A stretch of DNA of 63,743 bases, taken from Terriglobales bacterium. GTDB taxonomy: Bacteria; Acidobacteriota; Terriglobia; Terriglobales; SCQP01. Shown piece by piece: positions 1 to 63,743 of the stretch (its first letter is position 1; each line of letters starts with the position of its first letter). The position numbers and the translations under genes were made by a program. The stretch spans positions 1 to 63,743 of the forward strand of contig JANWJU010000108.1 of NCBI GenBank assembly GCA_025451775.1, in the 5' to 3' direction. The notes under the pieces were generated by a model that searched no databases, was not told the origin of the DNA, and saw only the letters and a program-made list of their open reading frames with translations.

Positions 1-102
1 CGAAAAGCAACCCACCGCCAACTGACTGCGGCCGCTCGGTCGGCCTCATCGTCGGCGGCGCAGAAAATGGCATGATACGATCCGCTGGAAGGATTCTCCA
101 CC

Positions 103-465
103 ATGCGTCTGGCTGCGATGTTCGCCCTTTTGAGCCTGGCCCAAGCCCTGTCGATTGCGGGGACGTGGAGCGCCACCATTAACTCGCCCGGCGGATCCTT
201 CGCCCAGGTCTTCACCTTCCATGACACCGGAAAAACCCTCACCGGGACGATGGTCAACGGCCGCCAGGGAACCGTGCCGCTGAGCGATATCGTTGTCCAG
301 GGCGACCAGATTCACTTCGACTGGATCGAGAACTCCCAAGGCCAGAACTTCGACTGGAAATATGCGGGTGTCATTCACGCCAACGAGATGGATCTGACCC
401 TCACCGTACCCATGGGCGGCAAGACCATCCACATGATCGCGAAACGCGCCGCGAACGCCACTTAG
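103..465 (+). CDS. Hypothetical secreted small beta-rich protein
   Basis: 120 aa ORF with N-terminal signal peptide and 'IAGTWSATI...LTGT...[13 protein letters not shown]' beta-strand pattern; GAAGGA upstream. Confidence 0.75.
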
Positions 466-1535
466 GCGGCGGTTTCTTTTTGCAGGCGCTCGGCTTGGAA
501 GTGGGCGGTGAGGGCCTCGATGAAGGGCTGCAGGCGGCCGTCCATCACGTCGCCGAGCTGGTGCAGGCTGAGGCCGGCGCGGTGGTCGGTGACGCGGTTC
601 TGGGGGAAATTGTAGGTGCGGATCTTCTCGCTGCGGTCGCCGGAGCCGACCTGCTGCTTGCGTTCGGCGGCGATGGCTTGATGCTGCTTCTCCGTCTCGA
701 TTTCCAAAAGGCGGCTGCGCAGCACGCGCTCCGCCTTGGCGCGGTTCTTGATCTGCGACTTCTCATCCTGGCAGGAGACGATCAACCCCGTGGGTAGATG
801 GGTGAGCCGCACCGCCGAGTAGGTGGTGTTTACCGACTGCCCGCCGGGACCGGAGGAGCAGAACGTATCCACGCGCACGTCCTTGGGGTCGAGGTGGATA
901 TCGACTTCCTCGGCCTCGGGCAGCACCGCCACCGTGACCGCCGAGGTGTGTACCCTTCCCTGCTGCTCGGTCGCCGGCACGCGCTGCACGCGGTGGACGC
1001 CGCTCTCGTACTTGAGCTGGCTATAGGCGCCCCGGCCCTCGATGATGGCCACCACTTCCTTGAGGCCATGCACGCCGCTCTCGCTGGACGACAGCACCTC
1101 CAGCCGCCATCGCTGCTGCTCGGCAAAGCGGCTGTACATGCGGAACATCTCGGCGACAAACAGCGTGGCTTCGTCGCCGCCGGTGCCGGCGCGGATTTCG
1201 AGCACCACGTTTTTCTCGTCGTTGGGGTCCTTGGGCAGCAGCAGTTGCCGCAGCCGCGCTTCCGTGGCGGCCAACTCGGGCTGCAGGCGGGCGAGCTCGT
1301 CGGTGGCAAACTGCCGCACGTCGGTGTCGGCGTCGTTTTGCATCTGCCGCGCCTCAGCCGCATCCTGCTCCATCTGCCGGTAGCGGCGGAACTCCTCCAC
1401 CGTTTCCGACAGCTCGGCATGGGCGCGGGCCGCCTTCTGAAAGCGGGCGTTGTCGGCGATCACCTCGGGGGACCCGAGTTGCGCGGTCAGCTCATCGTAC
1501 TGAGCTTCCATTTTCTGTAGCCTGTCTAGAATCAC
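462..1535 (-). CDS. prfA: Peptide chain release factor 1
   Basis: [13 protein letters not shown] (PxT) and [11 protein letters not shown] motifs; GTG start at 1535 overlaps the stop of the upstream gene (GTGA). Confidence 0.97.
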
Positions 1536-2551
1536 GATATAACCAGCTCCCCGCCCTGGGTTTGCTCCAACGCCATGGCCTCGCGCAGCGAGCGGATCGA
1601 GCACTCCAGCTGCTCCGTATTCGGCTCCTGCGTGGTGATGCGCTGCAGCCACAACCCCGGGCGGGCCAGCAGCGCGAACACCGACTGGCTGTGGCGCGCG
1701 CCAAAGCGGATGACCTCGTACGACAATCCGGCGATCACCGGCAGCAGCGCGATCCGGATCACCAGCCGCATCAGGAAGGATTGCGCCGGAATCAGGATAT
1801 AGAACGCCATGGCGATCAGCATGATCACGATCATGAAGCTGGTGCCACAGCGTGGATGCAACGTGGTGAACGTGCGCGCGTGTTCCACGTCGACGGGCTT
1901 GCCCGACTCGAAGTTGAACACCACCTTGTGCTCGGCGCCATGGTACTGATACACGCGCCGGATGTCGGGCAGCAGCGCCAAGCCGCCGATGAAGAGCAGG
2001 AATAAGGCGATGCGGATCACGCCGTCCACCGTGTTGAACGCGATCTGGCCGCTCAACATCGGCACGCGGTGCGCGATTTCGGTGGCCGCCAGCAGCGGCA
2101 CCAGCTTGTAAAAGGCCACGAAGAATGCCAGCGAGATTCCGATGCTGGCGATCATGCCCCACGACGTCACCTCGCCCGCCGCGCTTGCCTCCGCCGGTTC
2201 CTTTTGCTCGCCGGGTTCGTGCAGCAGTTGGTCGCTGCTGAAGCGCAGGGCGCGGACGCCGAGCGCCATCGCCTGGCCCAGCGTGGCCAAGCCGCGCAGC
2301 AGGGGCCATCCCCAATATTTGTGGCGCTCGGCGGGCCGGGTCAGCGGCCGCGTGGTGGTGATGAGTTCGCCGTCGGGACGGCGCACGGTCACCGCGTAGG
2401 AGTGCGGGGCGCGCATCATCACCCCCTCCATCACCGCTTGGCCGCCCACCAGGATCTCGGACTCCCCACTCTCCAGCGCGATCAGCAGCTGCAGGTGCAG
2501 GAGTTGCCTGCAGAGGGCGCGGGTTCGGCGAAGCAACTGGGGCTGAGGCAT
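1532..2551 (-). CDS. DUF1385 domain membrane protein
   Basis: [19 protein letters not shown] and HPRCGTSF motifs; this family is typically adjacent to prfA. Confidence 0.92.
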
Positions 2552-2594
2552 GCAGACTCCCTAAAGCCAACAAAAACAAGAAGATACGGTCTTC

Positions 2595-2603
2595 ATTATA
2601 GCA
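2595..2603 (-). promoter_or_regulatory. Extended -10 promoter (TGcTATAAT) for DUF1385-prfA
   Basis: Minus strand TGCTATAAT about 44 nt upstream of ATG 2551, overlapping the stop of the PIG-L gene. Confidence 0.55.
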
Positions 2604-3324
2604 GATCCTGGAACAAATCCGCGGCCAGCCAGTCTTCGGCGAAGGGGCGCCCCGCCGCCAGGTGGAACAGCTCGCGTCCGCCCGCCAGACGCAAATACCC
2701 CTCCACCCGCTCGAACAGCGGCGCCTGCGTCTGATGGCAGTGGAAGGCCGCCACTTTCGTCTCCACATAGGGCGCGATGTCAACGGCCACGTCCGGGTGC
2801 GGCAGCCACACCGGCGGGAACCGCGGCGGCTGCACGGGCACGGTGGCATAAAACAACCGTTCGGCCTGAAATGGTGGATCAGGATGCTCGGGAAAGTACC
2901 GTTCGTGCGCCGCCCAGTGAAACGCCGCGGTGGCGCACAATCCCGCCATGGCGTGGTCGGGGTGGGCCGTAGCCGAACCCTCCGGCCCCAGGGTCAGCAC
3001 CAGCGCGGGGCGCAGCGCACGCACAACGGCGACGAGCCGGCCGACGATGGCATAGAACGGCGCCTGTGGCAGCCCGGCATCGGGGAGGTCCCAGATTTGC
3101 GGCGGCTGAAAGCCCAGCAGGCGGCACGAGGCTTCGAGTTCGCCGCGGCGCAGCGCCTTCAGGGAAGCATCGTCGGTGGCGGCGCCGCGGTTGCGCGCCC
3201 GCTCGCCGGCGGTCAGGCAGACCAGATGGCAAGCGACGCCGGCGGTGGCGTAGCGGGCCACGCTGCCGCCAAAGTTGGCGGCTTCATCGTCGGGGTGGGC
3301 GGTAACGCACAGCAAACGGCGCAC
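2596..3324 (-). CDS. PIG-L family deacetylase
   Basis: AHPDDE, LTAGE, HPDH and CHQTQ motifs. Confidence 0.9.
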
Positions 3325-3328
3325 GCGG

Positions 3329-3838
3329 CTACCACTCGCCGTCTTTTTGCAGCTTGCGGATCTTGCGCTTGATGAGGTCCCGCTTCAGCGTGCTGAGATG
3401 GGTGATGAATAGGACGCCGTTCAGGTGGTCGATCTCATGCTGCATGGCGCGGGCCAGCAGTTCCTCGCCCGAGGACTCGAACCAGTTCCCCTCGGCATCC
3501 TGGGCGCGGACGCTGACCCCGAGCGCGCGCGTGACGTCGGCGCGGAACCCCGGCAGGCTGAGGCAGCCCTCCTCGCCGGTCTGCTTGCCCTCGCGGCGGA
3601 TGATCTCCGGGTTGGCCAGCACCAGCTTCTGCGCCGGGTCCTCGCCGACACTGCAATCGATCACGGTGAGGCGCAGGGAACGGCCAATCTGCGGCGCGGC
3701 CAACCCCACGCCGCTGGCGGCGTACATGGACTCGAACATGTCGTCCACGAGGCGGCGCAGCTCCGGGCCAAACTCAGTGACCGCCGCGGCAGGGGTGGTG
3801 AGCACGGGATCGGGAAATTTGACAATGGGATAGATCAC
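3329..3838 (-). CDS. def: Peptide deformylase
   Basis: GVGLAAPQ, EGCLS and QHEIDHLNG motifs; GTG start at 3838 just after the aroC stop. Confidence 0.97.
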   Translation of the reverse strand: MIYPIVKFPDPVLTTPAAAVTEFGPELRRLVDDMFESMYAASGVGLAAPQIGRSLRLTVIDCSVGEDPAQKLVLANPEIIRREGKQTGEEGCLSLPGFRADVTRALGVSVRAQDAEGNWFESSGEELLARAMQHEIDHLNGVLFITHLSTLKRDLIKRKIRKLQKDGEW

Positions 3839-3843
3839 GTTGA

Positions 3844-5016
3844 TTAGAAGTTCCGCACCTGCTCGCGGTAGGCGTTGGCGTTGCGCTGCAACTCGAGGAG
3901 CGAGTCGCCGCCAAATTTTTCCAGCGCCGCCTGGGCCAGCACCAGCGCCACCATGGCCTCGCCCACCACGCCGGCGGCGGGCACCACGCACACGTCACTG
4001 CGTTCGTAGGCGGCCTTGACCGGCTCGCGGGTCTCAAAGGCCACGCTCTCCAGCGGGCGCCGCAGGGTCGAGATGGGCTTGAGGAATCCGCGGACGATGA
4101 GCTCCTCGCCGTTGGTCATGCCGCCCTCCAGCCCGCCGGCGTGGTTGCCGGCGCGGGTGAAGCGATGCTCGCCGCGGTCGTAGCCGATGGGGTCCTGGGC
4201 CAGCGATCCGGACGTGGCGGCGGCGGCGACACCGGCGCCGATCTCGCACGCCTTCACCGCCTGGATCGAGCAGATGGCTTGCGCCAGCTTGCCGTCCAGA
4301 CGTTCATCCCAATTGGCGCAGGTGCCCAACCCCGGCGGCAGGCCCGCGGCGCGCACCTCGAAAACGCCGCCGATGGTGTCGCCGGTGCGCAGCACGCGAT
4401 CCACCTCCGCCTTCATGCGCTGCTCCGCCTCGGTATCGAGGCAATGAAGCAGGATCTCCTCCCGCGCCGCCAGTTGACGCAGCCCCTCCCAGGTCACCGG
4501 CACGGTTTCGGGCAGCACGGCCGCGCCTACCTGAATCACGTGGCTGAGCACCTCGATCCCCAACGCGCGCAACAACAACTTGGCCACCGCGCCCGCCGCC
4601 ACCCGCGCCGCCGTCTCGCGCGCGCTGGCGCGCTCCAGCACGTAGCGCGCCTCGGGGAAATTGAACTTGATGGCGCCCGCCAGATCGGCGTGGCCGGGAC
4701 GGGGACTCTTCACCGGCCGCGCCGCCTCGCCGGCGGGCGTGGCCACCGCCAGTGTCTGCTCCCAGTTCTTCCAGTCGTGGTTGGGGATAAGCACCGCGAT
4801 GGGAGCGCCAATCGTCGCTCCATTGCGCACCCCGGAGAGGAACTCCGGCGTGTCGCGCTCGATCTTCATGCGCCCCCCACGGCCGTAGCCCTGTTGCCGG
4901 CGCCATAACTCGTGGGCGACAAAAGCGGGGTCGATCGCCAGCCCAGCGGGCATGCCCGAGAGCAGCGCCAACAGGGCTTGGCCGTGGGATTCGCCGGCGG
5001 TGGAGAAACGTAGCAT
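3844..5016 (-). CDS. aroC: Chorismate synthase
   Basis: TAGESHG, PRPGHAD, RASARETA and RSDVC motifs. Confidence 0.98.
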   Translation of the reverse strand: MLRFSTAGESHGQALLALLSGMPAGLAIDPAFVAHELWRRQQGYGRGGRMKIERDTPEFLSGVRNGATIGAPIAVLIPNHDWKNWEQTLAVATPAGEAARPVKSPRPGHADLAGAIKFNFPEARYVLERASARETAARVAAGAVAKLLLRALGIEVLSHVIQVGAAVLPETVPVTWEGLRQLAAREEILLHCLDTEAEQRMKAEVDRVLRTGDTIGGVFEVRAAGLPPGLGTCANWDERLDGKLAQAICSIQAVKACEIGAGVAAAATSGSLAQDPIGYDRGEHRFTRAGNHAGGLEGGMTNGEELIVRGFLKPISTLRRPLESVAFETREPVKAAYERSDVCVVPAAGVVGEAMVALVLAQAALEKFGGDSLLELQRNANAYREQVRNF

Positions 5017-5039
5017 GATCGTACTGAACAGTTTACCAA

Positions 5040-5080
5040 GTGGCTCGCCACTTTTCGCTGGGTCGCTCCCGCTGGTCGCT
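5040..5080. repeat. Repeat A copy 1 (intergenic), GTGGCTCGCCACTTTTCGCTGGGTCGCTCCCGCTGGTCGCT
   Basis: Identical to 33924-33964; one mismatch to 23874-23914. Confidence 0.9.
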
Positions 5081-5278
5081 TTGACGGAATGGCCGTCGGC
5101 GACGCGCCCGTAGCTAACCGGGCGGCTACCGATCCGATCCGGCTACAGCCGGGGGATGGTCACGCCGCTGGCGCACGAGCGGGGCTGAGGGGACCCCGCG
5201 ACGCGCCGTCGGCTCAGCGGGCGGCGAAGCCGGGCGCCCGCGTCAAATATGCTAGATTCTGGGCAGGAGGAAACGGAT

Positions 5279-6091
5279 TTGGCCACGGCGGCGCCCCCAC
5301 GGGGCGAGGAGGAGATCCAGTGGGGGTTCATCGGCTGGCTCAAGGGCCAGCTCGAGGGCCTGCAGGCCTACTCCCTGCTCACCGGCCGCACCTTCCGCAA
5401 CGTCCTGGCGCGCCCCTTCTACGGCGGCGACACCATGCTGCAGATGGACAGCCTCGGCGTGGGCTCGCTGCCGATCGTGCTCATGACCGGCTTCTTCACC
5501 GGCGCCGTCATGGCGCTGCAGTTGTCAGCCACGCTGGCGCAGTACGGGCAGATTCAGCGCACCGGGCAGCTCGTCGCCCTCTCCATCGTGCGCGAGCTGG
5601 GACCGGTGCTGACCGGCCTCATGGTGGCGGCGCGCAATGCCGCGGGCATGGCCAGCGAGCTGGGCTCGATGGTGGTGACCGAGCAGGTGGACGCCATGCG
5701 CGCCCTGGGCACCGATCCCATCAAGAAGCTGGCCACGCCGCGGCTGCTGGCCACCATCTCCATGACCTTTTCCCTCACCATCATCGCCGATCTGTGCGGC
5801 TTGATCGGCGGCTATCTCTACGCCATCCTGGCGTTGCGGCTGGACGGCCGCCAGTACTGGTACACCGCGATGCAGGCGCTGGGCGCCACCGACATGGCTC
5901 AGGGGCTGTTGAAACCGGTGGTGTTCGGCATCATCATCGCCACCGTGGCCTGCTACTTCGGCATGTCGGCGCGGGGTGGCACGCGGGGCGTGGGGCGCGC
6001 CACCACGCAAGCGGTGGTGTCGGCCTCGGTGCTCATTATTCTCACCGACTTCCTGTTGAGCCGGGTGCTGATCGGCTTCTTCGGGGCGTAA
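5279..6091 (+). CDS. mlaE: MlaE-family (Mce-associated) ABC permease
   Basis: RELGPVL, ELGSMVVTEQVDAMRALG and GVGRATTQAVV motifs; TTG start chosen because AGGAGG lies at 5265-5270 (ORF track start is 5249). Confidence 0.9.
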   Translation: MATAAPPRGEEEIQWGFIGWLKGQLEGLQAYSLLTGRTFRNVLARPFYGGDTMLQMDSLGVGSLPIVLMTGFFTGAVMALQLSATLAQYGQIQRTGQLVALSIVRELGPVLTGLMVAARNAAGMASELGSMVVTEQVDAMRALGTDPIKKLATPRLLATISMTFSLTIIADLCGLIGGYLYAILALRLDGRQYWYTAMQALGATDMAQGLLKPVVFGIIIATVACYFGMSARGGTRGVGRATTQAVVSASVLIILTDFLLSRVLIGFFGA

Positions 6092-6888
6092 TGGCGGACG
6101 CCCCCATCGAAATAGAATTCGACAATGTGAGCATCACCCTGGGCGCCACCCCGGTGCTGCGCGGCCTGTCGCTGCGCGTCCGGCGCGGAGAAACCAAGGT
6201 GCTGCTGGGCGAATCGGGGGCGGGCAAGTCGGTGGCGCTGAAGCTGGCGATTGGGTTGCTGCGGCCCGACCAGGGCCGCGTCATCGTGCTCGGCGAGCCG
6301 GTCAGCACGATGCCGGAGGCGGCGCTCTATCGGCTGCGGCGCCGGATCGGGATCGTGTTCCAGGAGAGCGCGCTGTTTGATTCCCTCACCGTGCGCGACA
6401 ACGTGGCCTACCGGCTGGACGAGGAGCACGCCATGGACCTGGAGGCGATCGACGCCCGGGTGCGCGCCTGCCTCGCCGCGGTCGAGCTGGAAGAAGTCAT
6501 GGACAAGTTTCCCGCCGAGCTCTCCGGCGGCATGCAGCGCCGCGTGGCCATCGCCCGTGCCCTCGCCACCGAGCCCGAGATCATGCTCTTCGACTCCCCC
6601 ACGGGCGGGCTCGATCCCATCACCGCCACCAACATCATGGAGCAAATCATCCGCCTGCGGGATGTGAACCACGTCACCTCGCTCCTGGTCACGCATCGGC
6701 TGCAGGACGCGGCCATGCTCGCGGCCTACCGCTGGGATGCGGAACACAATGCGCTGCGCCCGGCCGATGGCATGAGCGCCCACACCTCCTTCCTCGTCCT
6801 GCACGACCAACATGCCGTCTTCGATGGTTCCGCCGCCGAACTGCACGCCAGCACGCAGCCCTACGTGCAGCACTTCCTGCAAATCTAG
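6091..6888 (+). CDS. mlaF: MlaF-family ABC ATP-binding protein with atypical Walker B (DSPT)
   Basis: GESGAGKS, FQESALFDS, LSGGMQRR and VTH motifs; ATG overlaps the mlaE stop. Confidence 0.88.
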   Translation: MADAPIEIEFDNVSITLGATPVLRGLSLRVRRGETKVLLGESGAGKSVALKLAIGLLRPDQGRVIVLGEPVSTMPEAALYRLRRRIGIVFQESALFDSLTVRDNVAYRLDEEHAMDLEAIDARVRACLAAVELEEVMDKFPAELSGGMQRRVAIARALATEPEIMLFDSPTGGLDPITATNIMEQIIRLRDVNHVTSLLVTHRLQDAAMLAAYRWDAEHNALRPADGMSAHTSFLVLHDQHAVFDGSAAELHASTQPYVQHFLQI

Positions 6889-6899
6889 AGTGGCGGCGC

Positions 6900-7481
6900 T
6901 TAGCGGTAGCCGCGCGCGAGCAGGTATTTCGCACCCGCCTCAAAGGCCTGCGGACCAGGCACGAAAAACCCAAATGCATCCGCCAGCCGGCACATCGTAT
7001 TGAAGGCGAAGGCAACGGCGAGCGCGTCCTCGATCTGGGGCCGCGAGACGCCGGCAGCCAGCAGCGCGCGCATGTCGTCCGCATCCACGGCGTGCTCGCG
7101 CGTCAGTTTGCGCAGCATGCGGAGCGTCGCCCGCAGCGGCTCCGCCAGGGCTGCGGTGTCGAGATCACCGAGCGCCGCCGAGACCCGGACCTGATCGCGA
7201 TAGGCCGCTTGCGCCACCGCGGCGTGCGCCTGGGTGCACCACTCACAAGCATTCGCCTGGGCGACGATCGCCGCCATCAGCTCGCGATCGCCCACCGGCC
7301 AGGCCGACGGCCCGCGCATCGCCTCCTGGGTCACGCGCTGCATCGGCCTCCCATAGAAGTCGGCGCGGTACTTGACCAGCTTGACGGCATCGAGCACCGG
7401 CTGCCGCGACAGTAGGCGGATCAGCGTGAACAGGGCTTTGGTGCCGGCCGAGTGGCCGTGATCGAGAACCGCCAGACGCAT
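6900..7481 (-). CDS. Carboxymuconolactone decarboxylase/AhpD-family protein
   Basis: RELMAAIVAQANACEWCTQAH (E...CxxC..H) and FNTMCRLADAFG. Confidence 0.85.
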   Translation of the reverse strand: MRLAVLDHGHSAGTKALFTLIRLLSRQPVLDAVKLVKYRADFYGRPMQRVTQEAMRGPSAWPVGDRELMAAIVAQANACEWCTQAHAAVAQAAYRDQVRVSAALGDLDTAALAEPLRATLRMLRKLTREHAVDADDMRALLAAGVSRPQIEDALAVAFAFNTMCRLADAFGFFVPGPQAFEAGAKYLLARGYR

Positions 7482-7482
7482 G

Positions 7483-7791
7483 CTACCGCTCCCCGGCCGC
7501 AGCCTCGAGGGCCGCCATCGCCGTCTCGTATTGCCGCGTGGCCTGGCCAACCGCGGCGCAGATGACCATCTCGAAAATCTGGTCCTCGCTCAGGCCCGAG
7601 GCCCTCGCCGCGGCGATGTCCCCTTCCGTGACTCTGTAAGCCTGTCTGGCGACTTTATCGATAACGGCGGCCAGCGGTTCGCTAACCCCTGCGTTATTGA
7701 ACGCCGCCCGGCGTTGTGCCGGCGGCGCCTGGCCCGCTCCCTCGACGATCCGCGCTTCCAGCACCGCGCGCGCCTGCTTAATATCCGCCAT
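7483..7791 (-). CDS. Small AhpD-like helical protein
   Basis: KVARQAYRVTEGDIAAARASGLSEDQIFE resembles the AhpD/CMD C-terminal half; 1 nt from the next gene. Confidence 0.75.
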   Translation of the reverse strand: MADIKQARAVLEARIVEGAGQAPPAQRRAAFNNAGVSEPLAAVIDKVARQAYRVTEGDIAAARASGLSEDQIFEMVICAAVGQATRQYETAMAALEAAAGER

Positions 7792-7868
7792 ATTGCTTCC
7801 GGCCCAGCGACGATCCTCTCTTCGACGCCAGTGTACATCCGGCCGCCGTGCGCCGGCCGGGTTGCAAC

Positions 7869-10109
7869 CTAATATTTAAACCCGTAGCGCAACTCCACAT
7901 ACACCTCGCGGGGGGCGTTGAAGTGCGTGCCGCCGAAGGTCAGGCTATTGTCGATCAGCAGGTGGCGATTGAAAATATTGAGAGCGGTGGCGGACACGTT
8001 TACGCGGTCGGTGAGCTGCTTGCCAGCCGAGAGGCTGAATTCCGCATGCTGGGGCAGGTGGGACGGCGGAGCGGCGCCGTTGGCGAATCCGGAACCGTAG
8101 TACACGCTCAGGTCGCCGTAGACGGCGCCGGGAAAGTTCCAGTCCAGCCCGGTATTGACGGTGTTGCGCTGATCGTGATCGAGCAGGAAATACCCGTTGC
8201 CGGGCGTGAAATCGGTCAGCCCGCCGCTGACCGCCCCCTCGCCTTCGGCGATCTGGTTGGAGTAGGCGAGGTGGAACTGGCCGCGGTTCCACAGCCGCGG
8301 CGACCGCACCGTGGCCTCGAAGGCGCGGATGCGCGCGCCGGCGATGGTCAGGGGAAAGAAAATATCCGAGTTGCCCACATTATTGTGGTCGAAAAAGTTG
8401 CGGGCACGGTTGTGGAAGTAGTCCATGTCCAGCCCCCAGCTCCCACGCCCAAGCTGGAAGGGCACGGTCATGCCCACCTGCCACTCCTCGTCCCGCTCGC
8501 CGCGCAGGGGAATGAAGGCCAGGCTCTGTCCGGTGACAAATTGCAGCAGCGGCCCGGAGATCGTCTCCAGCGGCGGCGCCTGGTAGTAGCGGCCATAGTT
8601 ACCGCGCAACACCCAATGCCAGCGCGGCAGTTGCACGGCCAGCCCCACCCGCGGCGAGGTGGCGTTCTCCGGCAACTGCCCGGCAAAGTGGGATTGCCGC
8701 ACCCCGCCCATCAGCGTCAGCCACGCCCAAGGGTTGTACTTCTCCTCGGCGAACACTTCCTCGAGTTGGCCCGACAGCGCCTGCGGCTGCGACAAGTCAG
8801 GGTGTGAGGCGTCGTTGAAGCGCAGGCCAAACAGCTCGTGGTCGTGCTGCCCGAAACCATAAAAACCCACCTCCAGGTTGTTCTTCGCCGTCTGCTCGGT
8901 CAGCGTCGTCTGCAGGCCAGCATAAGTGGAGGTGCGCTGATCGGTGGTGCTGATGGGATAATCCTGCGCCCCGCCCAAGTAGTTGGCGCTGTTGTAGTGG
9001 TACAGGGGCGAAACCGTGAGCAGCGTGTCGGGACTCAAGGTGCGCACCCAACTGAAATTGACGAAGGCGTCGCTCTCCTGCTGGGCGTCGTGCTGAAAAC
9101 TGGCCGGGGCGGAGTTCTGTTCGGGGGTGTTGGGGATCTGGTAAAAATCCCGCCGCTGCGACGCCGCCAAACGCAATTGATTGTCGGCGTTAACGTTATA
9201 GATCAGCGACTCGAAACCGCCCTGCCCATTGTCGGCATCGTGCAGCGCCTGCGCCACGGGCGTTTCCAGCCCCAGGCCGGAGCGGTTGCCGCTCAAGCCG
9301 GCGAAGTAGGCGAACTTGTCGGTGTGGCTGCCGAAAGTGAGTTCGTCATGGGTCTGGTGGAAGTTGCCCAGGCTCAGTTCCAGTTCCGCCTGGTTGTTCA
9401 TCGAGAAGCCGCTGCGCGGGACGACGTTGAAGACGCCGTAGGTGCGGTCGCCATACTCGGCGTCGTAGCTGCCACGCTGCACTTCCATATAGTCCACATC
9501 GCTGGGATTGAACTGTGGCCCAACGTTGCTGGCGATGTTGGTATTGGGCACCGGCACGCCATCGACCAGCCAGCTCACTTGGTGGCCGCCGCGCACATGC
9601 AATTGATCGTGGACCATATAAGCGCCGGGGACGAAATCGGTGATCATGGCCAGGCTGTTGGGCCGGTCGGCGCCGGGGGAGCGCACCACCTGCTGCCGGC
9701 TCACCGTGGTGGTGGGCGTCGAGGATTCGACGTTCACCGCGGGCGCCACGCTGGCGCTTACGGTGGTGGTTTGCGATGCCGTGGCCAAGGGCAGCAGCAA
9801 ATGCACGATGGGCTCGGAGCCGGAGGCCACCGTCAGCGATTGCTGCGCCGCCTGCAGCCCCGGCGCGCTGGCGGTGAGGACGTAGTCGCCCAGCGGCACC
9901 CGCTGAAAATGAAACTCGCCGTTGGCGTCCGCACGCGTGCTCATGCTCCACTGCGAGTTGGCGGCGCGCAGCACCACCTGGGCGCCGGGGATGGGACGGT
10001 GCTGGGGATCGTGAACGATCCCGCGAACGCCGCCAAAAATCGTGGCAAAGGCCACCGACACGAAGCAGACACAACAAACCACCGGCAACCACACTCGACG
10101 CGTGCTCAT
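7869..10109 (-). CDS. TonB-dependent receptor with N-terminal carboxypeptidase-regulatory-like domain
   Basis: Signal peptide, GIVHDPQHRPIPGA, plug motif LHVRGG...VDGVP, C-terminal PREVYVELRYGFKY; AGGGAG RBS. Confidence 0.92.
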   Translation of the reverse strand: MSTRRVWLPVVCCVCFVSVAFATIFGGVRGIVHDPQHRPIPGAQVVLRAANSQWSMSTRADANGEFHFQRVPLGDYVLTASAPGLQAAQQSLTVASGSEPIVHLLLPLATASQTTTVSASVAPAVNVESSTPTTTVSRQQVVRSPGADRPNSLAMITDFVPGAYMVHDQLHVRGGHQVSWLVDGVPVPNTNIASNVGPQFNPSDVDYMEVQRGSYDAEYGDRTYGVFNVVPRSGFSMNNQAELELSLGNFHQTHDELTFGSHTDKFAYFAGLSGNRSGLGLETPVAQALHDADNGQGGFESLIYNVNADNQLRLAASQRRDFYQIPNTPEQNSAPASFQHDAQQESDAFVNFSWVRTLSPDTLLTVSPLYHYNSANYLGGAQDYPISTTDQRTSTYAGLQTTLTEQTAKNNLEVGFYGFGQHDHELFGLRFNDASHPDLSQPQALSGQLEEVFAEEKYNPWAWLTLMGGVRQSHFAGQLPENATSPRVGLAVQLPRWHWVLRGNYGRYYQAPPLETISGPLLQFVTGQSLAFIPLRGERDEEWQVGMTVPFQLGRGSWGLDMDYFHNRARNFFDHNNVGNSDIFFPLTIAGARIRAFEATVRSPRLWNRGQFHLAYSNQIAEGEGAVSGGLTDFTPGNGYFLLDHDQRNTVNTGLDWNFPGAVYGDLSVYYGSGFANGAAPPSHLPQHAEFSLSAGKQLTDRVNVSATALNIFNRHLLIDNSLTFGGTHFNAPREVYVELRYGFKY

Positions 10110-10123
10110 TGAATTCTCCCTAA

Positions 10124-10198
10124 GATCGCTCCATCCAGGAAAGCGAGCCGCGGCCGTGCGCTGCGCGCGGCCTCCGGCCCAGGGATCGAGAAGCGATC
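10124..10198 (-). promoter_or_regulatory. Long hairpin between the uORF stop and the TonB receptor RBS
   Basis: GATCGCT (10124-10130) pairs with AGCGATC (10192-10198), enclosing an inner GGCCGTGCG/CGCGCGGCC stem. Confidence 0.5.
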
Positions 10199-10556
10199 AG
10201 GCGGACGGAGGACGGAACACGCGGGAGTGAACGCCGGCGGCTGGCCGCGCGCACAGGATTGGGGCGGCGCCCAAGGCCCGTACCAAGGGAGTGCACTGCG
10301 GAACCCGGGCGAGCGGCATCAAGGGCGTGGATGAGGCCGGCAAGTGCAAGGCAACGCCGCTCACCTTGGCGCAGGACGTTGCACAGTCATTATTTTTGTG
10401 GGTGCCACACATGGCCGGAACGCCGTTGCCAGCACTGGCCGCCGCCGTGCAAGAACCCTGGCCCCAGCAACTGGCCACGCCTCCATTGCTCAGCGCCCAG
10501 CTGAGCAGCGGCAGCAACAGGATCCAAACCACGAATAATTGCCGGCGGGCTCGCAT
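10197..10556 (-). CDS. Cys-rich signal-peptide uORF with C-terminal RPP motif (DUF2946/CruR/CutF-like)
   Basis: Hydrophobic N-terminus, CWGQGSC and CATSC, C-terminus RVFRPPSA; directly upstream of the TonB receptor. Confidence 0.7.
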   Translation of the reverse strand: MRARRQLFVVWILLLPLLSWALSNGGVASCWGQGSCTAAASAGNGVPAMCGTHKNNDCATSCAKVSGVALHLPASSTPLMPLARVPQCTPLVRALGAAPILCARPAAGVHSRVFRPPSA

Positions 10557-10662
10557 TGATTCGACGATCCAATGAGATGTCCGAATCGATGACTCGGATT
10601 CAATTTCCAGATTAGCATCCCGTAAATTCTGCGGGCCGCCGGTGGATCACGCGATCATCCAG

Positions 10663-12090
10663 TTACCTATAAGAGCCGCCGGCCGCCGCCACGGCTGCCG
10701 GGCGCCGAGCAGAAAGGAACCAATACAGCAGCGGCCCGGTGGCCAGCAGCGCGACTGCCGTACCCGCGAACCGGGGCTGCTGCTTGATGGCCAGGGCCAA
10801 CATCGCCACCGCCAGCCCCATGGGCGCGCAGCACACCGGAAGCAGTTTCCATCCGGAGAGTGGAATGCGGAACGGCGGTGGCTCGCCATGTTGCGCCGCG
10901 GCTTTGGCGTTCGCCCCCACTGCTGCCGTCGCCGCCGCTGGCCGCCGGCGCAGAATCCACAGCGCCACGAACTCCAGCGACAATCCGGCAATGTCAAACA
11001 GCACGTCCAGCGCCAGCAGGTTGGTGAACGACACCCAAACAAAGAGGCTGTACAGCACCGTGCACACCAGCACCGCCTGCCACGCCGCCCCGTGCCGGTT
11101 CCGCCCCAGCAGCCAGCGCGGCAGGAAACCATCCTGCGCCAGGCTCATCGGCAGCGGCACCACGTAGAGCAGTTGGCCGGTGTACTGCGCCCACGCGCTC
11201 AGGATGGCGGTCAGCGTCATGGTCAGCGCCACCGCCGGCGCCAAGCGCGTTCCCAGCGCCAGCGCTCCCAGACGGACGAAGTACCCATTGCTCCAGTGCG
11301 CCGCCACTGGATCAAGATGCAACCCCGCTGCCACCGGCAGCACGTACCCCAGCGTGATCAGCACCAGCCCCCAAAACAGCGCCCGGGGGTAGGTATGATG
11401 CGGCCGATGCACGTCGGGCGCGAAGGTGGCCACGTTATCCCAGCCGGCGTAGTTCCACATCACCGTGCTCAGCGCCACCGCCCAGCCTGCCCAGCCCAGG
11501 GGTTGGCCGGACGCATGCCCTAATGCCGCCGCCGGGACAGCGTACGCCGGCGCCCGCCACCACGCCGCCAGCACCAGCGCCACGAACGGCGCCATCACCG
11601 CCACCGAACTCACCATGGCGTAGCGGGAGATGAAGCGCGCCCCGCGCAGGTTCAGGATCGCCGCCAGCCAGATGAAGCTCAGCACAAACGCCATCGTGGC
11701 CGCGTTCGAAAGGGCATGGCCGGTGAACATGGGCCACCCCTGCCGCATGATGGCGCCGCACAGCACCGGATACAGCGGCATGTCCACCCAAGTGAACAAC
11801 CATCCCCACCAGCCCTCTTGAAAGCCCCAGAAATCGCCGGCCGCGAGGCGCACCCACTGGTAGTAGCCGCCCAGCAGCGGCAACGCCGAGGCCAGCTCCG
11901 CCGCCATCAGCGCGATCGGCAACGACCACAGCACCGGCACCACGAGCAAGAGCGCCAGCGTCGCCCGTCCGCCGATCGAGGCCACCATCGGCTCCAGCCC
12001 GTAGGGCCCGCCGCTGACGGTGAGAAAGATCAGCGCCAGCAGCCCCAGGGTGCCAATCGGCGCGCGCCGCTTCGCTTTCTCCGCCTGCAT
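10663..12090 (-). CDS. APC family amino acid/polyamine permease
   Basis: VSGGPYGLE, AELASALP..GGYYQWV and WNYAGWDN motifs; about 12 TM segments. Confidence 0.92.
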   Translation of the reverse strand: MQAEKAKRRAPIGTLGLLALIFLTVSGGPYGLEPMVASIGGRATLALLLVVPVLWSLPIALMAAELASALPLLGGYYQWVRLAAGDFWGFQEGWWGWLFTWVDMPLYPVLCGAIMRQGWPMFTGHALSNAATMAFVLSFIWLAAILNLRGARFISRYAMVSSVAVMAPFVALVLAAWWRAPAYAVPAAALGHASGQPLGWAGWAVALSTVMWNYAGWDNVATFAPDVHRPHHTYPRALFWGLVLITLGYVLPVAAGLHLDPVAAHWSNGYFVRLGALALGTRLAPAVALTMTLTAILSAWAQYTGQLLYVVPLPMSLAQDGFLPRWLLGRNRHGAAWQAVLVCTVLYSLFVWVSFTNLLALDVLFDIAGLSLEFVALWILRRRPAAATAAVGANAKAAAQHGEPPPFRIPLSGWKLLPVCCAPMGLAVAMLALAIKQQPRFAGTAVALLATGPLLYWFLSARRPAAVAAAGGSYR

Positions 12091-12125
12091 GAGTGCGCCA
12101 ACATAGCACGGTTTGGCGCAGGCAG

Positions 12126-12153
12126 GTGGCTCGCCACTGTTTGCCGGGCCGCT
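12126..12153. repeat. Degenerate partial copy of repeat A (intergenic)
   Basis: GTGGCTCGCCACTGTTTGCCGGGCCGCT versus GTGGCTCGCCACTTTTCGCTGGGTCGCT (24/28). Confidence 0.6.
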
Positions 12154-13007
12154 TAGACGGTCACGGTGACCCGCAAAAAGGCGGCGGGAATGAACGTGCC
12201 CGCCTGGCTCTTGTTATGCGCGTTGGCCAGTTCGACCAACTGCTCGTGGAGGAGCTGCGCCTTCCCGGCTTTCTGCGCCGCTTCCACGGCCACCATGGTG
12301 GGGCCGTAGAAACGTTCGAAGAGATCGATGAAATCCGCCGGGGTCTTCTCGGGATGGGCGAAGTAGTAGGTGTCTTTCACCATCGATATGCGTTCCCGTG
12401 CGACTCCGGCCCGGCCAAAACGCTCGATGATGTGGCTCTCCACCCCCCAGGTCATGGGGCTGACGAACCCTTCCGGCGGAGGCGGGGTGAACGCCGAGCT
12501 CACTTTAAGCAACTCCGAAACAAACGTCGGATCGCCGGGGATCCAGTTGCCCATCACCACGCGGCCGCCGGGTTTGGTAACCCGCACCATCTCCCTCGCC
12601 GCATCGAAGGGCCGGGGCGCAAACATTGCCCCGAACACGGAGAGGCTCAGATCAAAGGTATTGTCCTCGACCCCGAGCAGGTCGCAGGCATCGCCCTCGC
12701 AAAATTTCAGCCGGGTGAGGCCGGCTGCGGCGGCGCGCCGGTTGCCGGCCTCGACCATGCTGGGGGTGAGATCGATGCCGGTGACGTCGGCGCCCAGGCG
12801 GGCCAGCGGCAGCGCCGTGGTGCCATCGCCGCAGCCGAGATCCATCGCCCGCAGCGGCGGCACGATGCCGAGGGATTCAACGAGCGCTTCGCCGGATTGC
12901 CTCATAAACGCGGCGATTTCGGCAAAGTCGCCTTTTTGCCATAGCGCACGGTTGAGGTTAACAGTTGCCGCCGGGCCTGCGCTGGCTGCCATTGCCTTAG
13001 GGTGCAT
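12153..13007 (-). CDS. Class I SAM-dependent methyltransferase
   Basis: DLGCGDG, GDACDL and SVFGAMFAP motifs; GGAG RBS. Confidence 0.92.
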   Translation of the reverse strand: MHPKAMAASAGPAATVNLNRALWQKGDFAEIAAFMRQSGEALVESLGIVPPLRAMDLGCGDGTTALPLARLGADVTGIDLTPSMVEAGNRRAAAAGLTRLKFCEGDACDLLGVEDNTFDLSLSVFGAMFAPRPFDAAREMVRVTKPGGRVVMGNWIPGDPTFVSELLKVSSAFTPPPPEGFVSPMTWGVESHIIERFGRAGVARERISMVKDTYYFAHPEKTPADFIDLFERFYGPTMVAVEAAQKAGKAQLLHEQLVELANAHNKSQAGTFIPAAFLRVTVTV

Positions 13008-13105
13008 GTGGTTCTCCTTCCTCAGGACTAGAATTGTCTAATGCCGCGGCACGCGGGGCCATGCCCGCAGGTCCCGATTACTTGCTCGGACGTCCAGGAG
13101 GACGA

Positions 13106-14083
13106 ATGGACCCATTCTCCGAAATCCTGAGCGGCGTGAAGCTGACCGGAGCGGTGTTCTTCACCGCCGAGTTCTCAGCTCCCTGGGGCGTTGCCACGCC
13201 CGCCTCGCACCCTGGGCCCGGGACCGGTCCCCGAGCACCCCATCTGTTGCTCTACCACATGGTGGTTGAGGGCGAGGCCATGGTTCAAGTCGCCGGCGGA
13301 CCGGCGCTCGAGCTGAACGCCGGCGATATCGTAATCGTCCCCAACGGGCACGCCCACAATATGAGCAGCAAGGGGGCGCCTCGCCCATTCCTGAACTACG
13401 CCATCGTCGAGGCCAAGGTTCAGGCGGGCGACCTGAGTCCGTTGCGGGCCGGCGGCGGCGGCGCCACTTCACGCCTGGTGTGCGGTTACCTGGCGTGCAA
13501 CCCCGACCTCAGCCGCCCTATCCTCGACGCGCTGCCACCCGTATTCAAGGTCAATATCCGCGCGGACGCATCCGGACACTGGCTGGAGAGTTCCATTCTC
13601 CACTTGGTCGAAGTCGCCGGTTCCGGGCACGCCGGCAGCCAAGCCATGCTGGCGAAACTCTCGGAGGCCTTGGTCATCGATGCGCTGCGCCGTTACGTGG
13701 AACAACTGCCAGAACGGAGACGGGGCTGGCTCACCGGCGTTTGCGATCCGGTCGTAGGAAGAAGCTTGAGCTTGTTGCACAGCCGCGTTGCCCAGCCCTG
13801 GACGGTCGCCACACTCGCTGCCGAGGTCGGCATCTCGCGCTCGGCGCTGGTGGAGCGCTTCTCCCGCCATCTCGCCGAGCCCCCCATGACGTACCTCACG
13901 CGATGGCGGCTGCAGTTGGCGGCGCGCTCGTTAGCCGGAACTTCATGCGGCGTGGCCGAGATCGCCGCCCAGGTCGGATACGAATCCGAGGCCGCCTTCA
14001 ACCGCGCCTTCAAGCGGGAATTTGGCGAGCCTCCCGGCCGTTACCGCACCCAGCAGCGCGCTCCCCTGCCAAAATCGGTGTAG
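13106..14083 (+). CDS. AraC family regulator with N-terminal cupin domain
   Basis: MDPFSEIL start with GGAGG RBS; C-terminal VGYESEAAFNRAFKR; divergent from the methyltransferase. Confidence 0.93.
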   Translation: MDPFSEILSGVKLTGAVFFTAEFSAPWGVATPASHPGPGTGPRAPHLLLYHMVVEGEAMVQVAGGPALELNAGDIVIVPNGHAHNMSSKGAPRPFLNYAIVEAKVQAGDLSPLRAGGGGATSRLVCGYLACNPDLSRPILDALPPVFKVNIRADASGHWLESSILHLVEVAGSGHAGSQAMLAKLSEALVIDALRRYVEQLPERRRGWLTGVCDPVVGRSLSLLHSRVAQPWTVATLAAEVGISRSALVERFSRHLAEPPMTYLTRWRLQLAARSLAGTSCGVAEIAAQVGYESEAAFNRAFKREFGEPPGRYRTQQRAPLPKSV

Positions 14084-14176
14084 GTGGCGCGGGGGAATCG
14101 CTTGACATTGCGCTGAATCGCGCCAGACTTGAGGCAGCGGATTTGGTCCCAGGGAATATCCATCGGGTGAGCTTTC

Positions 14177-15058
14177 GTGGCTGCGAAATGGGCAGTTGCC
14201 ATGCTGTTGCTGGCCGCCGCCGGGGGCGTGCAGAGCCAGTCCCGCGTCCGCATCGTGCGCGTCAGCTTTCTTACGCCTAACACCATCCTGAGCCCGCCCG
14301 TGCAAGCCGGCGCCCGCCGTTGGACGCAGGTCATGCTCAACGAGCCCATCGTGGCCGGAGATTGGTTGCGCACCGGGCCGGGCGGCGCCCTGGAAATTCA
14401 GCTGGACTGCGGTTCGGCGCTGCGGCTGGCGCAAAATTCCGCCATGCAGGTGCAAGTTCTGAGCTTGGGAGCGAAGGGCTTGCCCGTCACCAGGGTGGCG
14501 GTCGAGCAGGGCCGCGCATTCTTCAGCATGCGCCGCGCCGACAGCGCCGATTTCCGCATCGTTCTTCCCCGCGGCACGGTGGATGAGAGCCACGGCAACG
14601 CCCGCTTCCAGATCATCGTCGCCGCCCAGCCACCCTCCGCCACCGTGAGCGTCAGCAACGGCAGAATCGGAGTCGAAGTGAACGGCACTACCTACCCGCT
14701 GAAAAACTCCGAGCGCTTGGCCTGGAATTCTGCCGGCGCTCCGCAGCGCTCCAAAGCGGTGAAGGCCAAAGACCCCTACGCCAAATGGAGCCAGGATAGG
14801 GATAATGCGTTTGATCGTTCACTGCTACTGGATGAGGGGTCACAATTCGCCGGCGCCGAAGTGGCCGCGCCGCCGGGTTCCACCATGGCCACAACCGGCA
14901 CGCCGCAGCCGGAGTGGAATGCTCGGGGCTTTCCCCCGCCGCCGCAAGGCTATTTTGTGAATCAGGAGGGCAAATGGGCGACCATCAGCGACCTCCCCAC
15001 CTCGCCCGAAGCCGCCGGCACGGGCGGAATCGAGGTTCCGGCCTGCGCCCACAACTGA
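14177..15058 (+). CDS. Secreted FecR-domain protein
   Basis: Signal peptide; NEPIVAGDWLRTG...EIQLDCGSALRLAQNS FecR pattern; TTGACA at 14102 upstream. Confidence 0.75.
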   Translation: MAAKWAVAMLLLAAAGGVQSQSRVRIVRVSFLTPNTILSPPVQAGARRWTQVMLNEPIVAGDWLRTGPGGALEIQLDCGSALRLAQNSAMQVQVLSLGAKGLPVTRVAVEQGRAFFSMRRADSADFRIVLPRGTVDESHGNARFQIIVAAQPPSATVSVSNGRIGVEVNGTTYPLKNSERLAWNSAGAPQRSKAVKAKDPYAKWSQDRDNAFDRSLLLDEGSQFAGAEVAAPPGSTMATTGTPQPEWNARGFPPPPQGYFVNQEGKWATISDLPTSPEAAGTGGIEVPACAHN

Positions 15059-15075
15059 GCCTCGCGGCCCCCGCT

Positions 15076-17484
15076 CTATTCATACCGGATTGCCTTCGCC
15101 GGATCGAGTGCCGCCGCACGGCGCGCCGGCAGGTAACACGCGAACAACCCAACCCCGATCAGCAGCACACTCACGGTGAGGAATAGCACCGGATCGGAGG
15201 CTGAAACGCCCAGCGGCAGCGAGGCCATGACGCGCGCGGCCGGGTACGCCGCCGCCAGCCCGATGAGGAGCCCCAAGAGCAGTTGTTTCATGCCGCGCGC
15301 CATCACCAGGCGCGCAATATGTCCGGGGCTGGCCCCCAGTGCCATGCGCACACCGATCTCCCGCGTCCGATTGACCGTGGCCTGGGCCATCACCGCGTAA
15401 ATGCCGATGGACGCGATGAAGAGCCCGGTGAGCGCGAACAGCCCAAAAAGCCCGCCGAACACCCGCAAATACCATCGGTTGTGATGGATCATCTCCGCCA
15501 GGGTATCGGTGTTGGTGACCGGCAGATCCGGATCAAGCTTCTGCACCGCGGCCCGTAAGGGCAACGCGAGCGCCGCCGCATGGCCCGAGGTGCGCGACAG
15601 AACCACCATGACGCTATCCCAACCCTCCTGCCGATAGGGAACAAAAAACAGTGGCTGCTGGGTCGCACTCTGGGGCTGCTGCACCATGTCCCCCGACACG
15701 CCAATCACCGTCAGCCAGGGGGAGTATTTATTGTCGTCATACACCCGGAAGCGTTTGCCCAGCACAGCCTGCCCAGCCCAGAAATGCGCGGCGAAGGCCC
15801 GTGTCACAATCGCCGCCTCGCGGCCCGGAGCGCCGTCGCTGGCGTTGAAGTCGCGGCCGCGCAGCAACGCCAGCCTGATCGCGTCGAAATAGCCTGGCGA
15901 TTGAGCCATCATCGCCGCCGTTGGGCCTTTTTGCGGATCGCTGACGGGCTCACCTTCGATTTCGATGGGGTCGGTGCCCACGCCGCCCAAGCCGGGCAGG
16001 CTCGACGCAATCACCGCCTGGCTGACGCCCGGAATGGCACCCAACGGCGGCAGCAGTTGATCGAAAAAGCGGACGCGCGCAGCGGCGTTCGGATAACGCT
16101 GGCTCGGCAGCGCGATGCCTCCAGTCAACAGTTGGCCACTCGGCACAAAGGGATTGACCGTCTGCGCGGCCAGAAACGCGCGCACGAATATCCCGGCGCC
16201 GGTGAGCAGCACGAGCGTGAGCGCAAACTGAAACACAATGAACAGGCCCGAGAGCCAGCCGCCGCGGCGCGTACCCGCGCCACGCGTTCCCTCCTTGAGA
16301 ATCGTGCTCAAATCCGCGCGCGAGGCGCGCAGCGCCGGCGCCAGGCCCGCCATCAACCCGGCGAGCACGCACAGCACGGCAAAGTAGCCGAACACCGTGG
16401 GGTCGATCGTGAAAATGATCCAGGTGGGTTTGCCCACGTTCTGCGTGGCCATGTCGAACCAATGCACGCCGTAGGCCGCCAAGCCCAGCCCCAGCCCACC
16501 CCCCAGCACGCTCAGCATCAAACTCTCGATCAGCACTTGCCGCATCACGCGCCAACGCGAGGCGCCCAGCGCTACCCGGATCGACAGTTCCTGCTGCCGC
16601 ATCAGGACGCGGCTGAGCATCATGTTGGCCACATTGGCGCAGACGATCAGCAGAACCAGGCCCACCGCCACCAGCATCGACAGGAACATGGTGTCGATCT
16701 GGGGGCCGTTGTAAAAGGCGTTGAACGTCATCGCCGCGGCGCTCACGCCCTTGTCCGCTTCGGGATAGGCGGCGGCGAGCCGGTGCGATATCCCCTGCAG
16801 CTCGACGTTGGCGCGTTGCATCGAGATGCCCGGCTTCAAAATGCCGAAAATATCGACCGAACGATTCGAGCGCTTTCGCAGGTCCGCGCCTGGAACCAGC
16901 GGCATCCAGACGTCCACGCCGCTGGGAAAGCTGAACCCCTCCGGCATCACTCCCACCACGGTGGCCGGAGTGCCGTTCACCCCTACCACGCGGCCCACAA
17001 TGTTGGCTGCGCCCCCGTAGCGCTGCTTCCACAGGCCATGGCTCAGCACGACCACGGGCGCCGCGCCCGTCTCGGCGTCGCTCGCCAGAAGCCCGCGCCC
17101 CAGGATCGGGTGCGCGTGAATCATGGCGAACGTTCCGCTCGAAACCTGTTCCAGGCTGTAGCGTTGCGGCGGGATATCGGGTTCGCTGATCACCGCGTTC
17201 ATTCCGCGTCCCGCTTCCAAAGCCGTAAAGAGCGTGCTCTGGCTGCGGTAATCGAGAAAATCCGGGTAGGACGCCGGCAGGCGATCCACCCGCTGGTTCC
17301 GCTCAGCCACAATGACCAGCCGCGATCCCTGTGGCACCGGCGGGGCTTTGTACATGACCGCGTACACCAGCGTGAAGATCATGGTGTTCAGGCCGATGCC
17401 CAACCCCAACGCGGCGGTGATCGCCAGCGCATGCCAGGGCTGCGAAACAATCGCGCGCAGCGCGGACCGCAGGTCGTGCCCCAT
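15076..17484 (-). CDS. MacB/FtsX duplicated ABC permease (ADOP family)
   Basis: ALGLGIGLNTMIF, LLIVCANVANMML, RTREIGVRMALGA and PARRAAALDPAKAIRYE motifs; GGAGG RBS before ATG 17484. Confidence 0.93.
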   Translation of the reverse strand: MGHDLRSALRAIVSQPWHALAITAALGLGIGLNTMIFTLVYAVMYKAPPVPQGSRLVIVAERNQRVDRLPASYPDFLDYRSQSTLFTALEAGRGMNAVISEPDIPPQRYSLEQVSSGTFAMIHAHPILGRGLLASDAETGAAPVVVLSHGLWKQRYGGAANIVGRVVGVNGTPATVVGVMPEGFSFPSGVDVWMPLVPGADLRKRSNRSVDIFGILKPGISMQRANVELQGISHRLAAAYPEADKGVSAAAMTFNAFYNGPQIDTMFLSMLVAVGLVLLIVCANVANMMLSRVLMRQQELSIRVALGASRWRVMRQVLIESLMLSVLGGGLGLGLAAYGVHWFDMATQNVGKPTWIIFTIDPTVFGYFAVLCVLAGLMAGLAPALRASRADLSTILKEGTRGAGTRRGGWLSGLFIVFQFALTLVLLTGAGIFVRAFLAAQTVNPFVPSGQLLTGGIALPSQRYPNAAARVRFFDQLLPPLGAIPGVSQAVIASSLPGLGGVGTDPIEIEGEPVSDPQKGPTAAMMAQSPGYFDAIRLALLRGRDFNASDGAPGREAAIVTRAFAAHFWAGQAVLGKRFRVYDDNKYSPWLTVIGVSGDMVQQPQSATQQPLFFVPYRQEGWDSVMVVLSRTSGHAAALALPLRAAVQKLDPDLPVTNTDTLAEMIHHNRWYLRVFGGLFGLFALTGLFIASIGIYAVMAQATVNRTREIGVRMALGASPGHIARLVMARGMKQLLLGLLIGLAAAYPAARVMASLPLGVSASDPVLFLTVSVLLIGVGLFACYLPARRAAALDPAKAIRYE

Positions 17485-17638
17485 GCCTCCCCTTACGGGC
17501 GAACGTCGCCAGAAGTTCGGGACGTTTTGGCTTTTTTCGGGCGATGGGAAGACCCGCCGCCGAGAAAATATCGGGCAACGATCGACTTGAGAACTCCAGG
17601 CAAAAACGGCGAGCGGGAATGGCCAGGAAACGCCGGGA

Positions 17639-17785
17639 TTAGCGGGAAGGTTTGCGGCGCGTAGGCTTGGTGGAGGCCTTGGCCTTGGCGGGAACGCGGG
17701 GTGCGCGGAGGGCGGCGCGAACTGTGGCTTCGAAGCGCCGGCACGGCGTCTTGCCAAGCGTTTCCGGCACCGCGAACGTCTTCAT
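17639..17785 (-). CDS. Small basic hypothetical protein (48 aa)
   Basis: MKTFAVPETLGKTPCRRFEATVRAALRAP with a Lys/Arg-rich tail; coding status uncertain. Confidence 0.35.
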   Translation of the reverse strand: MKTFAVPETLGKTPCRRFEATVRAALRAPRVPAKAKASTKPTRRKPSR

Positions 17786-18033
17786 GCGAATTAAACCGCT
17801 GTAGAATGCGAAAGGCCACGTCTGGCAACGTGGCCCGGCATTCGTGGCAACGCTGCGTGGTGTTTCATCCACAATGAGAGCGCCCCTTTGGCTCTGCCAT
17901 TCATCACCACCTTTTACTGGAACACCGCAGCAAACGGCGTTCTCTTCATGTACCGGCCACCAGTGATGGCGCATAGGCTGCCGCGCCACGCCCCAACAGA
18001 ATCAATCCCCTACCGCCAAAAGCCCTCCAAGTG

Positions 18034-18069
18034 TTACGCTTGACGTAATGCATAATGACCGCTATCATT
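18034..18069 (+). promoter_or_regulatory. higBA promoter with overlapping inverted-repeat operators
   Basis: TTGACG(18040)-N17-TATCAT(18063); palindromes TTACG-N5-CGTAA and AATGA-N6-TCATT. Confidence 0.7.
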
Positions 18070-18073
18070 GACA

Positions 18074-18358
18074 ATGATCCTCGGCTACCGGGACAAGCGG
18101 ACCAGGGATTTCGCGACTGGACAGCGCATCAAGGCGTTTTCGGGACTTGAACGAGCTGCGCGCTTGAAGCTGGACCGGCTGGAGGCGGCTACGGGCCTGA
18201 AGGATCTTGCCGCGTTGCCCGGCAATCGTTTTGAGGCGCTGGCCGGAGATCGCAAAGGTCAATCCAGCATCCGCATCAATGATCAATGGCGAATTTGTTT
18301 TGAATGGTCGGAGCAGGCGTTCGGACCCGAAAACGTGGAGATCGTTGATTACCATTGA
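18074..18358 (+). CDS. higB: HigB toxin (RelE/ParE superfamily, plasmid-maintenance killer type)
   Basis: LPGNRFEALAGDRKGQSSIRINDQWRICFEW...VEIVDYH. Confidence 0.93.
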   Translation: MILGYRDKRTRDFATGQRIKAFSGLERAARLKLDRLEAATGLKDLAALPGNRFEALAGDRKGQSSIRINDQWRICFEWSEQAFGPENVEIVDYH

Positions 18359-18375
18359 GAGGAGGAGAACCAGAA

Positions 18376-18678
18376 ATGGCGGTGTTGCTCATACATCCAG
18401 GGGAGCACTTGGCCCAGGAACTCCAGGAACTCGGCATGAGCGCGGCAGAGCTTGCACGGAAGCTTGACGTTCCGACGAACCGCGTCACGGGCATTTTGAA
18501 TGGCCAACGGGCCATCACCGGCGATACGGCGCTGCGCCTGGCGCATTTCTTTGGCACGAGCCCGGAGTTTTGGCTCAACCTCCAGAGCCTTTATGCAATT
18601 CGGGTCGCCCAGAAAAAAGCTGGCAGATCGATCCGGGTGCTCCCGACCCTGAAGCGGCCGGAGCACGCGCACATCTAA
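18376..18678 (+). CDS. higA: HigA antitoxin (HTH-XRE)
   Basis: IHPGEHL, RAITGDTALRLAHFFGTSPEFWLNLQ; GGAGG RBS. Confidence 0.94.
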   Translation: MAVLLIHPGEHLAQELQELGMSAAELARKLDVPTNRVTGILNGQRAITGDTALRLAHFFGTSPEFWLNLQSLYAIRVAQKKAGRSIRVLPTLKRPEHAHI

Positions 18679-18708
18679 GAATCGCTCATGGGGTCCGGCC
18701 CGTCCCCC

Positions 18709-18727
18709 GTTGTTGGCGTAGAGCCGA
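18709..18727 (-). repeat. tRNA 3'-trailer motif copy 1 (TCGGCTCTACGCCAACAAC)
   Basis: 17/19 identical to 48964-48982; 5 nt after the tRNA-Arg CCA. Confidence 0.6.
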
Positions 18728-18732
18728 AAGAG

Positions 18733-18809
18733 TGGTGCGCCCTGAGAGATTCGAACTCCCGGCCTTCTGGTTCGTAGCCAGACGCTCTATCCAGCTGAGC
18801 TAAGGGCGC
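18733..18809 (-). tRNA. tRNA-Arg (ACG)
   Basis: GCGCCCTTAGCTCAGCTGGATAGAGCGTCTGGCT-ACG-AACCAGAAGGCCGGGAGTTCGAATCTCTCAGGGCGCACCA. Confidence 0.97.
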
Positions 18810-18870
18810 GGTTGGGGAAAGGAACTGCCGGTACGCCGGCCCGCGCATCCCCTGCGGTATCGGCTAATTA

Positions 18871-18899
18871 AGACTACGGTCTCAGACCCAAGGTGTCAA
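18871..18899 (-). promoter_or_regulatory. Sigma70 promoter of tRNA-Arg
   Basis: TTGACA-N17-TAGTCT; the -35 element overlaps the smc stop codon. Confidence 0.7.
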
Positions 18900-21800
18900 C
18901 TGGCCACCGCGCGGGGTGCGGACTCGACCTGCACCGAGACCAGGCGGGAGATGCCGGCCTGCGGCATGGTGACGCCGTAGAGGGTGGGCGCGGCTTCCAT
19001 GGTGCGCTTGTTGTGGGTGATGAGGATGAACTGCGTGTGCGCGCCCATGCGCTTCACCATGTCGCTGAAGCGCGCGACGTTGGCTTCGTCCATGGGGGCG
19101 TCGACCTCATCCAGCAGGCAGAAGGGGCTGGGCTGGTAGCGGAACACGGCCAGCAGCAGCGCCATGGCGGTCATGGCCTTCTCGCCGCCCGACAGCAGCA
19201 GGGCGTTCTGCAGCTTTTTGCCCGGCGGCTGGGCGACGATATCGACACCGCTGTCGCCGCGCGCGTCGGGCTCGGCTTCGCTCATCTTCAAGAAGCCTTG
19301 GCCGCCGCCAAACAGCACCTGGAACATTTCCTGAAAGTAGATGTTGATCTGCTCGAAGGCTTCCTGGAACTTCTGGCGCGAGATGGTGTCCATCTCCTGA
19401 ATCGCCTTCTGGGTATCGGCGATGGCGTTGAGCAGGTCCTGGCGCTGGGTGTCGAGGAACTCGTGCCGCTGCCGCGCCTCCTCGTACTCCTCGAGCGCCA
19501 TCATGTTGACCGGGCCCAGGTTGTCGATGCGCTGGCGCAGCTCGCGCACCTCGGCCTCGAGGGCGGGGAGCTCGCCGGCCACCGGCGCCGGCTCGGCGCC
19601 GTCCAGTTCGGCCAACTGGGCCAGCTCGCAGCCCAGCTCCTCACGGCAGCTCTGGCGCAGGTGTTCGAGGTCGGCCTCAAGCCGGGCGAGCGCCACCTCG
19701 CACTCGTTCTGGAGCTGGCGTTTTTGGTCCCACGCCTCACGGCCGGCGGCGAGCTCGTTTTCGAGTTGCTGGACCTGGACGCGGGCGGCGGCGAGCGCGG
19801 CTTCGGCGCTCGCTTGTGCGGCGGTGGCGCGGGCCAGTTCGGCGTGCAGGCGTTCCAGGCTGGCGTGCAGGATTTGGCGCTGGGCTTCGAGTTCACGCTG
19901 GCGGGCTTGCAGGACCTGCGCCTCGGCCACCATGGCTTCGATGCGGGTGGCGATATCGCGCTGTTGGCGTTGAAGGCGTTCCCAGGCGGCGGTGGCGGCG
20001 CGGGCGCGCTCCTCGATGCGGGCGGCTTCGGTTTGGGCGGCGCTCATGGCCTGGGCCGCGGTATCGCGGGTGGCGGCGGCGGCGGCCACGGCGGCCACGC
20101 CGTCACTCTCGCGCTGCTGCAGCCGCGCCGCCTCGGCGCTGGCGGCGGCGGCCTCGTGGCGGGCGGCCTCGAGACGCTGGCTGGTTTGCTGCTGTTCGGC
20201 CTGGGCGCGTTCGCGTTCGAGCACAGCGCGCTGCAACATGGCCTCGGCGCGTTTCAACTCGCCCTCGACCTGTTGCGCCGCCTGCGTGCTGGTGAGCAGG
20301 CGCTTCTCCGCCTCGTGGCGCTGATTCCGTGTCTGCGCCAACTCCCGCTCGGCCTGGTCCCGGTCCCGTCCCAGCACGATCTGCCGCTGGTCCAGCCGGG
20401 TCAGCGCCGCTTGCTCCTCGGCTTCGCGCCGCGCCAGATCGCGCAGTTCGCGTTTCAGGCTGAGCGGTCCAGAACCGGCGCCGGCGCCGCCGCTCACGGT
20501 GAGGTTGTGATAGCACTCGCCGCCAGCGGTGAGAAAAAACGCGTGCGGGTACTGCACAGCGAGGCGGCGCGCTTGCGCCGCATCCGCGGCCAGATAGGCG
20601 TTGCGCAGCTTGGGCAGGATGTCGGCCAAGCCCCGCCGGAACCCGTTCAGCGCCTTGACCTCACCCAGCAGCGGGATCAAACCCGGCTCCGCCGCGGGCT
20701 CCGGCGCCGCGGCCGCCGCCGGCGCCGTGGTGTGGCCGTCACCGTGCACCAAAAACGTCGCGCGCCCCTGCTCCTGCGAACGCAGCATGCCCACGCCTTC
20801 GCCGGCTTGGTCCCAGCTCGGCACCACCACGAAGTTCATTTCATCGTGCAGGAACTGCTCCAGCACTTGATCGTAGGGCGCATCCACGTCCAGAAACTCC
20901 CCCAGCACGCCCAACGGCTGGAAGGAGGCGGCATCGCGGCGCCCAAACAACCCCTTGACCGCCTCGCTGCTGTAGCCGTGGTGGGCCACAATCTCCTCCA
21001 GCGAACGGCGGCGCGCGCTCAACTCCGCCAGCCGGGTGCGGCTCTGCTCCCCCTGCTTCCGTTCCTGGGCTTCGCTGGCGATCAGCTCCGCCACCCGGCG
21101 CTCCAACTCCTGGGAACGCGCCGCCAGCGCCGCGCTCGCGCTTTGCTGGTCCTGGAACTCGATATCCAACTGTCCGCGGCGGACGCCGTTGCGATCAAGC
21201 TCGCCGCGCGCGGTCGTTTCATCCTCGGCCAGGCGCTGCAGTTGCCGCTCGAAACCGGCGATCAGGGTCTCGCCCTGGCCGATTTGGTTTTCCAGCTGCG
21301 CCGCTTGGCGCAGCAGCGTGAGGCTCTGCTGCCGCGCCGCTGCCTGGCCGCGCTCGGCCTCGGCCACCTGCGCCTGCGCCGCCTGATGCTGGGCGCGGCA
21401 GGCGGCGAAACGTTCGGCGGCGCCCGCCGCGGCTTCCCCGGCAGTGTCCTGGTCCCGGCGCGCCTGTTCGAGCTCCGGCTCCAAGGCGGCTTGCTGCTGC
21501 TGCAGCCGGGTCTGCTCGGTGGCGAGATCGGCGCCGCGGCGCTCCAACTCCGCGCTCTGCTGTTCATGGAAGGTGATCTGCTGGGCGGAGCTGTCCCGCT
21601 CCCGCTGCAGGCGCCCGGATTCGCCGGTGAGGCGCCGCAGTTCCAACTCGAGTGCGGTGCACTGGGTGGCGTGTTGGGCGCGCGCGCCCTCTTGCGCGGC
21701 GATGGCGTCATGCGCCGCTTGGGCCGCCTGCGCCGCGGCGGCGTGCTGCTCGCGCAACCCGGTTTGCGCGGTTTCGATGGCTTGCGCCCGGCCGCGCGCC

Positions 21801-22681
21801 AGCCGGCGCTGGCGGCCATCGAGCTCGGTTTTGTAGCCGCGGTAGCGCTCGGCCTTGGCCGACTGCCGCTTCAGCGACGCGGTTTGCCGCGTCACCTCCT
21901 CGAAGATGTCATTCACGCGCGAGAGGTTCAGGCGCGCCGCTTCCAGGCGCGATTCCGCCGCCCGCCGCCGCACCTTGTATTTGCTGATGCCGGCCGCCTC
22001 CTCGATCACGGCGCGCCGGTCGTAGGGACGGGAGCTGAGGATTTGCCCGATGCGCCCCTGTTCGATGATGGCGTAGGACTCCGGCCCCAGCCCCGTGCCC
22101 AGGAAAATGTCCTGAATGTCCCGCAGCCGGCAGGGGCGCCCATTCAGCAGGTACTCGCTCTCCCCGCTGCGGTAGAGGCGGCGCGTCACCACGATCTCGC
22201 CCCGGCGGTTATGAGCGATAAACCGGCGGCGCTTGCGGATGCTCAGCACCACTTGGCCAGCCGCCTGTTCGGCAGCGGGCGCGGGGACCGCTTCGGCCCC
22301 ATCGCCATCTTCATCCCAGCCGGCGTCCATCCCTTCCTCCGCGGCCTCGGCCGGCGGTGCGTCATTGGAGGCATCCGGGAAAGTGCCGGGAGCGGCTTCC
22401 ACCTCGTACTGTTCGGGATCGACCAAGGTCAAGCTGACCTCGGCCATGCCCGTCGCGGGGCGGTCGCGCGTCCCGGCAAAGATCACGTCCTCCATGCGGG
22501 TGCCGCGCAGCGACTTCGCCGATTGCTCGCCCAGCACCCAGCCGATGGCGTCGGCGAGGTTGGATTTGCCGCACCCGTTGGGGCCCACGACCCCCACCAC
22601 GCCCGTGCCCGGAAACAGCAGCTCGGTGCGCTCACAGAACGATTTGAACCCTTGCAGTTGGAGCTTTTTCAGCTTGAGCAC
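18896..22681 (-). CDS. smc: Chromosome segregation protein SMC
   Basis: GFKSF, GPNGCGKSN, long coiled coils, hinge, LSGGEK and LDEVDA motifs. Confidence 0.97.
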   Translation of the reverse strand: MLKLKKLQLQGFKSFCERTELLFPGTGVVGVVGPNGCGKSNLADAIGWVLGEQSAKSLRGTRMEDVIFAGTRDRPATGMAEVSLTLVDPEQYEVEAAPGTFPDASNDAPPAEAAEEGMDAGWDEDGDGAEAVPAPAAEQAAGQVVLSIRKRRRFIAHNRRGEIVVTRRLYRSGESEYLLNGRPCRLRDIQDIFLGTGLGPESYAIIEQGRIGQILSSRPYDRRAVIEEAAGISKYKVRRRAAESRLEAARLNLSRVNDIFEEVTRQTASLKRQSAKAERYRGYKTELDGRQRRLARGRAQAIETAQTGLREQHAAAAQAAQAAHDAIAAQEGARAQHATQCTALELELRRLTGESGRLQRERDSSAQQITFHEQQSAELERRGADLATEQTRLQQQQAALEPELEQARRDQDTAGEAAAGAAERFAACRAQHQAAQAQVAEAERGQAAARQQSLTLLRQAAQLENQIGQGETLIAGFERQLQRLAEDETTARGELDRNGVRRGQLDIEFQDQQSASAALAARSQELERRVAELIASEAQERKQGEQSRTRLAELSARRRSLEEIVAHHGYSSEAVKGLFGRRDAASFQPLGVLGEFLDVDAPYDQVLEQFLHDEMNFVVVPSWDQAGEGVGMLRSQEQGRATFLVHGDGHTTAPAAAAAPEPAAEPGLIPLLGEVKALNGFRRGLADILPKLRNAYLAADAAQARRLAVQYPHAFFLTAGGECYHNLTVSGGAGAGSGPLSLKRELRDLARREAEEQAALTRLDQRQIVLGRDRDQAERELAQTRNQRHEAEKRLLTSTQAAQQVEGELKRAEAMLQRAVLERERAQAEQQQTSQRLEAARHEAAAASAEAARLQQRESDGVAAVAAAAATRDTAAQAMSAAQTEAARIEERARAATAAWERLQRQQRDIATRIEAMVAEAQVLQARQRELEAQRQILHASLERLHAELARATAAQASAEAALAAARVQVQQLENELAAGREAWDQKRQLQNECEVALARLEADLEHLRQSCREELGCELAQLAELDGAEPAPVAGELPALEAEVRELRQRIDNLGPVNMMALEEYEEARQRHEFLDTQRQDLLNAIADTQKAIQEMDTISRQKFQEAFEQINIYFQEMFQVLFGGGQGFLKMSEAEPDARGDSGVDIVAQPPGKKLQNALLLSGGEKAMTAMALLLAVFRYQPSPFCLLDEVDAPMDEANVARFSDMVKRMGAHTQFILITHNKRTMEAAPTLYGVTMPQAGISRLVSVQVESAPRAVAS

Positions 22682-22761
22682 GGCCCGGCTCCTTTGCCCT
22701 TAGCGTGGGCGAACACTCACCGGAAGTGTAGCCGTGATGTACCTGGGAATCAAGCCTATAA

Positions 22762-22807
22762 ACCATATATATAGGGCTTCGATGCCAATAGCCCCCATAT
22801 ATTGGGC
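22762..22807. promoter_or_regulatory. Tandem NrdR-box-like palindromes upstream of smc
   Basis: ACCATATATATAGGGC (22762-22777) and CCCCCATATATTGGGC (22792-22807), 30 bp apart; resemble acaCwAtATaTwGtgt. Confidence 0.55.
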
Positions 22808-22812
22808 TGGAT

Positions 22813-23658
22813 CTAGGGCCGTTCCAGCAGGGCGAGGATGGGGGCGGAGTTGGCCGTCTGGGTGTCTGCAGGCTGCGGCTGGTCGGTGTGGAAGTAGAAC
22901 TTGTAGGCTTGGATCCAATTGCGGGCAATGGCTTGTTGCGCGGTGGCCAGCGGCAGGTTCCCCTGGCACACCGAACGTTGCAGGTACTGCTCGAGCTGGT
23001 CCTTGACGTAGGAGTTCCAGGTCGCGTGGGCGCGGGGTTCGGGCCAGAGGTTGCGGATGTCGGCGGTCCCGCCCAGGCCGGGCGTGATCAGGTAATCGAC
23101 CTCGAAGTTGGCGGGGTCGGCATGATGGAGGCCATACTCGCGCAGGACGCGTCGTTGGAGGCTGGGGGCCACTGGACGGTTGATGGGCACATCCTCGCGG
23201 CTGCAGAGGGCGCCGAGCGCGACCGGTTGGGCCGCGCCCGGGGTCAGGTGCGGATCGGGGAGCAGGCCTCCATCAACCTGCACCAGCGTGGCGCGGTGGC
23301 GGGGCAGCCCAACGGACGCCACGAGCAGCGCCAGCGCGAACGCCGCCACCCATTGCCAGTGCCAGCGCGCGGGCGCGGGCTGGAGCGCGGCGACGGCAAG
23401 GCGGGCCTGGAGGCGGCAGCGCGCTTCGTTGTGATCCACGGGAAAATCGGCGAGGTGACCGGCCAGGCCAGGGGTGAGTGGCATCCCCTCCTGGGTTTCG
23501 ACGGCGTAGACGTTGAGTAACTCCCTGATGCGCAGCAGCTCGGCCCGGCATGAAGCGCAGCGGTCCAGATGGGCGAGCACGCGCGCCGACTGGCGCGGCG
23601 GCAGGTCGTCATCGCTCAACCGTATCAGCTGGCGCGGGGAGGGATGACCTAAACGCAT
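22813..23658 (-). CDS. zf-HC2 anti-sigma factor with TM helix and C-terminal HNH-like domain
   Basis: H...HLDRCASC; hydrophobic WVAAFALALLVASV; LPDPHLTPG...EVDYLITPGLGG...RNLWPEP...KDQLE...VC. Confidence 0.75.
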   Translation of the reverse strand: MRLGHPSPRQLIRLSDDDLPPRQSARVLAHLDRCASCRAELLRIRELLNVYAVETQEGMPLTPGLAGHLADFPVDHNEARCRLQARLAVAALQPAPARWHWQWVAAFALALLVASVGLPRHRATLVQVDGGLLPDPHLTPGAAQPVALGALCSREDVPINRPVAPSLQRRVLREYGLHHADPANFEVDYLITPGLGGTADIRNLWPEPRAHATWNSYVKDQLEQYLQRSVCQGNLPLATAQQAIARNWIQAYKFYFHTDQPQPADTQTANSAPILALLERP

Positions 23659-23995
23659 GACGGATATCCTCGGCTGTCAGCGGGCCGGCGCCACCGCTCG
23701 CGCGGTAGTGGAGACCCTGGGCGCGGGAAAATCCAACCCTGCAAGGTATTCCGCGGCCGCCTCAGGCGTAAATGGCGGTAAAGCTGCAGAAACACCGTTT
23801 GGGTGATCTCCTCGCCGTCCTGAATCGACAAACCCAGCGACAGAATATAGCACAGCAGCCCGCGCCGGTGTTGGTGGCTCGCCACTTTTCGCTTGGTCGC
23901 TCCCGCTGGTCGCTAACCTCACTCACAATCTCTCCGGGGGCGTGGCCGGTGACCCGTGCCGCCGTAAGGACGGCTGCTGCTTCCAAATTGCTCAT
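23655..23995 (-). pseudogene. Decayed ECF sigma-70 factor (repeat insertion, frameshifts, deletions)
   Basis: Region-2 fragment QHRRGLLCYILSLGLSIQDGEEITQTVFLQLYRHL...LQGWIF is out of frame with the ATG; a region-4 remnant RAQGLHYR (23702-23725) follows after another frameshift. Confidence 0.75.
23874..23914. repeat. Repeat A copy 2 (inside sigma pseudogene)
   Basis: 40/41 identical to 5040-5080. Confidence 0.9.
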
Positions 23996-24103
23996 TCGGC
24001 CTTAGTATATTCCCGGGGTTGCATTTCTGTTCAGGCTCCTCGTGGCAAAGTTCAGGCGCAAAATGCCTGAACGTGGGCGGGGGTGGAAGAATATTTACTT
24101 GTA

Positions 24104-26443
24104 ATGACCAAGAAATCCGGTTGGCCGGCGTTAGTTCTTGTGCTCGCTTTTTTGCTCCCGCTCCCGGTCCAGCTGGCGGCGCAGGCCAATAGCGGGGATC
24201 TGCGGCTCAGGGTGACCGACCCCACCGGGCTGGCGCTGCCCGCCACGGTGGTAGTCTCCAGCCAAGCGAACCAGTACCAGAAAACCCTGACCACCACGCC
24301 AGAGGGGACGCTGGACGTTCCCGGGCTGCCCTACGGCGTGTATGCGGTCGCCATCACCCACGCTGGGTTCGCGCCGTGGGTGCAGGCGGTCGACATCCGC
24401 ACCTCGACCCCAACCCAAGTCGCCGTGCAGCTCAAGCTGGCGGATTCATCACAAGCGGTCACCGTCACCGCGCCCAAGACGTTGATCAACCCCGAGCAAG
24501 CCGGCGCCGTCGCCCGCATCGGCTCGATCACGCTCCAGAGCCGGCTGGGCGCGCTCCCCGGCCGCTCGCTGCAGGCGCTCATCAACTCCCAGCCGGGCTG
24601 GCTGTACGAGGGCAACGCCGTGCTGCATCCGCGCGGCTCCGAGTACCAGACTCAGTTCGTCATTGACGGCGTCCCCATCCAGGGCAACCGTTCGCCCAGC
24701 TTTGGCCCGGAACTGGAGGCCGCTGATGTCTCCTCGATGAGCATTTATACAGCCGGCATCCCCGCCGAATACGGCCGCAAGCTGGGCGGCGTGGTCGAGA
24801 TCAACACCATCGACGACACGCACCCTGGCTTTCACGGCAAGATGAGCCTCTCCGGCGGCAGCTTCGATACCCGGGAAGCGTTTTTTGAAGGCGAGTACAC
24901 AACCGGCAAAAACACGGTGGGCTTCAGCACCGATGGTTCCGGCACCGCGCACTACCTGAACCCAGTGGTTCCGCAAAACTACACCAACCGCGGCACCACG
25001 GGGGATTTCTCCCTCGATTTCGCCCGCCGCATCTCCCCCAACAACCGGGTGACTCTCAGCCTGCGCCACGAACTCTCGCGTTTCGATCAGCCCAACGAAC
25101 AGGTGCAGCAGGCCGCCGGCCAGCATCAGAACGCCGACAACTTCGACACCATGGGCATTGCGGCCTACGAGCATGTCTTCTCGGCCCACATGGTGGGCGC
25201 CGTGCACGCCATGTGGCGTGACGGCAGCAACGATTTCTTCTCCAATCCGCAATCGACGCCGGTCATGATCACGCAGCACAACGCCCAGCGCGAGGGCTAT
25301 GCCAACGCCTCGCTGACCTTCGATCTGGGGCGCCAGGAGTGGATGGTGGGCGGCGAGACCGACAACACGTTTCTGCATGAAAACCTCGCCTATCACATCA
25401 CCGACCCCAGCCAGTACGACCCCGGCACGCCCGTGCTCTTTGCCTTTGCCGGCCGGCACCCGGATCTGGAGCAATCCGCCTACGCGCAGGATCTGATCCA
25501 CCTGGGCAACTGGACCGTCAACACCGGCTTGCGCTGGGACCACTACAACCTTCTCGTCAACCGTCAAGCGGTGAGCCCGCGGCTCTCGATCGCGCGCTAT
25601 TTCCCCGGCGCCGATATGACGCTGCACTTCTCCTACGACCGCATTTTTCAGACGCCGTCGTCGGATAACATCCTGCTCTCCGCCTCGACCCAGGTGGAAT
25701 CGATCGCTCCCAGCGCCTTTTTCCGGCTTCCGGTCGAGCCCTCGCTGGGCAACTATTACGAAGGTGGAATGAGCAAGGGGTTGTTCGGCACGATGCGGCT
25801 CAACCTGAACTACTACCGGCGCGCCGAGAACAACTTCGCCGATGACAACCAGCTCAACAACACCTCGATCAGTTTCCCCATCGCTTTTGACCGGGCGGTG
25901 GTCTACGGCGCCGAGGCCCAACTCACCCTGCCCGCCGGCCGCCGCTGGTCCGGTGATCTGAGCTACTCGTATATGGTGGGCACGACGTGGCTGCCGGTGA
26001 CGGGCGGACTTTTTCTGGGCGCCGACGCCTCCGGCCTCAACACCGCCAGCAGCGAGTTTCCCGACACTCAGGACCAGCGCAATACCTTCCGCGGGCGGCT
26101 GCGCTATCAGTTGACGCCCCGCCTCTGGCTGGCCGGCGGAGCGGAGTACAACTCCGGCCTGCCGTTTAAATTCAATGGCGATGCCACCACGGCGCTGGCG
26201 GAGTATGGCCCGCAGGTGATCAGCCGGGTCAACTTCGACCGGGGACGCCTGCATCCCACCATGCTGGTCAACGCGTCCTTCGGCGCCCAACTCTGGTCCA
26301 ACGACCGCTACATGGTGAACCTGCAGGCCGACGGGCACAACCTCACCAACGTGCTCGACCTCATCGACTTCGGAGGCCTGTTCTCGGGCAACGCCATTGG
26401 CCCCTCGCGCAGCGTCTCCGTGCGCCTGGAAACCACTTTTTAA
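24104..26443 (+). CDS. TonB-dependent receptor (same family as 7869-10109)
   Basis: Signal peptide, RVTDPTGLALP, LHPRGS...IDGVP, DQRNT, C-terminal SRSVSVRLETTF. Confidence 0.92.
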   Translation: MTKKSGWPALVLVLAFLLPLPVQLAAQANSGDLRLRVTDPTGLALPATVVVSSQANQYQKTLTTTPEGTLDVPGLPYGVYAVAITHAGFAPWVQAVDIRTSTPTQVAVQLKLADSSQAVTVTAPKTLINPEQAGAVARIGSITLQSRLGALPGRSLQALINSQPGWLYEGNAVLHPRGSEYQTQFVIDGVPIQGNRSPSFGPELEAADVSSMSIYTAGIPAEYGRKLGGVVEINTIDDTHPGFHGKMSLSGGSFDTREAFFEGEYTTGKNTVGFSTDGSGTAHYLNPVVPQNYTNRGTTGDFSLDFARRISPNNRVTLSLRHELSRFDQPNEQVQQAAGQHQNADNFDTMGIAAYEHVFSAHMVGAVHAMWRDGSNDFFSNPQSTPVMITQHNAQREGYANASLTFDLGRQEWMVGGETDNTFLHENLAYHITDPSQYDPGTPVLFAFAGRHPDLEQSAYAQDLIHLGNWTVNTGLRWDHYNLLVNRQAVSPRLSIARYFPGADMTLHFSYDRIFQTPSSDNILLSASTQVESIAPSAFFRLPVEPSLGNYYEGGMSKGLFGTMRLNLNYYRRAENNFADDNQLNNTSISFPIAFDRAVVYGAEAQLTLPAGRRWSGDLSYSYMVGTTWLPVTGGLFLGADASGLNTASSEFPDTQDQRNTFRGRLRYQLTPRLWLAGGAEYNSGLPFKFNGDATTALAEYGPQVISRVNFDRGRLHPTMLVNASFGAQLWSNDRYMVNLQADGHNLTNVLDLIDFGGLFSGNAIGPSRSVSVRLETTF

Positions 26444-29400
26444 CCGCCCCACTCCAGCCAGGCGCCGGTAAGGGGAAAGTAAAGGCCGCAGCGCCACGGG
26501 CGCGGCTCGGCATCGAGAGCGGCCACCAGCTGGGCGTAGGCGGCGAGCTGAGGTTGATAGCGCTCGCGCTCGGCCTCGAGCCAAGCGGCGGCCTGGGCGC
26601 CAGGGCCGGGTTCCGTGATTTTGTAATCGATGATCCAGTGTGTGCCGTCCGCGGCAATGAAGCTGCGGTCGATGACGCGATGCGCCGCGCCGCCGGGCGT
26701 GGCGCCGGCGATCGCCCACTCACAACGTGCCCCGGGGTGGCGGTCGAGGATCCAGCGGCCGCGGGCGTCGCCGAGGGTGTGGCGCAGCGCGCGCTCGGCG
26801 CGTTCTCGCGCCAGGGGCAGGTCGGCGGGCAGCACGCCGGCGGAGCGGAGCTGATGATCCAGTTGCGCCGCGCTCCAACTCCGAACGCCGCTCTCGGCCA
26901 GGCGCCGCAGCAGGGCGTGCACGGCGGTGCCGGTGCCCCGCTCCCAGCCCCCGGGCGCCAGGGCGCCCTGCATATTCTGGAGATTCTGGAGACCTACGGT
27001 GGCGGCCGCGGGCGCCGGCGCCACGGCTGCGGCTGGGACCACGCGCACGCGCCGCAGGAGGGGAAACCCGGCCGCCGGCGCCAGGGTGGAGCTGAGCGCC
27101 TCATGCGCGGCGAGTCCAGCCTGGCTGCGATGCTGCTGGAACTGCCGCTCGAACTCGGGTTGAAGCGTCGCCCACACGCACGCCAACGGTGAGCCCCCAT
27201 CCGGCGCCCGCAGTTGGCCGGTGCTGGGATGAAGCGGCATGGCCGCCACGAGATGCAGCCGTTGCCGCGCCCGCGTCATGCCGACGTAGAGCAAGCGCCG
27301 CTGCTCCTGCCGCTTTTTCTCCTGATCGCGTTGCTTGATCAGTCCGTAAACGGTGCGCTCCTCCGTGCCCCTGGCCGGTTGCGGCGCCATGAGCCATGCG
27401 AAATCGCCCTCCGCGGGGAACTCCGCCCAGCGCAGCAGACCATCCTTATCCGGGCGCAGTCTCCTCCCCAAGCCCGGCAGGATCACCGCGTCAAATTCCA
27501 ACCCTTTGGCTTGGTGCACGGTCATGATCTGAACCCTCCCCTGCGGCGCATGCTCATCGGGGGCAAAAAGGCCATCGAGTGCGGCCCCGAGCGCCGCCGC
27601 GTCCCACCCGGAAGCGTGATCCAAGCGTTCAAAAAATGCCGCCGCGCCGGCGGGATGGGGGGTGCAGCCGGCGCCATCCAACTCGCGCCAGCACCACTCC
27701 ACCAAGGCGCGCGGGGACCAGCGCCCGCGCTCTTGCGCCGCCGCCTCCAGCACAGTCATGGCTCGTGCCGCGCGCGCGCCGCCATCCCCGGATAGGTGGG
27801 CACGCCGCTGCCGCCACAAGTCTCTAACAGCGGTCTCCCGGTCACCGCCGCAGAGCGCGTGCAAATCGGCCAGCGTGAGGCCGCACCAGGGCGCCCGCAG
27901 CACGGCCAGCCACGCCACCCGGTCCGCCGGATCGTGGAGCGCCCGAGTGAGCGCCATCAAGTCCAGCACCACCGGGCTGTCTGCCAGCTTCATCAGCTTG
28001 CTGCCCGAGTAGGCAACCCCAGCCCGCCGGAGTGCGTGGTGGATGGGCGCCACATGCGTGCGCGAGTGCACCAGGATGGCGACTGTGCCGGCTCCGGCGG
28101 CCATCTCCTGTTGCGCCAGGCGCGCGACCTCGACCGCTTCGGCCCGTGGGTTTCGGCTGGCAATGGCGACGACGTCGGCTTCGCCACCGCTGTTGACGCC
28201 CTCACTGGCGATCTCGAAATGGCCCCCGACCCAAGCGGCCAGCGCCCGGCCGGAGCGGAAGTTCCGGCGCAGTTGCAGGCACTGCAGCGGCTGCCCGCCC
28301 AAGTGTCCGCGCACCTCGGCCTGCTCGAACAGTTCCACCTCGGCGTCGCGGAATCCAAAGATGGATTGCATCGGGTCGCCTACGAGAAACAGCGTGCGGC
28401 CGTCGCCCGCGGTCCAATCCGAAATGAGGCCGCAGATCAAGCCGTACTGGGCGCGGGAGGTGTCCTGGAATTCGTCGATGAAGATGTGCCGCAGCTGGGC
28501 ATCGAGGCCATAGGCAAGGGCGCTGGGAGCTTCGAGCGTGCCGAGCGCCGCCCGGGCGGCGAGGGTGATCTCGGTGAAATCACACTCCCCTTGTTCAGCA
28601 AACACGACGCGCAGTTCGGCCGCGGCCACCGGCAACAGGCGTACCAAGGTCGCGACGATGTTCCATTCGTACTCGGAATAGGCGGGCTCGGGCAGCGACC
28701 GCGTGCGATGCAGCGCCGCGCAGGCCGCGTCGCCGAGGCCAGGGTACGGCCCTTTTTTGCGTGCGGTCCCTTCCTTCGTGAGCAGTCGTGCGGCCACGGC
28801 TTGCCAGCCCGCGACATCCAGTCCGGCCACGGTGACCGGGACGCCTTCGGCATGGAGTTTCTGGCGCACATCGTCGAGCTGGGCTTGCAGCACTTGGCGC
28901 AAGTTGGCCTCAAACTGTTCCTGGCTGGCGCCGCTCAAGACCAGCGGCAGCCAGGCATCGCGCCGGGCGAGCAATTCGGCCAGCAGCGTCTCCGCCGCCT
29001 CCAGATCGCCGTTCAGATGGCGCAGCAGGGCGCGCGCCGCCGCGCCGCCCGGGCTGGGGTCATCGCCGGCAAGATCGATGCGGGACATGGTCGCGCGGCT
29101 GGCGGCGCGGTAGAGCCGATCGGCGTCCTCGGTGGGGCGCGGCGCCGGGCCCAGGCGGGTCAGCCACGGCATCCGTCCCGCCAGCTTCAGCGCCAGGCTG
29201 TCGAGGGTCATGATCTGCAACCGCGAGGGCGAACGCGCGAGTTGCCAGTTGTGCCGGGCGTCCTGGTCGCGTGCCCCTCTCGCCAGCTCCCACGTCAGCC
29301 GATCATGCGCGGCTGCGGGGGGCGCGCCGGCGGCGTTGGCGATCGCTTGCAGCACCCGCTGCCGCATCTCGCCGGCGGCTTTGCGCGTGAACGTCAGCGC

Positions 29401-29580
29401 CAGAATCGCTTCCGGGGCCTCGACCTCCGCCAGCAGCCGCAAGAAGCGCTGGACGAGGAGCCCGGTCTTCCCCGATCCGGCGGGCGCGCGCACCAGCACC
29501 GAACCGGCGGCATGGAGCGCGGCATGCCGCGCTTGCGCGTCATCGTCATGCCGCGCTGGGGCGGCGGCCTCAGGCGTCAT
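26440..29580 (-). CDS. UvrD-like helicase with C-terminal nuclease (AddA-like)
   Basis: APAGSGKT, DEFQDTS, VGDPMQSIF, TVHQAKGLEFD, RLLYVGMTRAR and WIIDYK motifs. Confidence 0.92.
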   Translation of the reverse strand: MTPEAAAPARHDDDAQARHAALHAAGSVLVRAPAGSGKTGLLVQRFLRLLAEVEAPEAILALTFTRKAAGEMRQRVLQAIANAAGAPPAAAHDRLTWELARGARDQDARHNWQLARSPSRLQIMTLDSLALKLAGRMPWLTRLGPAPRPTEDADRLYRAASRATMSRIDLAGDDPSPGGAAARALLRHLNGDLEAAETLLAELLARRDAWLPLVLSGASQEQFEANLRQVLQAQLDDVRQKLHAEGVPVTVAGLDVAGWQAVAARLLTKEGTARKKGPYPGLGDAACAALHRTRSLPEPAYSEYEWNIVATLVRLLPVAAAELRVVFAEQGECDFTEITLAARAALGTLEAPSALAYGLDAQLRHIFIDEFQDTSRAQYGLICGLISDWTAGDGRTLFLVGDPMQSIFGFRDAEVELFEQAEVRGHLGGQPLQCLQLRRNFRSGRALAAWVGGHFEIASEGVNSGGEADVVAIASRNPRAEAVEVARLAQQEMAAGAGTVAILVHSRTHVAPIHHALRRAGVAYSGSKLMKLADSPVVLDLMALTRALHDPADRVAWLAVLRAPWCGLTLADLHALCGGDRETAVRDLWRQRRAHLSGDGGARAARAMTVLEAAAQERGRWSPRALVEWCWRELDGAGCTPHPAGAAAFFERLDHASGWDAAALGAALDGLFAPDEHAPQGRVQIMTVHQAKGLEFDAVILPGLGRRLRPDKDGLLRWAEFPAEGDFAWLMAPQPARGTEERTVYGLIKQRDQEKKRQEQRRLLYVGMTRARQRLHLVAAMPLHPSTGQLRAPDGGSPLACVWATLQPEFERQFQQHRSQAGLAAHEALSSTLAPAAGFPLLRRVRVVPAAAVAPAPAAATVGLQNLQNMQGALAPGGWERGTGTAVHALLRRLAESGVRSWSAAQLDHQLRSAGVLPADLPLARERAERALRHTLGDARGRWILDRHPGARCEWAIAGATPGGAAHRVIDRSFIAADGTHWIIDYKITEPGPGAQAAAWLEAERERYQPQLAAYAQLVAALDAEPRPWRCGLYFPLTGAWLEWGG

Positions 29581-32209
29581 CGCCCACCTCCATAAACTCC
29601 GCGGGCGCGTGGTCCATCTCCCACTCGCCGATCCGGCACAACATGGGCAGGTCGCAATGTTTGCAGGTTTCGCGGCGAACCTTCGGGTCGATCTCGGCCC
29701 CACCCGCCAGATACGCCGCGGCGAGATCGAGCAACGCCTGTTCCCACGCCGGCAGCAAGCCGGGCGTGCAATCTGCCTTTTTCAACGCCACATCGCCGAA
29801 GCGGAGTTGCACGAAGGCAATCCCCCCAATGCTGTCCCGCGCGGCATCGGTGACCGCGTAGACCGGTAATTGCGGCTCCTCGGGCCGGGGCATGTCCCAC
29901 AGGCCTGGCGACACCTTGCCCGATTTGTAGTCCAGCAGCACACGGCCGCCGCCGTCGAGTTGATCAATCCGGTCAAGGCGCAGCTTGAGCTTGAGGCCGC
30001 CCCAATCGAGTTGGCGCTCATGTTCCAGAGCCTCGACGTGAAAGGCCGGACGCGTGAGTTCGACCTCCAGCCACGCCGTGACCAAATCGGTGAGCCGGTG
30101 CATTTCGGCGTCGGCCAATCCGGGGCGGGCGTGCAGCAACGGTTCCGCGCCGGTGACCGCCGCCGCGGCCTGGGCGGCGAGGCCGCGGCGTTCGTCCGCG
30201 CTCATGGCCAGGAGCCGGGCTTGGCTGCCAAGTTGCTCGAACACGCGCTGCAAGACGGCGTGCAGCAGCGTCCCGCGGGTGGTGTGGGTGAGGCCCGCAG
30301 GCGGCGCGTCCGCCGCTTCGGCGTGCAAGCGCCGATGCACGAAGGCGCGGAACGGGCAGGCCGCTTGCTCTTTAAAGATGCCGGTGCCACCCTCGGCGTC
30401 CGCGCCCGTGGCTGGGGGAGCGTGCGTGTCGTCAAGGGCGGCTATGTCAGCCGCCTGTCGCCGCGCGTCCCTATTTTCCATGGGGTGTTCCACCGGCGTC
30501 CAGGCGATCGGCTCCCAGGGCAGCAGCGGACTGGGTTGCAGCGGGCGCTCGCCATCGTTGGCGGCGTAGCTGATGGCGATGGCATCGGCGCTGCGGCGCA
30601 GCCGATCGAGCTGGCGCTGGGCAAAATCGGATGTCTGCGCGGGCGTGGCGTGGGGCAGGCCAAGCTCGGCCTGCCAGCGGCGCGGCAGAAACGGATGCGG
30701 CGCTGCCGGCGCGGGCACGGCGGTGTCGTCCAAGCCGGTGATCCAAAGATGGTCGAACTCCAGTCCGGCGGCCTCGAGCCAGCCCATAATCTGTACACCG
30801 CCTCCAGCCTGTTCGGGCTGAAACAGCCGCCCGGCGGCGACGGCGCGCAGGTTGCGGAGCGCGGCATCGGCGGTGACCGGGCCGCGGGCATTGACGGCAT
30901 CGAGGCTGGCGCAGCCGGTAAGCGCCTGCTGCCAGACCTCGCAGGCTTGATGTTCAGCGCTGGAGAGACCGCGCTCGCCCGGCCATCCCATGGCCGCGAG
31001 CGACGCCGCAAAGCGCTGGGTCCAGCTTGCCAACGGCGCTGTGCCAGGACCGCGGAGCGCGTCGCGGCCGGCTGCGAGCGCCCGCGCCAGCCCCGGGCAG
31101 AAGCGCGCGGTCTCCGCGCCGCCCAGCGCTTCAGCGGCGATCTGCGACCGTCCTTGGCGCGCCCAAGTGGGGCGCCGCCGCGCGCGGGGGCCGGCTTCCT
31201 GCTCCGCACCCGCCAGAAACGGCGAGCTGACGATGGCGGCCGCGCGCGCGGGATCGAGCCAGGCGCCGGCGGGGGTGAGCGCCCATTCGAGCAACTCCAA
31301 GGCCGCCGCCGCCACCGGCCAAGCCGTGAGCGGCCGGCCCAGCGAGAGGTGAAACGCAGGCGGCGCTGCCGCCCACGGCGCCCGCTCGGGGTGAAACTCG
31401 GCCGCGAATGCGTGGGCGGCCAGGTCGCGGATGCCGTCCAGCCCCGGCGCCACCATTGCGATGCTCTGGCTCGGATCCGCCATCCACAATTGATGCGCCC
31501 AGCGCGCCGCCGCCGCCATCTCCTGCGCCGCATCGGGGGCCTGGCAGGCCTGCATGAGGGAGCCGCGGCGCTCGGGCTGCGGCCAGCGGTTGAGGGCCAT
31601 GCCCGCCGCTGCCATCGCCTCCATCAGCTCTCGCTGCCGCGGCGGTGCGACCTCGTCGAAACCCGCCATCCAGACCGTCTTGGCTATCGACGCTTCTCCG
31701 CCTCGCAGCAGCCCGGCCACGGCTTGGGGCAATTCGGCGGCGGTGATCCAGCCACCGCGGCGGCAACGTTCGCGCACCAGTTCCACCCAGTGGTGAAACG
31801 CCGCCGTCTCCTGGTTCTGCCCCCAGGCCGCGTCGTTCCAGGGCAGCGCCCACGCGTGCGCCAGTTCCCAAGCCGCGGCCGCGGCCGCCGCCGTGGCTTC
31901 CACATCCAGCAGCGCGGTGTCCATCCTGCCCGGCCCGGCGGGGCCGGCGGGGCCGCGGACTGCCTCATCCCATAGCCACCGCTCCTGCGCTGGATTGAGC
32001 AGCACGCGGTCGCCGTGCTCGCGCCACACCTGCTCCAGCCAGGCCGAGAGCGGCACGATCACCGGCGCCTCCCAGGCGCGCCCGCCGGCCTGCTGCTGGC
32101 GCTCATCGTAGGCGCGGCGCAGCTCCCGGGCCAGCCGGGCTTGGGCGGTGAGCAGCGTGGCGCCGGCGGCGAGCGAAGCCCAGGCCGTCTCAATGCTGGT
32201 GGGGTTCAC
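29570..32209 (-). CDS. AddB-like DNA repair protein with PD-(D/E)XK nuclease and Fe-S cysteines
   Basis: ACPFRAF, RLDRIDQ...LDYKSG, QLPVYA and CKHCDLPMLC; overlaps the helicase gene. Confidence 0.9.
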   Translation of the reverse strand: MNPTSIETAWASLAAGATLLTAQARLARELRRAYDERQQQAGGRAWEAPVIVPLSAWLEQVWREHGDRVLLNPAQERWLWDEAVRGPAGPAGPGRMDTALLDVEATAAAAAAAWELAHAWALPWNDAAWGQNQETAAFHHWVELVRERCRRGGWITAAELPQAVAGLLRGGEASIAKTVWMAGFDEVAPPRQRELMEAMAAAGMALNRWPQPERRGSLMQACQAPDAAQEMAAAARWAHQLWMADPSQSIAMVAPGLDGIRDLAAHAFAAEFHPERAPWAAAPPAFHLSLGRPLTAWPVAAAALELLEWALTPAGAWLDPARAAAIVSSPFLAGAEQEAGPRARRRPTWARQGRSQIAAEALGGAETARFCPGLARALAAGRDALRGPGTAPLASWTQRFAASLAAMGWPGERGLSSAEHQACEVWQQALTGCASLDAVNARGPVTADAALRNLRAVAAGRLFQPEQAGGGVQIMGWLEAAGLEFDHLWITGLDDTAVPAPAAPHPFLPRRWQAELGLPHATPAQTSDFAQRQLDRLRRSADAIAISYAANDGERPLQPSPLLPWEPIAWTPVEHPMENRDARRQAADIAALDDTHAPPATGADAEGGTGIFKEQAACPFRAFVHRRLHAEAADAPPAGLTHTTRGTLLHAVLQRVFEQLGSQARLLAMSADERRGLAAQAAAAVTGAEPLLHARPGLADAEMHRLTDLVTAWLEVELTRPAFHVEALEHERQLDWGGLKLKLRLDRIDQLDGGGRVLLDYKSGKVSPGLWDMPRPEEPQLPVYAVTDAARDSIGGIAFVQLRFGDVALKKADCTPGLLPAWEQALLDLAAAYLAGGAEIDPKVRRETCKHCDLPMLCRIGEWEMDHAPAEFMEVGDDA

Positions 32210-34374
32210 GCGTCGGCTCCCAAGGCATCGAGCAGCCAGGTGTACTCGAAGGCGACTTCCCGCAACCGGTCGTAGCGGCCGGAAGCGCCGCCGTGGCCGG
32301 CGGCGAGGTTGGTCTTGAGCAGGAGCGGAGTGGTGTTGGTTTTCAACTGCCGCAGACGAGCAACGTATTTGGCCGGCTCCCAGTACATGACCTGGCTGTC
32401 GTTGAGGCTGGTGGTGACCAGCATCGCCGGGTACGCCTGCGCCGTGAGGTTATCGTAGGGGCTATAGGAGCGCATGTAGGCGTACGCCGCGGCGTCATGC
32501 GGGTCGCCCCACTCCAGGTACTCGCCCACCGTGAGCGGCAGGGTCTCGTCCATCATGGTGTGGATCACATCGACGAACGGCACCGCCAGATGGGCCGCGC
32601 GGAACAGCTCCGGCCGCAGGTTCAGCACCGCGCCGATCAGCAGTCCGCCGGCGCTGCCGCCCTCGACGGCGAGTTTTTCGGGCGTGGTCCAGCCCTGGGC
32701 GACGAGGTGCTCGGCGCAGTCGATGAAATCGAAGAAGGTGTTTTTCTTGTGCAGCAGCATGCCGGCATCGTGCCAGGCTTCGCCCATCTCGTTGCCGCCG
32801 CGCACGTGGGCGACGACGTAGGTCACGCCGCGATCCAACAAACTAAGGCGGGCGCTGGAAAAACCGGCTTCAAGGCCGTAGCCGTAGCTGCCGTAGCCGT
32901 AGAGCAGCAGCGGGCCGGGGCGGGCCGCCCCCCGTTTCCATACCGCCGACAGCGGCACGCGCGTGCCATCGCGCGCCGCCGCCCACAGCCGCGCCGTCTC
33001 GTAGGCGGACGGATCGTAGCCGCCCAGCACCGGCTGCTGCTTGAGCAACTCGGTCGCCCCCGTGGCCATGTCGTATTCGAATACGCTGGCCGGCGTGACC
33101 GGGCTCTGATAGTGGTAGCGATAGCGCTGCGCGCCGGGCTCGGGGTTGGTTCCGGGCGAGGCCGCGTACACCGGCTCGGGAAAGGGGACCGTGGTCCAGG
33201 CGCCGGGGGCAAGCGCATTGGCGAAGCGGTGCACGCGCAGCCGGGTGAGTGCTGCCGCCGTCTCCTGCGCGACCGCGAAATCGTCGAATAGATCCAGGCC
33301 CTCGATCAAGACCTCGGGATCATGCGGCAGGAACTCGCGCGCGGCCTCCCAATCCGGCGCCGCCGCCGGTACGGTGAGCACGCGGAAATTCTTGGCGCCG
33401 AGGTTGGTACGGATATAAAACAGCCCGGCGCGGTGGTCGATATCGTACTTGTGGTCGCGCTGCCGCGGGTGGAATAGGCGCAGCGGCGCGGTGGGAGTAT
33501 CCGCCGCCAGGTAGCGGAACTCGGTGGAGTCGGTGGCGGCGATGCCGAGCAGGATGTAGCGCAGATCGCGGGTGCGGTCCACGCCGATGTGGTAGAGCTC
33601 GTCGGGTTCGAAGTAAACCTCATGATGATCGGCGCCCAAACGATGGCGCCAGAGGCGGTCGCTGCGCTTGGTGACCTCGTCCTCGGTGGTATAGAACAGC
33701 GTTTGGGAATCGGCAGCCCAGGCGACGGAGGTGACGCGCTCGGCGATGATGGTGACGGCCCCGGCCGCCAGCTCTTTGACGCAGAGCTGGTAGCGGCGCA
33801 TCCCGGTGTGATCCACCGTGTAGGCCAGGCGGCGGGCATCGTCGCTGATCTCGAAGGCTCCCAGGCTGCAGAAGGGGTGGCCGGCGGCGAGCTGGTTCTG
33901 GTCAAGCAGAATCTCCTCGGGCGGTGGCTCGCCACTTTTCGCTGGGTCGCTCCCGCTGGTCGCTTGAGGGCGGGCTTCGATTGGCGGCAGCGGATGCCCG
34001 CTCTGCTCGTGGCATCTCCAAGCTGCCTCCATGGGGTTGTCGCCACGGCGGCAATGGATGGGGTATTGCAGGCCTTCCTCGGTGCGCGAGTAATAGCGGA
34101 ACGCGCCGCGCCGCACCGGCACGCTCAGGTCGGTTTGCTGGATGCGTCCCAGCATCTCCCGATAGACGGCCTCGACCCGCGGCTCGTTGGCGGCGGTGGC
34201 GGCGGCGGTGTAGTCGTTTTCCGCCTCCAGGTAGGCGCGCACGGCGGGATCGTCCCGCTCGCGCAACCAGAAGTAGGGGTCGGCGAGGGTCTCTCCGTGA
34301 TAGGTGTCGGTGTGCTCGCGGCGTTCGGCCGTGGGCGGAGCGAGGGTAGGCGTGGGCGGCGGCTCGGGACGCAT
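32206..34374 (-). CDS. ptrB: Oligopeptidase B (S9A) carrying an in-frame repeat-derived insertion
   Basis: DPYFWLR, HVRGGNEMG, GGSAGG, DSQVMYWEPAK and GHGGASGRY motifs. Confidence 0.95.
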   Translation of the reverse strand: MRPEPPPTPTLAPPTAERREHTDTYHGETLADPYFWLRERDDPAVRAYLEAENDYTAAATAANEPRVEAVYREMLGRIQQTDLSVPVRRGAFRYYSRTEEGLQYPIHCRRGDNPMEAAWRCHEQSGHPLPPIEARPQATSGSDPAKSGEPPPEEILLDQNQLAAGHPFCSLGAFEISDDARRLAYTVDHTGMRRYQLCVKELAAGAVTIIAERVTSVAWAADSQTLFYTTEDEVTKRSDRLWRHRLGADHHEVYFEPDELYHIGVDRTRDLRYILLGIAATDSTEFRYLAADTPTAPLRLFHPRQRDHKYDIDHRAGLFYIRTNLGAKNFRVLTVPAAAPDWEAAREFLPHDPEVLIEGLDLFDDFAVAQETAAALTRLRVHRFANALAPGAWTTVPFPEPVYAASPGTNPEPGAQRYRYHYQSPVTPASVFEYDMATGATELLKQQPVLGGYDPSAYETARLWAAARDGTRVPLSAVWKRGAARPGPLLLYGYGSYGYGLEAGFSSARLSLLDRGVTYVVAHVRGGNEMGEAWHDAGMLLHKKNTFFDFIDCAEHLVAQGWTTPEKLAVEGGSAGGLLIGAVLNLRPELFRAAHLAVPFVDVIHTMMDETLPLTVGEYLEWGDPHDAAAYAYMRSYSPYDNLTAQAYPAMLVTTSLNDSQVMYWEPAKYVARLRQLKTNTTPLLLKTNLAAGHGGASGRYDRLREVAFEYTWLLDALGADA
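33924..33964. repeat. Repeat A copy 3 (in-frame in ptrB, ATSGSDPAKSGEP)
   Basis: Identical to 5040-5080. Confidence 0.9.
33999..34031. repeat. Repeat B copy 1 (in-frame in ptrB, EAAWRCHEQS)
   Basis: CGCTCTGCTCGTGGCATCTCCAAGCTGCCTCCA, 32/33 identical to 49008-49040. Confidence 0.85.
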
Positions 34375-34408
34375 CGCTCCAGTCTATCGCTCCAGTCCCG
34401 CTCCAGTC
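34375..34408. repeat. Three copies of CGCTCCAGTC upstream of ptrB
   Basis: Copies at 34375, 34388 and 34399; contains a minus-strand TAGACT 6 nt before the ptrB ATG. Confidence 0.6.
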
Positions 34409-34448
34409 CCGCCTCCCGCCGGCCCTCTGGCGGCGGGGTGCCCAGCGG

Positions 34449-35384
34449 CTAGCCGCGGCCGGGCTTGGCGGCGTCTTTGATGAGATCGGGGGGCGCGAGG
34501 GAGGGCGCGTTGCCCAGTTGCGAGGCGATGTGGGTGGCCTCCTCGACGGCGCGCGCCAGCACGGAGCGGATCTTGCCGTCTTCCAGCATGAGCAGGCCGC
34601 CGATGGTGCAGCCCGCGGGGGTGGTGACGTCGTCGCGCAGCGCCGCCGGATGGCGGCCCGTCTGCTGCACCATTTTGCCGGCGCCCACCGCCGTCTGCGC
34701 CACCAGCGTCAGCGCCAGATCACGCGGCAAGCCCACGCGCACGGCGGCGTCGGCAAACGACTCCATGATCAGGTACTGGTACGCCGGGCCGCTGCCGCTC
34801 AGCGCGGTGATGGCGTTGAAATGGTGCTCCTCGGTGGCGACGCAGCGGCCCACGGCGGTAAACACGCGCTCGGCGCGGGCGAGATGTTCGGGCATCGCCT
34901 GGCGGCCCGGGCAGATCACGGTCATGCCTTCACGCACCACGCAGGGGGTGTTGGGCATGGCGCGGACCCAGGGATTCCGGGTGCCGAGCGCTGCCTCGAG
35001 CTGCGCCGTGCTCACGCCTGCCATGATCGAGATCAGCAGTGTGTCCGGGCGCAGGCCGCCGGCGCGCAGGGCGGCAATGACCTGCGCCGCCTGCTTGGGC
35101 TTGACGCAGACTAGAATCATGCCCGTCTGCGGCAGCCGCCCGCCAAAATCCTGGACCACGGGCACGCCCAGCTCCGCCGCCGCCGCGGCGCAACTGCTTT
35201 GGGATCGGGCCGCGGCCCAGGCGTCCTCGCGCGCAATGGCGCCGCTCTCGAGCAGTCCGCGCAGCAGTGTGCGGCCCATGACGCCGGCGCCAATGACGCC
35301 CAGGGTTTCGCCCTTGGAGACGAGCGGAAGCGCGGGGGCGTGGCGTGGGTCCGGAGTCTGAGCTTTTGAATCCATTGCATCCAT
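34449..35384 (-). CDS. proC: Pyrroline-5-carboxylate reductase
   Basis: IGAGVMG, RAMPNTP, TALSGSGPAY and VTTPAGCT motifs; start may be 35375. Confidence 0.95.
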   Translation of the reverse strand: MDAMDSKAQTPDPRHAPALPLVSKGETLGVIGAGVMGRTLLRGLLESGAIAREDAWAAARSQSSCAAAAAELGVPVVQDFGGRLPQTGMILVCVKPKQAAQVIAALRAGGLRPDTLLISIMAGVSTAQLEAALGTRNPWVRAMPNTPCVVREGMTVICPGRQAMPEHLARAERVFTAVGRCVATEEHHFNAITALSGSGPAYQYLIMESFADAAVRVGLPRDLALTLVAQTAVGAGKMVQQTGRHPAALRDDVTTPAGCTIGGLLMLEDGKIRSVLARAVEEATHIASQLGNAPSLAPPDLIKDAAKPGRG

Positions 35385-35445
35385 GGCGAGGTTGGCCTCC
35401 ATCCTAAATGGTACAATCAGCCTGAGCATTTCAGGAGCCGTCCTT

Positions 35446-35994
35446 ATGACTTTCCGCTTCCGGCGCGTGCTCGTGATGGCCGCCGGGTTGGTTTTAGCCG
35501 CTACCTTGACCGAGGCGCAAGCCCCCGCCGCCGCCCCGGCGCCTGCTGCTTCCACCGGCGCTGCCGCCGCTCCCGCGGCCGCTTCCGCGCCCGGCTCGGA
35601 GTTCCCGGCTGGCCCCGGACGGGACACATTTATTCGCGTCTGTTCCGCCTGCCACGCCCCCGAGCAGGTCATCGGCCATGGCCAGGACGCCAGCGGCTGG
35701 GCCGATACCATCAATCAGATGATTCAAAACGGCGCTCAGGGTTCGGACCAGGATTTCGGTGACATCGTCCAGTACCTGTCCACCCACGTCGGCCCCATGC
35801 CCTCCCAGATCAATGTGAATACCGTCACCTCGCTCGATCTGCAGAACTGGCTGGGGTTCACCCCGCAGCTGGCTGATGCGGTCATCGCCTACCGCGCCGC
35901 CCATGGCAAGTTCACCTCCCTCGCCGATCTGGAAAAGGTTCCCGGCGTCGATGCCAGCGCGCTCGCCAACTTCAAAAATGCGTTGACGTTCTGA
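35446..35994 (+). CDS. Secreted c-type cytochrome fused to a ComEA-like helix-hairpin-helix domain
   Basis: Signal peptide, CSACH heme motif, distal Met (QMIQNGA); INVNT...AVIAYRAAHGKFTSLADLEKVPGV; AGGAG RBS. Confidence 0.85.
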   Translation: MTFRFRRVLVMAAGLVLAATLTEAQAPAAAPAPAASTGAAAAPAAASAPGSEFPAGPGRDTFIRVCSACHAPEQVIGHGQDASGWADTINQMIQNGAQGSDQDFGDIVQYLSTHVGPMPSQINVNTVTSLDLQNWLGFTPQLADAVIAYRAAHGKFTSLADLEKVPGVDASALANFKNALTF

Positions 35995-36053
35995 GCTGCT
36001 GGCCGCCGTATACTGAAAGGCAGCTAGTCCTTCCCCCCGACCGAGGAGGCTGT

Positions 36054-36638
36054 GTGCAACGTTTCCAATGGTTTCTCATCGCGCTCGCCGCAGTGTGTCT
36101 GGCCGGGATGCCGGTCGCCCAGGCACAATCGATTGACGCCTTTGCCGGATTGAATGCCCTCACCGCCAGTCAGGCGGTGCAGAACATTCCCCGCCTCGGT
36201 GGCGGGCTGTTCCCCAGCGCCGGCCTAAGCCTGTTTCTGGGGCCCGTCGGCATCGGCGCCGAGGCCGCTTTTCGCGCTCCGCAGAGCAACAGCCAAGCCA
36301 CCGGACTGCGCCCGGTCTACTACGACGTCAACCTCATCTTCGATCCCATCCACATCAGCCGCTCCATTGTGCCGGAACTGATGCTGGGGGTGGGCGCGGA
36401 GAGCATTAAGGCCTATTCCGGGCTGACCCAGTGCGGGTCGCTGGCCGCGTGTAATAACTACGCCAGCGCCAATCATCTGACAGGCCATGCCGGCCTGGCC
36501 GTCAAGGTCTATCTCACCGAGCATATTTTCCTCCAGCCGGAAGCCCACTTCTACTTTATTCGCCACAACACCGCGTTTCAGGCGACGAATGCTCAACGTT
36601 TCGGCATCTCGCTGGGCTATACCTTCGGGGGCAGCTAG
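36054..36638 (+). CDS. Outer membrane beta-barrel protein
   Basis: Signal peptide, amphipathic strands, C-terminal GISLGYTF; GGAGG RBS. Confidence 0.75.
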   Translation: MQRFQWFLIALAAVCLAGMPVAQAQSIDAFAGLNALTASQAVQNIPRLGGGLFPSAGLSLFLGPVGIGAEAAFRAPQSNSQATGLRPVYYDVNLIFDPIHISRSIVPELMLGVGAESIKAYSGLTQCGSLAACNNYASANHLTGHAGLAVKVYLTEHIFLQPEAHFYFIRHNTAFQATNAQRFGISLGYTFGGS

Positions 36639-36680
36639 CATCTAAGCAGACGGGTCCGCCATCGGCGGAGAGGAGTGACT

Positions 36681-37280
36681 GTGAAAAAAATTCGCTGGGC
36701 GGTGGCCACCGCCGTGCTCGTGCTGTTGGTTGGGTTGGCGCCGGCGCTAGCGCCGGCGCAATCGGTGGATGCTTTCCTGGGGTTCAACACCCTGGTGACC
36801 GGCACCTCCGCCAACGGCCTGCCCAAACTCGGTGGCGGCTTGTTTATGAACGCAGGCGGCGATCTCATCTTTCTGCCCCACAACCTGGGGGTCGGCATGC
36901 AGGTGGCGTGGCGCGCCAAACAGGAACTGTATGCCGGCGCAGTGGTACGGCCGCTGTACTACGACCTCAACCTGGTATGGCAGCCGGTCGCCCCCGGCTC
37001 CGCCATCCGCCCCGATTTCGCACTCGGCTTCGGGGCCCAGAGCCTGCGCTTTTACACCGGCACCTTTCAATGCTCGACGTTTGGAGGCTGTTCGAATTAC
37101 ATCAGCAGCAACCACCTCGTGCTGCACGCCGCCGTCGGGGTCAAAGTTTACATCACCCAACACATCTTTATCCGCCCGGCGCTGGACTTCTACAACATCC
37201 GGCACAACTTCGAGTACGGCGTCCCGGCTGCCTACCAGCCCGGCATCTCCATTGGCTACACGCTGGGCCCGACCTCGTAA
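36681..37280 (+). CDS. Outer membrane beta-barrel protein (paralog of 36054-36638)
   Basis: Shares AQSxDAF, LGGGLF, RPxYYDxNL, C-x5-C and GISxGYT with the upstream gene. Confidence 0.75.
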   Translation: MKKIRWAVATAVLVLLVGLAPALAPAQSVDAFLGFNTLVTGTSANGLPKLGGGLFMNAGGDLIFLPHNLGVGMQVAWRAKQELYAGAVVRPLYYDLNLVWQPVAPGSAIRPDFALGFGAQSLRFYTGTFQCSTFGGCSNYISSNHLVLHAAVGVKVYITQHIFIRPALDFYNIRHNFEYGVPAAYQPGISIGYTLGPTS

Positions 37281-37360
37281 CCTGTGGGGGTGGGCGTGGC
37301 TTGACACAGAGCAGGTTCAGCGCCAGCATCGAACTACAGAATTACTCTTAGGGGGCGGCC

Positions 37361-37627
37361 GTGGTCAGCAAAAAATGCGCGGGGTGCGGGCAGTACTTTT
37401 CCGGCGACTTGAACGGGGATTATCTCTGTCCCGCGTGTGCGCACCTGGAGGCGATGCCGCAGCGTCCGCTGTCCAGCCTGTCCGGCTTTGACATGGGTGA
37501 CGCTCCCCTCAACGCATCGCCGGACGTCGCGCTGGATGCATCGTTCGAGGCGGGAGCGCCGGCCGACGGCGCCCGCCGCCCCGCCGATCAGGCGCATCCG
37601 CGGAACGTCAAAGGGCAAGCCGCCTGA
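37361..37627 (+). CDS. Small zinc-ribbon protein
   Basis: CAGC-x13-CPAC at the N-terminus; TTGACA at 37301 upstream. Confidence 0.6.
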   Translation: MVSKKCAGCGQYFSGDLNGDYLCPACAHLEAMPQRPLSSLSGFDMGDAPLNASPDVALDASFEAGAPADGARRPADQAHPRNVKGQAA

Positions 37628-37654
37628 GCGGCCAGCGGAAGGGTTGCAGGTGGC

Positions 37655-38116
37655 GTGCCGTCGCTGATCTGTGATCTCCGGGCGGAAGCCGCGGGTCATA
37701 CCGCCGACTATCAGGCGTTGCGGGAGGCGGGTGAGCCGCTCACGCTGCTCTGGCCGGGAGTAGCGGCCAACGCAGCGCCGGCGGCGGGGTTGTGCCTGGT
37801 GGGCGATGCGGCCGCGTGGGAAGCCGCGCTGGAGGACGAAGCCATCCCCTGCATCGCCGGTTTGCCCGCGCCGCCCGCTTGGCTGCCGGTGGCTGAGATG
37901 GATCGCATCCTGCTGGTCAGCGCCGCCGGCGCCGCCTCTCGCCTCCCTCCGCTCGAGCACGCCCTCGCCAATCGCTTGTTTGCGGCCGGGGCTGAGGAGG
38001 TCGAACTGGTGCCGCCCGCCAGCCTCGCCGATTTGGGCCAAAGCTGGCACAGCGGCCGCCGGGCTGGCGCCCCGCGGCTTACGCCGGGCCAGTGGGAGCG
38101 GGCGCGCGGGATCTGA
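37655..38116 (+). CDS. Hypothetical protein
   Basis: 153 aa ORF with protein-like composition; no recognised motif. Confidence 0.5.
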   Translation: MPSLICDLRAEAAGHTADYQALREAGEPLTLLWPGVAANAAPAAGLCLVGDAAAWEAALEDEAIPCIAGLPAPPAWLPVAEMDRILLVSAAGAASRLPPLEHALANRLFAAGAEEVELVPPASLADLGQSWHSGRRAGAPRLTPGQWERARGI

Positions 38117-38441
38117 AAAAAAGGCTCGCGTCGGCCCGGAACAGCGCATAAGCGATGAGCGCGAAGATCACCACGTGCACCGCCAACTGCGAGCGGGCGT
38201 AGAACGCCGTGCCGATCACGTGGCCGCCGATCCACGCCACCGCCGCCCAGCGCGCCCAGTTGTGGCCGAGGAAAAGGAACACGCCCAAAACGAGCGCCAG
38301 GCCATCGATGGCGAGGATCCAGCCGGCATCCGTGGGCAGGCCGCGCCCGGCGATCCATGGCCAGAGTTGATTGCCGCAGGCGGCCACGCCAACCGCGATG
38401 TAAAGGATCGAAATCCCGGCGATCGCGAGCGGTGGCTTCAT
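38079..38441 (-). CDS. Hypothetical 4-TM membrane protein
   Basis: Four hydrophobic segments, GHNWARWAAVAW; overlaps the TPR gene stop (ATGA). Confidence 0.75.
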   Translation of the reverse strand: MKPPLAIAGISILYIAVGVAACGNQLWPWIAGRGLPTDAGWILAIDGLALVLGVFLFLGHNWARWAAVAWIGGHVIGTAFYARSQLAVHVVIFALIAYALFRADASLFFRSRAPAPTGPA

Positions 38442-39235
38442 TGGGCCGTGACCGCCGGCAGCGGCGGGTTGGGTGGCAGGCCCATCAGGGCTTTGTACTC
38501 CACCCGCGCCCGCAGCGGCGCGAAGGCGGGATCGGTGAGTGAGTCCTTGAGCTTCGGATAGTGCTCGTCGTAGGCCTGCCGGAACTGGTGCACGGCGTCA
38601 TCAATCATGCCGATGCTGCAGAACAGCCGCGAGAGTTGGTAGTGGTACAGCGGCGTATCGTTCTCATTGACGTCGCGCACGACCGGGCCCGAGCCGGCTT
38701 GCGGGAACAGCGCATCAGGATCAAGGCGCAGCGCCTGGCGGTAGGCGGTCATGGCCTGGGGGACACGTTTGCGGCCGAACTCGGCGCTGCCCAGGTTGAC
38801 GTAGTAGACGGCTTGGGTGGCGTCCAGCTTGACGGCCGCGGCGAACTGCTTGGCAGCGTTCTTGTATTTGCGCTGCATGAAGTAGACGGTGCCCAGGTTG
38901 TTGACGTAGCGGGCGTTTTTCCCGGCGTACTTATGGGCATTCTTGTAGCTGCGCTCGGCCAGCTTGAGGTTGTTGAGCTGCTGGTAGGCGATGCCCAAGC
39001 CGTTGTACAAGCCCGCGCGATCGACTTTGGTTTGGGGTTGCTGGAGGGCGGCTTGCAGCGCCGTCACCGCATCGGCGTAGTCGCGCCGGGCCAGATAGAG
39101 GTTGCCCCACTCGGTGGCGCTGAGCGGGGCCGCGGCTGGAGCGGCGGCCGAAGCCGCAGAGGCATCGCTGGCCACGTTTTGCGCACCCACGGCCAGCGCG
39201 AAACAGGCCAGCAGCACCCAGACCCGGGCTGACAT
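38438..39235 (-). CDS. Secreted tetratricopeptide repeat protein
   Basis: Repeated YNGLG/NNLG/VNLG TPR motifs and a signal peptide. Confidence 0.85.
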   Translation of the reverse strand: MSARVWVLLACFALAVGAQNVASDASAASAAAPAAAPLSATEWGNLYLARRDYADAVTALQAALQQPQTKVDRAGLYNGLGIAYQQLNNLKLAERSYKNAHKYAGKNARYVNNLGTVYFMQRKYKNAAKQFAAAVKLDATQAVYYVNLGSAEFGRKRVPQAMTAYRQALRLDPDALFPQAGSGPVVRDVNENDTPLYHYQLSRLFCSIGMIDDAVHQFRQAYDEHYPKLKDSLTDPAFAPLRARVEYKALMGLPPNPPLPAVTAQ

Positions 39236-39325
39236 GGGAAAGGCTCCTTGCGCCCAGTATCCACCCGCCGCTAACCGCATGCAAGCGGCGGTGGCGGGCA
39301 CTGGCACGGGCGTGGTTGGCTGACG

Positions 39326-41866
39326 TTAGCCGCCGCCGCCTATGGCTTGGAAGATGCGACCGAATAAGCCCCGCTTTTTAGGTTGGGGCGGCGCCGGTGC
39401 GGGCGTGGGCGTGGGCAATGTCACCGGTGCCGGGGCGAGTGCCGCGGCAGGCTGGCGCGGTGGCGGCGGCGGGGGTGGGGCCTTCGATCCTCCCAAGCCG
39501 AACAGGTTGAGGGCGCTGGCGATGACCCCATGGGGGAACAAATTGCTGGGATGGAGATGGCAGCTCTGCTTGGGCTCGGTGCCGTCAAGGTAGTAATCGG
39601 TTTCCACCTGGCTGGGCGGACACAGCGGCGTGGCCAACTGTTGGGAGACGGTGTCGATGCGCTCGGCGACCACGCCGGGCGGGGGCGCGAACGGCTGCGG
39701 GTTAGCGTAGGCGGGCAGCTGCACCGCCTCCTTCATGAATTCAGTCCAGATGGGCAGGGCGGCGTGCGCACCTTCGATGTTCAGGTTCTCGTAGTCGTCC
39801 AACCCCACCCAGACCACGCACAGGAGATTGTCGGTGTAGCCGGCGAACCAGGCGTCGTGCGAGGTGCCGGTTTTGCCGGCGGCGGGGGCGAGGAAGCCAT
39901 CGGCGCGCACCCGGACGGCGGTGCCCGAGCTCAGCACCGACTCCATCAGGTCGGTGGTAAGGAACGCGATGCGGGGATCGAGCACCGGCTTGGGCTGAAA
40001 ATTCGGGGTGAAGACGCTGGCGCCGTCGGCGTCGTCGACCGTGTCCACCAGCCGCGGTGTCAGGCGCACGCCGCCGTTGGCGAAGATGGTGTAGGCGCCG
40101 GCCATGGTCAGCGGGGTGGCGGTGTAGGTGCCGATCGCCTCCGACGGCGTGGGCTGGGCGTTGACAATGCCGGCGGCGTGCGCCAGATCGGTCACGGCCG
40201 GCAGGCCGACCTGGACCGCCAGGCTGATGGTGGCATTGTTGAGCGAGTGCTCGAGCGCGGTGCGCAGCGTGACCTCGCCGTAGAATTTGTTTTCGAAGTT
40301 CGCCGGCTGATAGCCGCCGGCGAAGGTGGTGGGCACGTCATCGACGATCGAGGTCTCGGTGAGGGGCGTGAGGTTGGACAACAGGCCCGTCTCCAACGCA
40401 GTGGCGTAGACAAAGGGCTTGAAGATGCTGCCCGTGGGCCGCTCCGCCAACACATGGTTGAGCTGGCTACGGCCGTAGTTGCGGCCCCCGACCAGCGCCA
40501 GCACCGCACCCGTGTGGGGATCGATCGCGATCAACGCGACTTGGGCGCGGGCGGCGCGGGCGCCGGTGCGCGGGACGCGCTCGTGCGCGCGCAGTGCGCC
40601 CAATTCCTTGTCCACCGCCGGCATGCTCAGCGCCACCGCGCGCGCCGCCGCCACCTGCAGATCGGGGTCGAGGGTGGTGTAGATGCGGTAGCTTTGGCCG
40701 CTCAACTCCCGCGGCGAGATATGGTCGCCGATGCGGTCGCGCACCATGTCCACGAAGTAGGGAGCGTCGCTGGCCTCGTTGTTGGCGGGCGCCAGGTGCA
40801 GCGCCGCCGTCTGCGCGCTCGCGGCCTGCGCTGGAGTGATCGAGCGGGCGCGCACCATCGCCTGCAGCACCTCGTCCCGGCGATCGATGGCGCGCTGCGG
40901 ATGGCGGTAAGGGGAATCGAGGTTGGGGCCGTGGATGATGCCGGCGAGCAAGGCGCACTGCGGCAGCGTGAGCTGGCCGATGTCCTCGCCAAAGTAGGCG
41001 TCGGCGGCCTCGCCAAAGCCGTGGATGCTGTAGCTGCCGCGCTGGCCCAAGTAGAGTTGGTTGGCGTAGAGCTCGAAGATCTGCTGCTTGGTCAGCCGCT
41101 GCACCAGCTCGGTGGCCACCAGCGTTTCTTCCAGCTTGCGCTTGATGCCGGCCCAGCCGTGGCGTTCATACCCCAATCCGAAGATGCCCCGCGCCACCTG
41201 CATGGTGATGGTGCTGGCGCCCTGCTCCCGCTGCCCGCTGCGGATGTCGCGGAACGCCGCCGTGGGCACCCGCCACCAGTTCACCGCCCCCTCGTTGAAG
41301 AAATCCCGGTCTTCGATGTCGACCACAGCGTTGATCAGCGTCGGCGGCAAATGCTGGTAGTTGACGATGCGCCGCTTGATGCGGTTGGTCTCGAACAGGG
41401 TGGTGATGACCTCGGGTTCGAGCTGGTAGCTGTTCAGGGGGCTTTGATCGGTGGCGTTATGGATGGCGGCGATCTGGCCGTTTTGAAACTGCACGTCCAC
41501 CGGCAGGGGGGAGCGATAGGCCTCGAGTCCGGGCCGGATCTCGATGGTGTCGCCGGCCAGCGTGTAGCGCCCCACCGGGGAAGGCTCGCTGGCGGCGTAG
41601 CCGGCGCGGCGCAGCCAGGTGCTGAGCAGATCCGGGGAGATGGTTTCGCCCACGGCGATGGTTTTGGGAGCGGCGAAGACCAGGCTGGTGGGACTAAAGA
41701 TGGGGGCGCTCAGGCGGAGGTCAATCACCGCCGCGTAAATGTTGTAGTAGCGAATGAGGATGATGCCGGCGGCCACAAACAGCATGAAACACAGCGTCAG
41801 CAGCGTCCGTCCCACCGGATGCGCCAGCCACCGCACCCAGGGCCGTGTTTTGATGGTAATGGTCAG
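39326..41866 (-). CDS. Class A penicillin-binding protein (PBP1B-like, transglycosylase/transpeptidase)
   Basis: EDRDF, GASTITMQ, SIFK, SLN and KTG motifs; start is either CTG 41866 (with RBS) or GTG 41836. Confidence 0.93.
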   Translation of the reverse strand: MTITIKTRPWVRWLAHPVGRTLLTLCFMLFVAAGIILIRYYNIYAAVIDLRLSAPIFSPTSLVFAAPKTIAVGETISPDLLSTWLRRAGYAASEPSPVGRYTLAGDTIEIRPGLEAYRSPLPVDVQFQNGQIAAIHNATDQSPLNSYQLEPEVITTLFETNRIKRRIVNYQHLPPTLINAVVDIEDRDFFNEGAVNWWRVPTAAFRDIRSGQREQGASTITMQVARGIFGLGYERHGWAGIKRKLEETLVATELVQRLTKQQIFELYANQLYLGQRGSYSIHGFGEAADAYFGEDIGQLTLPQCALLAGIIHGPNLDSPYRHPQRAIDRRDEVLQAMVRARSITPAQAASAQTAALHLAPANNEASDAPYFVDMVRDRIGDHISPRELSGQSYRIYTTLDPDLQVAAARAVALSMPAVDKELGALRAHERVPRTGARAARAQVALIAIDPHTGAVLALVGGRNYGRSQLNHVLAERPTGSIFKPFVYATALETGLLSNLTPLTETSIVDDVPTTFAGGYQPANFENKFYGEVTLRTALEHSLNNATISLAVQVGLPAVTDLAHAAGIVNAQPTPSEAIGTYTATPLTMAGAYTIFANGGVRLTPRLVDTVDDADGASVFTPNFQPKPVLDPRIAFLTTDLMESVLSSGTAVRVRADGFLAPAAGKTGTSHDAWFAGYTDNLLCVVWVGLDDYENLNIEGAHAALPIWTEFMKEAVQLPAYANPQPFAPPPGVVAERIDTVSQQLATPLCPPSQVETDYYLDGTEPKQSCHLHPSNLFPHGVIASALNLFGLGGSKAPPPPPPPRQPAAALAPAPVTLPTPTPAPAPPQPKKRGLFGRIFQAIGGGG

Positions 41867-41950
41867 TCCGCGCCCCTCTGTTTTTTCCGATCGCCGCCCG
41901 CAATATTTAAGTTCAGGATACCCCAGCCCCGCGATCTATGATTAAAGGAC

Positions 41951-42982
41951 ATGGTACCCACCCGCGATATCGTCCGCGCATGGGGGGCCCTGCTGCTGGG
42001 TCGTAAACCCGCCCTCTCGATTGAGATCACCAAGGAGTGTCCGCTGCGCTGCCCGGGCTGCTACGCCTTCTCCGAGGGGCACGTCGGCGATGGCGTCAGC
42101 CTGCGCCAACTCCATGATCTGCGCGGCGACGAGTTGATCGCTGGGGTGATGGAGTTGGTCCACCGCCTGCGCCCGTTGCACGTCTCGATCGTGGGCGGCG
42201 ATCCGCTGGTGCGTTACCGCGAGCTCGAAGCCCTGGTGCCGCAACTGCTCGCCACCGGTTTGTTTCTTCAAATTGTCACCAGCGCTTTCCGGCCGCTGCC
42301 GGCCGCCTGGATTGGGCTCGACAACTTCGAATTGGTGGTCTCCATCGACGGTCTGCAACCAGACCACGACGTGCGCCGCAGCCCGGCGACCTATGCCCGG
42401 ATCCTGAAGCACATCGAGCGCCATAGCGTAGTGGTGCACTGCACCGTCACCGCCCCGATGGTGCGCCAGCCCGGCTATCTGGAGTCGTTCATGCGGCAAT
42501 GGTCGGCGAACTCCAACGTCAAAAAGATTTGGATGAGCATCTTCACCCCCCAGCGCGGCGACGTGCTGGAGGAAATTCCTACCACCCGCGAGCGCCAACT
42601 CATCATCGCGGAGTTGTTCCGCCTGCGGCAGCTCTACCCCAAGTTGGACATGCCCCAGGGCTTGGTGGAAGCGCTGGAACATCCGCCCGCCTCGCCAGCG
42701 GAGTGCATCTTCGCGCGTGCCACCACGGTCATCTCAGCCGACTTGAAGAGTGAGATCGGCCCCTGCCAGTTCGGCGGCGATCCCGACTGCTCCCGCTGTG
42801 GCTGCATCGCCTCCATGGGGCTATCCGCCATCGGCGGCTACCGCCTGCCGGGCGGCCTCACCGCCGGCGCCATCTTCCACGCCTCCGCCAACCTGGGCGA
42901 CAAGATCGCCTCCCGCCGCGCCCGCCGGGACGCGGCCCAGGCGGCAACGCTACCGGAGATTCCCATCCGCCGGGCGTCGTAG
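41951..42982 (+). CDS. Radical SAM protein
   Basis: CPLRCPGC, GGDP, SIDG; C-terminal Cys cluster C...PCQFGGDPDCSRCGC; AAAGGA RBS. Confidence 0.9.
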   Translation: MVPTRDIVRAWGALLLGRKPALSIEITKECPLRCPGCYAFSEGHVGDGVSLRQLHDLRGDELIAGVMELVHRLRPLHVSIVGGDPLVRYRELEALVPQLLATGLFLQIVTSAFRPLPAAWIGLDNFELVVSIDGLQPDHDVRRSPATYARILKHIERHSVVVHCTVTAPMVRQPGYLESFMRQWSANSNVKKIWMSIFTPQRGDVLEEIPTTRERQLIIAELFRLRQLYPKLDMPQGLVEALEHPPASPAECIFARATTVISADLKSEIGPCQFGGDPDCSRCGCIASMGLSAIGGYRLPGGLTAGAIFHASANLGDKIASRRARRDAAQAATLPEIPIRRAS

Positions 42983-43003
42983 GATGATTCGCGCCGCTGG
43001 GCG

Positions 43004-44701
43004 CTACCAGTCCGCGCGCTCAATCGCGGACATCTCGACCTCGCGCATCGCGCCGGTGGCACGGTCCACTACTTCCACGATGCCCTGGGCTGCCTTCTTC
43101 CCCACCGTGATCCGGCGCGGGATGCCGATCAGGTCGGCGTCCTTGAACTTCACCCCGGCGCGTTCATCGCGATCGTCGAACAGCACGTCCTCGCCTTGGG
43201 CGGTGAGCGCCGCCACCACGCGCTCGCTGGCGGCGGCGATGGCCGCGTCACCCAGGTTGGTGGGGGTCACGATCACCGAGTAGGGCGCGATGGAGCGCGG
43301 CAGCCAGAAGCCACTCTTGTCGCAGTTCTGCTCGATCGCGGCCACCAGGATGCGTTCGATGCCGATGCCGTAGGAGCCCATAATCGGCTCTGCCGCGCTG
43401 CCCGCCTCGTCCTGCACCGAGACGCCCAGCGCGTGGCTGTACTTGCGCCCCAGCTTGAAGATGTGTCCGATCTCGATGGCTTTGGAGACGGTGAGCGGCG
43501 CACCGCATTTGGTACAGGCATTGCCGCTGCGCACCTCGCGCAGGTCGGCCCATTCGGGCGTGAAGTGCTCGCCCGGCGTCACCCCGCGCAGGTGAAAGCC
43601 CTCCCGGTTGGCCCCCACGATTAAATGATGGCGGCCGCGCAAGGCGTGGTCGGCGAGGATGCGCAGCGGACGCCGCGCCTTGACCGGGCCCACCGAGCCC
43701 GGAGGCGCGCCGGTTGCGTCCACGATCTCCTCTGGCCGCGCCGGACGGAACTCCCGCCCACCGAGCGCCGTGCCCAGTTTGGCCTCGCTGGCCTCGTCAT
43801 CGCCCCGCACCACAACCAGCACGGCCTCCGGCCCGGATTCCTCCTCGACCATGTAGACCAGCGATTTAGCCAGCCGTCCGGGGGCTTCACCCGTTAGCGC
43901 GGACACCTCGGCAATGGTGCGCTGGTGGGGGGTGGCAAACTCCTCCGGAGCGCCCCCAGCCGCTTCCGGATCAGCCACCGGCGCCGGGTGCGCCTGGGCC
44001 TTTTCCAGGTTGGCGGCGTAGCCACAAGCGGCGCAGAGCGCCACCAGATCTTCGCCCGCCTCGCCCAACACCATGAACTCCTGCGATTGCGAGCCGCCCA
44101 TGGCCCCCGAGTGGGCCTCGACGGCGACGTAGCGCAGCCCGCAGGCGTCGAAGATGCGGCGGTAGACGCGGTCGTGCTTCTGGTAGCTGACGTCCAGCCC
44201 GGCCTCGTTGAGGTCGAAGCTGTAGGCGTCCTTCATGATGAACTCGCGCACCCGCAGCAGCCCCGAACGCGGCCGCGGCTCGTCGCGGAACTTGGTTTGA
44301 ATCTGGTACCAAATCTGCGGCAACTGTTTGTAGCTGCGCAACTCCTTGGCTGCCAGCGCCGCCATCGCCTCCTCGTGCGTCATGCCCAGGCAGAGGTCGC
44401 GCTGGAAGCGGTCCTTGAGCCGGAATAAATTGCCGCCCATCAACTCCCAGCGTCCACTCGCCTGCCACAACTCGGCGGGATGCAGCGCCGGCATGTGGAA
44501 CTCCTGCGCGATGGTGTCCATCTCGCGCCGCACGATGGCTTGAATCTTCAATAGCGACCGCCACGCCAGCGGCAGGTACTCGTACAAACCCGCCGCCACC
44601 TGGCGGATGTAGCCCGCCCGCAGCAGGAAGATGTGGCTCGCCACCTCGGCGTCGGCGGGTGCTTCGCGCACCGTGGGAATGAAACTCTGGCTCCAGCGCA
44701 T
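43004..44701 (-). CDS. proS: Proline--tRNA ligase (with editing insertion domain)
   Basis: [31 protein letters not shown] and [10 protein letters not shown] motifs. Confidence 0.98.
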
Positions 44702-44820
44702 AGAGAAAAATGTTAACACCGCGGGCTGCGGAGCGCGGGCGGGGGGATTTGCAGCCCGTGTGCGTTACCGCTGGCCCTGGGCGGGAGTTTCGTGTATGGT
44801 GTGGGCGAGGTGCAACTGAC

Positions 44821-46281
44821 ATGGGTCTGACACGGCGCAATTGGTTACAAATATCGGCGGGGGTATTCGCGGCTGCGGTTCCGGCACGGTGGGCGCGGGC
44901 GGAGCGCGGCGTGGGCCAAGGCGCGCTGCCGGGCACGGCCGCGGGCGAATCATCGACGACTCTAGCCGCCGCCTATGGCCAATCGCCGTATCCCAGGTTG
45001 CCGATCACCTTTTTCGCCCACCGTCTCGGCACCGACCACTGCGAGAGCGTCTCCGTCATGGACATGAACGGGGATGGGCGGCTCGATATTTTGAGCGGCG
45101 CCTACTGGTACGAAAACCCCGGCGCGGCGGGCGGACCCTGGGCGCGGCATCAGTTCCGCGAGGTGCCGCTGACGGGCGAATTTGTGGACGACTGCGCCGA
45201 GTATCTGATCGACGTGAACAAGAACGGGCGGCTGGATCTGGTGACCTCGAGCTGGCAGCGGGATGGCATCTGGTGGTACGAGAACCCGGGCAAAGCCGAC
45301 GTCATGTGGCAGCCGCATAAGATCTGCAGTTCGATCGATACCGAAGGCATGGTGATCGGCGACCTGATGGGCACGGGCAAGAATCAGGACCTGCTCGCCT
45401 GCCATTACAACAGCAACGGCCTGATCTGGGTGAACTTCTCCGGTCCCGAGCCGGTGGCGCATCAGGTGGGCGCGCGCCTGCCGCTGCCGCCCCGGCCGGC
45501 CCCGCGCGGCGGCGCGGCCGGGCGCCGCGGCGGCCCTGGCCGCCGCGGCCCGCAGTGGCCCACCTCGCTGGGCCAGGGCGATGGCCACGGGGTCGGCATC
45601 GGCGACATCGATGGCGACGGCAAAAACGACATCCTCACCCGCCACGGCTGGTTCAAGAACATCGACGCCAGCCAGAACAAGTGGGAGTTCCGCCCGGAGT
45701 GGGAGCTGAAGGAAGAGGCCGGTTTCCCCATGATCGTCTACGATGTCGATGGCAACGGCCGGCCCGACGTCATCTACGGCAACGGCCACGGCTACGGCTT
45801 GTTCTGGCTGGAACAGCTGGGCAACGGCACCTGGCGCCAGCACCTGATCGACGATTCCGTCTCCCAGGTGCATGCCATCGCCATGGCCGATCTCGACGGC
45901 GACGGACAACTGGAGCTGATCGCCGGCAAGCGCTACCGTGCCGACCCCAACGAAGGCCAGTACGATCCGCTCGCCATCCATTACTACAAGCTCGACCGCG
46001 GCACGCAGCGCTTCACGCGTTTCCCCATCAGCTATAACGGCACCGCCGAGGTGGGCACGACCATCATCCCGGTCGATATCGATGGCGACGGCGACCTCGA
46101 CATCGTCGTGGGCGGCAAGACCGGCGTGCATTGGATCGAGAGCTACCGCATCGGCAACCCCGGTCCGCGCGATGCCGTGCGCGACAAGGAACTGCTGCTC
46201 AACTACGACTGGCCCTTCCCCGGCGAAGGCACCAGCGTCACCCAGCAGAGCGCCCCGGTCGACGACTCGACCCCGCTATAA
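44821..46281 (+). CDS. FG-GAP/VCBS repeat protein with Tat signal
   Basis: TRRNWL twin-arginine motif; multiple DxDGDGxxD repeats. Confidence 0.88.
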   Translation: MGLTRRNWLQISAGVFAAAVPARWARAERGVGQGALPGTAAGESSTTLAAAYGQSPYPRLPITFFAHRLGTDHCESVSVMDMNGDGRLDILSGAYWYENPGAAGGPWARHQFREVPLTGEFVDDCAEYLIDVNKNGRLDLVTSSWQRDGIWWYENPGKADVMWQPHKICSSIDTEGMVIGDLMGTGKNQDLLACHYNSNGLIWVNFSGPEPVAHQVGARLPLPPRPAPRGGAAGRRGGPGRRGPQWPTSLGQGDGHGVGIGDIDGDGKNDILTRHGWFKNIDASQNKWEFRPEWELKEEAGFPMIVYDVDGNGRPDVIYGNGHGYGLFWLEQLGNGTWRQHLIDDSVSQVHAIAMADLDGDGQLELIAGKRYRADPNEGQYDPLAIHYYKLDRGTQRFTRFPISYNGTAEVGTTIIPVDIDGDGDLDIVVGGKTGVHWIESYRIGNPGPRDAVRDKELLLNYDWPFPGEGTSVTQQSAPVDDSTPL

Positions 46282-46283
46282 CC

Positions 46284-47609
46284 ATGAGGCGAACGCGCCG
46301 AGGCTGGTGGCAAGCGTTGACGGGCCTGTTGCCCGCCTACGGCGCGTCCCCCTATCCCAAACTTCCGCTGACGTTTTTCGCCCACCGCCTCGGCACCGAC
46401 CACTGCGAAGGCGTGAGCGTGATGGACTTCAACGGCGACGGCCGGCTGGACATCATCAGCGGGGCCTACTGGTATGAAAACCCGGGGCCGGCGGGCGGGC
46501 CGTGGGTGCGGCGGCAGTTCCGCCTGGTGCCCACGCTCGATGAGCGCGTGACCGACTGCGGCGAGTTCCTGATCGACGTCAACAAGAACGGCCGCCTCGA
46601 TCTGGTCACCTCGGGCTGGCAGCGGGACGGGATGTACTGGTATGAGAACCCCGGGCGCCTGGGCCCGTTGTGGGAGTGCCATAAAATCTGCCACTCCGTC
46701 GACACCGAGGGCATGGCGATCGGGGATCTGCTGGGCACCGGCAAAAACCAGGACGTGGTCGCCTGCCATTACGACAGCAGCGGCCTGATCTGGATCAACT
46801 TCTCCGGCACCGAGCCGGTAGTGCACCAACTCGGCGCGCGCATTCCGCGGCCCGCGCCCAGAACGCCGCCGAAAAACCCGCCTTGGCCGCCGGATTTTGG
46901 CCAGGGCGACGGCCACGGCGTGGGCATCGGCGACCTCGACGGCGATGGCAAGAATGACATTCTGACCCGCCACGGCTGGTTCAAAAATATCGACGCCGCG
47001 CACGACCAGTGGGAGTGGCGTCCGGAGTGGGAGCTGAAGGAGGAGGCCGGATTCCCCATGATCGCCTATGACGTCAACGCCGACGGCGTCATGGATTTCA
47101 TCTACGGCAACGGCCACGACTACGGACTCTACTGGATGGAGCAGCTCGGCCACGGCGCCTGGCGCCAGCACCTCATCGACGACTCCGTATCCCAGGTCCA
47201 CGCCATCGCCATGGCCGACCTCGACGGTGACGGGCAGCCGGAGCTGATCGCCGGCAAACGCTACCGCGCCGATCCCAACCCCGGCCAGTACGACCCGCTC
47301 GCCTTGCACTACTACAAGATCGATCGGCGCACGCAGCGCTTCACCCGCTTTCCCATCAGCTACAACGGCACCGCCGGCGCCGGGACCACCATCATCCCGG
47401 TTGACATTGACGGCGATGGCGACGTGGACATCATCGTCGCCGGCCGTACCGGCGTGCACTGGCTGGAGAGCTACCGCATCGGCAGCCCCGGCCCTCGCGA
47501 CGCCGTGCGCGACAAGGAGCTGCTGTATAACTCCGACTGGCCCTTCGACGGCGAGGGCACCGAGGTCGGCCAGCAGAGCGCGCCCACGGACGACTCAACC
47601 CCGTTGTGA
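46284..47609 (+). CDS. FG-GAP/VCBS repeat protein (tandem paralog)
   Basis: Colinear and highly similar to the previous ORF; short N-terminus MRRTRRGWWQ. Confidence 0.88.
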   Translation: MRRTRRGWWQALTGLLPAYGASPYPKLPLTFFAHRLGTDHCEGVSVMDFNGDGRLDIISGAYWYENPGPAGGPWVRRQFRLVPTLDERVTDCGEFLIDVNKNGRLDLVTSGWQRDGMYWYENPGRLGPLWECHKICHSVDTEGMAIGDLLGTGKNQDVVACHYDSSGLIWINFSGTEPVVHQLGARIPRPAPRTPPKNPPWPPDFGQGDGHGVGIGDLDGDGKNDILTRHGWFKNIDAAHDQWEWRPEWELKEEAGFPMIAYDVNADGVMDFIYGNGHDYGLYWMEQLGHGAWRQHLIDDSVSQVHAIAMADLDGDGQPELIAGKRYRADPNPGQYDPLALHYYKIDRRTQRFTRFPISYNGTAGAGTTIIPVDIDGDGDVDIIVAGRTGVHWLESYRIGSPGPRDAVRDKELLYNSDWPFDGEGTEVGQQSAPTDDSTPL

Positions 47610-47639
47610 CACTCATCAAGCGAATGGAGGAAACCGGAA

Positions 47640-48803
47640 ATGGACATTAGCGCCGAAGGCAAGATTTCAAGGCGAAGCGTACTGGCCAACGGCGCCATGA
47701 TCGCCGCGGGTTTGGCGGTGGCGCCGCTGGCGGCCCGCGCCCAGAGCAAGGCGTCACAGGCCGACACCACGCGCGCGATTACGGGGCGGGACTCGCTCAA
47801 GGCGCATGCGGCGCATCACGGCCTGCTCGCGGGAACGGCCGTCAACGCTCGCGCGCTCGCCACCCAACCCGAGTACGCCCGCGTTCTGGCCGAGCAATAC
47901 GACATCGTCGTCGCGGAAAACGCGATGAAGTGGGGTCCCCTTCGGCCGACGCCTGACACCTTTTTCTTCACCGACGCGGATGCCCTGATGGCCTTCGCCG
48001 CTGAGCACAAGATGAAGGTGCGCGGGCACAACCTCTGCTGGCACTCGCAGCTTCCCACCTGGTTCAACTCGACCGCAACCAAGGAGAATGCTCAACACCT
48101 GCTGGTGAATCACATCACCACCGTCGCCGGGCGCTACCGCGGCAAAATCGAGGCTTGGGACGTGGTCAACGAGGCGGTGCAAGTCTCCGACGGCCGCCCC
48201 GACGGGTTGCGCAATGGACCGTGGATGAAGCTGCTCGGCCCGGAGTACATTGACATCGCTTTCCGCACCGCGCGTCAGGCCGATCCTCATGCGCTGCTCA
48301 CTTACAACGACTACGGCGTGGAAAATGACAGCGACGATGCCGGGAAAAAGCGGGCGGCGGTGCTGGCGCTGATGCGTGGAATGAAGGCCCGCAAGACTCC
48401 GCTGGACGCGCTCGGCATTCAGTCCCACATTCACGCCGGCGGTTCTTTTGGCTCAGGCATTCGCGACTTCATGGCCAGCGCCCGGGACCTGGGACTGAAA
48501 ATCTTTCTGACCGAAATGGACGTCAATTCAAGCAATCTGACTGACAACGACATCGCGCACGTCGACCAAGCCGTCGCCGCGACCTACCGCGACTACCTGA
48601 CGACAACCTTGGCCGAGCCTGCCGTCGCCGCCATGCTCACCTGGGGGTTCACCGACAGGTACACCTGGCTGGGTGGCGGCCGCAGGGGGCAGCAGCCGAG
48701 CCATCCGCAGCGGCCCTTGCCCTTTGACGCCAACTACCAGCCGACGGACGCCTTCTTTGCCATCCGCGACGCCTTCGACCATCGCCAGACGCGACAGGCC
48801 TGA
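47640..48803 (+). CDS. GH10 endo-1,4-beta-xylanase with Tat signal
   Basis: ENAMKW, RGHNLCWHSQ, WDVVNE, YNDY and TEMDV motifs; SRRSVL signal. Confidence 0.95.
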   Translation: MDISAEGKISRRSVLANGAMIAAGLAVAPLAARAQSKASQADTTRAITGRDSLKAHAAHHGLLAGTAVNARALATQPEYARVLAEQYDIVVAENAMKWGPLRPTPDTFFFTDADALMAFAAEHKMKVRGHNLCWHSQLPTWFNSTATKENAQHLLVNHITTVAGRYRGKIEAWDVVNEAVQVSDGRPDGLRNGPWMKLLGPEYIDIAFRTARQADPHALLTYNDYGVENDSDDAGKKRAAVLALMRGMKARKTPLDALGIQSHIHAGGSFGSGIRDFMASARDLGLKIFLTEMDVNSSNLTDNDIAHVDQAVAATYRDYLTTTLAEPAVAAMLTWGFTDRYTWLGGGRRGQQPSHPQRPLPFDANYQPTDAFFAIRDAFDHRQTRQA

Positions 48804-48883
48804 GAGCCCGGGCACAGTGGGCGGCGACAGGCGCCTAGCGGAGCGGGGCAAGGTCTCGTAGAATAGAGCCTGCCCTGCTTCGG

Positions 48884-48959
48884 GCCGACGTAGCTCAGTT
48901 GGTAGAGCGGCTGATTCGTAATCAGCAGGTCTCCGGTTCAAGCCCGGACGTCGGCTCCA
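48884..48959 (+). tRNA. tRNA-Thr (CGT)
   Basis: GCCGACGTAGCTCAGTTGGTAGAGCGGCTGATT-CGT-AATCAGCAGGTCTCCGGTTCAAGCCCGGACGTCGGCTCCA; TAGAAT at 48859. Confidence 0.97.
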
Positions 48960-48963
48960 GACC

Positions 48964-48982
48964 TCGGCACTACGCCAACCAC
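48964..48982 (+). repeat. tRNA 3'-trailer motif copy 2 (TCGGCACTACGCCAACCAC)
   Basis: 17/19 identical to the reverse complement of 18709-18727; 4 nt after CCA. Confidence 0.6.
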
Positions 48983-49007
48983 CCGTGTCGGTGATTGTTG
49001 TCCCGGG

Positions 49008-49040
49008 CGCTCTGCTCGTGGCATCTCCATGCTGCCTCCA
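49008..49040. repeat. Repeat B copy 2 (intergenic)
   Basis: 32/33 identical to 33999-34031. Confidence 0.85.
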
Positions 49041-49066
49041 CCTGCATCCCAATCGGCGAGGCTTCT

Positions 49067-49513
49067 ATGCCAACCCGTCACGCCACCGCACAGTGGGAAG
49101 GCACCCTGGCCCAAGGCCGGGGCGCCATGGAGTTTGACGCCTACCAAGGCCAATTTTCGTTTGCTTCGCGGATGGAAAGTGGCCCCGGCACCAACCCTGA
49201 GGAGCTGCTCGGCGCCGCCCACGCCGGATGCTTTTCCATGGCGCTCGCCGCCGCGCTCCTGCAGGCCGGCCACCGTCCGGATCGCATCCGCACCACCGCC
49301 GCGGTGCACTTCGGCCCCGATGGCGGCGGGTTCCAGATCTCGCACATCGAGCTCGCCACCGAAGCCGAAATCACCGGCATTGGCGACACCGACTTTCAAG
49401 ACATCGCCGCCGACGCCAAGTCCTCCTGTCCCGTCTCCAAAGCCTTGGCCGCCACCCGCATCTCCCTCACCGCCAAGCTGCTGCCCGGCGACAGCCTGCG
49501 CCGGGCCGGCTAG
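49067..49513 (+). CDS. osmC: OsmC family peroxiredoxin
   Basis: GTNPEELLGAAHAGCFSMAL and CPVSKAL. Confidence 0.95.
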   Translation: MPTRHATAQWEGTLAQGRGAMEFDAYQGQFSFASRMESGPGTNPEELLGAAHAGCFSMALAAALLQAGHRPDRIRTTAAVHFGPDGGGFQISHIELATEAEITGIGDTDFQDIAADAKSSCPVSKALAATRISLTAKLLPGDSLRRAG

Positions 49514-49573
49514 GTAGCTCGCCCACCGGCGGCGTGTCACAATTCAACTCGGGGAAGCGTTGTTCCCAGTAGT

Positions 49574-50182
49574 ATGGGAACGCTCGACTGGATGGAGAAG
49601 CTGGGCGAATTCGAGGCGGTGGCCACCCCCGCCGGAACGGCGGCGGCTTCGGCGGCGGCTTGGCCGGAAGCGGTATTCGCTGGGCTGTTCCGGGAGCATT
49701 ATGCGCATGTGGTGGGAGTGGCGGCGCAGGTGGTGGGCGAGCGCGCGCAGGCGGAAGAGATTGCCGACGACGCCTTTTGGAAACTGTACCGCCAGCCGCA
49801 GTTGCAAGCACCCGGCAATAACGTGGCTGGCTGGCTGTACCGGACGGTGACGCGTTTGGCGTTGGACCGGCTGCGGAGCCGCAAACGCGCGGGCGCCGGA
49901 CAGCAGCGCTGGCAGAGCGAGACGATGTCCCCCCTGGCCCCTGGCGGCCGCGAGGCCTCCGGGCCCCTGCGCGAGCTGGTGCAGCGCGAGGAGGCCGATC
50001 GGGTGCGGGGCGTGTTGCGCCGCCTCAAGCCGCTGCAGGCCCAGTTGCTGCTGCTGCGCTACAGCGGCCTCTCCTATCAGGAAGTGGCGGCAGCGCTGCA
50101 GCTGAACCCGGCCTCGGTCGGCACCATGCTGGCGCGGGCGGAATCCGCGTTTGAAATCGCGTATGCCAGGAGGGCGGAATGA
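49574..50182 (+). CDS. ECF sigma-70 factor
   Basis: AEEIADDAFWKLY, GWLYR, LLRYSGLSYQEVA...SVGTMLARA. Confidence 0.92.
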   Translation: MGTLDWMEKLGEFEAVATPAGTAAASAAAWPEAVFAGLFREHYAHVVGVAAQVVGERAQAEEIADDAFWKLYRQPQLQAPGNNVAGWLYRTVTRLALDRLRSRKRAGAGQQRWQSETMSPLAPGGREASGPLRELVQREEADRVRGVLRRLKPLQAQLLLLRYSGLSYQEVAAALQLNPASVGTMLARAESAFEIAYARRAE

Positions 50183-51267
50183 GCGAGGCAAGGAAGCAGG
50201 AACAACCGTTCACGGCCCAGGTCGCGGCCCAGGTCGCGGCGCGATTCACGGCGATCGCCCCGCCGCCGGCGATGGGGCCGGAAGCCGAGGCGGAGGCGGT
50301 CGAGCGTGCCTGGGCACGGTTGTGCGCGCGCCGGACGGCGCACGCCACGCCGCGCAGCTGGTCATTGCTGTCGCGGCCGGCGTGGCTGGGCGCCGCCGCC
50401 TGCGCGCTGTTGGTGGGGACGCTGGGGCTCAGCCCGGCGGCCCGCTCGGCGACAGCGCGGGTGTTGTCGCTGTTCCGCATCCAGCAGGTTGCGGCCCTTC
50501 CGGTGGATCTGACCAGCAACTCGCCGCTGGCCAATCGCAGCACCGCCAGCATGATCCAGCGCATGATCGCCGACGAGCTCACCATCACGCTCAACGAGAA
50601 AAACCAACTCGTTCCCAGCGGCGGCGCCGCCGCCCAGATGGCCGGTTTTAGCCTGCGCTATCCGCTGAGCCTCCCTAGCCCCCAATTCTTTGTCGAGGGC
50701 GCCAAGGACTTTACCTTGACGGTTGACCGGAACCGCGCGCAGTCGATCCTCGATGCCGCCGATGTCACCGGTGTCAATCTGCCGCAAGGCCTGGATGGCG
50801 CCACCATGTCGGTGCATATTCCCCGCGCCGTGGGTGTCCTCTACGGCGACTGCGCCCGCTGGTTGCAACGCAACGCCACCGGCTTGCCCTCGGCCCCCAC
50901 GTCCGGCGCGTGTACGGTGATCGGCGAAGGCCCCAGCCCCACCGCCAGCTTGCCGCCGGGACTGGATATGGCGACCATTGCGGCGGCGGGGCTGCAGATG
51001 ACGGGCATGAGCGCCAGCGCCGCCCAACAGTTTTGCTCGACCATCGACTGGACCTCGACCTTGGTGGTGCCGTTCCCGCGCAACGCCGCCAACTCCCGCG
51101 ATGTCGCCGTCGATGGCGCCAGCGGCATCCTGCTGACCACCTCCGCCACGGCGCGGCAACCGCAGTACGTGCTGTTGTGGACGCGCGGCGGTATGCTGTA
51201 TTCCATCGCCGGTCCGGGCGATGGCAGCCGGGGCCTGACGCTGGCCGCCGAATTGCCCCCGGCCTAA
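50179..51267 (+). CDS. Putative membrane-anchored anti-sigma factor
   Basis: ATGA overlap with the sigma gene; single TM helix then LSLFRIQQV; extracytoplasmic IDWTSTLVVP domain. Confidence 0.7.
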   Translation: MSEARKQEQPFTAQVAAQVAARFTAIAPPPAMGPEAEAEAVERAWARLCARRTAHATPRSWSLLSRPAWLGAAACALLVGTLGLSPAARSATARVLSLFRIQQVAALPVDLTSNSPLANRSTASMIQRMIADELTITLNEKNQLVPSGGAAAQMAGFSLRYPLSLPSPQFFVEGAKDFTLTVDRNRAQSILDAADVTGVNLPQGLDGATMSVHIPRAVGVLYGDCARWLQRNATGLPSAPTSGACTVIGEGPSPTASLPPGLDMATIAAAGLQMTGMSASAAQQFCSTIDWTSTLVVPFPRNAANSRDVAVDGASGILLTTSATARQPQYVLLWTRGGMLYSIAGPGDGSRGLTLAAELPPA

Positions 51268-51297
51268 CGTAACCCCAAGGCATCGCAAAGGCATGGA

Positions 51298-52251
51298 TTG
51301 ACCTCTGAGCTCGCGGTTGAAACCCACACGTTGCGCAAGCTCTACGGCCGCAAGCTGGCGGTGAGCGACTGTACCCTGGCGGTGCGGCGGGGCGAGGCCT
51401 TTGGTCTGCTCGGGCCCAACGGCGCCGGCAAAAGCACCTGCGTGAAGATGCTGCTGGGGCTGGTGCGCCCCACCGCGGGCACGGGCCAACTGCTGGGCGA
51501 ACCGCTGGGAGCGGTGGCCGCGCGCCGGCGCGTGGGCTTTCTCCCCGAACACTTTCACTTCCAGGATTGGCTGAGCGGCACCGAACTCCTCCACCTGCAT
51601 GGACGCTTGCTGGGCATGGAAGCTGGCCGCCTGCGCCAGCGCGTGCCGGAGCTGTTGGAACGGGTCGAGCTGGGCCGCCAGGGCCGCAAGCCCATCCGCG
51701 AGTACTCCAAGGGCATGCAGCAACGGGTTGGCCTCGCCCAAGCCCTGCTGCAGGAGCCCGACATCGTCTTTTTGGATGAGCCCACCAGCGGTCTGGATCC
51801 GCTCGGGCGCATGCTGGTGCGCGACCTCATCGCCGAGCAGCGGCAGCGGGGCGCTACCGTGTTTCTCAACTCCCATTTGTTGGGCGAGGTTGAAGTCAGC
51901 TGCGACCGGGTGGCGTTCGTCAAGGCAGGGCGCGTTTTGGAGACACGCGATCTGCGTGCCCCAGAAGCCGTGACCGTGGTGAATGTGCGGGCGCGCTCCG
52001 TGCCGCGCGATGGCTGGGGCCGGTTGGGCATCCAAGGCCGGCGTCAAGACGATGCCAGCGCAAGCGACCCCGCCAAAGGTGGCGACCCCCCCGAAGCCTG
52101 GCGCTTTGAGTTGCCACGGCCCGAGCTGCTGCCGGAGCTGCTGCGATTGCTGGTCGATGCGGGCGCCGAAGTTTTCGAATACACGCCCCGGCGGGATTCG
52201 CTCGAGGAGACGTTTTTGCGGGTGGTGGGCCATGAAGGGGATGGCCAATGA
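51298..52251 (+). CDS. ABC transporter ATP-binding protein
   Basis: GPNGAGKS, YSKGMQQR, LDEPTSGLDP and NSH motifs. Confidence 0.93.
   Translation: MTSELAVETHTLRKLYGRKLAVSDCTLAVRRGEAFGLLGPNGAGKSTCVKMLLGLVRPTAGTGQLLGEPLGAVAARRRVGFLPEHFHFQDWLSGTELLHLHGRLLGMEAGRLRQRVPELLERVELGRQGRKPIREYSKGMQQRVGLAQALLQEPDIVFLDEPTSGLDPLGRMLVRDLIAEQRQRGATVFLNSHLLGEVEVSCDRVAFVKAGRVLETRDLRAPEAVTVVNVRARSVPRDGWGRLGIQGRRQDDASASDPAKGGDPPEAWRFELPRPELLPELLRLLVDAGAEVFEYTPRRDSLEETFLRVVGHEGDGQ
52054..52090. repeat. Diverged in-frame copy of repeat A (ASASDPAKGGDP)
   Basis: GCCAGCGCAAGCGACCCCGCCAAAGGTGGCGACCCC aligns without gaps to the reverse complement of repeat A, in the same reading frame as the ptrB copy. Confidence 0.7.
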
Positions 52252-53090
52252 AATCCGCGGTCACGCTCATCGCCGCGACCACCGTGCATCAGGCGGTGCG
52301 GCGCAAGCTGGTGCTGATGGCGGCCGTGGCGTGCGGTGGATTTTTGCTGCTCTATGGGCTGGCGTTCGCGGCCGCCATGGCGAACGCCAACAACGTCATC
52401 AACGCCGCCAGCCGGCTGATCCAGCGCGAAGCGGCGAGCTCATTCATGCTGCTGGGGCTCTACGCCGCCGATCTGCTCACCGCCACCATCGCCATCCTGG
52501 CCGCCAGCGACACCATCTCCGGCGAGATCGCCAGCGGCGCCATGCAAACTCTAGCCAGCAAGCCGGTGGCGCGCTGGCAGATCTTTCTGGGCAAATGGGT
52601 GGGCTTCGTGCTATTGCTGACGGCTTTATTGGCCGTCTTGCAGGGCGGCGTGATGCTCATCGCCTGGGGCTTCACCGGCTACTCCGCCCCCAACGTCGCC
52701 TCCGGCTTGGGTTTGCTGTGGTTGGAAATGGTCGTGCTCGTGACCATCACGCTGTTGTGGGGCACGCGCTTGTCCACCCTGGCCAATGGCGTGCTTAGCC
52801 TGGGGCTATTCGGATTGGCCTTCCTGGGCGGGTGGATCGAACAACTCGGCGCCGTGACCCAGCACGTGCGCGTGGTGCAGATCGGAATTGTCGCCAGCCT
52901 GATCATGCCGAGCGAGGCGCGGTGGCGGCGCGCCGCCTTTGACATGCGCTCGCCGCTGTCGGCCGCGGTCAACTTCGGCCCCTTCACCTGGGCCTCGGTG
53001 CCCAGCGGTCTCATGGTGGTTTACGCCGCTGCTTATGCGGCCCTGGCGCTCATGCTCGGGCTGCGCAGCTTCGCCACCCGCGATTTATAG
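52248..53090 (+). CDS. ABC-2 type transporter permease
   Basis: ISGEIASGAMQTLASKPVARWQIFLGKW; 6 TM segments; ATGA overlap. Confidence 0.9.
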   Translation: MKSAVTLIAATTVHQAVRRKLVLMAAVACGGFLLLYGLAFAAAMANANNVINAASRLIQREAASSFMLLGLYAADLLTATIAILAASDTISGEIASGAMQTLASKPVARWQIFLGKWVGFVLLLTALLAVLQGGVMLIAWGFTGYSAPNVASGLGLLWLEMVVLVTITLLWGTRLSTLANGVLSLGLFGLAFLGGWIEQLGAVTQHVRVVQIGIVASLIMPSEARWRRAAFDMRSPLSAAVNFGPFTWASVPSGLMVVYAAAYAALALMLGLRSFATRDL

Positions 53091-53104
53091 CGGCGCTAGG
53101 TGGC

Positions 53105-54640
53105 CTAAAGCCCCAGCTTGGGCCACAGCGCGTCCACCTTGGCCTTGGTGGCCGCGTCCATCAGGATCTCGTTCGGCCAGGGGCGCTGGAAGCCTTCGCT
53201 CGGCCATTTGCGGGTGGCGTCGATGCCCATCTTCGAGCCGAAGTTGGGGAGGCGGGAGGCGTGGTCGAGCGCATCCACGGGCCCCAGCGTGAATTGAATA
53301 TCCCGCTCCGGGTCGATGTGGTTCAACACCTTGAGCACGACGTCGGCGATGTTGTGCACGTCCACGTCCTCGTCGACCACCACAATGCATTTCGTGAACA
53401 TGGCTTGCCCCAGGCCCCAGATGCCGTTCATGATCTTGCGGGCGTGGCCGGGGTAGGACTTGCGCAGCGCCACGATCATGAGGTTGTGAAAGACGCCTTC
53501 GATGGGCAGGTTTACGTCCACAATTTCGGGAAACTGCATCTGCATCAGCGGCAGGAAGATGCGGCCCACGGCTTCGCCCATCCAGCCATCCTCCATGGGC
53601 GGCTTGCCGACGATGGTGGTGGCATAGATGGGGTTGCGGCGGTGGGTGATGCAGGTGAGGTGCAAGACCGGATACTGGTCGGCGAGCGAGTAGAAACCGG
53701 TGTGATCGCCAAAGGGGCCTTCCAGGCGGCGTTCGTTGAGATCGACGTAGCCCTCGAGCACGATTTCCGCGTCGGCGGGCACTTCCAAATCAACGGTCTG
53801 GCATTTGACCAGCTCGACCGGTTTTTGCCGCAGGAACCCAGCGAGCATCATCTCGTCCAGCGCCGGCGGCGCGGGCAGAATGGCGGCGAAGGTGGTGGCG
53901 GGATCGGTGCCGATCGCCACCGCAACCTGCATGCGCTGGCCGGAGGGCTCAGCCTCGGCCAAAAGCGGCGCCTGCACCTCCGGCAGGCCATGGGCGCGGC
54001 GCGTGATCTCCGCGGCCGCGAGGGGCGCTTGAGCGCGCAAATGACCGCGCAGATGGTCGGCGCCCTCCTTGTGAATTTGCCAGTGCATGCCCAGCGTCTG
54101 GCCGTCGAAAACCTGCAGCCGGTACATGCCGGCGTTGCGGCGCCCGGTGGTGGGATGCTTGGTGAACACCAGCGGCAGCGTGATGTAGCGGCCGCCGTCC
54201 TCGGGCCAGCATTGCAGGATGGGGAAATCGAGCACCGAAAATCCCTCGCGCAGCACCACCTCCTGGCAGGCGCCGGATTTCACCGTGCGCGGAAAAAACG
54301 CCCCCACCTCGGCCAGCACGGGCAGCATTTTGAGCTTGCCCATCAACCCCTCCGGCGGCTGCATCTCCAGCAGGGCGCGGATGCGGGCGGCGACCTCGTC
54401 GGCGTGGTCCACGCCCAGCGCCATCGCCATGCGCCGCCGGGAGCCGAATTGGTTGATGAGCAGCGGCCGGCCGGCGTATCCGGCGGGGTGCTCGAACAGC
54501 AGCGCCGGTCCGCCTTGTTTGCTGACGCGATCGGTGACCTCGGCGATCTCGAGCACGGGATCGACCTCGGCGGCGATGCGCTTGAGCTCACCGGTGCGCT
54601 CAAGAGCGGCGATAAAGGCACGCAAATCGGGGAACGACAT
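53105..54640 (-). CDS. ubiD: UbiD-family (menaquinone biosynthesis type) decarboxylase
   Basis: NAGMYRLQ, EIVLEG, EGPFGDHTGFY, GKPPMED and SKMGIDATRK motifs; TATAAT 11 nt upstream. Confidence 0.93.
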   Translation of the reverse strand: MSFPDLRAFIAALERTGELKRIAAEVDPVLEIAEVTDRVSKQGGPALLFEHPAGYAGRPLLINQFGSRRRMAMALGVDHADEVAARIRALLEMQPPEGLMGKLKMLPVLAEVGAFFPRTVKSGACQEVVLREGFSVLDFPILQCWPEDGGRYITLPLVFTKHPTTGRRNAGMYRLQVFDGQTLGMHWQIHKEGADHLRGHLRAQAPLAAAEITRRAHGLPEVQAPLLAEAEPSGQRMQVAVAIGTDPATTFAAILPAPPALDEMMLAGFLRQKPVELVKCQTVDLEVPADAEIVLEGYVDLNERRLEGPFGDHTGFYSLADQYPVLHLTCITHRRNPIYATTIVGKPPMEDGWMGEAVGRIFLPLMQMQFPEIVDVNLPIEGVFHNLMIVALRKSYPGHARKIMNGIWGLGQAMFTKCIVVVDEDVDVHNIADVVLKVLNHIDPERDIQFTLGPVDALDHASRLPNFGSKMGIDATRKWPSEGFQRPWPNEILMDAATKAKVDALWPKLGL

Positions 54641-54652
54641 ACAGGAAGCCGA

Positions 54653-55729
54653 TTATAGCGTGCGCCAGCGGGTGGCCGCGACCAGCGGCCCCGCCCAGCG
54701 CGGCCGTGCCAGTCCGCGCAGCGCCCCCTCCTGCAGCCATGGAGGCGCCTGCATCAGCCAGCGCAACGCCGCGCCCACACGGAACGATCGTCCGCCGGCG
54801 CGCCGCAGAGCGGCCGCGTAGGCTTCAGGGCGGTCGAGATGCCTCACCGCCAACTGCGCCGAAAGCAGCGCCCGCGCCAGCCCATCGCCGGTGAAGGGAT
54901 CGACGAAACCGGCGGCATCGCCTGTCAACAGCGCGCCCGCGCGCACCGCCGCGTGCGCTCCCATCATCACTGGCGCCGTGACCACGGTGGCTGTGGCCTG
55001 GCGGCCCGGGCGCAAGCGTTCGGCCAGCGCGGGGTGCGCGGCGGCGGCGGTGATCCAGGCGGAGAAATCGCCGCTATCGGAGAGCGCCCCGGCGGCCTCG
55101 CGATGAATCAGGCAGCAGGCGTTGGTCCAACCGTTTTCCACCGGCGCCAAGCCGCAGTAGCCTCCCCGGAAGACGAACATCTCGACCGCGCTGGATGGCG
55201 CCAGCCCGGCCAACCGCGCTTTCACCCCCACCCAGGCAGATGGCGCCGGCGCGGCTGCCGCCAACCCTGGCAGCCGCCACCAGCGTCCAGCCGCCAGCAC
55301 AATATGGCGTGCGTGATACGTCCCCGCGCCGGTATCAAGTTCGGCGCCGGGCGCGGCCGCCCGATAGGCGGTCACCGCGGTGCGTGAATGCAGCACTGCC
55401 CCCGCCGCCCCCGCTGCCTCCCACAGCGCGGCATCGAGCTTGAGACGGGAGATGCCGCGCGCCGGGTGGGGCAGGTGAAAGGCGGCCCGCCGGCCCCGGG
55501 CCGAAATCCAAACCGCCGAGTCAATGGCAGGAGCGGCCGCCGCCAGACCCGGCACCAAACCTTGGAGCAGCGGCAACGCCTCGGCAGAGACGTACTCGCC
55601 GCAGACCTTGTCCCGCCCAGGCGTGCCCCGCTCGAAGACGGCCACGCTGAGGCCGCGCCGCGCGGCCAGAATGGCGGCCGCCGCACCCGCCGGCCCACCC
55701 CCAATCACGGCGACATCACAGCGCTGCAT
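54653..55729 (-). CDS. NAD(P)/FAD-dependent oxidoreductase (geranylgeranyl reductase-like)
   Basis: IGGGPAG, DKVCGE and GDAAGFVDPFTGDG motifs. Confidence 0.9.
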   Translation of the reverse strand: MQRCDVAVIGGGPAGAAAAILAARRGLSVAVFERGTPGRDKVCGEYVSAEALPLLQGLVPGLAAAAPAIDSAVWISARGRRAAFHLPHPARGISRLKLDAALWEAAGAAGAVLHSRTAVTAYRAAAPGAELDTGAGTYHARHIVLAAGRWWRLPGLAAAAPAPSAWVGVKARLAGLAPSSAVEMFVFRGGYCGLAPVENGWTNACCLIHREAAGALSDSGDFSAWITAAAAHPALAERLRPGRQATATVVTAPVMMGAHAAVRAGALLTGDAAGFVDPFTGDGLARALLSAQLAVRHLDRPEAYAAALRRAGGRSFRVGAALRWLMQAPPWLQEGALRGLARPRWAGPLVAATRWRTL

Positions 55730-56417
55730 GCTGTGCCTCTGGAGGCCACAAGATCAGCCCCAAGCGATACCGCGGCAACCGCAACACCTCGAACCGCGCC
55801 GCCCCGCTCCCGCCGGCCAGCACTTCCAGCTCCCGCCGCGTGTACGCCTGGGCAACGCTGCGGGGGCCGTCGTGGCGCGTGAGGCGGCTGAATCCCGGAC
55901 TCATGGCCCGGATCGCCAGATACGGCCACCAGCTCCGCTCCAGGTCATTGATGAGCACCCCACGGCGGGCCACGCGCAGCATCTCCTGCAGCAGGCGGGA
56001 GGCCACCGGCTCGCCGGGCTGGTCGTGAAAGTGGTGCAGGAATAAATTGCAGGTGACCAGGTCCAGGCTGGCGTCGGCGAAGGGCAGCCGGTTGGCGTCG
56101 GCCGCCAGCGCTGGCACATCCACGCCCAAGTGGGTCAGCCGGCGGTCGAGCGCGACGGCGGTAACGGTGAGGCCGCGATGGCGGAGCCATGCGGTATTTG
56201 CCTCCATCACCTGTCCGGTGCCGGCGCCCACGTCGAGAAGGGTCAGCGGTTCTGCTGGCAGCGGCGAGACGCCGAGAAAGCGGGTCCACAGTCGGCGCCA
56301 GGAGCTCACGCCGCCAAGATGCCGGTTGATCCACCAGAGATCGCCGAGGCCGCGCTCGATCTCGGCGGGCGTGCCCTCATCGTCGTCGAGCAGTTCGTGG
56401 GCGAGACGCAAGCGCAT
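55716..56417 (-). CDS. Methyltransferase domain protein
   Basis: ELLDD...INRHLGG, LDVGAGTG, NLFLHHF, INDLER and HDGPRSV motifs. Confidence 0.88.
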   Translation of the reverse strand: MRLRLAHELLDDDEGTPAEIERGLGDLWWINRHLGGVSSWRRLWTRFLGVSPLPAEPLTLLDVGAGTGQVMEANTAWLRHRGLTVTAVALDRRLTHLGVDVPALAADANRLPFADASLDLVTCNLFLHHFHDQPGEPVASRLLQEMLRVARRGVLINDLERSWWPYLAIRAMSPGFSRLTRHDGPRSVAQAYTRRELEVLAGGSGAARFEVLRLPRYRLGLILWPPEAQHAAL

Positions 56418-56431
56418 GTCAGGCGCCCATG

Positions 56432-57697
56432 TCAGGCAATAGCCGAGAGCACCAGGGCGGAGTTCTTCGATCCGAAGCCGATGCAGTTGCACAGGGCATG
56501 CTGTAAGGCACAGCGCCGGCCCGGCTCGGGAACGTAATCCAGGTCGCACTCCGGATCGGGCGCGTCCAAATTAGCGGTGGGCGGGAGTTGGCCATCGCGC
56601 ATGGCGAGCAGCGTGGCGGCCACGCCAGCAGCGCCGCAGGCCCCCTGCGGATGGCCAATCAGCGACTTCAGCGCCGACATGGGAATGCGGTAGGCGGCGG
56701 CGCCGAAGACCCGCTTCATGGCCCGCGTCTCGATGCGGTCATTGAGCACGGTGGCGGTGCCGTGCAGGTTGACGTAGTCGATCTGCTCCGCCTCCAGCCC
56801 GGCATTTTTCAGCGCCATTTGCATGGCGCGCGCCGGCTCCTCCGCCGACTCCTCCAGCCGGACGCGGTGAAACGCCTCGCACGTCGAGCCATAGCCGGCA
56901 ATCTCGCCGTAGATGCGGGCGCCGCGCGCGCGGGCATGGTTGAGTTCCTCGACCATGAACATCCATGACCCCTCGCCCAGCACAAACCCGTCCCGGTCGC
57001 GGGAGAACGGCCGGGAGCCGCGCTCCGGCGCCTGGTTCCAGGAAGTCGTGAGGATTTTCATCAACGTGAAGGCGCGGGTGATGAGCGGCGACAACGGCGC
57101 ATCGCCGCCGCCGCACAGCACCGCATCCGCCGTGCCGCATTGGATGTGTTGGCGGGCGTAGCCCAGCGCGTCGGTCGAGGAGGTGCAGCCGGTCGAGATC
57201 ATGTGGCTGAAGCCGCGCAGCCCGAAGCGCATCGAAACCTCGCTCGCCAACGTTCCCAGCGTGGATGAGGGGATGGTGTAGACGCTGCACTTCCGGTCGC
57301 GGCCGCTGAAGTACAGCGAGAACTGGCGCTCGACGAACTCGAGCGCGCCCCCGCCGGAGCCCACCAGCACGCTGATGCCGCGGCGCGCCTCGAGGTCCAT
57401 CGCCGCCGGGTCAAGGCCGGCATCCTGAAGCGCTTCAGCGGCGGCGGCCAGTAGCAGCGGCACCACCCGGCTGACGTGAGGCGCGTCCCGCTCTTCGAGA
57501 TGGTCCAAGGGGTTGAACTGCGCCGCTTGGCCGCCGATCTGCACGCTCAGTCCGGCTTCGACAAACGCAGAGATGCGCCGAACCCCGCTCCCGCCCGCTC
57601 GCGTCGCCCGCCAGAACGCCTCCCGGCCGACGCCGTTGGGGCTAACCGCACCGATGCCCGTGATAACCGCCCGCCGAGCTTCCTTGCCTCCAACCAT
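56432..57697 (-). CDS. Beta-ketoacyl-ACP synthase II-like ketosynthase
   Basis: Cys-His-His triad in STGCTSS, HGTAT and GHPQGA; SRPFSRDRDGFVLGEG. Confidence 0.92.
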   Translation of the reverse strand: MVGGKEARRAVITGIGAVSPNGVGREAFWRATRAGGSGVRRISAFVEAGLSVQIGGQAAQFNPLDHLEERDAPHVSRVVPLLLAAAAEALQDAGLDPAAMDLEARRGISVLVGSGGGALEFVERQFSLYFSGRDRKCSVYTIPSSTLGTLASEVSMRFGLRGFSHMISTGCTSSTDALGYARQHIQCGTADAVLCGGGDAPLSPLITRAFTLMKILTTSWNQAPERGSRPFSRDRDGFVLGEGSWMFMVEELNHARARGARIYGEIAGYGSTCEAFHRVRLEESAEEPARAMQMALKNAGLEAEQIDYVNLHGTATVLNDRIETRAMKRVFGAAAYRIPMSALKSLIGHPQGACGAAGVAATLLAMRDGQLPPTANLDAPDPECDLDYVPEPGRRCALQHALCNCIGFGSKNSALVLSAIA

Positions 57698-57723
57698 GCC
57701 ACCATTAGATGCTCGGTGAGCGC

Positions 57724-57965
57724 TTAAGACACTACAAATCCGAGGGCACGGGCGTTGGCGCGTACTCGCGCATCGCGGCTCACTACCACCACCAGCGCCG
57801 GTGGTTCGCCCAAAAGTTCGACCGTCGCCAGATGAATGGCGTCAACAGTGCGGATGGGCTCAACCGGAAAAGGCCTTCCGGTTCGCGCCAATACCTCCGG
57901 AGTGATGGCAAAAATCGCGCAACGCCGCTCGAAGCGGCTCAGGTCTCGAAACGCCCGTCCCAACC
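57724..57965 (-). pseudogene. vapC: C-terminal remnant of a VapC/PIN toxin
   Basis: PIRTVDAIHLATV...SRDARVRANARALG present; N-terminal PIN strand and start codon absent. Confidence 0.7.
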
Positions 57966-58183
57966 TGCGGTGGGATCTCCCGCCTCCAGCGGGGGTCGCA
58001 CCACGCCGGCCAACACCAGCGCTCCCAGCCGGGAATGCTGCCGCGCGAGTGCCGGAGCGCGCACCGGACCCAACTCGGCGATGGCGCGCCCGTGGACGGT
58101 GACCACCACCGTTTCGCCCTTCTCCACACGACGCAGATATTCGCTCAACCGTTCCTGAGCTCGCGAACGCCCGCCTCTTGCAT
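57939..58183 (-). pseudogene. Phd/YefM antitoxin, frameshifted and 3'-fused to the toxin remnant
   Basis: MQEAGVRELRN then AAC GGT TGA; adding one C restores NRLSEYLRRVEKGETVVVTVHGRAIAEL. Confidence 0.75.
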
Positions 58184-58251
58184 GGCTTCATTGTAGCGTC
58201 ATGTGGCGTCAATTTGGCTGACCACGGTACCGATCGCCTTTGCGGCGATCA

Positions 58252-58635
58252 TTAAGCGGGGCGGCGGCGGCGGATGGAGCGGAACAACCTGCGGATGAGA
58301 ACGTGCACGCCTCCGGCTAAAATGCCGATCAACGCGTACAGGAGCCCGTTCTTGCCCGCCAGCCAAAGGGCAAGGTGCGTGGCTTGGTGGCCGCTCAACC
58401 CAGGCGTGGTCATCAGCCGCAAAGATGCGGGCCAGACGCGCAGCCACAGCGATGGCTGCGGGTGCAGCGAGGTGAACAACGACGCGATCAACAGCAGCGC
58501 CACCAGCACCCCGGCCATGAACAACGCCCCCGCCCAGCGCCCCAGCGTCGTTAAATCCTCCACCCGGCGCGGTGGGAGAACGGCGGCCTCGATGGGGGTG
58601 AGCAGTTTGTAGTGGCGTCGGCGTTTGCGCGTCAT
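58252..58635 (-). CDS. Hypothetical membrane protein
   Basis: Basic N-terminus and two or three hydrophobic segments; TAGACT upstream. Confidence 0.6.
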   Translation of the reverse strand: MTRKRRRHYKLLTPIEAAVLPPRRVEDLTTLGRWAGALFMAGVLVALLLIASLFTSLHPQPSLWLRVWPASLRLMTTPGLSGHQATHLALWLAGKNGLLYALIGILAGGVHVLIRRLFRSIRRRRPA

Positions 58636-58671
58636 AACCTTAGCGGTGCTTTATAGTCTAGCCGTGCGGGA

Positions 58672-58720
58672 GCGCCAGCGGCGGGATTGGGCGGAAGGGC
58701 CCCGGTCCTGCCGCTGGCGC
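58672..58720. other. Strong GC hairpin (terminator- or REP-like)
   Basis: GCGCCAGCGGCGGGA...TCCTGCCGCTGGCGC, 15-bp stem (one G-U on the plus strand). Confidence 0.55.
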
Positions 58721-58755
58721 CGAGCGGGCGGCGCATTCGCGCCGGGTGCCCGCGA

Positions 58756-62603
<3,848 letters not shown>

Positions 62604-62636
62604 GGCCGCGCCGCGGGTGGCTCGGCCTCGCTCCAG

Positions 62637-63743
62637 CTACTTCTTCGGCGCCTGCGGGACGACGGCTCCCATGGCCGGCGTGTAGCCCTTGACGACGCCC
62701 TTGTCCAGGGTGAGCAGAAACGGCAGGTTCGGATCCGGCGGGTTCGGCTTGTACGATTCGATGATGCCGTCAACGGTCACCTCATCGCCCACTTTGGGAC
62801 GCTTAAGCCAGTCGGCGGCAATGATCAGATGCACATCGGCGGTGGGGGTGACCGCGCCGGCTTTGGCGCCGACCGCGATATCGACGCTTTTGGCGGCAAC
62901 CTCGGTCACGACACCATCCAGCTCAACACCCGTTCCTTTCACCTTGGCCCACTCGGCGTTGGCATATTCAGCGCGCTTGAGCCGCCATTCCAGGCCAGGG
63001 AAGCTACCCTCCGGCGGCGGGGTGTTTTTCGCCGCCTCGACCGCCTTTTGGTAGGCGGCCATGTTGGTGGCGTTCTCGACGTCGACCTTGGAAAGGATTT
63101 TGAACCCTGCCGGCGGGGCATTGTTGCTGGTGGCCGTGGTGATAACGGTGTCGAGCCCATCGGTGGCGCCGTGATAGCTGGTGTAGACGGTGGTCAGGTA
63201 GCTCTTGAACGCCGCCGTCTGTGGCGCCAATACCGAAGCCTTGGCGAGATCGAAGATGCCGGCGTTGTAGTCCGGGACGGCTTGCGTGACCTCGGCGATG
63301 CCACGCCAGTAGTACGGCAGCGGGTCCTTGGGGCTCTCCTGGGTGGCTTTGCTCAGGGTGGTGATGGCGGCGGCGTACTGCTTGGAGTTGAGCTGGGCGA
63401 AGCCCAGCGCCTTGGTCAGGATCGGCCCATACTGCCCTTGCGACGTGGCTGGAGCGGAAGCGAGCAGTTGCTGGCCGCAGGTGGCGGCTTCCTCCAGCGT
63501 AGCCATTTTGGCCGCCATGTTGGGGTCGTTGGGCTGCACCAGCGTGGGATCGAGGTAGGCGATGATGGTATAGGCTGGCAGCAGTTGGCTCGCCTCGGCC
63601 GTGGGCGATTTCAGCAGTTGCTCGGCGGTTTGTACCGCCTGGGCGCGCAGCGCCGGATCGGCGGCTTGCGCGGCCATCTCCAGCTGCAGCCCGTCATCCT
63701 TATAGGCGGAATCAGGATGCTTCTGCACGAAGGCGGCGGCCAA
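62637..63743 (-). CDS. TPR-containing protein (5' end beyond the window)
   Basis: Open frame to the window edge; TPR-like ALGFAQLNSKQYAAAI...PYYWRG; possible C-terminal OB-like fold. Confidence 0.7.
   Translation of the reverse strand: MAAAFVQKHPDSAYKDDGLQLEMAAQAADPALRAQAVQTAEQLLKSPTAEASQLLPAYTIIAYLDPTLVQPNDPNMAAKMATLEEAATCGQQLLASAPATSQGQYGPILTKALGFAQLNSKQYAAAITTLSKATQESPKDPLPYYWRGIAEVTQAVPDYNAGIFDLAKASVLAPQTAAFKSYLTTVYTSYHGATDGLDTVITTATSNNAPPAGFKILSKVDVENATNMAAYQKAVEAAKNTPPPEGSFPGLEWRLKRAEYANAEWAKVKGTGVELDGVVTEVAAKSVDIAVGAKAGAVTPTADVHLIIAADWLKRPKVGDEVTVDGIIESYKPNPPDPNLPFLLTLDKGVVKGYTPAMGAVVPQAPKK

Follow-up and report, generated by a model that had tools for sequence, protein, structure and literature searches.

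A probable non-autonomous mobile DNA element of 108 bp found in spacers and in frame in genes of an uncultured Terriglobales family

A sequence of 41 bp recurs in the window, that is, in the whole stretch of 63,743 nucleotides analysed here (contig C108 of the source assembly), both between genes and inside reading frames. What kind of repeat is it, how far does it extend, how could it have spread, and how do genes tolerate it? The source assembly is a Terriglobales metagenome-assembled genome (MAG) of 2.86 Mb in 161 contigs, with 67% GC and 82% completeness. The nearest named ptrB loci are those of 'Terriglobales bacterium' MAGs (64-67% identity), and the sequencing runs that contain the stretch are soil metagenomes. 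Gene contexts were taken from an ad hoc codon-usage gene caller, which yielded 2561 genes and a coding fraction of 91%.

An exact search located the 41-mer at 5040-5080 and 33924-33964 without mismatch and at 23874-23914 with one. These positions agree with a sequence-only reading of this DNA, as do the contexts that it had assigned to them: intergenic at 5040, in frame in a ptrB-like ORF at 33924 and within a broken sigma gene at 23874. The 41-mer was obtained in none of 100 dinucleotide shuffles. As described earlier, it contains the hairpin GTGGC-TC-GCCAC, a doubled GGTCGCT and, on the reverse strand, the open frame ATSGSDPAKSGEP. The unit of the repeat, taken to be 41 bp, had to be revised: homology extends over 67 further bases in most copies and has a sharp right end, which makes the unit 108 bp. 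The full copy in the window is that at 33924-34031, and the copies at 5040 and 23874 are the left module alone. Profile matches do exist at 12126 and 52054, where degenerate copies had been placed, but both are weak, and a right-end fragment at 49008-49040 had been overlooked. The features in the window are listed below.

33924 to 34031, plus strand: full-length 108-bp element (model positions 1-108, profile E 6.9e-34)
32206 to 34374, minus strand: the gene that hosts this copy, a 722-aa ORF resembling oligopeptidase B (ptrB)
5040 to 5083, plus strand: left-module-only copy in the divergent aroC/mlaE spacer (model positions 1-44, E 2e-10)
3844 to 5016, minus strand: chorismate synthase gene (aroC), flanking the 5040 copy
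5249 to 6091, plus strand: MlaE permease gene, flanking the 5040 copy
23874 to 23915, plus strand: left-module-only copy (model positions 1-42, one mismatch in the 41-mer, E 8.7e-10)
49008 to 49040, plus strand: right-end fragment, 52 bp downstream of a tRNA gene (model positions 76-108, profile E 3.8e-5)
48884 to 48956: the tRNA gene upstream of that fragment
52030 to 52088, minus strand: possible eroded remnant, weak (model positions 3-58, E 0.0034, 13.3 bits)
12126 to 12154, plus strand: possible eroded left end, weak, intergenic (model positions 1-29, E 0.005, 12.7 bits)

The copy at 23874 makes a frameshift within the degraded N-terminal remnant of an ECF-type sigma gene. The sigma identity comes from a weak Sigma70_r2 match (E 0.0094, 16.2 bits; the Pfam cut-off is 24), and a zf-HC2 anti-sigma ORF lies downstream. 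The possible remnant at 52030-52088 falls in the C-terminal tail of an ABC ATPase (ORF 51298-52251, ABC_tran domain at residues 23-164); at 12126-12154 the first 13 bases are identical to the element. No Rfam family was found in the window at gathering thresholds, and the element itself drew a chance-level match (E 1.1).

The sequence-only reading had extrapolated from the window to a high-copy, dispersed and non-autonomous element, and the rest of the genome bears this out. The source assembly holds 18 exact 41-mers and gave 151 blastn matches at E<=1e-3. A search profile built from 32 copies returned 161 matches, which were merged into 153 loci, of which 91 are full-length, 36 left-only, 14 right-only and 12 partial in other ways, 14.7 kb in total. 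Truncated copies had retained the 5′ end in 36 cases and the 3′ end in 14. Four anchor pairs (C85, C99:24425, C115 and C155) were dropped as non-elements, and the length is exactly 108 bp in 46 of 98 true anchor-delimited copies. Longer copies carry optional small hairpin modules at two fixed places (around positions 33-35 and 73), so that lengths of, for example, 126, 128, 144 and 162 bp occur. Two subfamilies that differ by paired changes in the 3′ stem are present in this genome. Median identity of the 108-bp copies is 93.5% to the majority sequence and 89% between pairs.

The same boundaries were seen in contigs of four soil metagenome runs, which break exactly at 33923/33924 and at 34031; loose contig ends also occur at the internal break points of the optional modules. 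In these four runs contig depth in the bin of the element was 12 to 117 times that of the neighbouring bins. No joint that skips exactly 33924-34031 was present among those listed for contigs of the four runs over 22500-35500, contigs being assemblies that drop rare variants. Recent activity, as had been proposed, is plausible in view of the near-identical copies and three species-specific inserts, but an empty allele did not appear among the listed soil-metagenome joints.

The order of parts is a 5-bp hairpin at the very 5′ end, an unpaired core and a stem-loop of about 13 bp near the 3′ end. The structure obtained with RNAalifold and then extended comprises a terminal hairpin of 5 bp, a short helix in the middle and, on the 3′ side, a stem of 5+8 bp; the block that varies least, CGCTCCCG-N-TGGTCG, remains unpaired. 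Paired cells amounted to 91.4%, against 34-50% with slid partners. Compensatory changes were found in three pairs (2:12, UA to CG; 72:106, GC to AU; and 77:97). Covariation lends moderate support to two predicted hairpins, the events being few, the sequences related and the structure derived from the same data. Only the GTGG strand can form the conserved G-U pairs.

Neither end of the element is the reverse complement of the other, so terminal inverted repeats are absent. Direct repeats of 2-8 bp next to the element numbered 3, 3, 1, 0, 1 and 0 in 82 copies, with 3.7 to 0 expected, and 5-8-mers shared between the 25-bp flanks were at the level of the shuffled control in 97 copies. A target-site duplication was rejected on these counts, neither kind of repeat being commoner than in shuffled pairs. 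The fourth base beyond the 3′ end is G in 77/82 copies while the three bases between vary, and the same G four beyond the 3′ end is found in copies read from three related genomes (G014, G015 and G023). Position -1 is G in 46/82 and A in 18/82 copies. The 5′ flank showed no conserved target tetranucleotide. In 20 of 133 copies a stop triplet ends 0-2 bases ahead of the 5′ end; for the reverse-complement triplets the count is 12. A stop codon as target was also considered and rejected, this excess being too weak.

The comparison with Rickettsia palindromic elements (RPEs), which insert in frame into proteins, was made earlier from the window; it applies to the whole genome. Eighteen in-gene copies were verified and their ORFs stay open. 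In all 18 the length is divisible by three (108 bp in 13, 126 in one, 144 in three and 162 in one), whereas this is so in 47 of the 80 copies outside genes. Four frames are used: 15 copies are antisense to the host gene (10 in the frame opening with EAAW, 4 in that opening with GGSLEMP and 1 in a third frame) and the three sense copies use the frame opening with VARH. The majority sequence is open in five of its six frames. Survival in coding sequence can be put down to these two properties, the length in multiples of three and the five open frames.

Pfam domains flank the insert on both sides in a 6PGL/Glucosamine_iso protein, a Ser/Thr kinase, a GT4 glycosyltransferase, a histidine kinase (where it sits between HisKA_3 and HATPase_c) and a maltokinase-like APH protein. 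It forms a C-terminal extension in AccC, an acyl-CoA dehydrogenase, a PIN protein and a methyltransferase, and on contig C61 it joins a GT2 domain and a Wzx-type flippase within one ORF of 1030 aa. What the element contributes in coding sequence is either a loop, about 36 residues long and predicted as disordered, or a new tail at the C-terminus. Some of the copies scored as in-gene are C-terminal extensions or may precede the true start codon.

The insertions are borne out by empty sites: orthologs were compared for three genes, and the insert is absent from every ortholog found in 3/3 (the ptrB, 6PGL-like and maltokinase-like genes). In ptrB, 33924-34031 is antisense to the gene and read in frame as 36 residues (aa 115-151 including two split codons), in a variable loop of the N-terminal propeller part. 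Orthologs were present in 15/15 congeners at 67-73% identity, with residues ~1-111 and ~146-720 matching in abutting DNA; a clean gap of 35-36 residues was seen in all 15 and in 4 order-level genomes. The 6PGL-like gene has a match at E<=1e-20 in 9/15 congeners, and the gap is present in 7/7 alignments that span the site. In the maltokinase-like gene, where the element is in sense, residues 336-371 are absent in 15/15 congeners; residues ~20-335 and ~371-489 match, abutting in 14/15 and on separate contigs in G011. Unpublished genomes were among those compared: G003, G004, G005, G011 and G013 for ptrB and the maltokinase-like gene, and G003, G004 and G013 for the 6PGL-like gene. With the published congeners alone the answer is unchanged. 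An AlphaFold model of the ptrB product (20-row alignment) had a mean pLDDT of 81.8 and a pTM of 0.82. Within it, residues 111-150 are predicted as mostly coil between strands 107-110 and 154-157, with 10-residue blocks at pLDDT 42-54, although the gapped alignment itself lowers confidence there.

To what extent is the element shared with relatives? A DNA search gave matches in 18/41 genomes, the source genome included, namely in 14/15 congeners and in genus g4; the order-level genomes had no match in this search except one weak one. A covariance model detected the element in 19/28 family genomes, 18 besides the source genome (g1 13/15, g4 4/4 and g7 1/2), and none was found with it in g2, g3, g5 and g6. 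The element family is confined to one uncultured family of the Terriglobales (Acidobacteriota). Covariance matches per genome ranged from 0 in the congeners G001 and G012 (93% and 88% complete) through 3 in G009, 85 in the source genome, 94 in G004 and 110 in G023 to at least 136 in G014, a genome of 20 contigs and 98% completeness. The figures for G004, G023 and G041 come from unpublished genomes, and the consensus genomes G011, G013 and G023 are likewise unpublished.

Every species has its own consensus, and ten representative copies are all 108 bp (G000, G009, G011, G023), 111 bp (G014, G013, G015, G006) or 114 bp (G002, G010) long. In the alignment these length differences are several separate indels of 1-2 bases in different columns that always sum to a multiple of three. 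By our own estimate, chance would yield such lengths roughly once in 80 tries, about four independent lineages being assumed. The multiple-of-three length is probably best explained by selection among copies and lineages: only copies of such length survive in the coding 91% of the genome, and masters of this length would therefore have more safe landing sites. Amplification was separate in each species, and different sites were entered in different species.

With respect to genes, the 153 loci divide into 114 between genes, 29 within called genes and 10 across a gene end. Copies are tolerated chiefly in spacers. Convergent spacers are enriched, holding 27/65 full-length intergenic copies as compared with 275/1872 spacers genome-wide. 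In tandem spacers the two orientations of a copy relative to the genes occur 15 and 8 times.

Along the chromosome the copies are polar in orientation. In the source genome 122/147 same-contig pairs are co-oriented (permutation mean 73, maximum 101; 0/2000 permutations reach 122), and pairs 20-100 kb apart have the same orientation in 37/37 cases. Gene orientation is not the cause, since around copies the median fraction of co-oriented coding sequence is 0.49. The polarity was also followed in G014 over about 800 kb (contigs C14 and C4 and parts of C10 and C16). On C14, 6/6 copies to the left of ~200 kb are on the minus strand and 11/12 to the right on the plus strand, and cumulative GC skew is lowest at 215 kb. 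GC3 skew in G014 is strand-specific, with opposite signs for plus- and minus-strand genes. The GTGG strand lies on the locally G-rich strand in 45/54 copies, orientation flipping with the gene-strand-corrected GC3 skew, and on C4 it tracks each of several skew switches. The switch on C14 is not at dnaA, which is on another contig. Several such switches imply rearrangements or assembly joins, and the assignment to the leading strand is indirect. In the source genome orientation did not follow local GC3 skew overall (58 vs 61; 11 vs 3 only where |R|>=0.15), raw skew in a ±10-kb window (72 vs 70) or contig-level GC3 skew (14 vs 12 contigs).

Could these features mean that the sequence is kept by its host, as a terminator, an mRNA stabiliser or a polar chromosomal motif, with orientation arising from selection and coding copies as by-products? 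Conserved, covarying hairpins with an invariant core, the enrichment in convergent spacers and a chromosome-scale polarity like that of Chi or KOPS motifs would all be expected of such a function. However, the zero-copy congeners G001 and G012 manage without the element, no Rfam family corresponds to it, and its orientation relative to neighbouring genes in tandem spacers is weak. A Chi-like core was tried and rejected: outside the elements GNTGGTCG is unskewed, with 88 occurrences on the G-rich strand and 120 on the opposite one over 560 kb of G014, while composition-matched octamers are 58% on the G-rich strand. The frameshifting insertion at 23874 and the copies inside enzyme domains fit selfish spread better, and a host function is improbable as the explanation.

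A different proposal, suggested by the sequence-only reading, was a GTRG-tagged REP (REPIN) family mobilised by a RAYT transposase. The element does start with GTGG and a short GC-rich hairpin; Acidobacteria carry Y1 transposases flanked by repeat families, according to the excerpted text of PMC3733652 and PMC6006769; and the absence of terminal inverted repeats and target-site duplications, together with the preference for convergent spacers, is REP-like. A RAYT/IS200-like gene flanked by copies was nevertheless not found. The Y1 family (PF01797) gave 0 matches in the source genome, 82% complete, and 0 in G014, despite 98% completeness and at least 136 copies; it is present in 3/16 genomes of the genus, and the three Y1 loci have no copy adjoining. 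The unit, at 108-114 bp and with two dissimilar hairpins besides its conserved, unpaired core, is not a palindrome of 20-40 bp, and GTGG lies within the stem rather than as a 5′ tag outside it. No opposed pair of copies flanks a transposase-like gene, and neighbours are mostly co-oriented (122/147 pairs). A REP/RAYT system is decidedly improbable.

It is more improbable still that the element is a classical MITE, derived by deletion from a DDE insertion sequence and mobilised by cut-and-paste. MITEs typically have such a size, copy number and patchy distribution, and insertion sequences are under-sampled in MAGs; but its ends are not inverted repeats of each other, direct repeats and flank-shared k-mers remain at the shuffled level, the DDE families PF01609, PF00665 and PF13358 are absent from G014, and cut-and-paste by a DDE enzyme would not of itself make the copies strand-polar along the chromosome. 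An assembly, adapter or binning artefact, to which the breaking of contigs at copies and the 9 loci within 300 bp of a contig end might point, is scarcely credible when 144/153 loci are contig-internal, copies vary in sequence and carry optional modules, diverged versions occur in 18 other genomes, independent soil runs contain the element and long ORFs stay open through the in-gene copies.

Candidates for the moving enzyme were sought more widely. In agreement with the sequence-only reading, no transposase is present in the window, and likewise none adjoins any copy examined. The Y2 family of IS91 (PF04986) was found in 3/28 family genomes, one of them without copies of the element, and no copy adjoins the Y2 loci. 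G014 gave no match to PF01548 (IS110), PF07282 (TnpB), PF01609 (DDE_Tnp_1), PF00665 (rve), PF13358 (DDE_3) or PF00078 (reverse transcriptase). Thus none of the transposases tried as movers (Y1, Y2, IS110, TnpB, DDE_Tnp_1, rve, DDE_3 and reverse transcriptase) tracks the element. Multi-copy IS contigs are often missing from MAGs, and for this reason the absence of enzymes is weak evidence either way; it is still notable in a 98%-complete genome with at least 136 copies. An autonomous parent was also rejected: none of the left-only copies has a right-only copy within the next 8 kb, and the eleven opposed-copy pairs enclose only ordinary genes, with no transposase-like gene among them. A viral carrier was rejected too, as viral contigs gave 0 matches to a degenerate 41-base pattern.

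Taken together, the 41-mer appears to be the 5′ module of a small non-autonomous mobile DNA element, 108 bp long here and 108, 111 or 114 bp in related species, and we put the probability of this explanation as a whole at about 0.8. The repeat is sharply bounded and structured, it is non-autonomous, and its entries into enzymes preserve the codons. Our verdict is that this is a real, RPE-like, transposase-orphan element family and not a REP/RAYT system.

How would such an element move? The leading candidate, whose chances we rate at slightly under even, is single-strand, replication-fork-coupled cut-or-copy and paste of the GTGG strand by an enzyme of HUH type. The GTGG strand would be moved as a single strand at the replication fork, as in IS200/IS605, REP and IS91, by an enzyme acting in trans. 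Transfer of this kind is suggested by the lack of terminal inverted repeats and target-site duplications, the one-strand hairpins, the polarity and the 36 vs 14 truncations that keep the 5′ end. A fuller version, in which the fork-coupled single-strand element is moved by an enzyme beyond the known Y1/Y2 families and selection keeps its length in multiples of three through indels summing to three, enabling colonisation of coding sequence, is tentative and in its entirety rather unlikely. If true, a free-living soil bacterium would have a permanent source of novel protein loops, C-terminal tails and fused genes.

Selfish DNA that inserts in frame has mostly been regarded as a peculiarity of Rickettsia, and it is now found in an abundant free-living soil lineage, on clean evidence with empty sites in up to 15 congeneric genomes per gene tested. 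The multiple-of-three length, the polarity and the range of copy number make the movement of orphan elements testable, and the range from 0 to at least 136 copies among close relatives allows phylogenetic profiling for the missing enzyme. For annotation, the inserts add low-confidence loops of 36-54 residues to enzymes in MAG catalogues; the element also inflates or fuses ORFs, the GT2-flippase ORF being an example, and breaks short-read assemblies. No paper that links MITE, REP or RPE-type repeats to Acidobacteria was present in the limited collection of literature searched.

Among known systems, the orphan element resembles the RPEs in its behaviour. Both are dispersed, palindrome-bearing repeats of about 100-150 bp that occur in spacers and in frame in unrelated housekeeping genes, the added peptide is tolerated by the fold, and neither has an associated transposase, as far as the excerpts of PMC10969869 and PMC3733652 describe RPEs. 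Nearly half of the RPEs first reported (Ogata et al. 2000) were in ORFs, according to the excerpt of PMC10969869, whereas ~12-19% of loci are in genes here. The hosts also differ, RPEs being found in an obligate intracellular alphaproteobacterium and the present element in a free-living soil acidobacterium. Several frames and both orientations are used here, and the multiple-of-three length across species and the chromosome polarity are features that appear in neither of the RPE descriptions compared (the excerpts of PMC10969869 and PMC3733652). Homology of the element to RPE sequences is very unlikely because of the host phylum and the 67% GC; the likeness is one of behaviour and not of membership.

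With REP/REPIN sequences it shares GC-rich hairpins, the lack of terminal inverted repeats and target-site duplications, a preference for gene 3′ ends and occasional intragenic copies (Di Nocera et al. 2013, PMC3733652, as excerpted), as well as the 5′ tetranucleotide GTGG and a plausible single-strand mechanism. It differs in being three to five times longer, in having two unlike hairpins with an unpaired core and no inverted doublets, and in that no RAYT or REPtron was found.

Elements of the IS200/IS605 type likewise have subterminal one-strand hairpins without terminal inverted repeats or target-site duplications (PMC6006769, in the part available), and they move by single-strand 'peel and paste' at the replication fork (PMC5027513 and PMC6006769, in the parts available). 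Their orientation is tied to the direction of replication; the corresponding skew proxy here is 45/54 in G014 and 58 vs 61 in the source genome, where orientation nevertheless clusters strongly. No TnpA (Y1; source genome and G014) or TnpB (G014) was found, Y1 occurring in 3/16 genus genomes, and in place of a target tetranucleotide there is a G/A preference at -1 and a G four beyond the 3′ end.

IS91, a rolling-circle element of the Y2 HUH type, also lacks terminal inverted repeats and target-site duplications, and truncations that keep one end, here 36 vs 14, recall its one-ended transposition. It differs in that Y2_Tnp is present in only 3/28 family genomes, one of them copy-free, with no element end adjoining. 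The repeat in the window belongs to a new family of in-frame-capable orphan mobile elements, ordinary-looking but unusually well evidenced.

Two insertions of the element, a 108-bp mobile repeat with optional hairpin modules, are described first; both lie outside the window, in the genome to which it belongs (G000).

G000:C61:7737-10829 (locus L115), single ORF of 1030 aa, GT2 glycosyltransferase and flippase connected by the element.
G000:C52:22694-22801 and its flanks, insertion in the 6PGL-like gene.

In the first of these, the GT2 glycosyltransferase occupies residues 79-354 and the Wzx/Polysacc_synt flippase residues 515-950, and an in-frame element of 144 bp (residues 456-504) bridges both domains. 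This ORF may be a gene fusion created by the element.

At the 6PGL-like gene, two 12-mers that are alike at 11 of 12 bases lie on either side of the insertion, one of them 3 bases off the element, and the excess over orthologs is 38 residues, not 36. Comparison of flanks revealed no repeats like this pair at the other element copies. At ptrB, the empty site reads ATGGAGGC in several element-free orthologs (loci L019, L020, L023, L025 and L026), in agreement with the element's own terminal bases in this genome (window 34025-34040). The match was not seen in the closest relatives. The agreement could be due to chance or to target microhomology.

The spacer between aroC and mlaE that holds the left-module-only copy (window 5040-5083) also houses a second dispersed repeat (5161-5243), which spans about 80 bp, contains GC-rich hairpins and is unrelated to the 108-bp element. 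Its initial bases are similar to one of that element's optional hairpin modules. This repeat has 90 matches in the own genome (blastn, E<=1e-3), where tandem dimers are a frequent arrangement. Elsewhere in the window (22813-24000), a putative ECF sigma gene has apparently decayed via frameshifts besides the 41-base insert; its anti-sigma partner, a zf-HC2 ORF of 281 aa, is intact.

Strand-specific GC3 skew was very strong on G000:C81 (81.8 kb, R = 0.33), and all 8 element copies on this contig are in one orientation. In the congener G014, the skew changes sign several times inside single contigs (C4, C14), and across 40-160 kb of C14 it attains values of -0.27 to -0.37. This pattern suggests inversions, assembly joins or unusual replication.

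On the G014 contigs C4, C10, C14 and C16 (loci L198-L237), GNTGGTGG was counted outside elements 296 times on the G-rich strand versus 109 on the other; octamers composition-matched to GCTGGTCG served as control, with 58% on the G-rich strand. GNTGGTGG is a candidate for a Chi-like polar motif of these bacteria.
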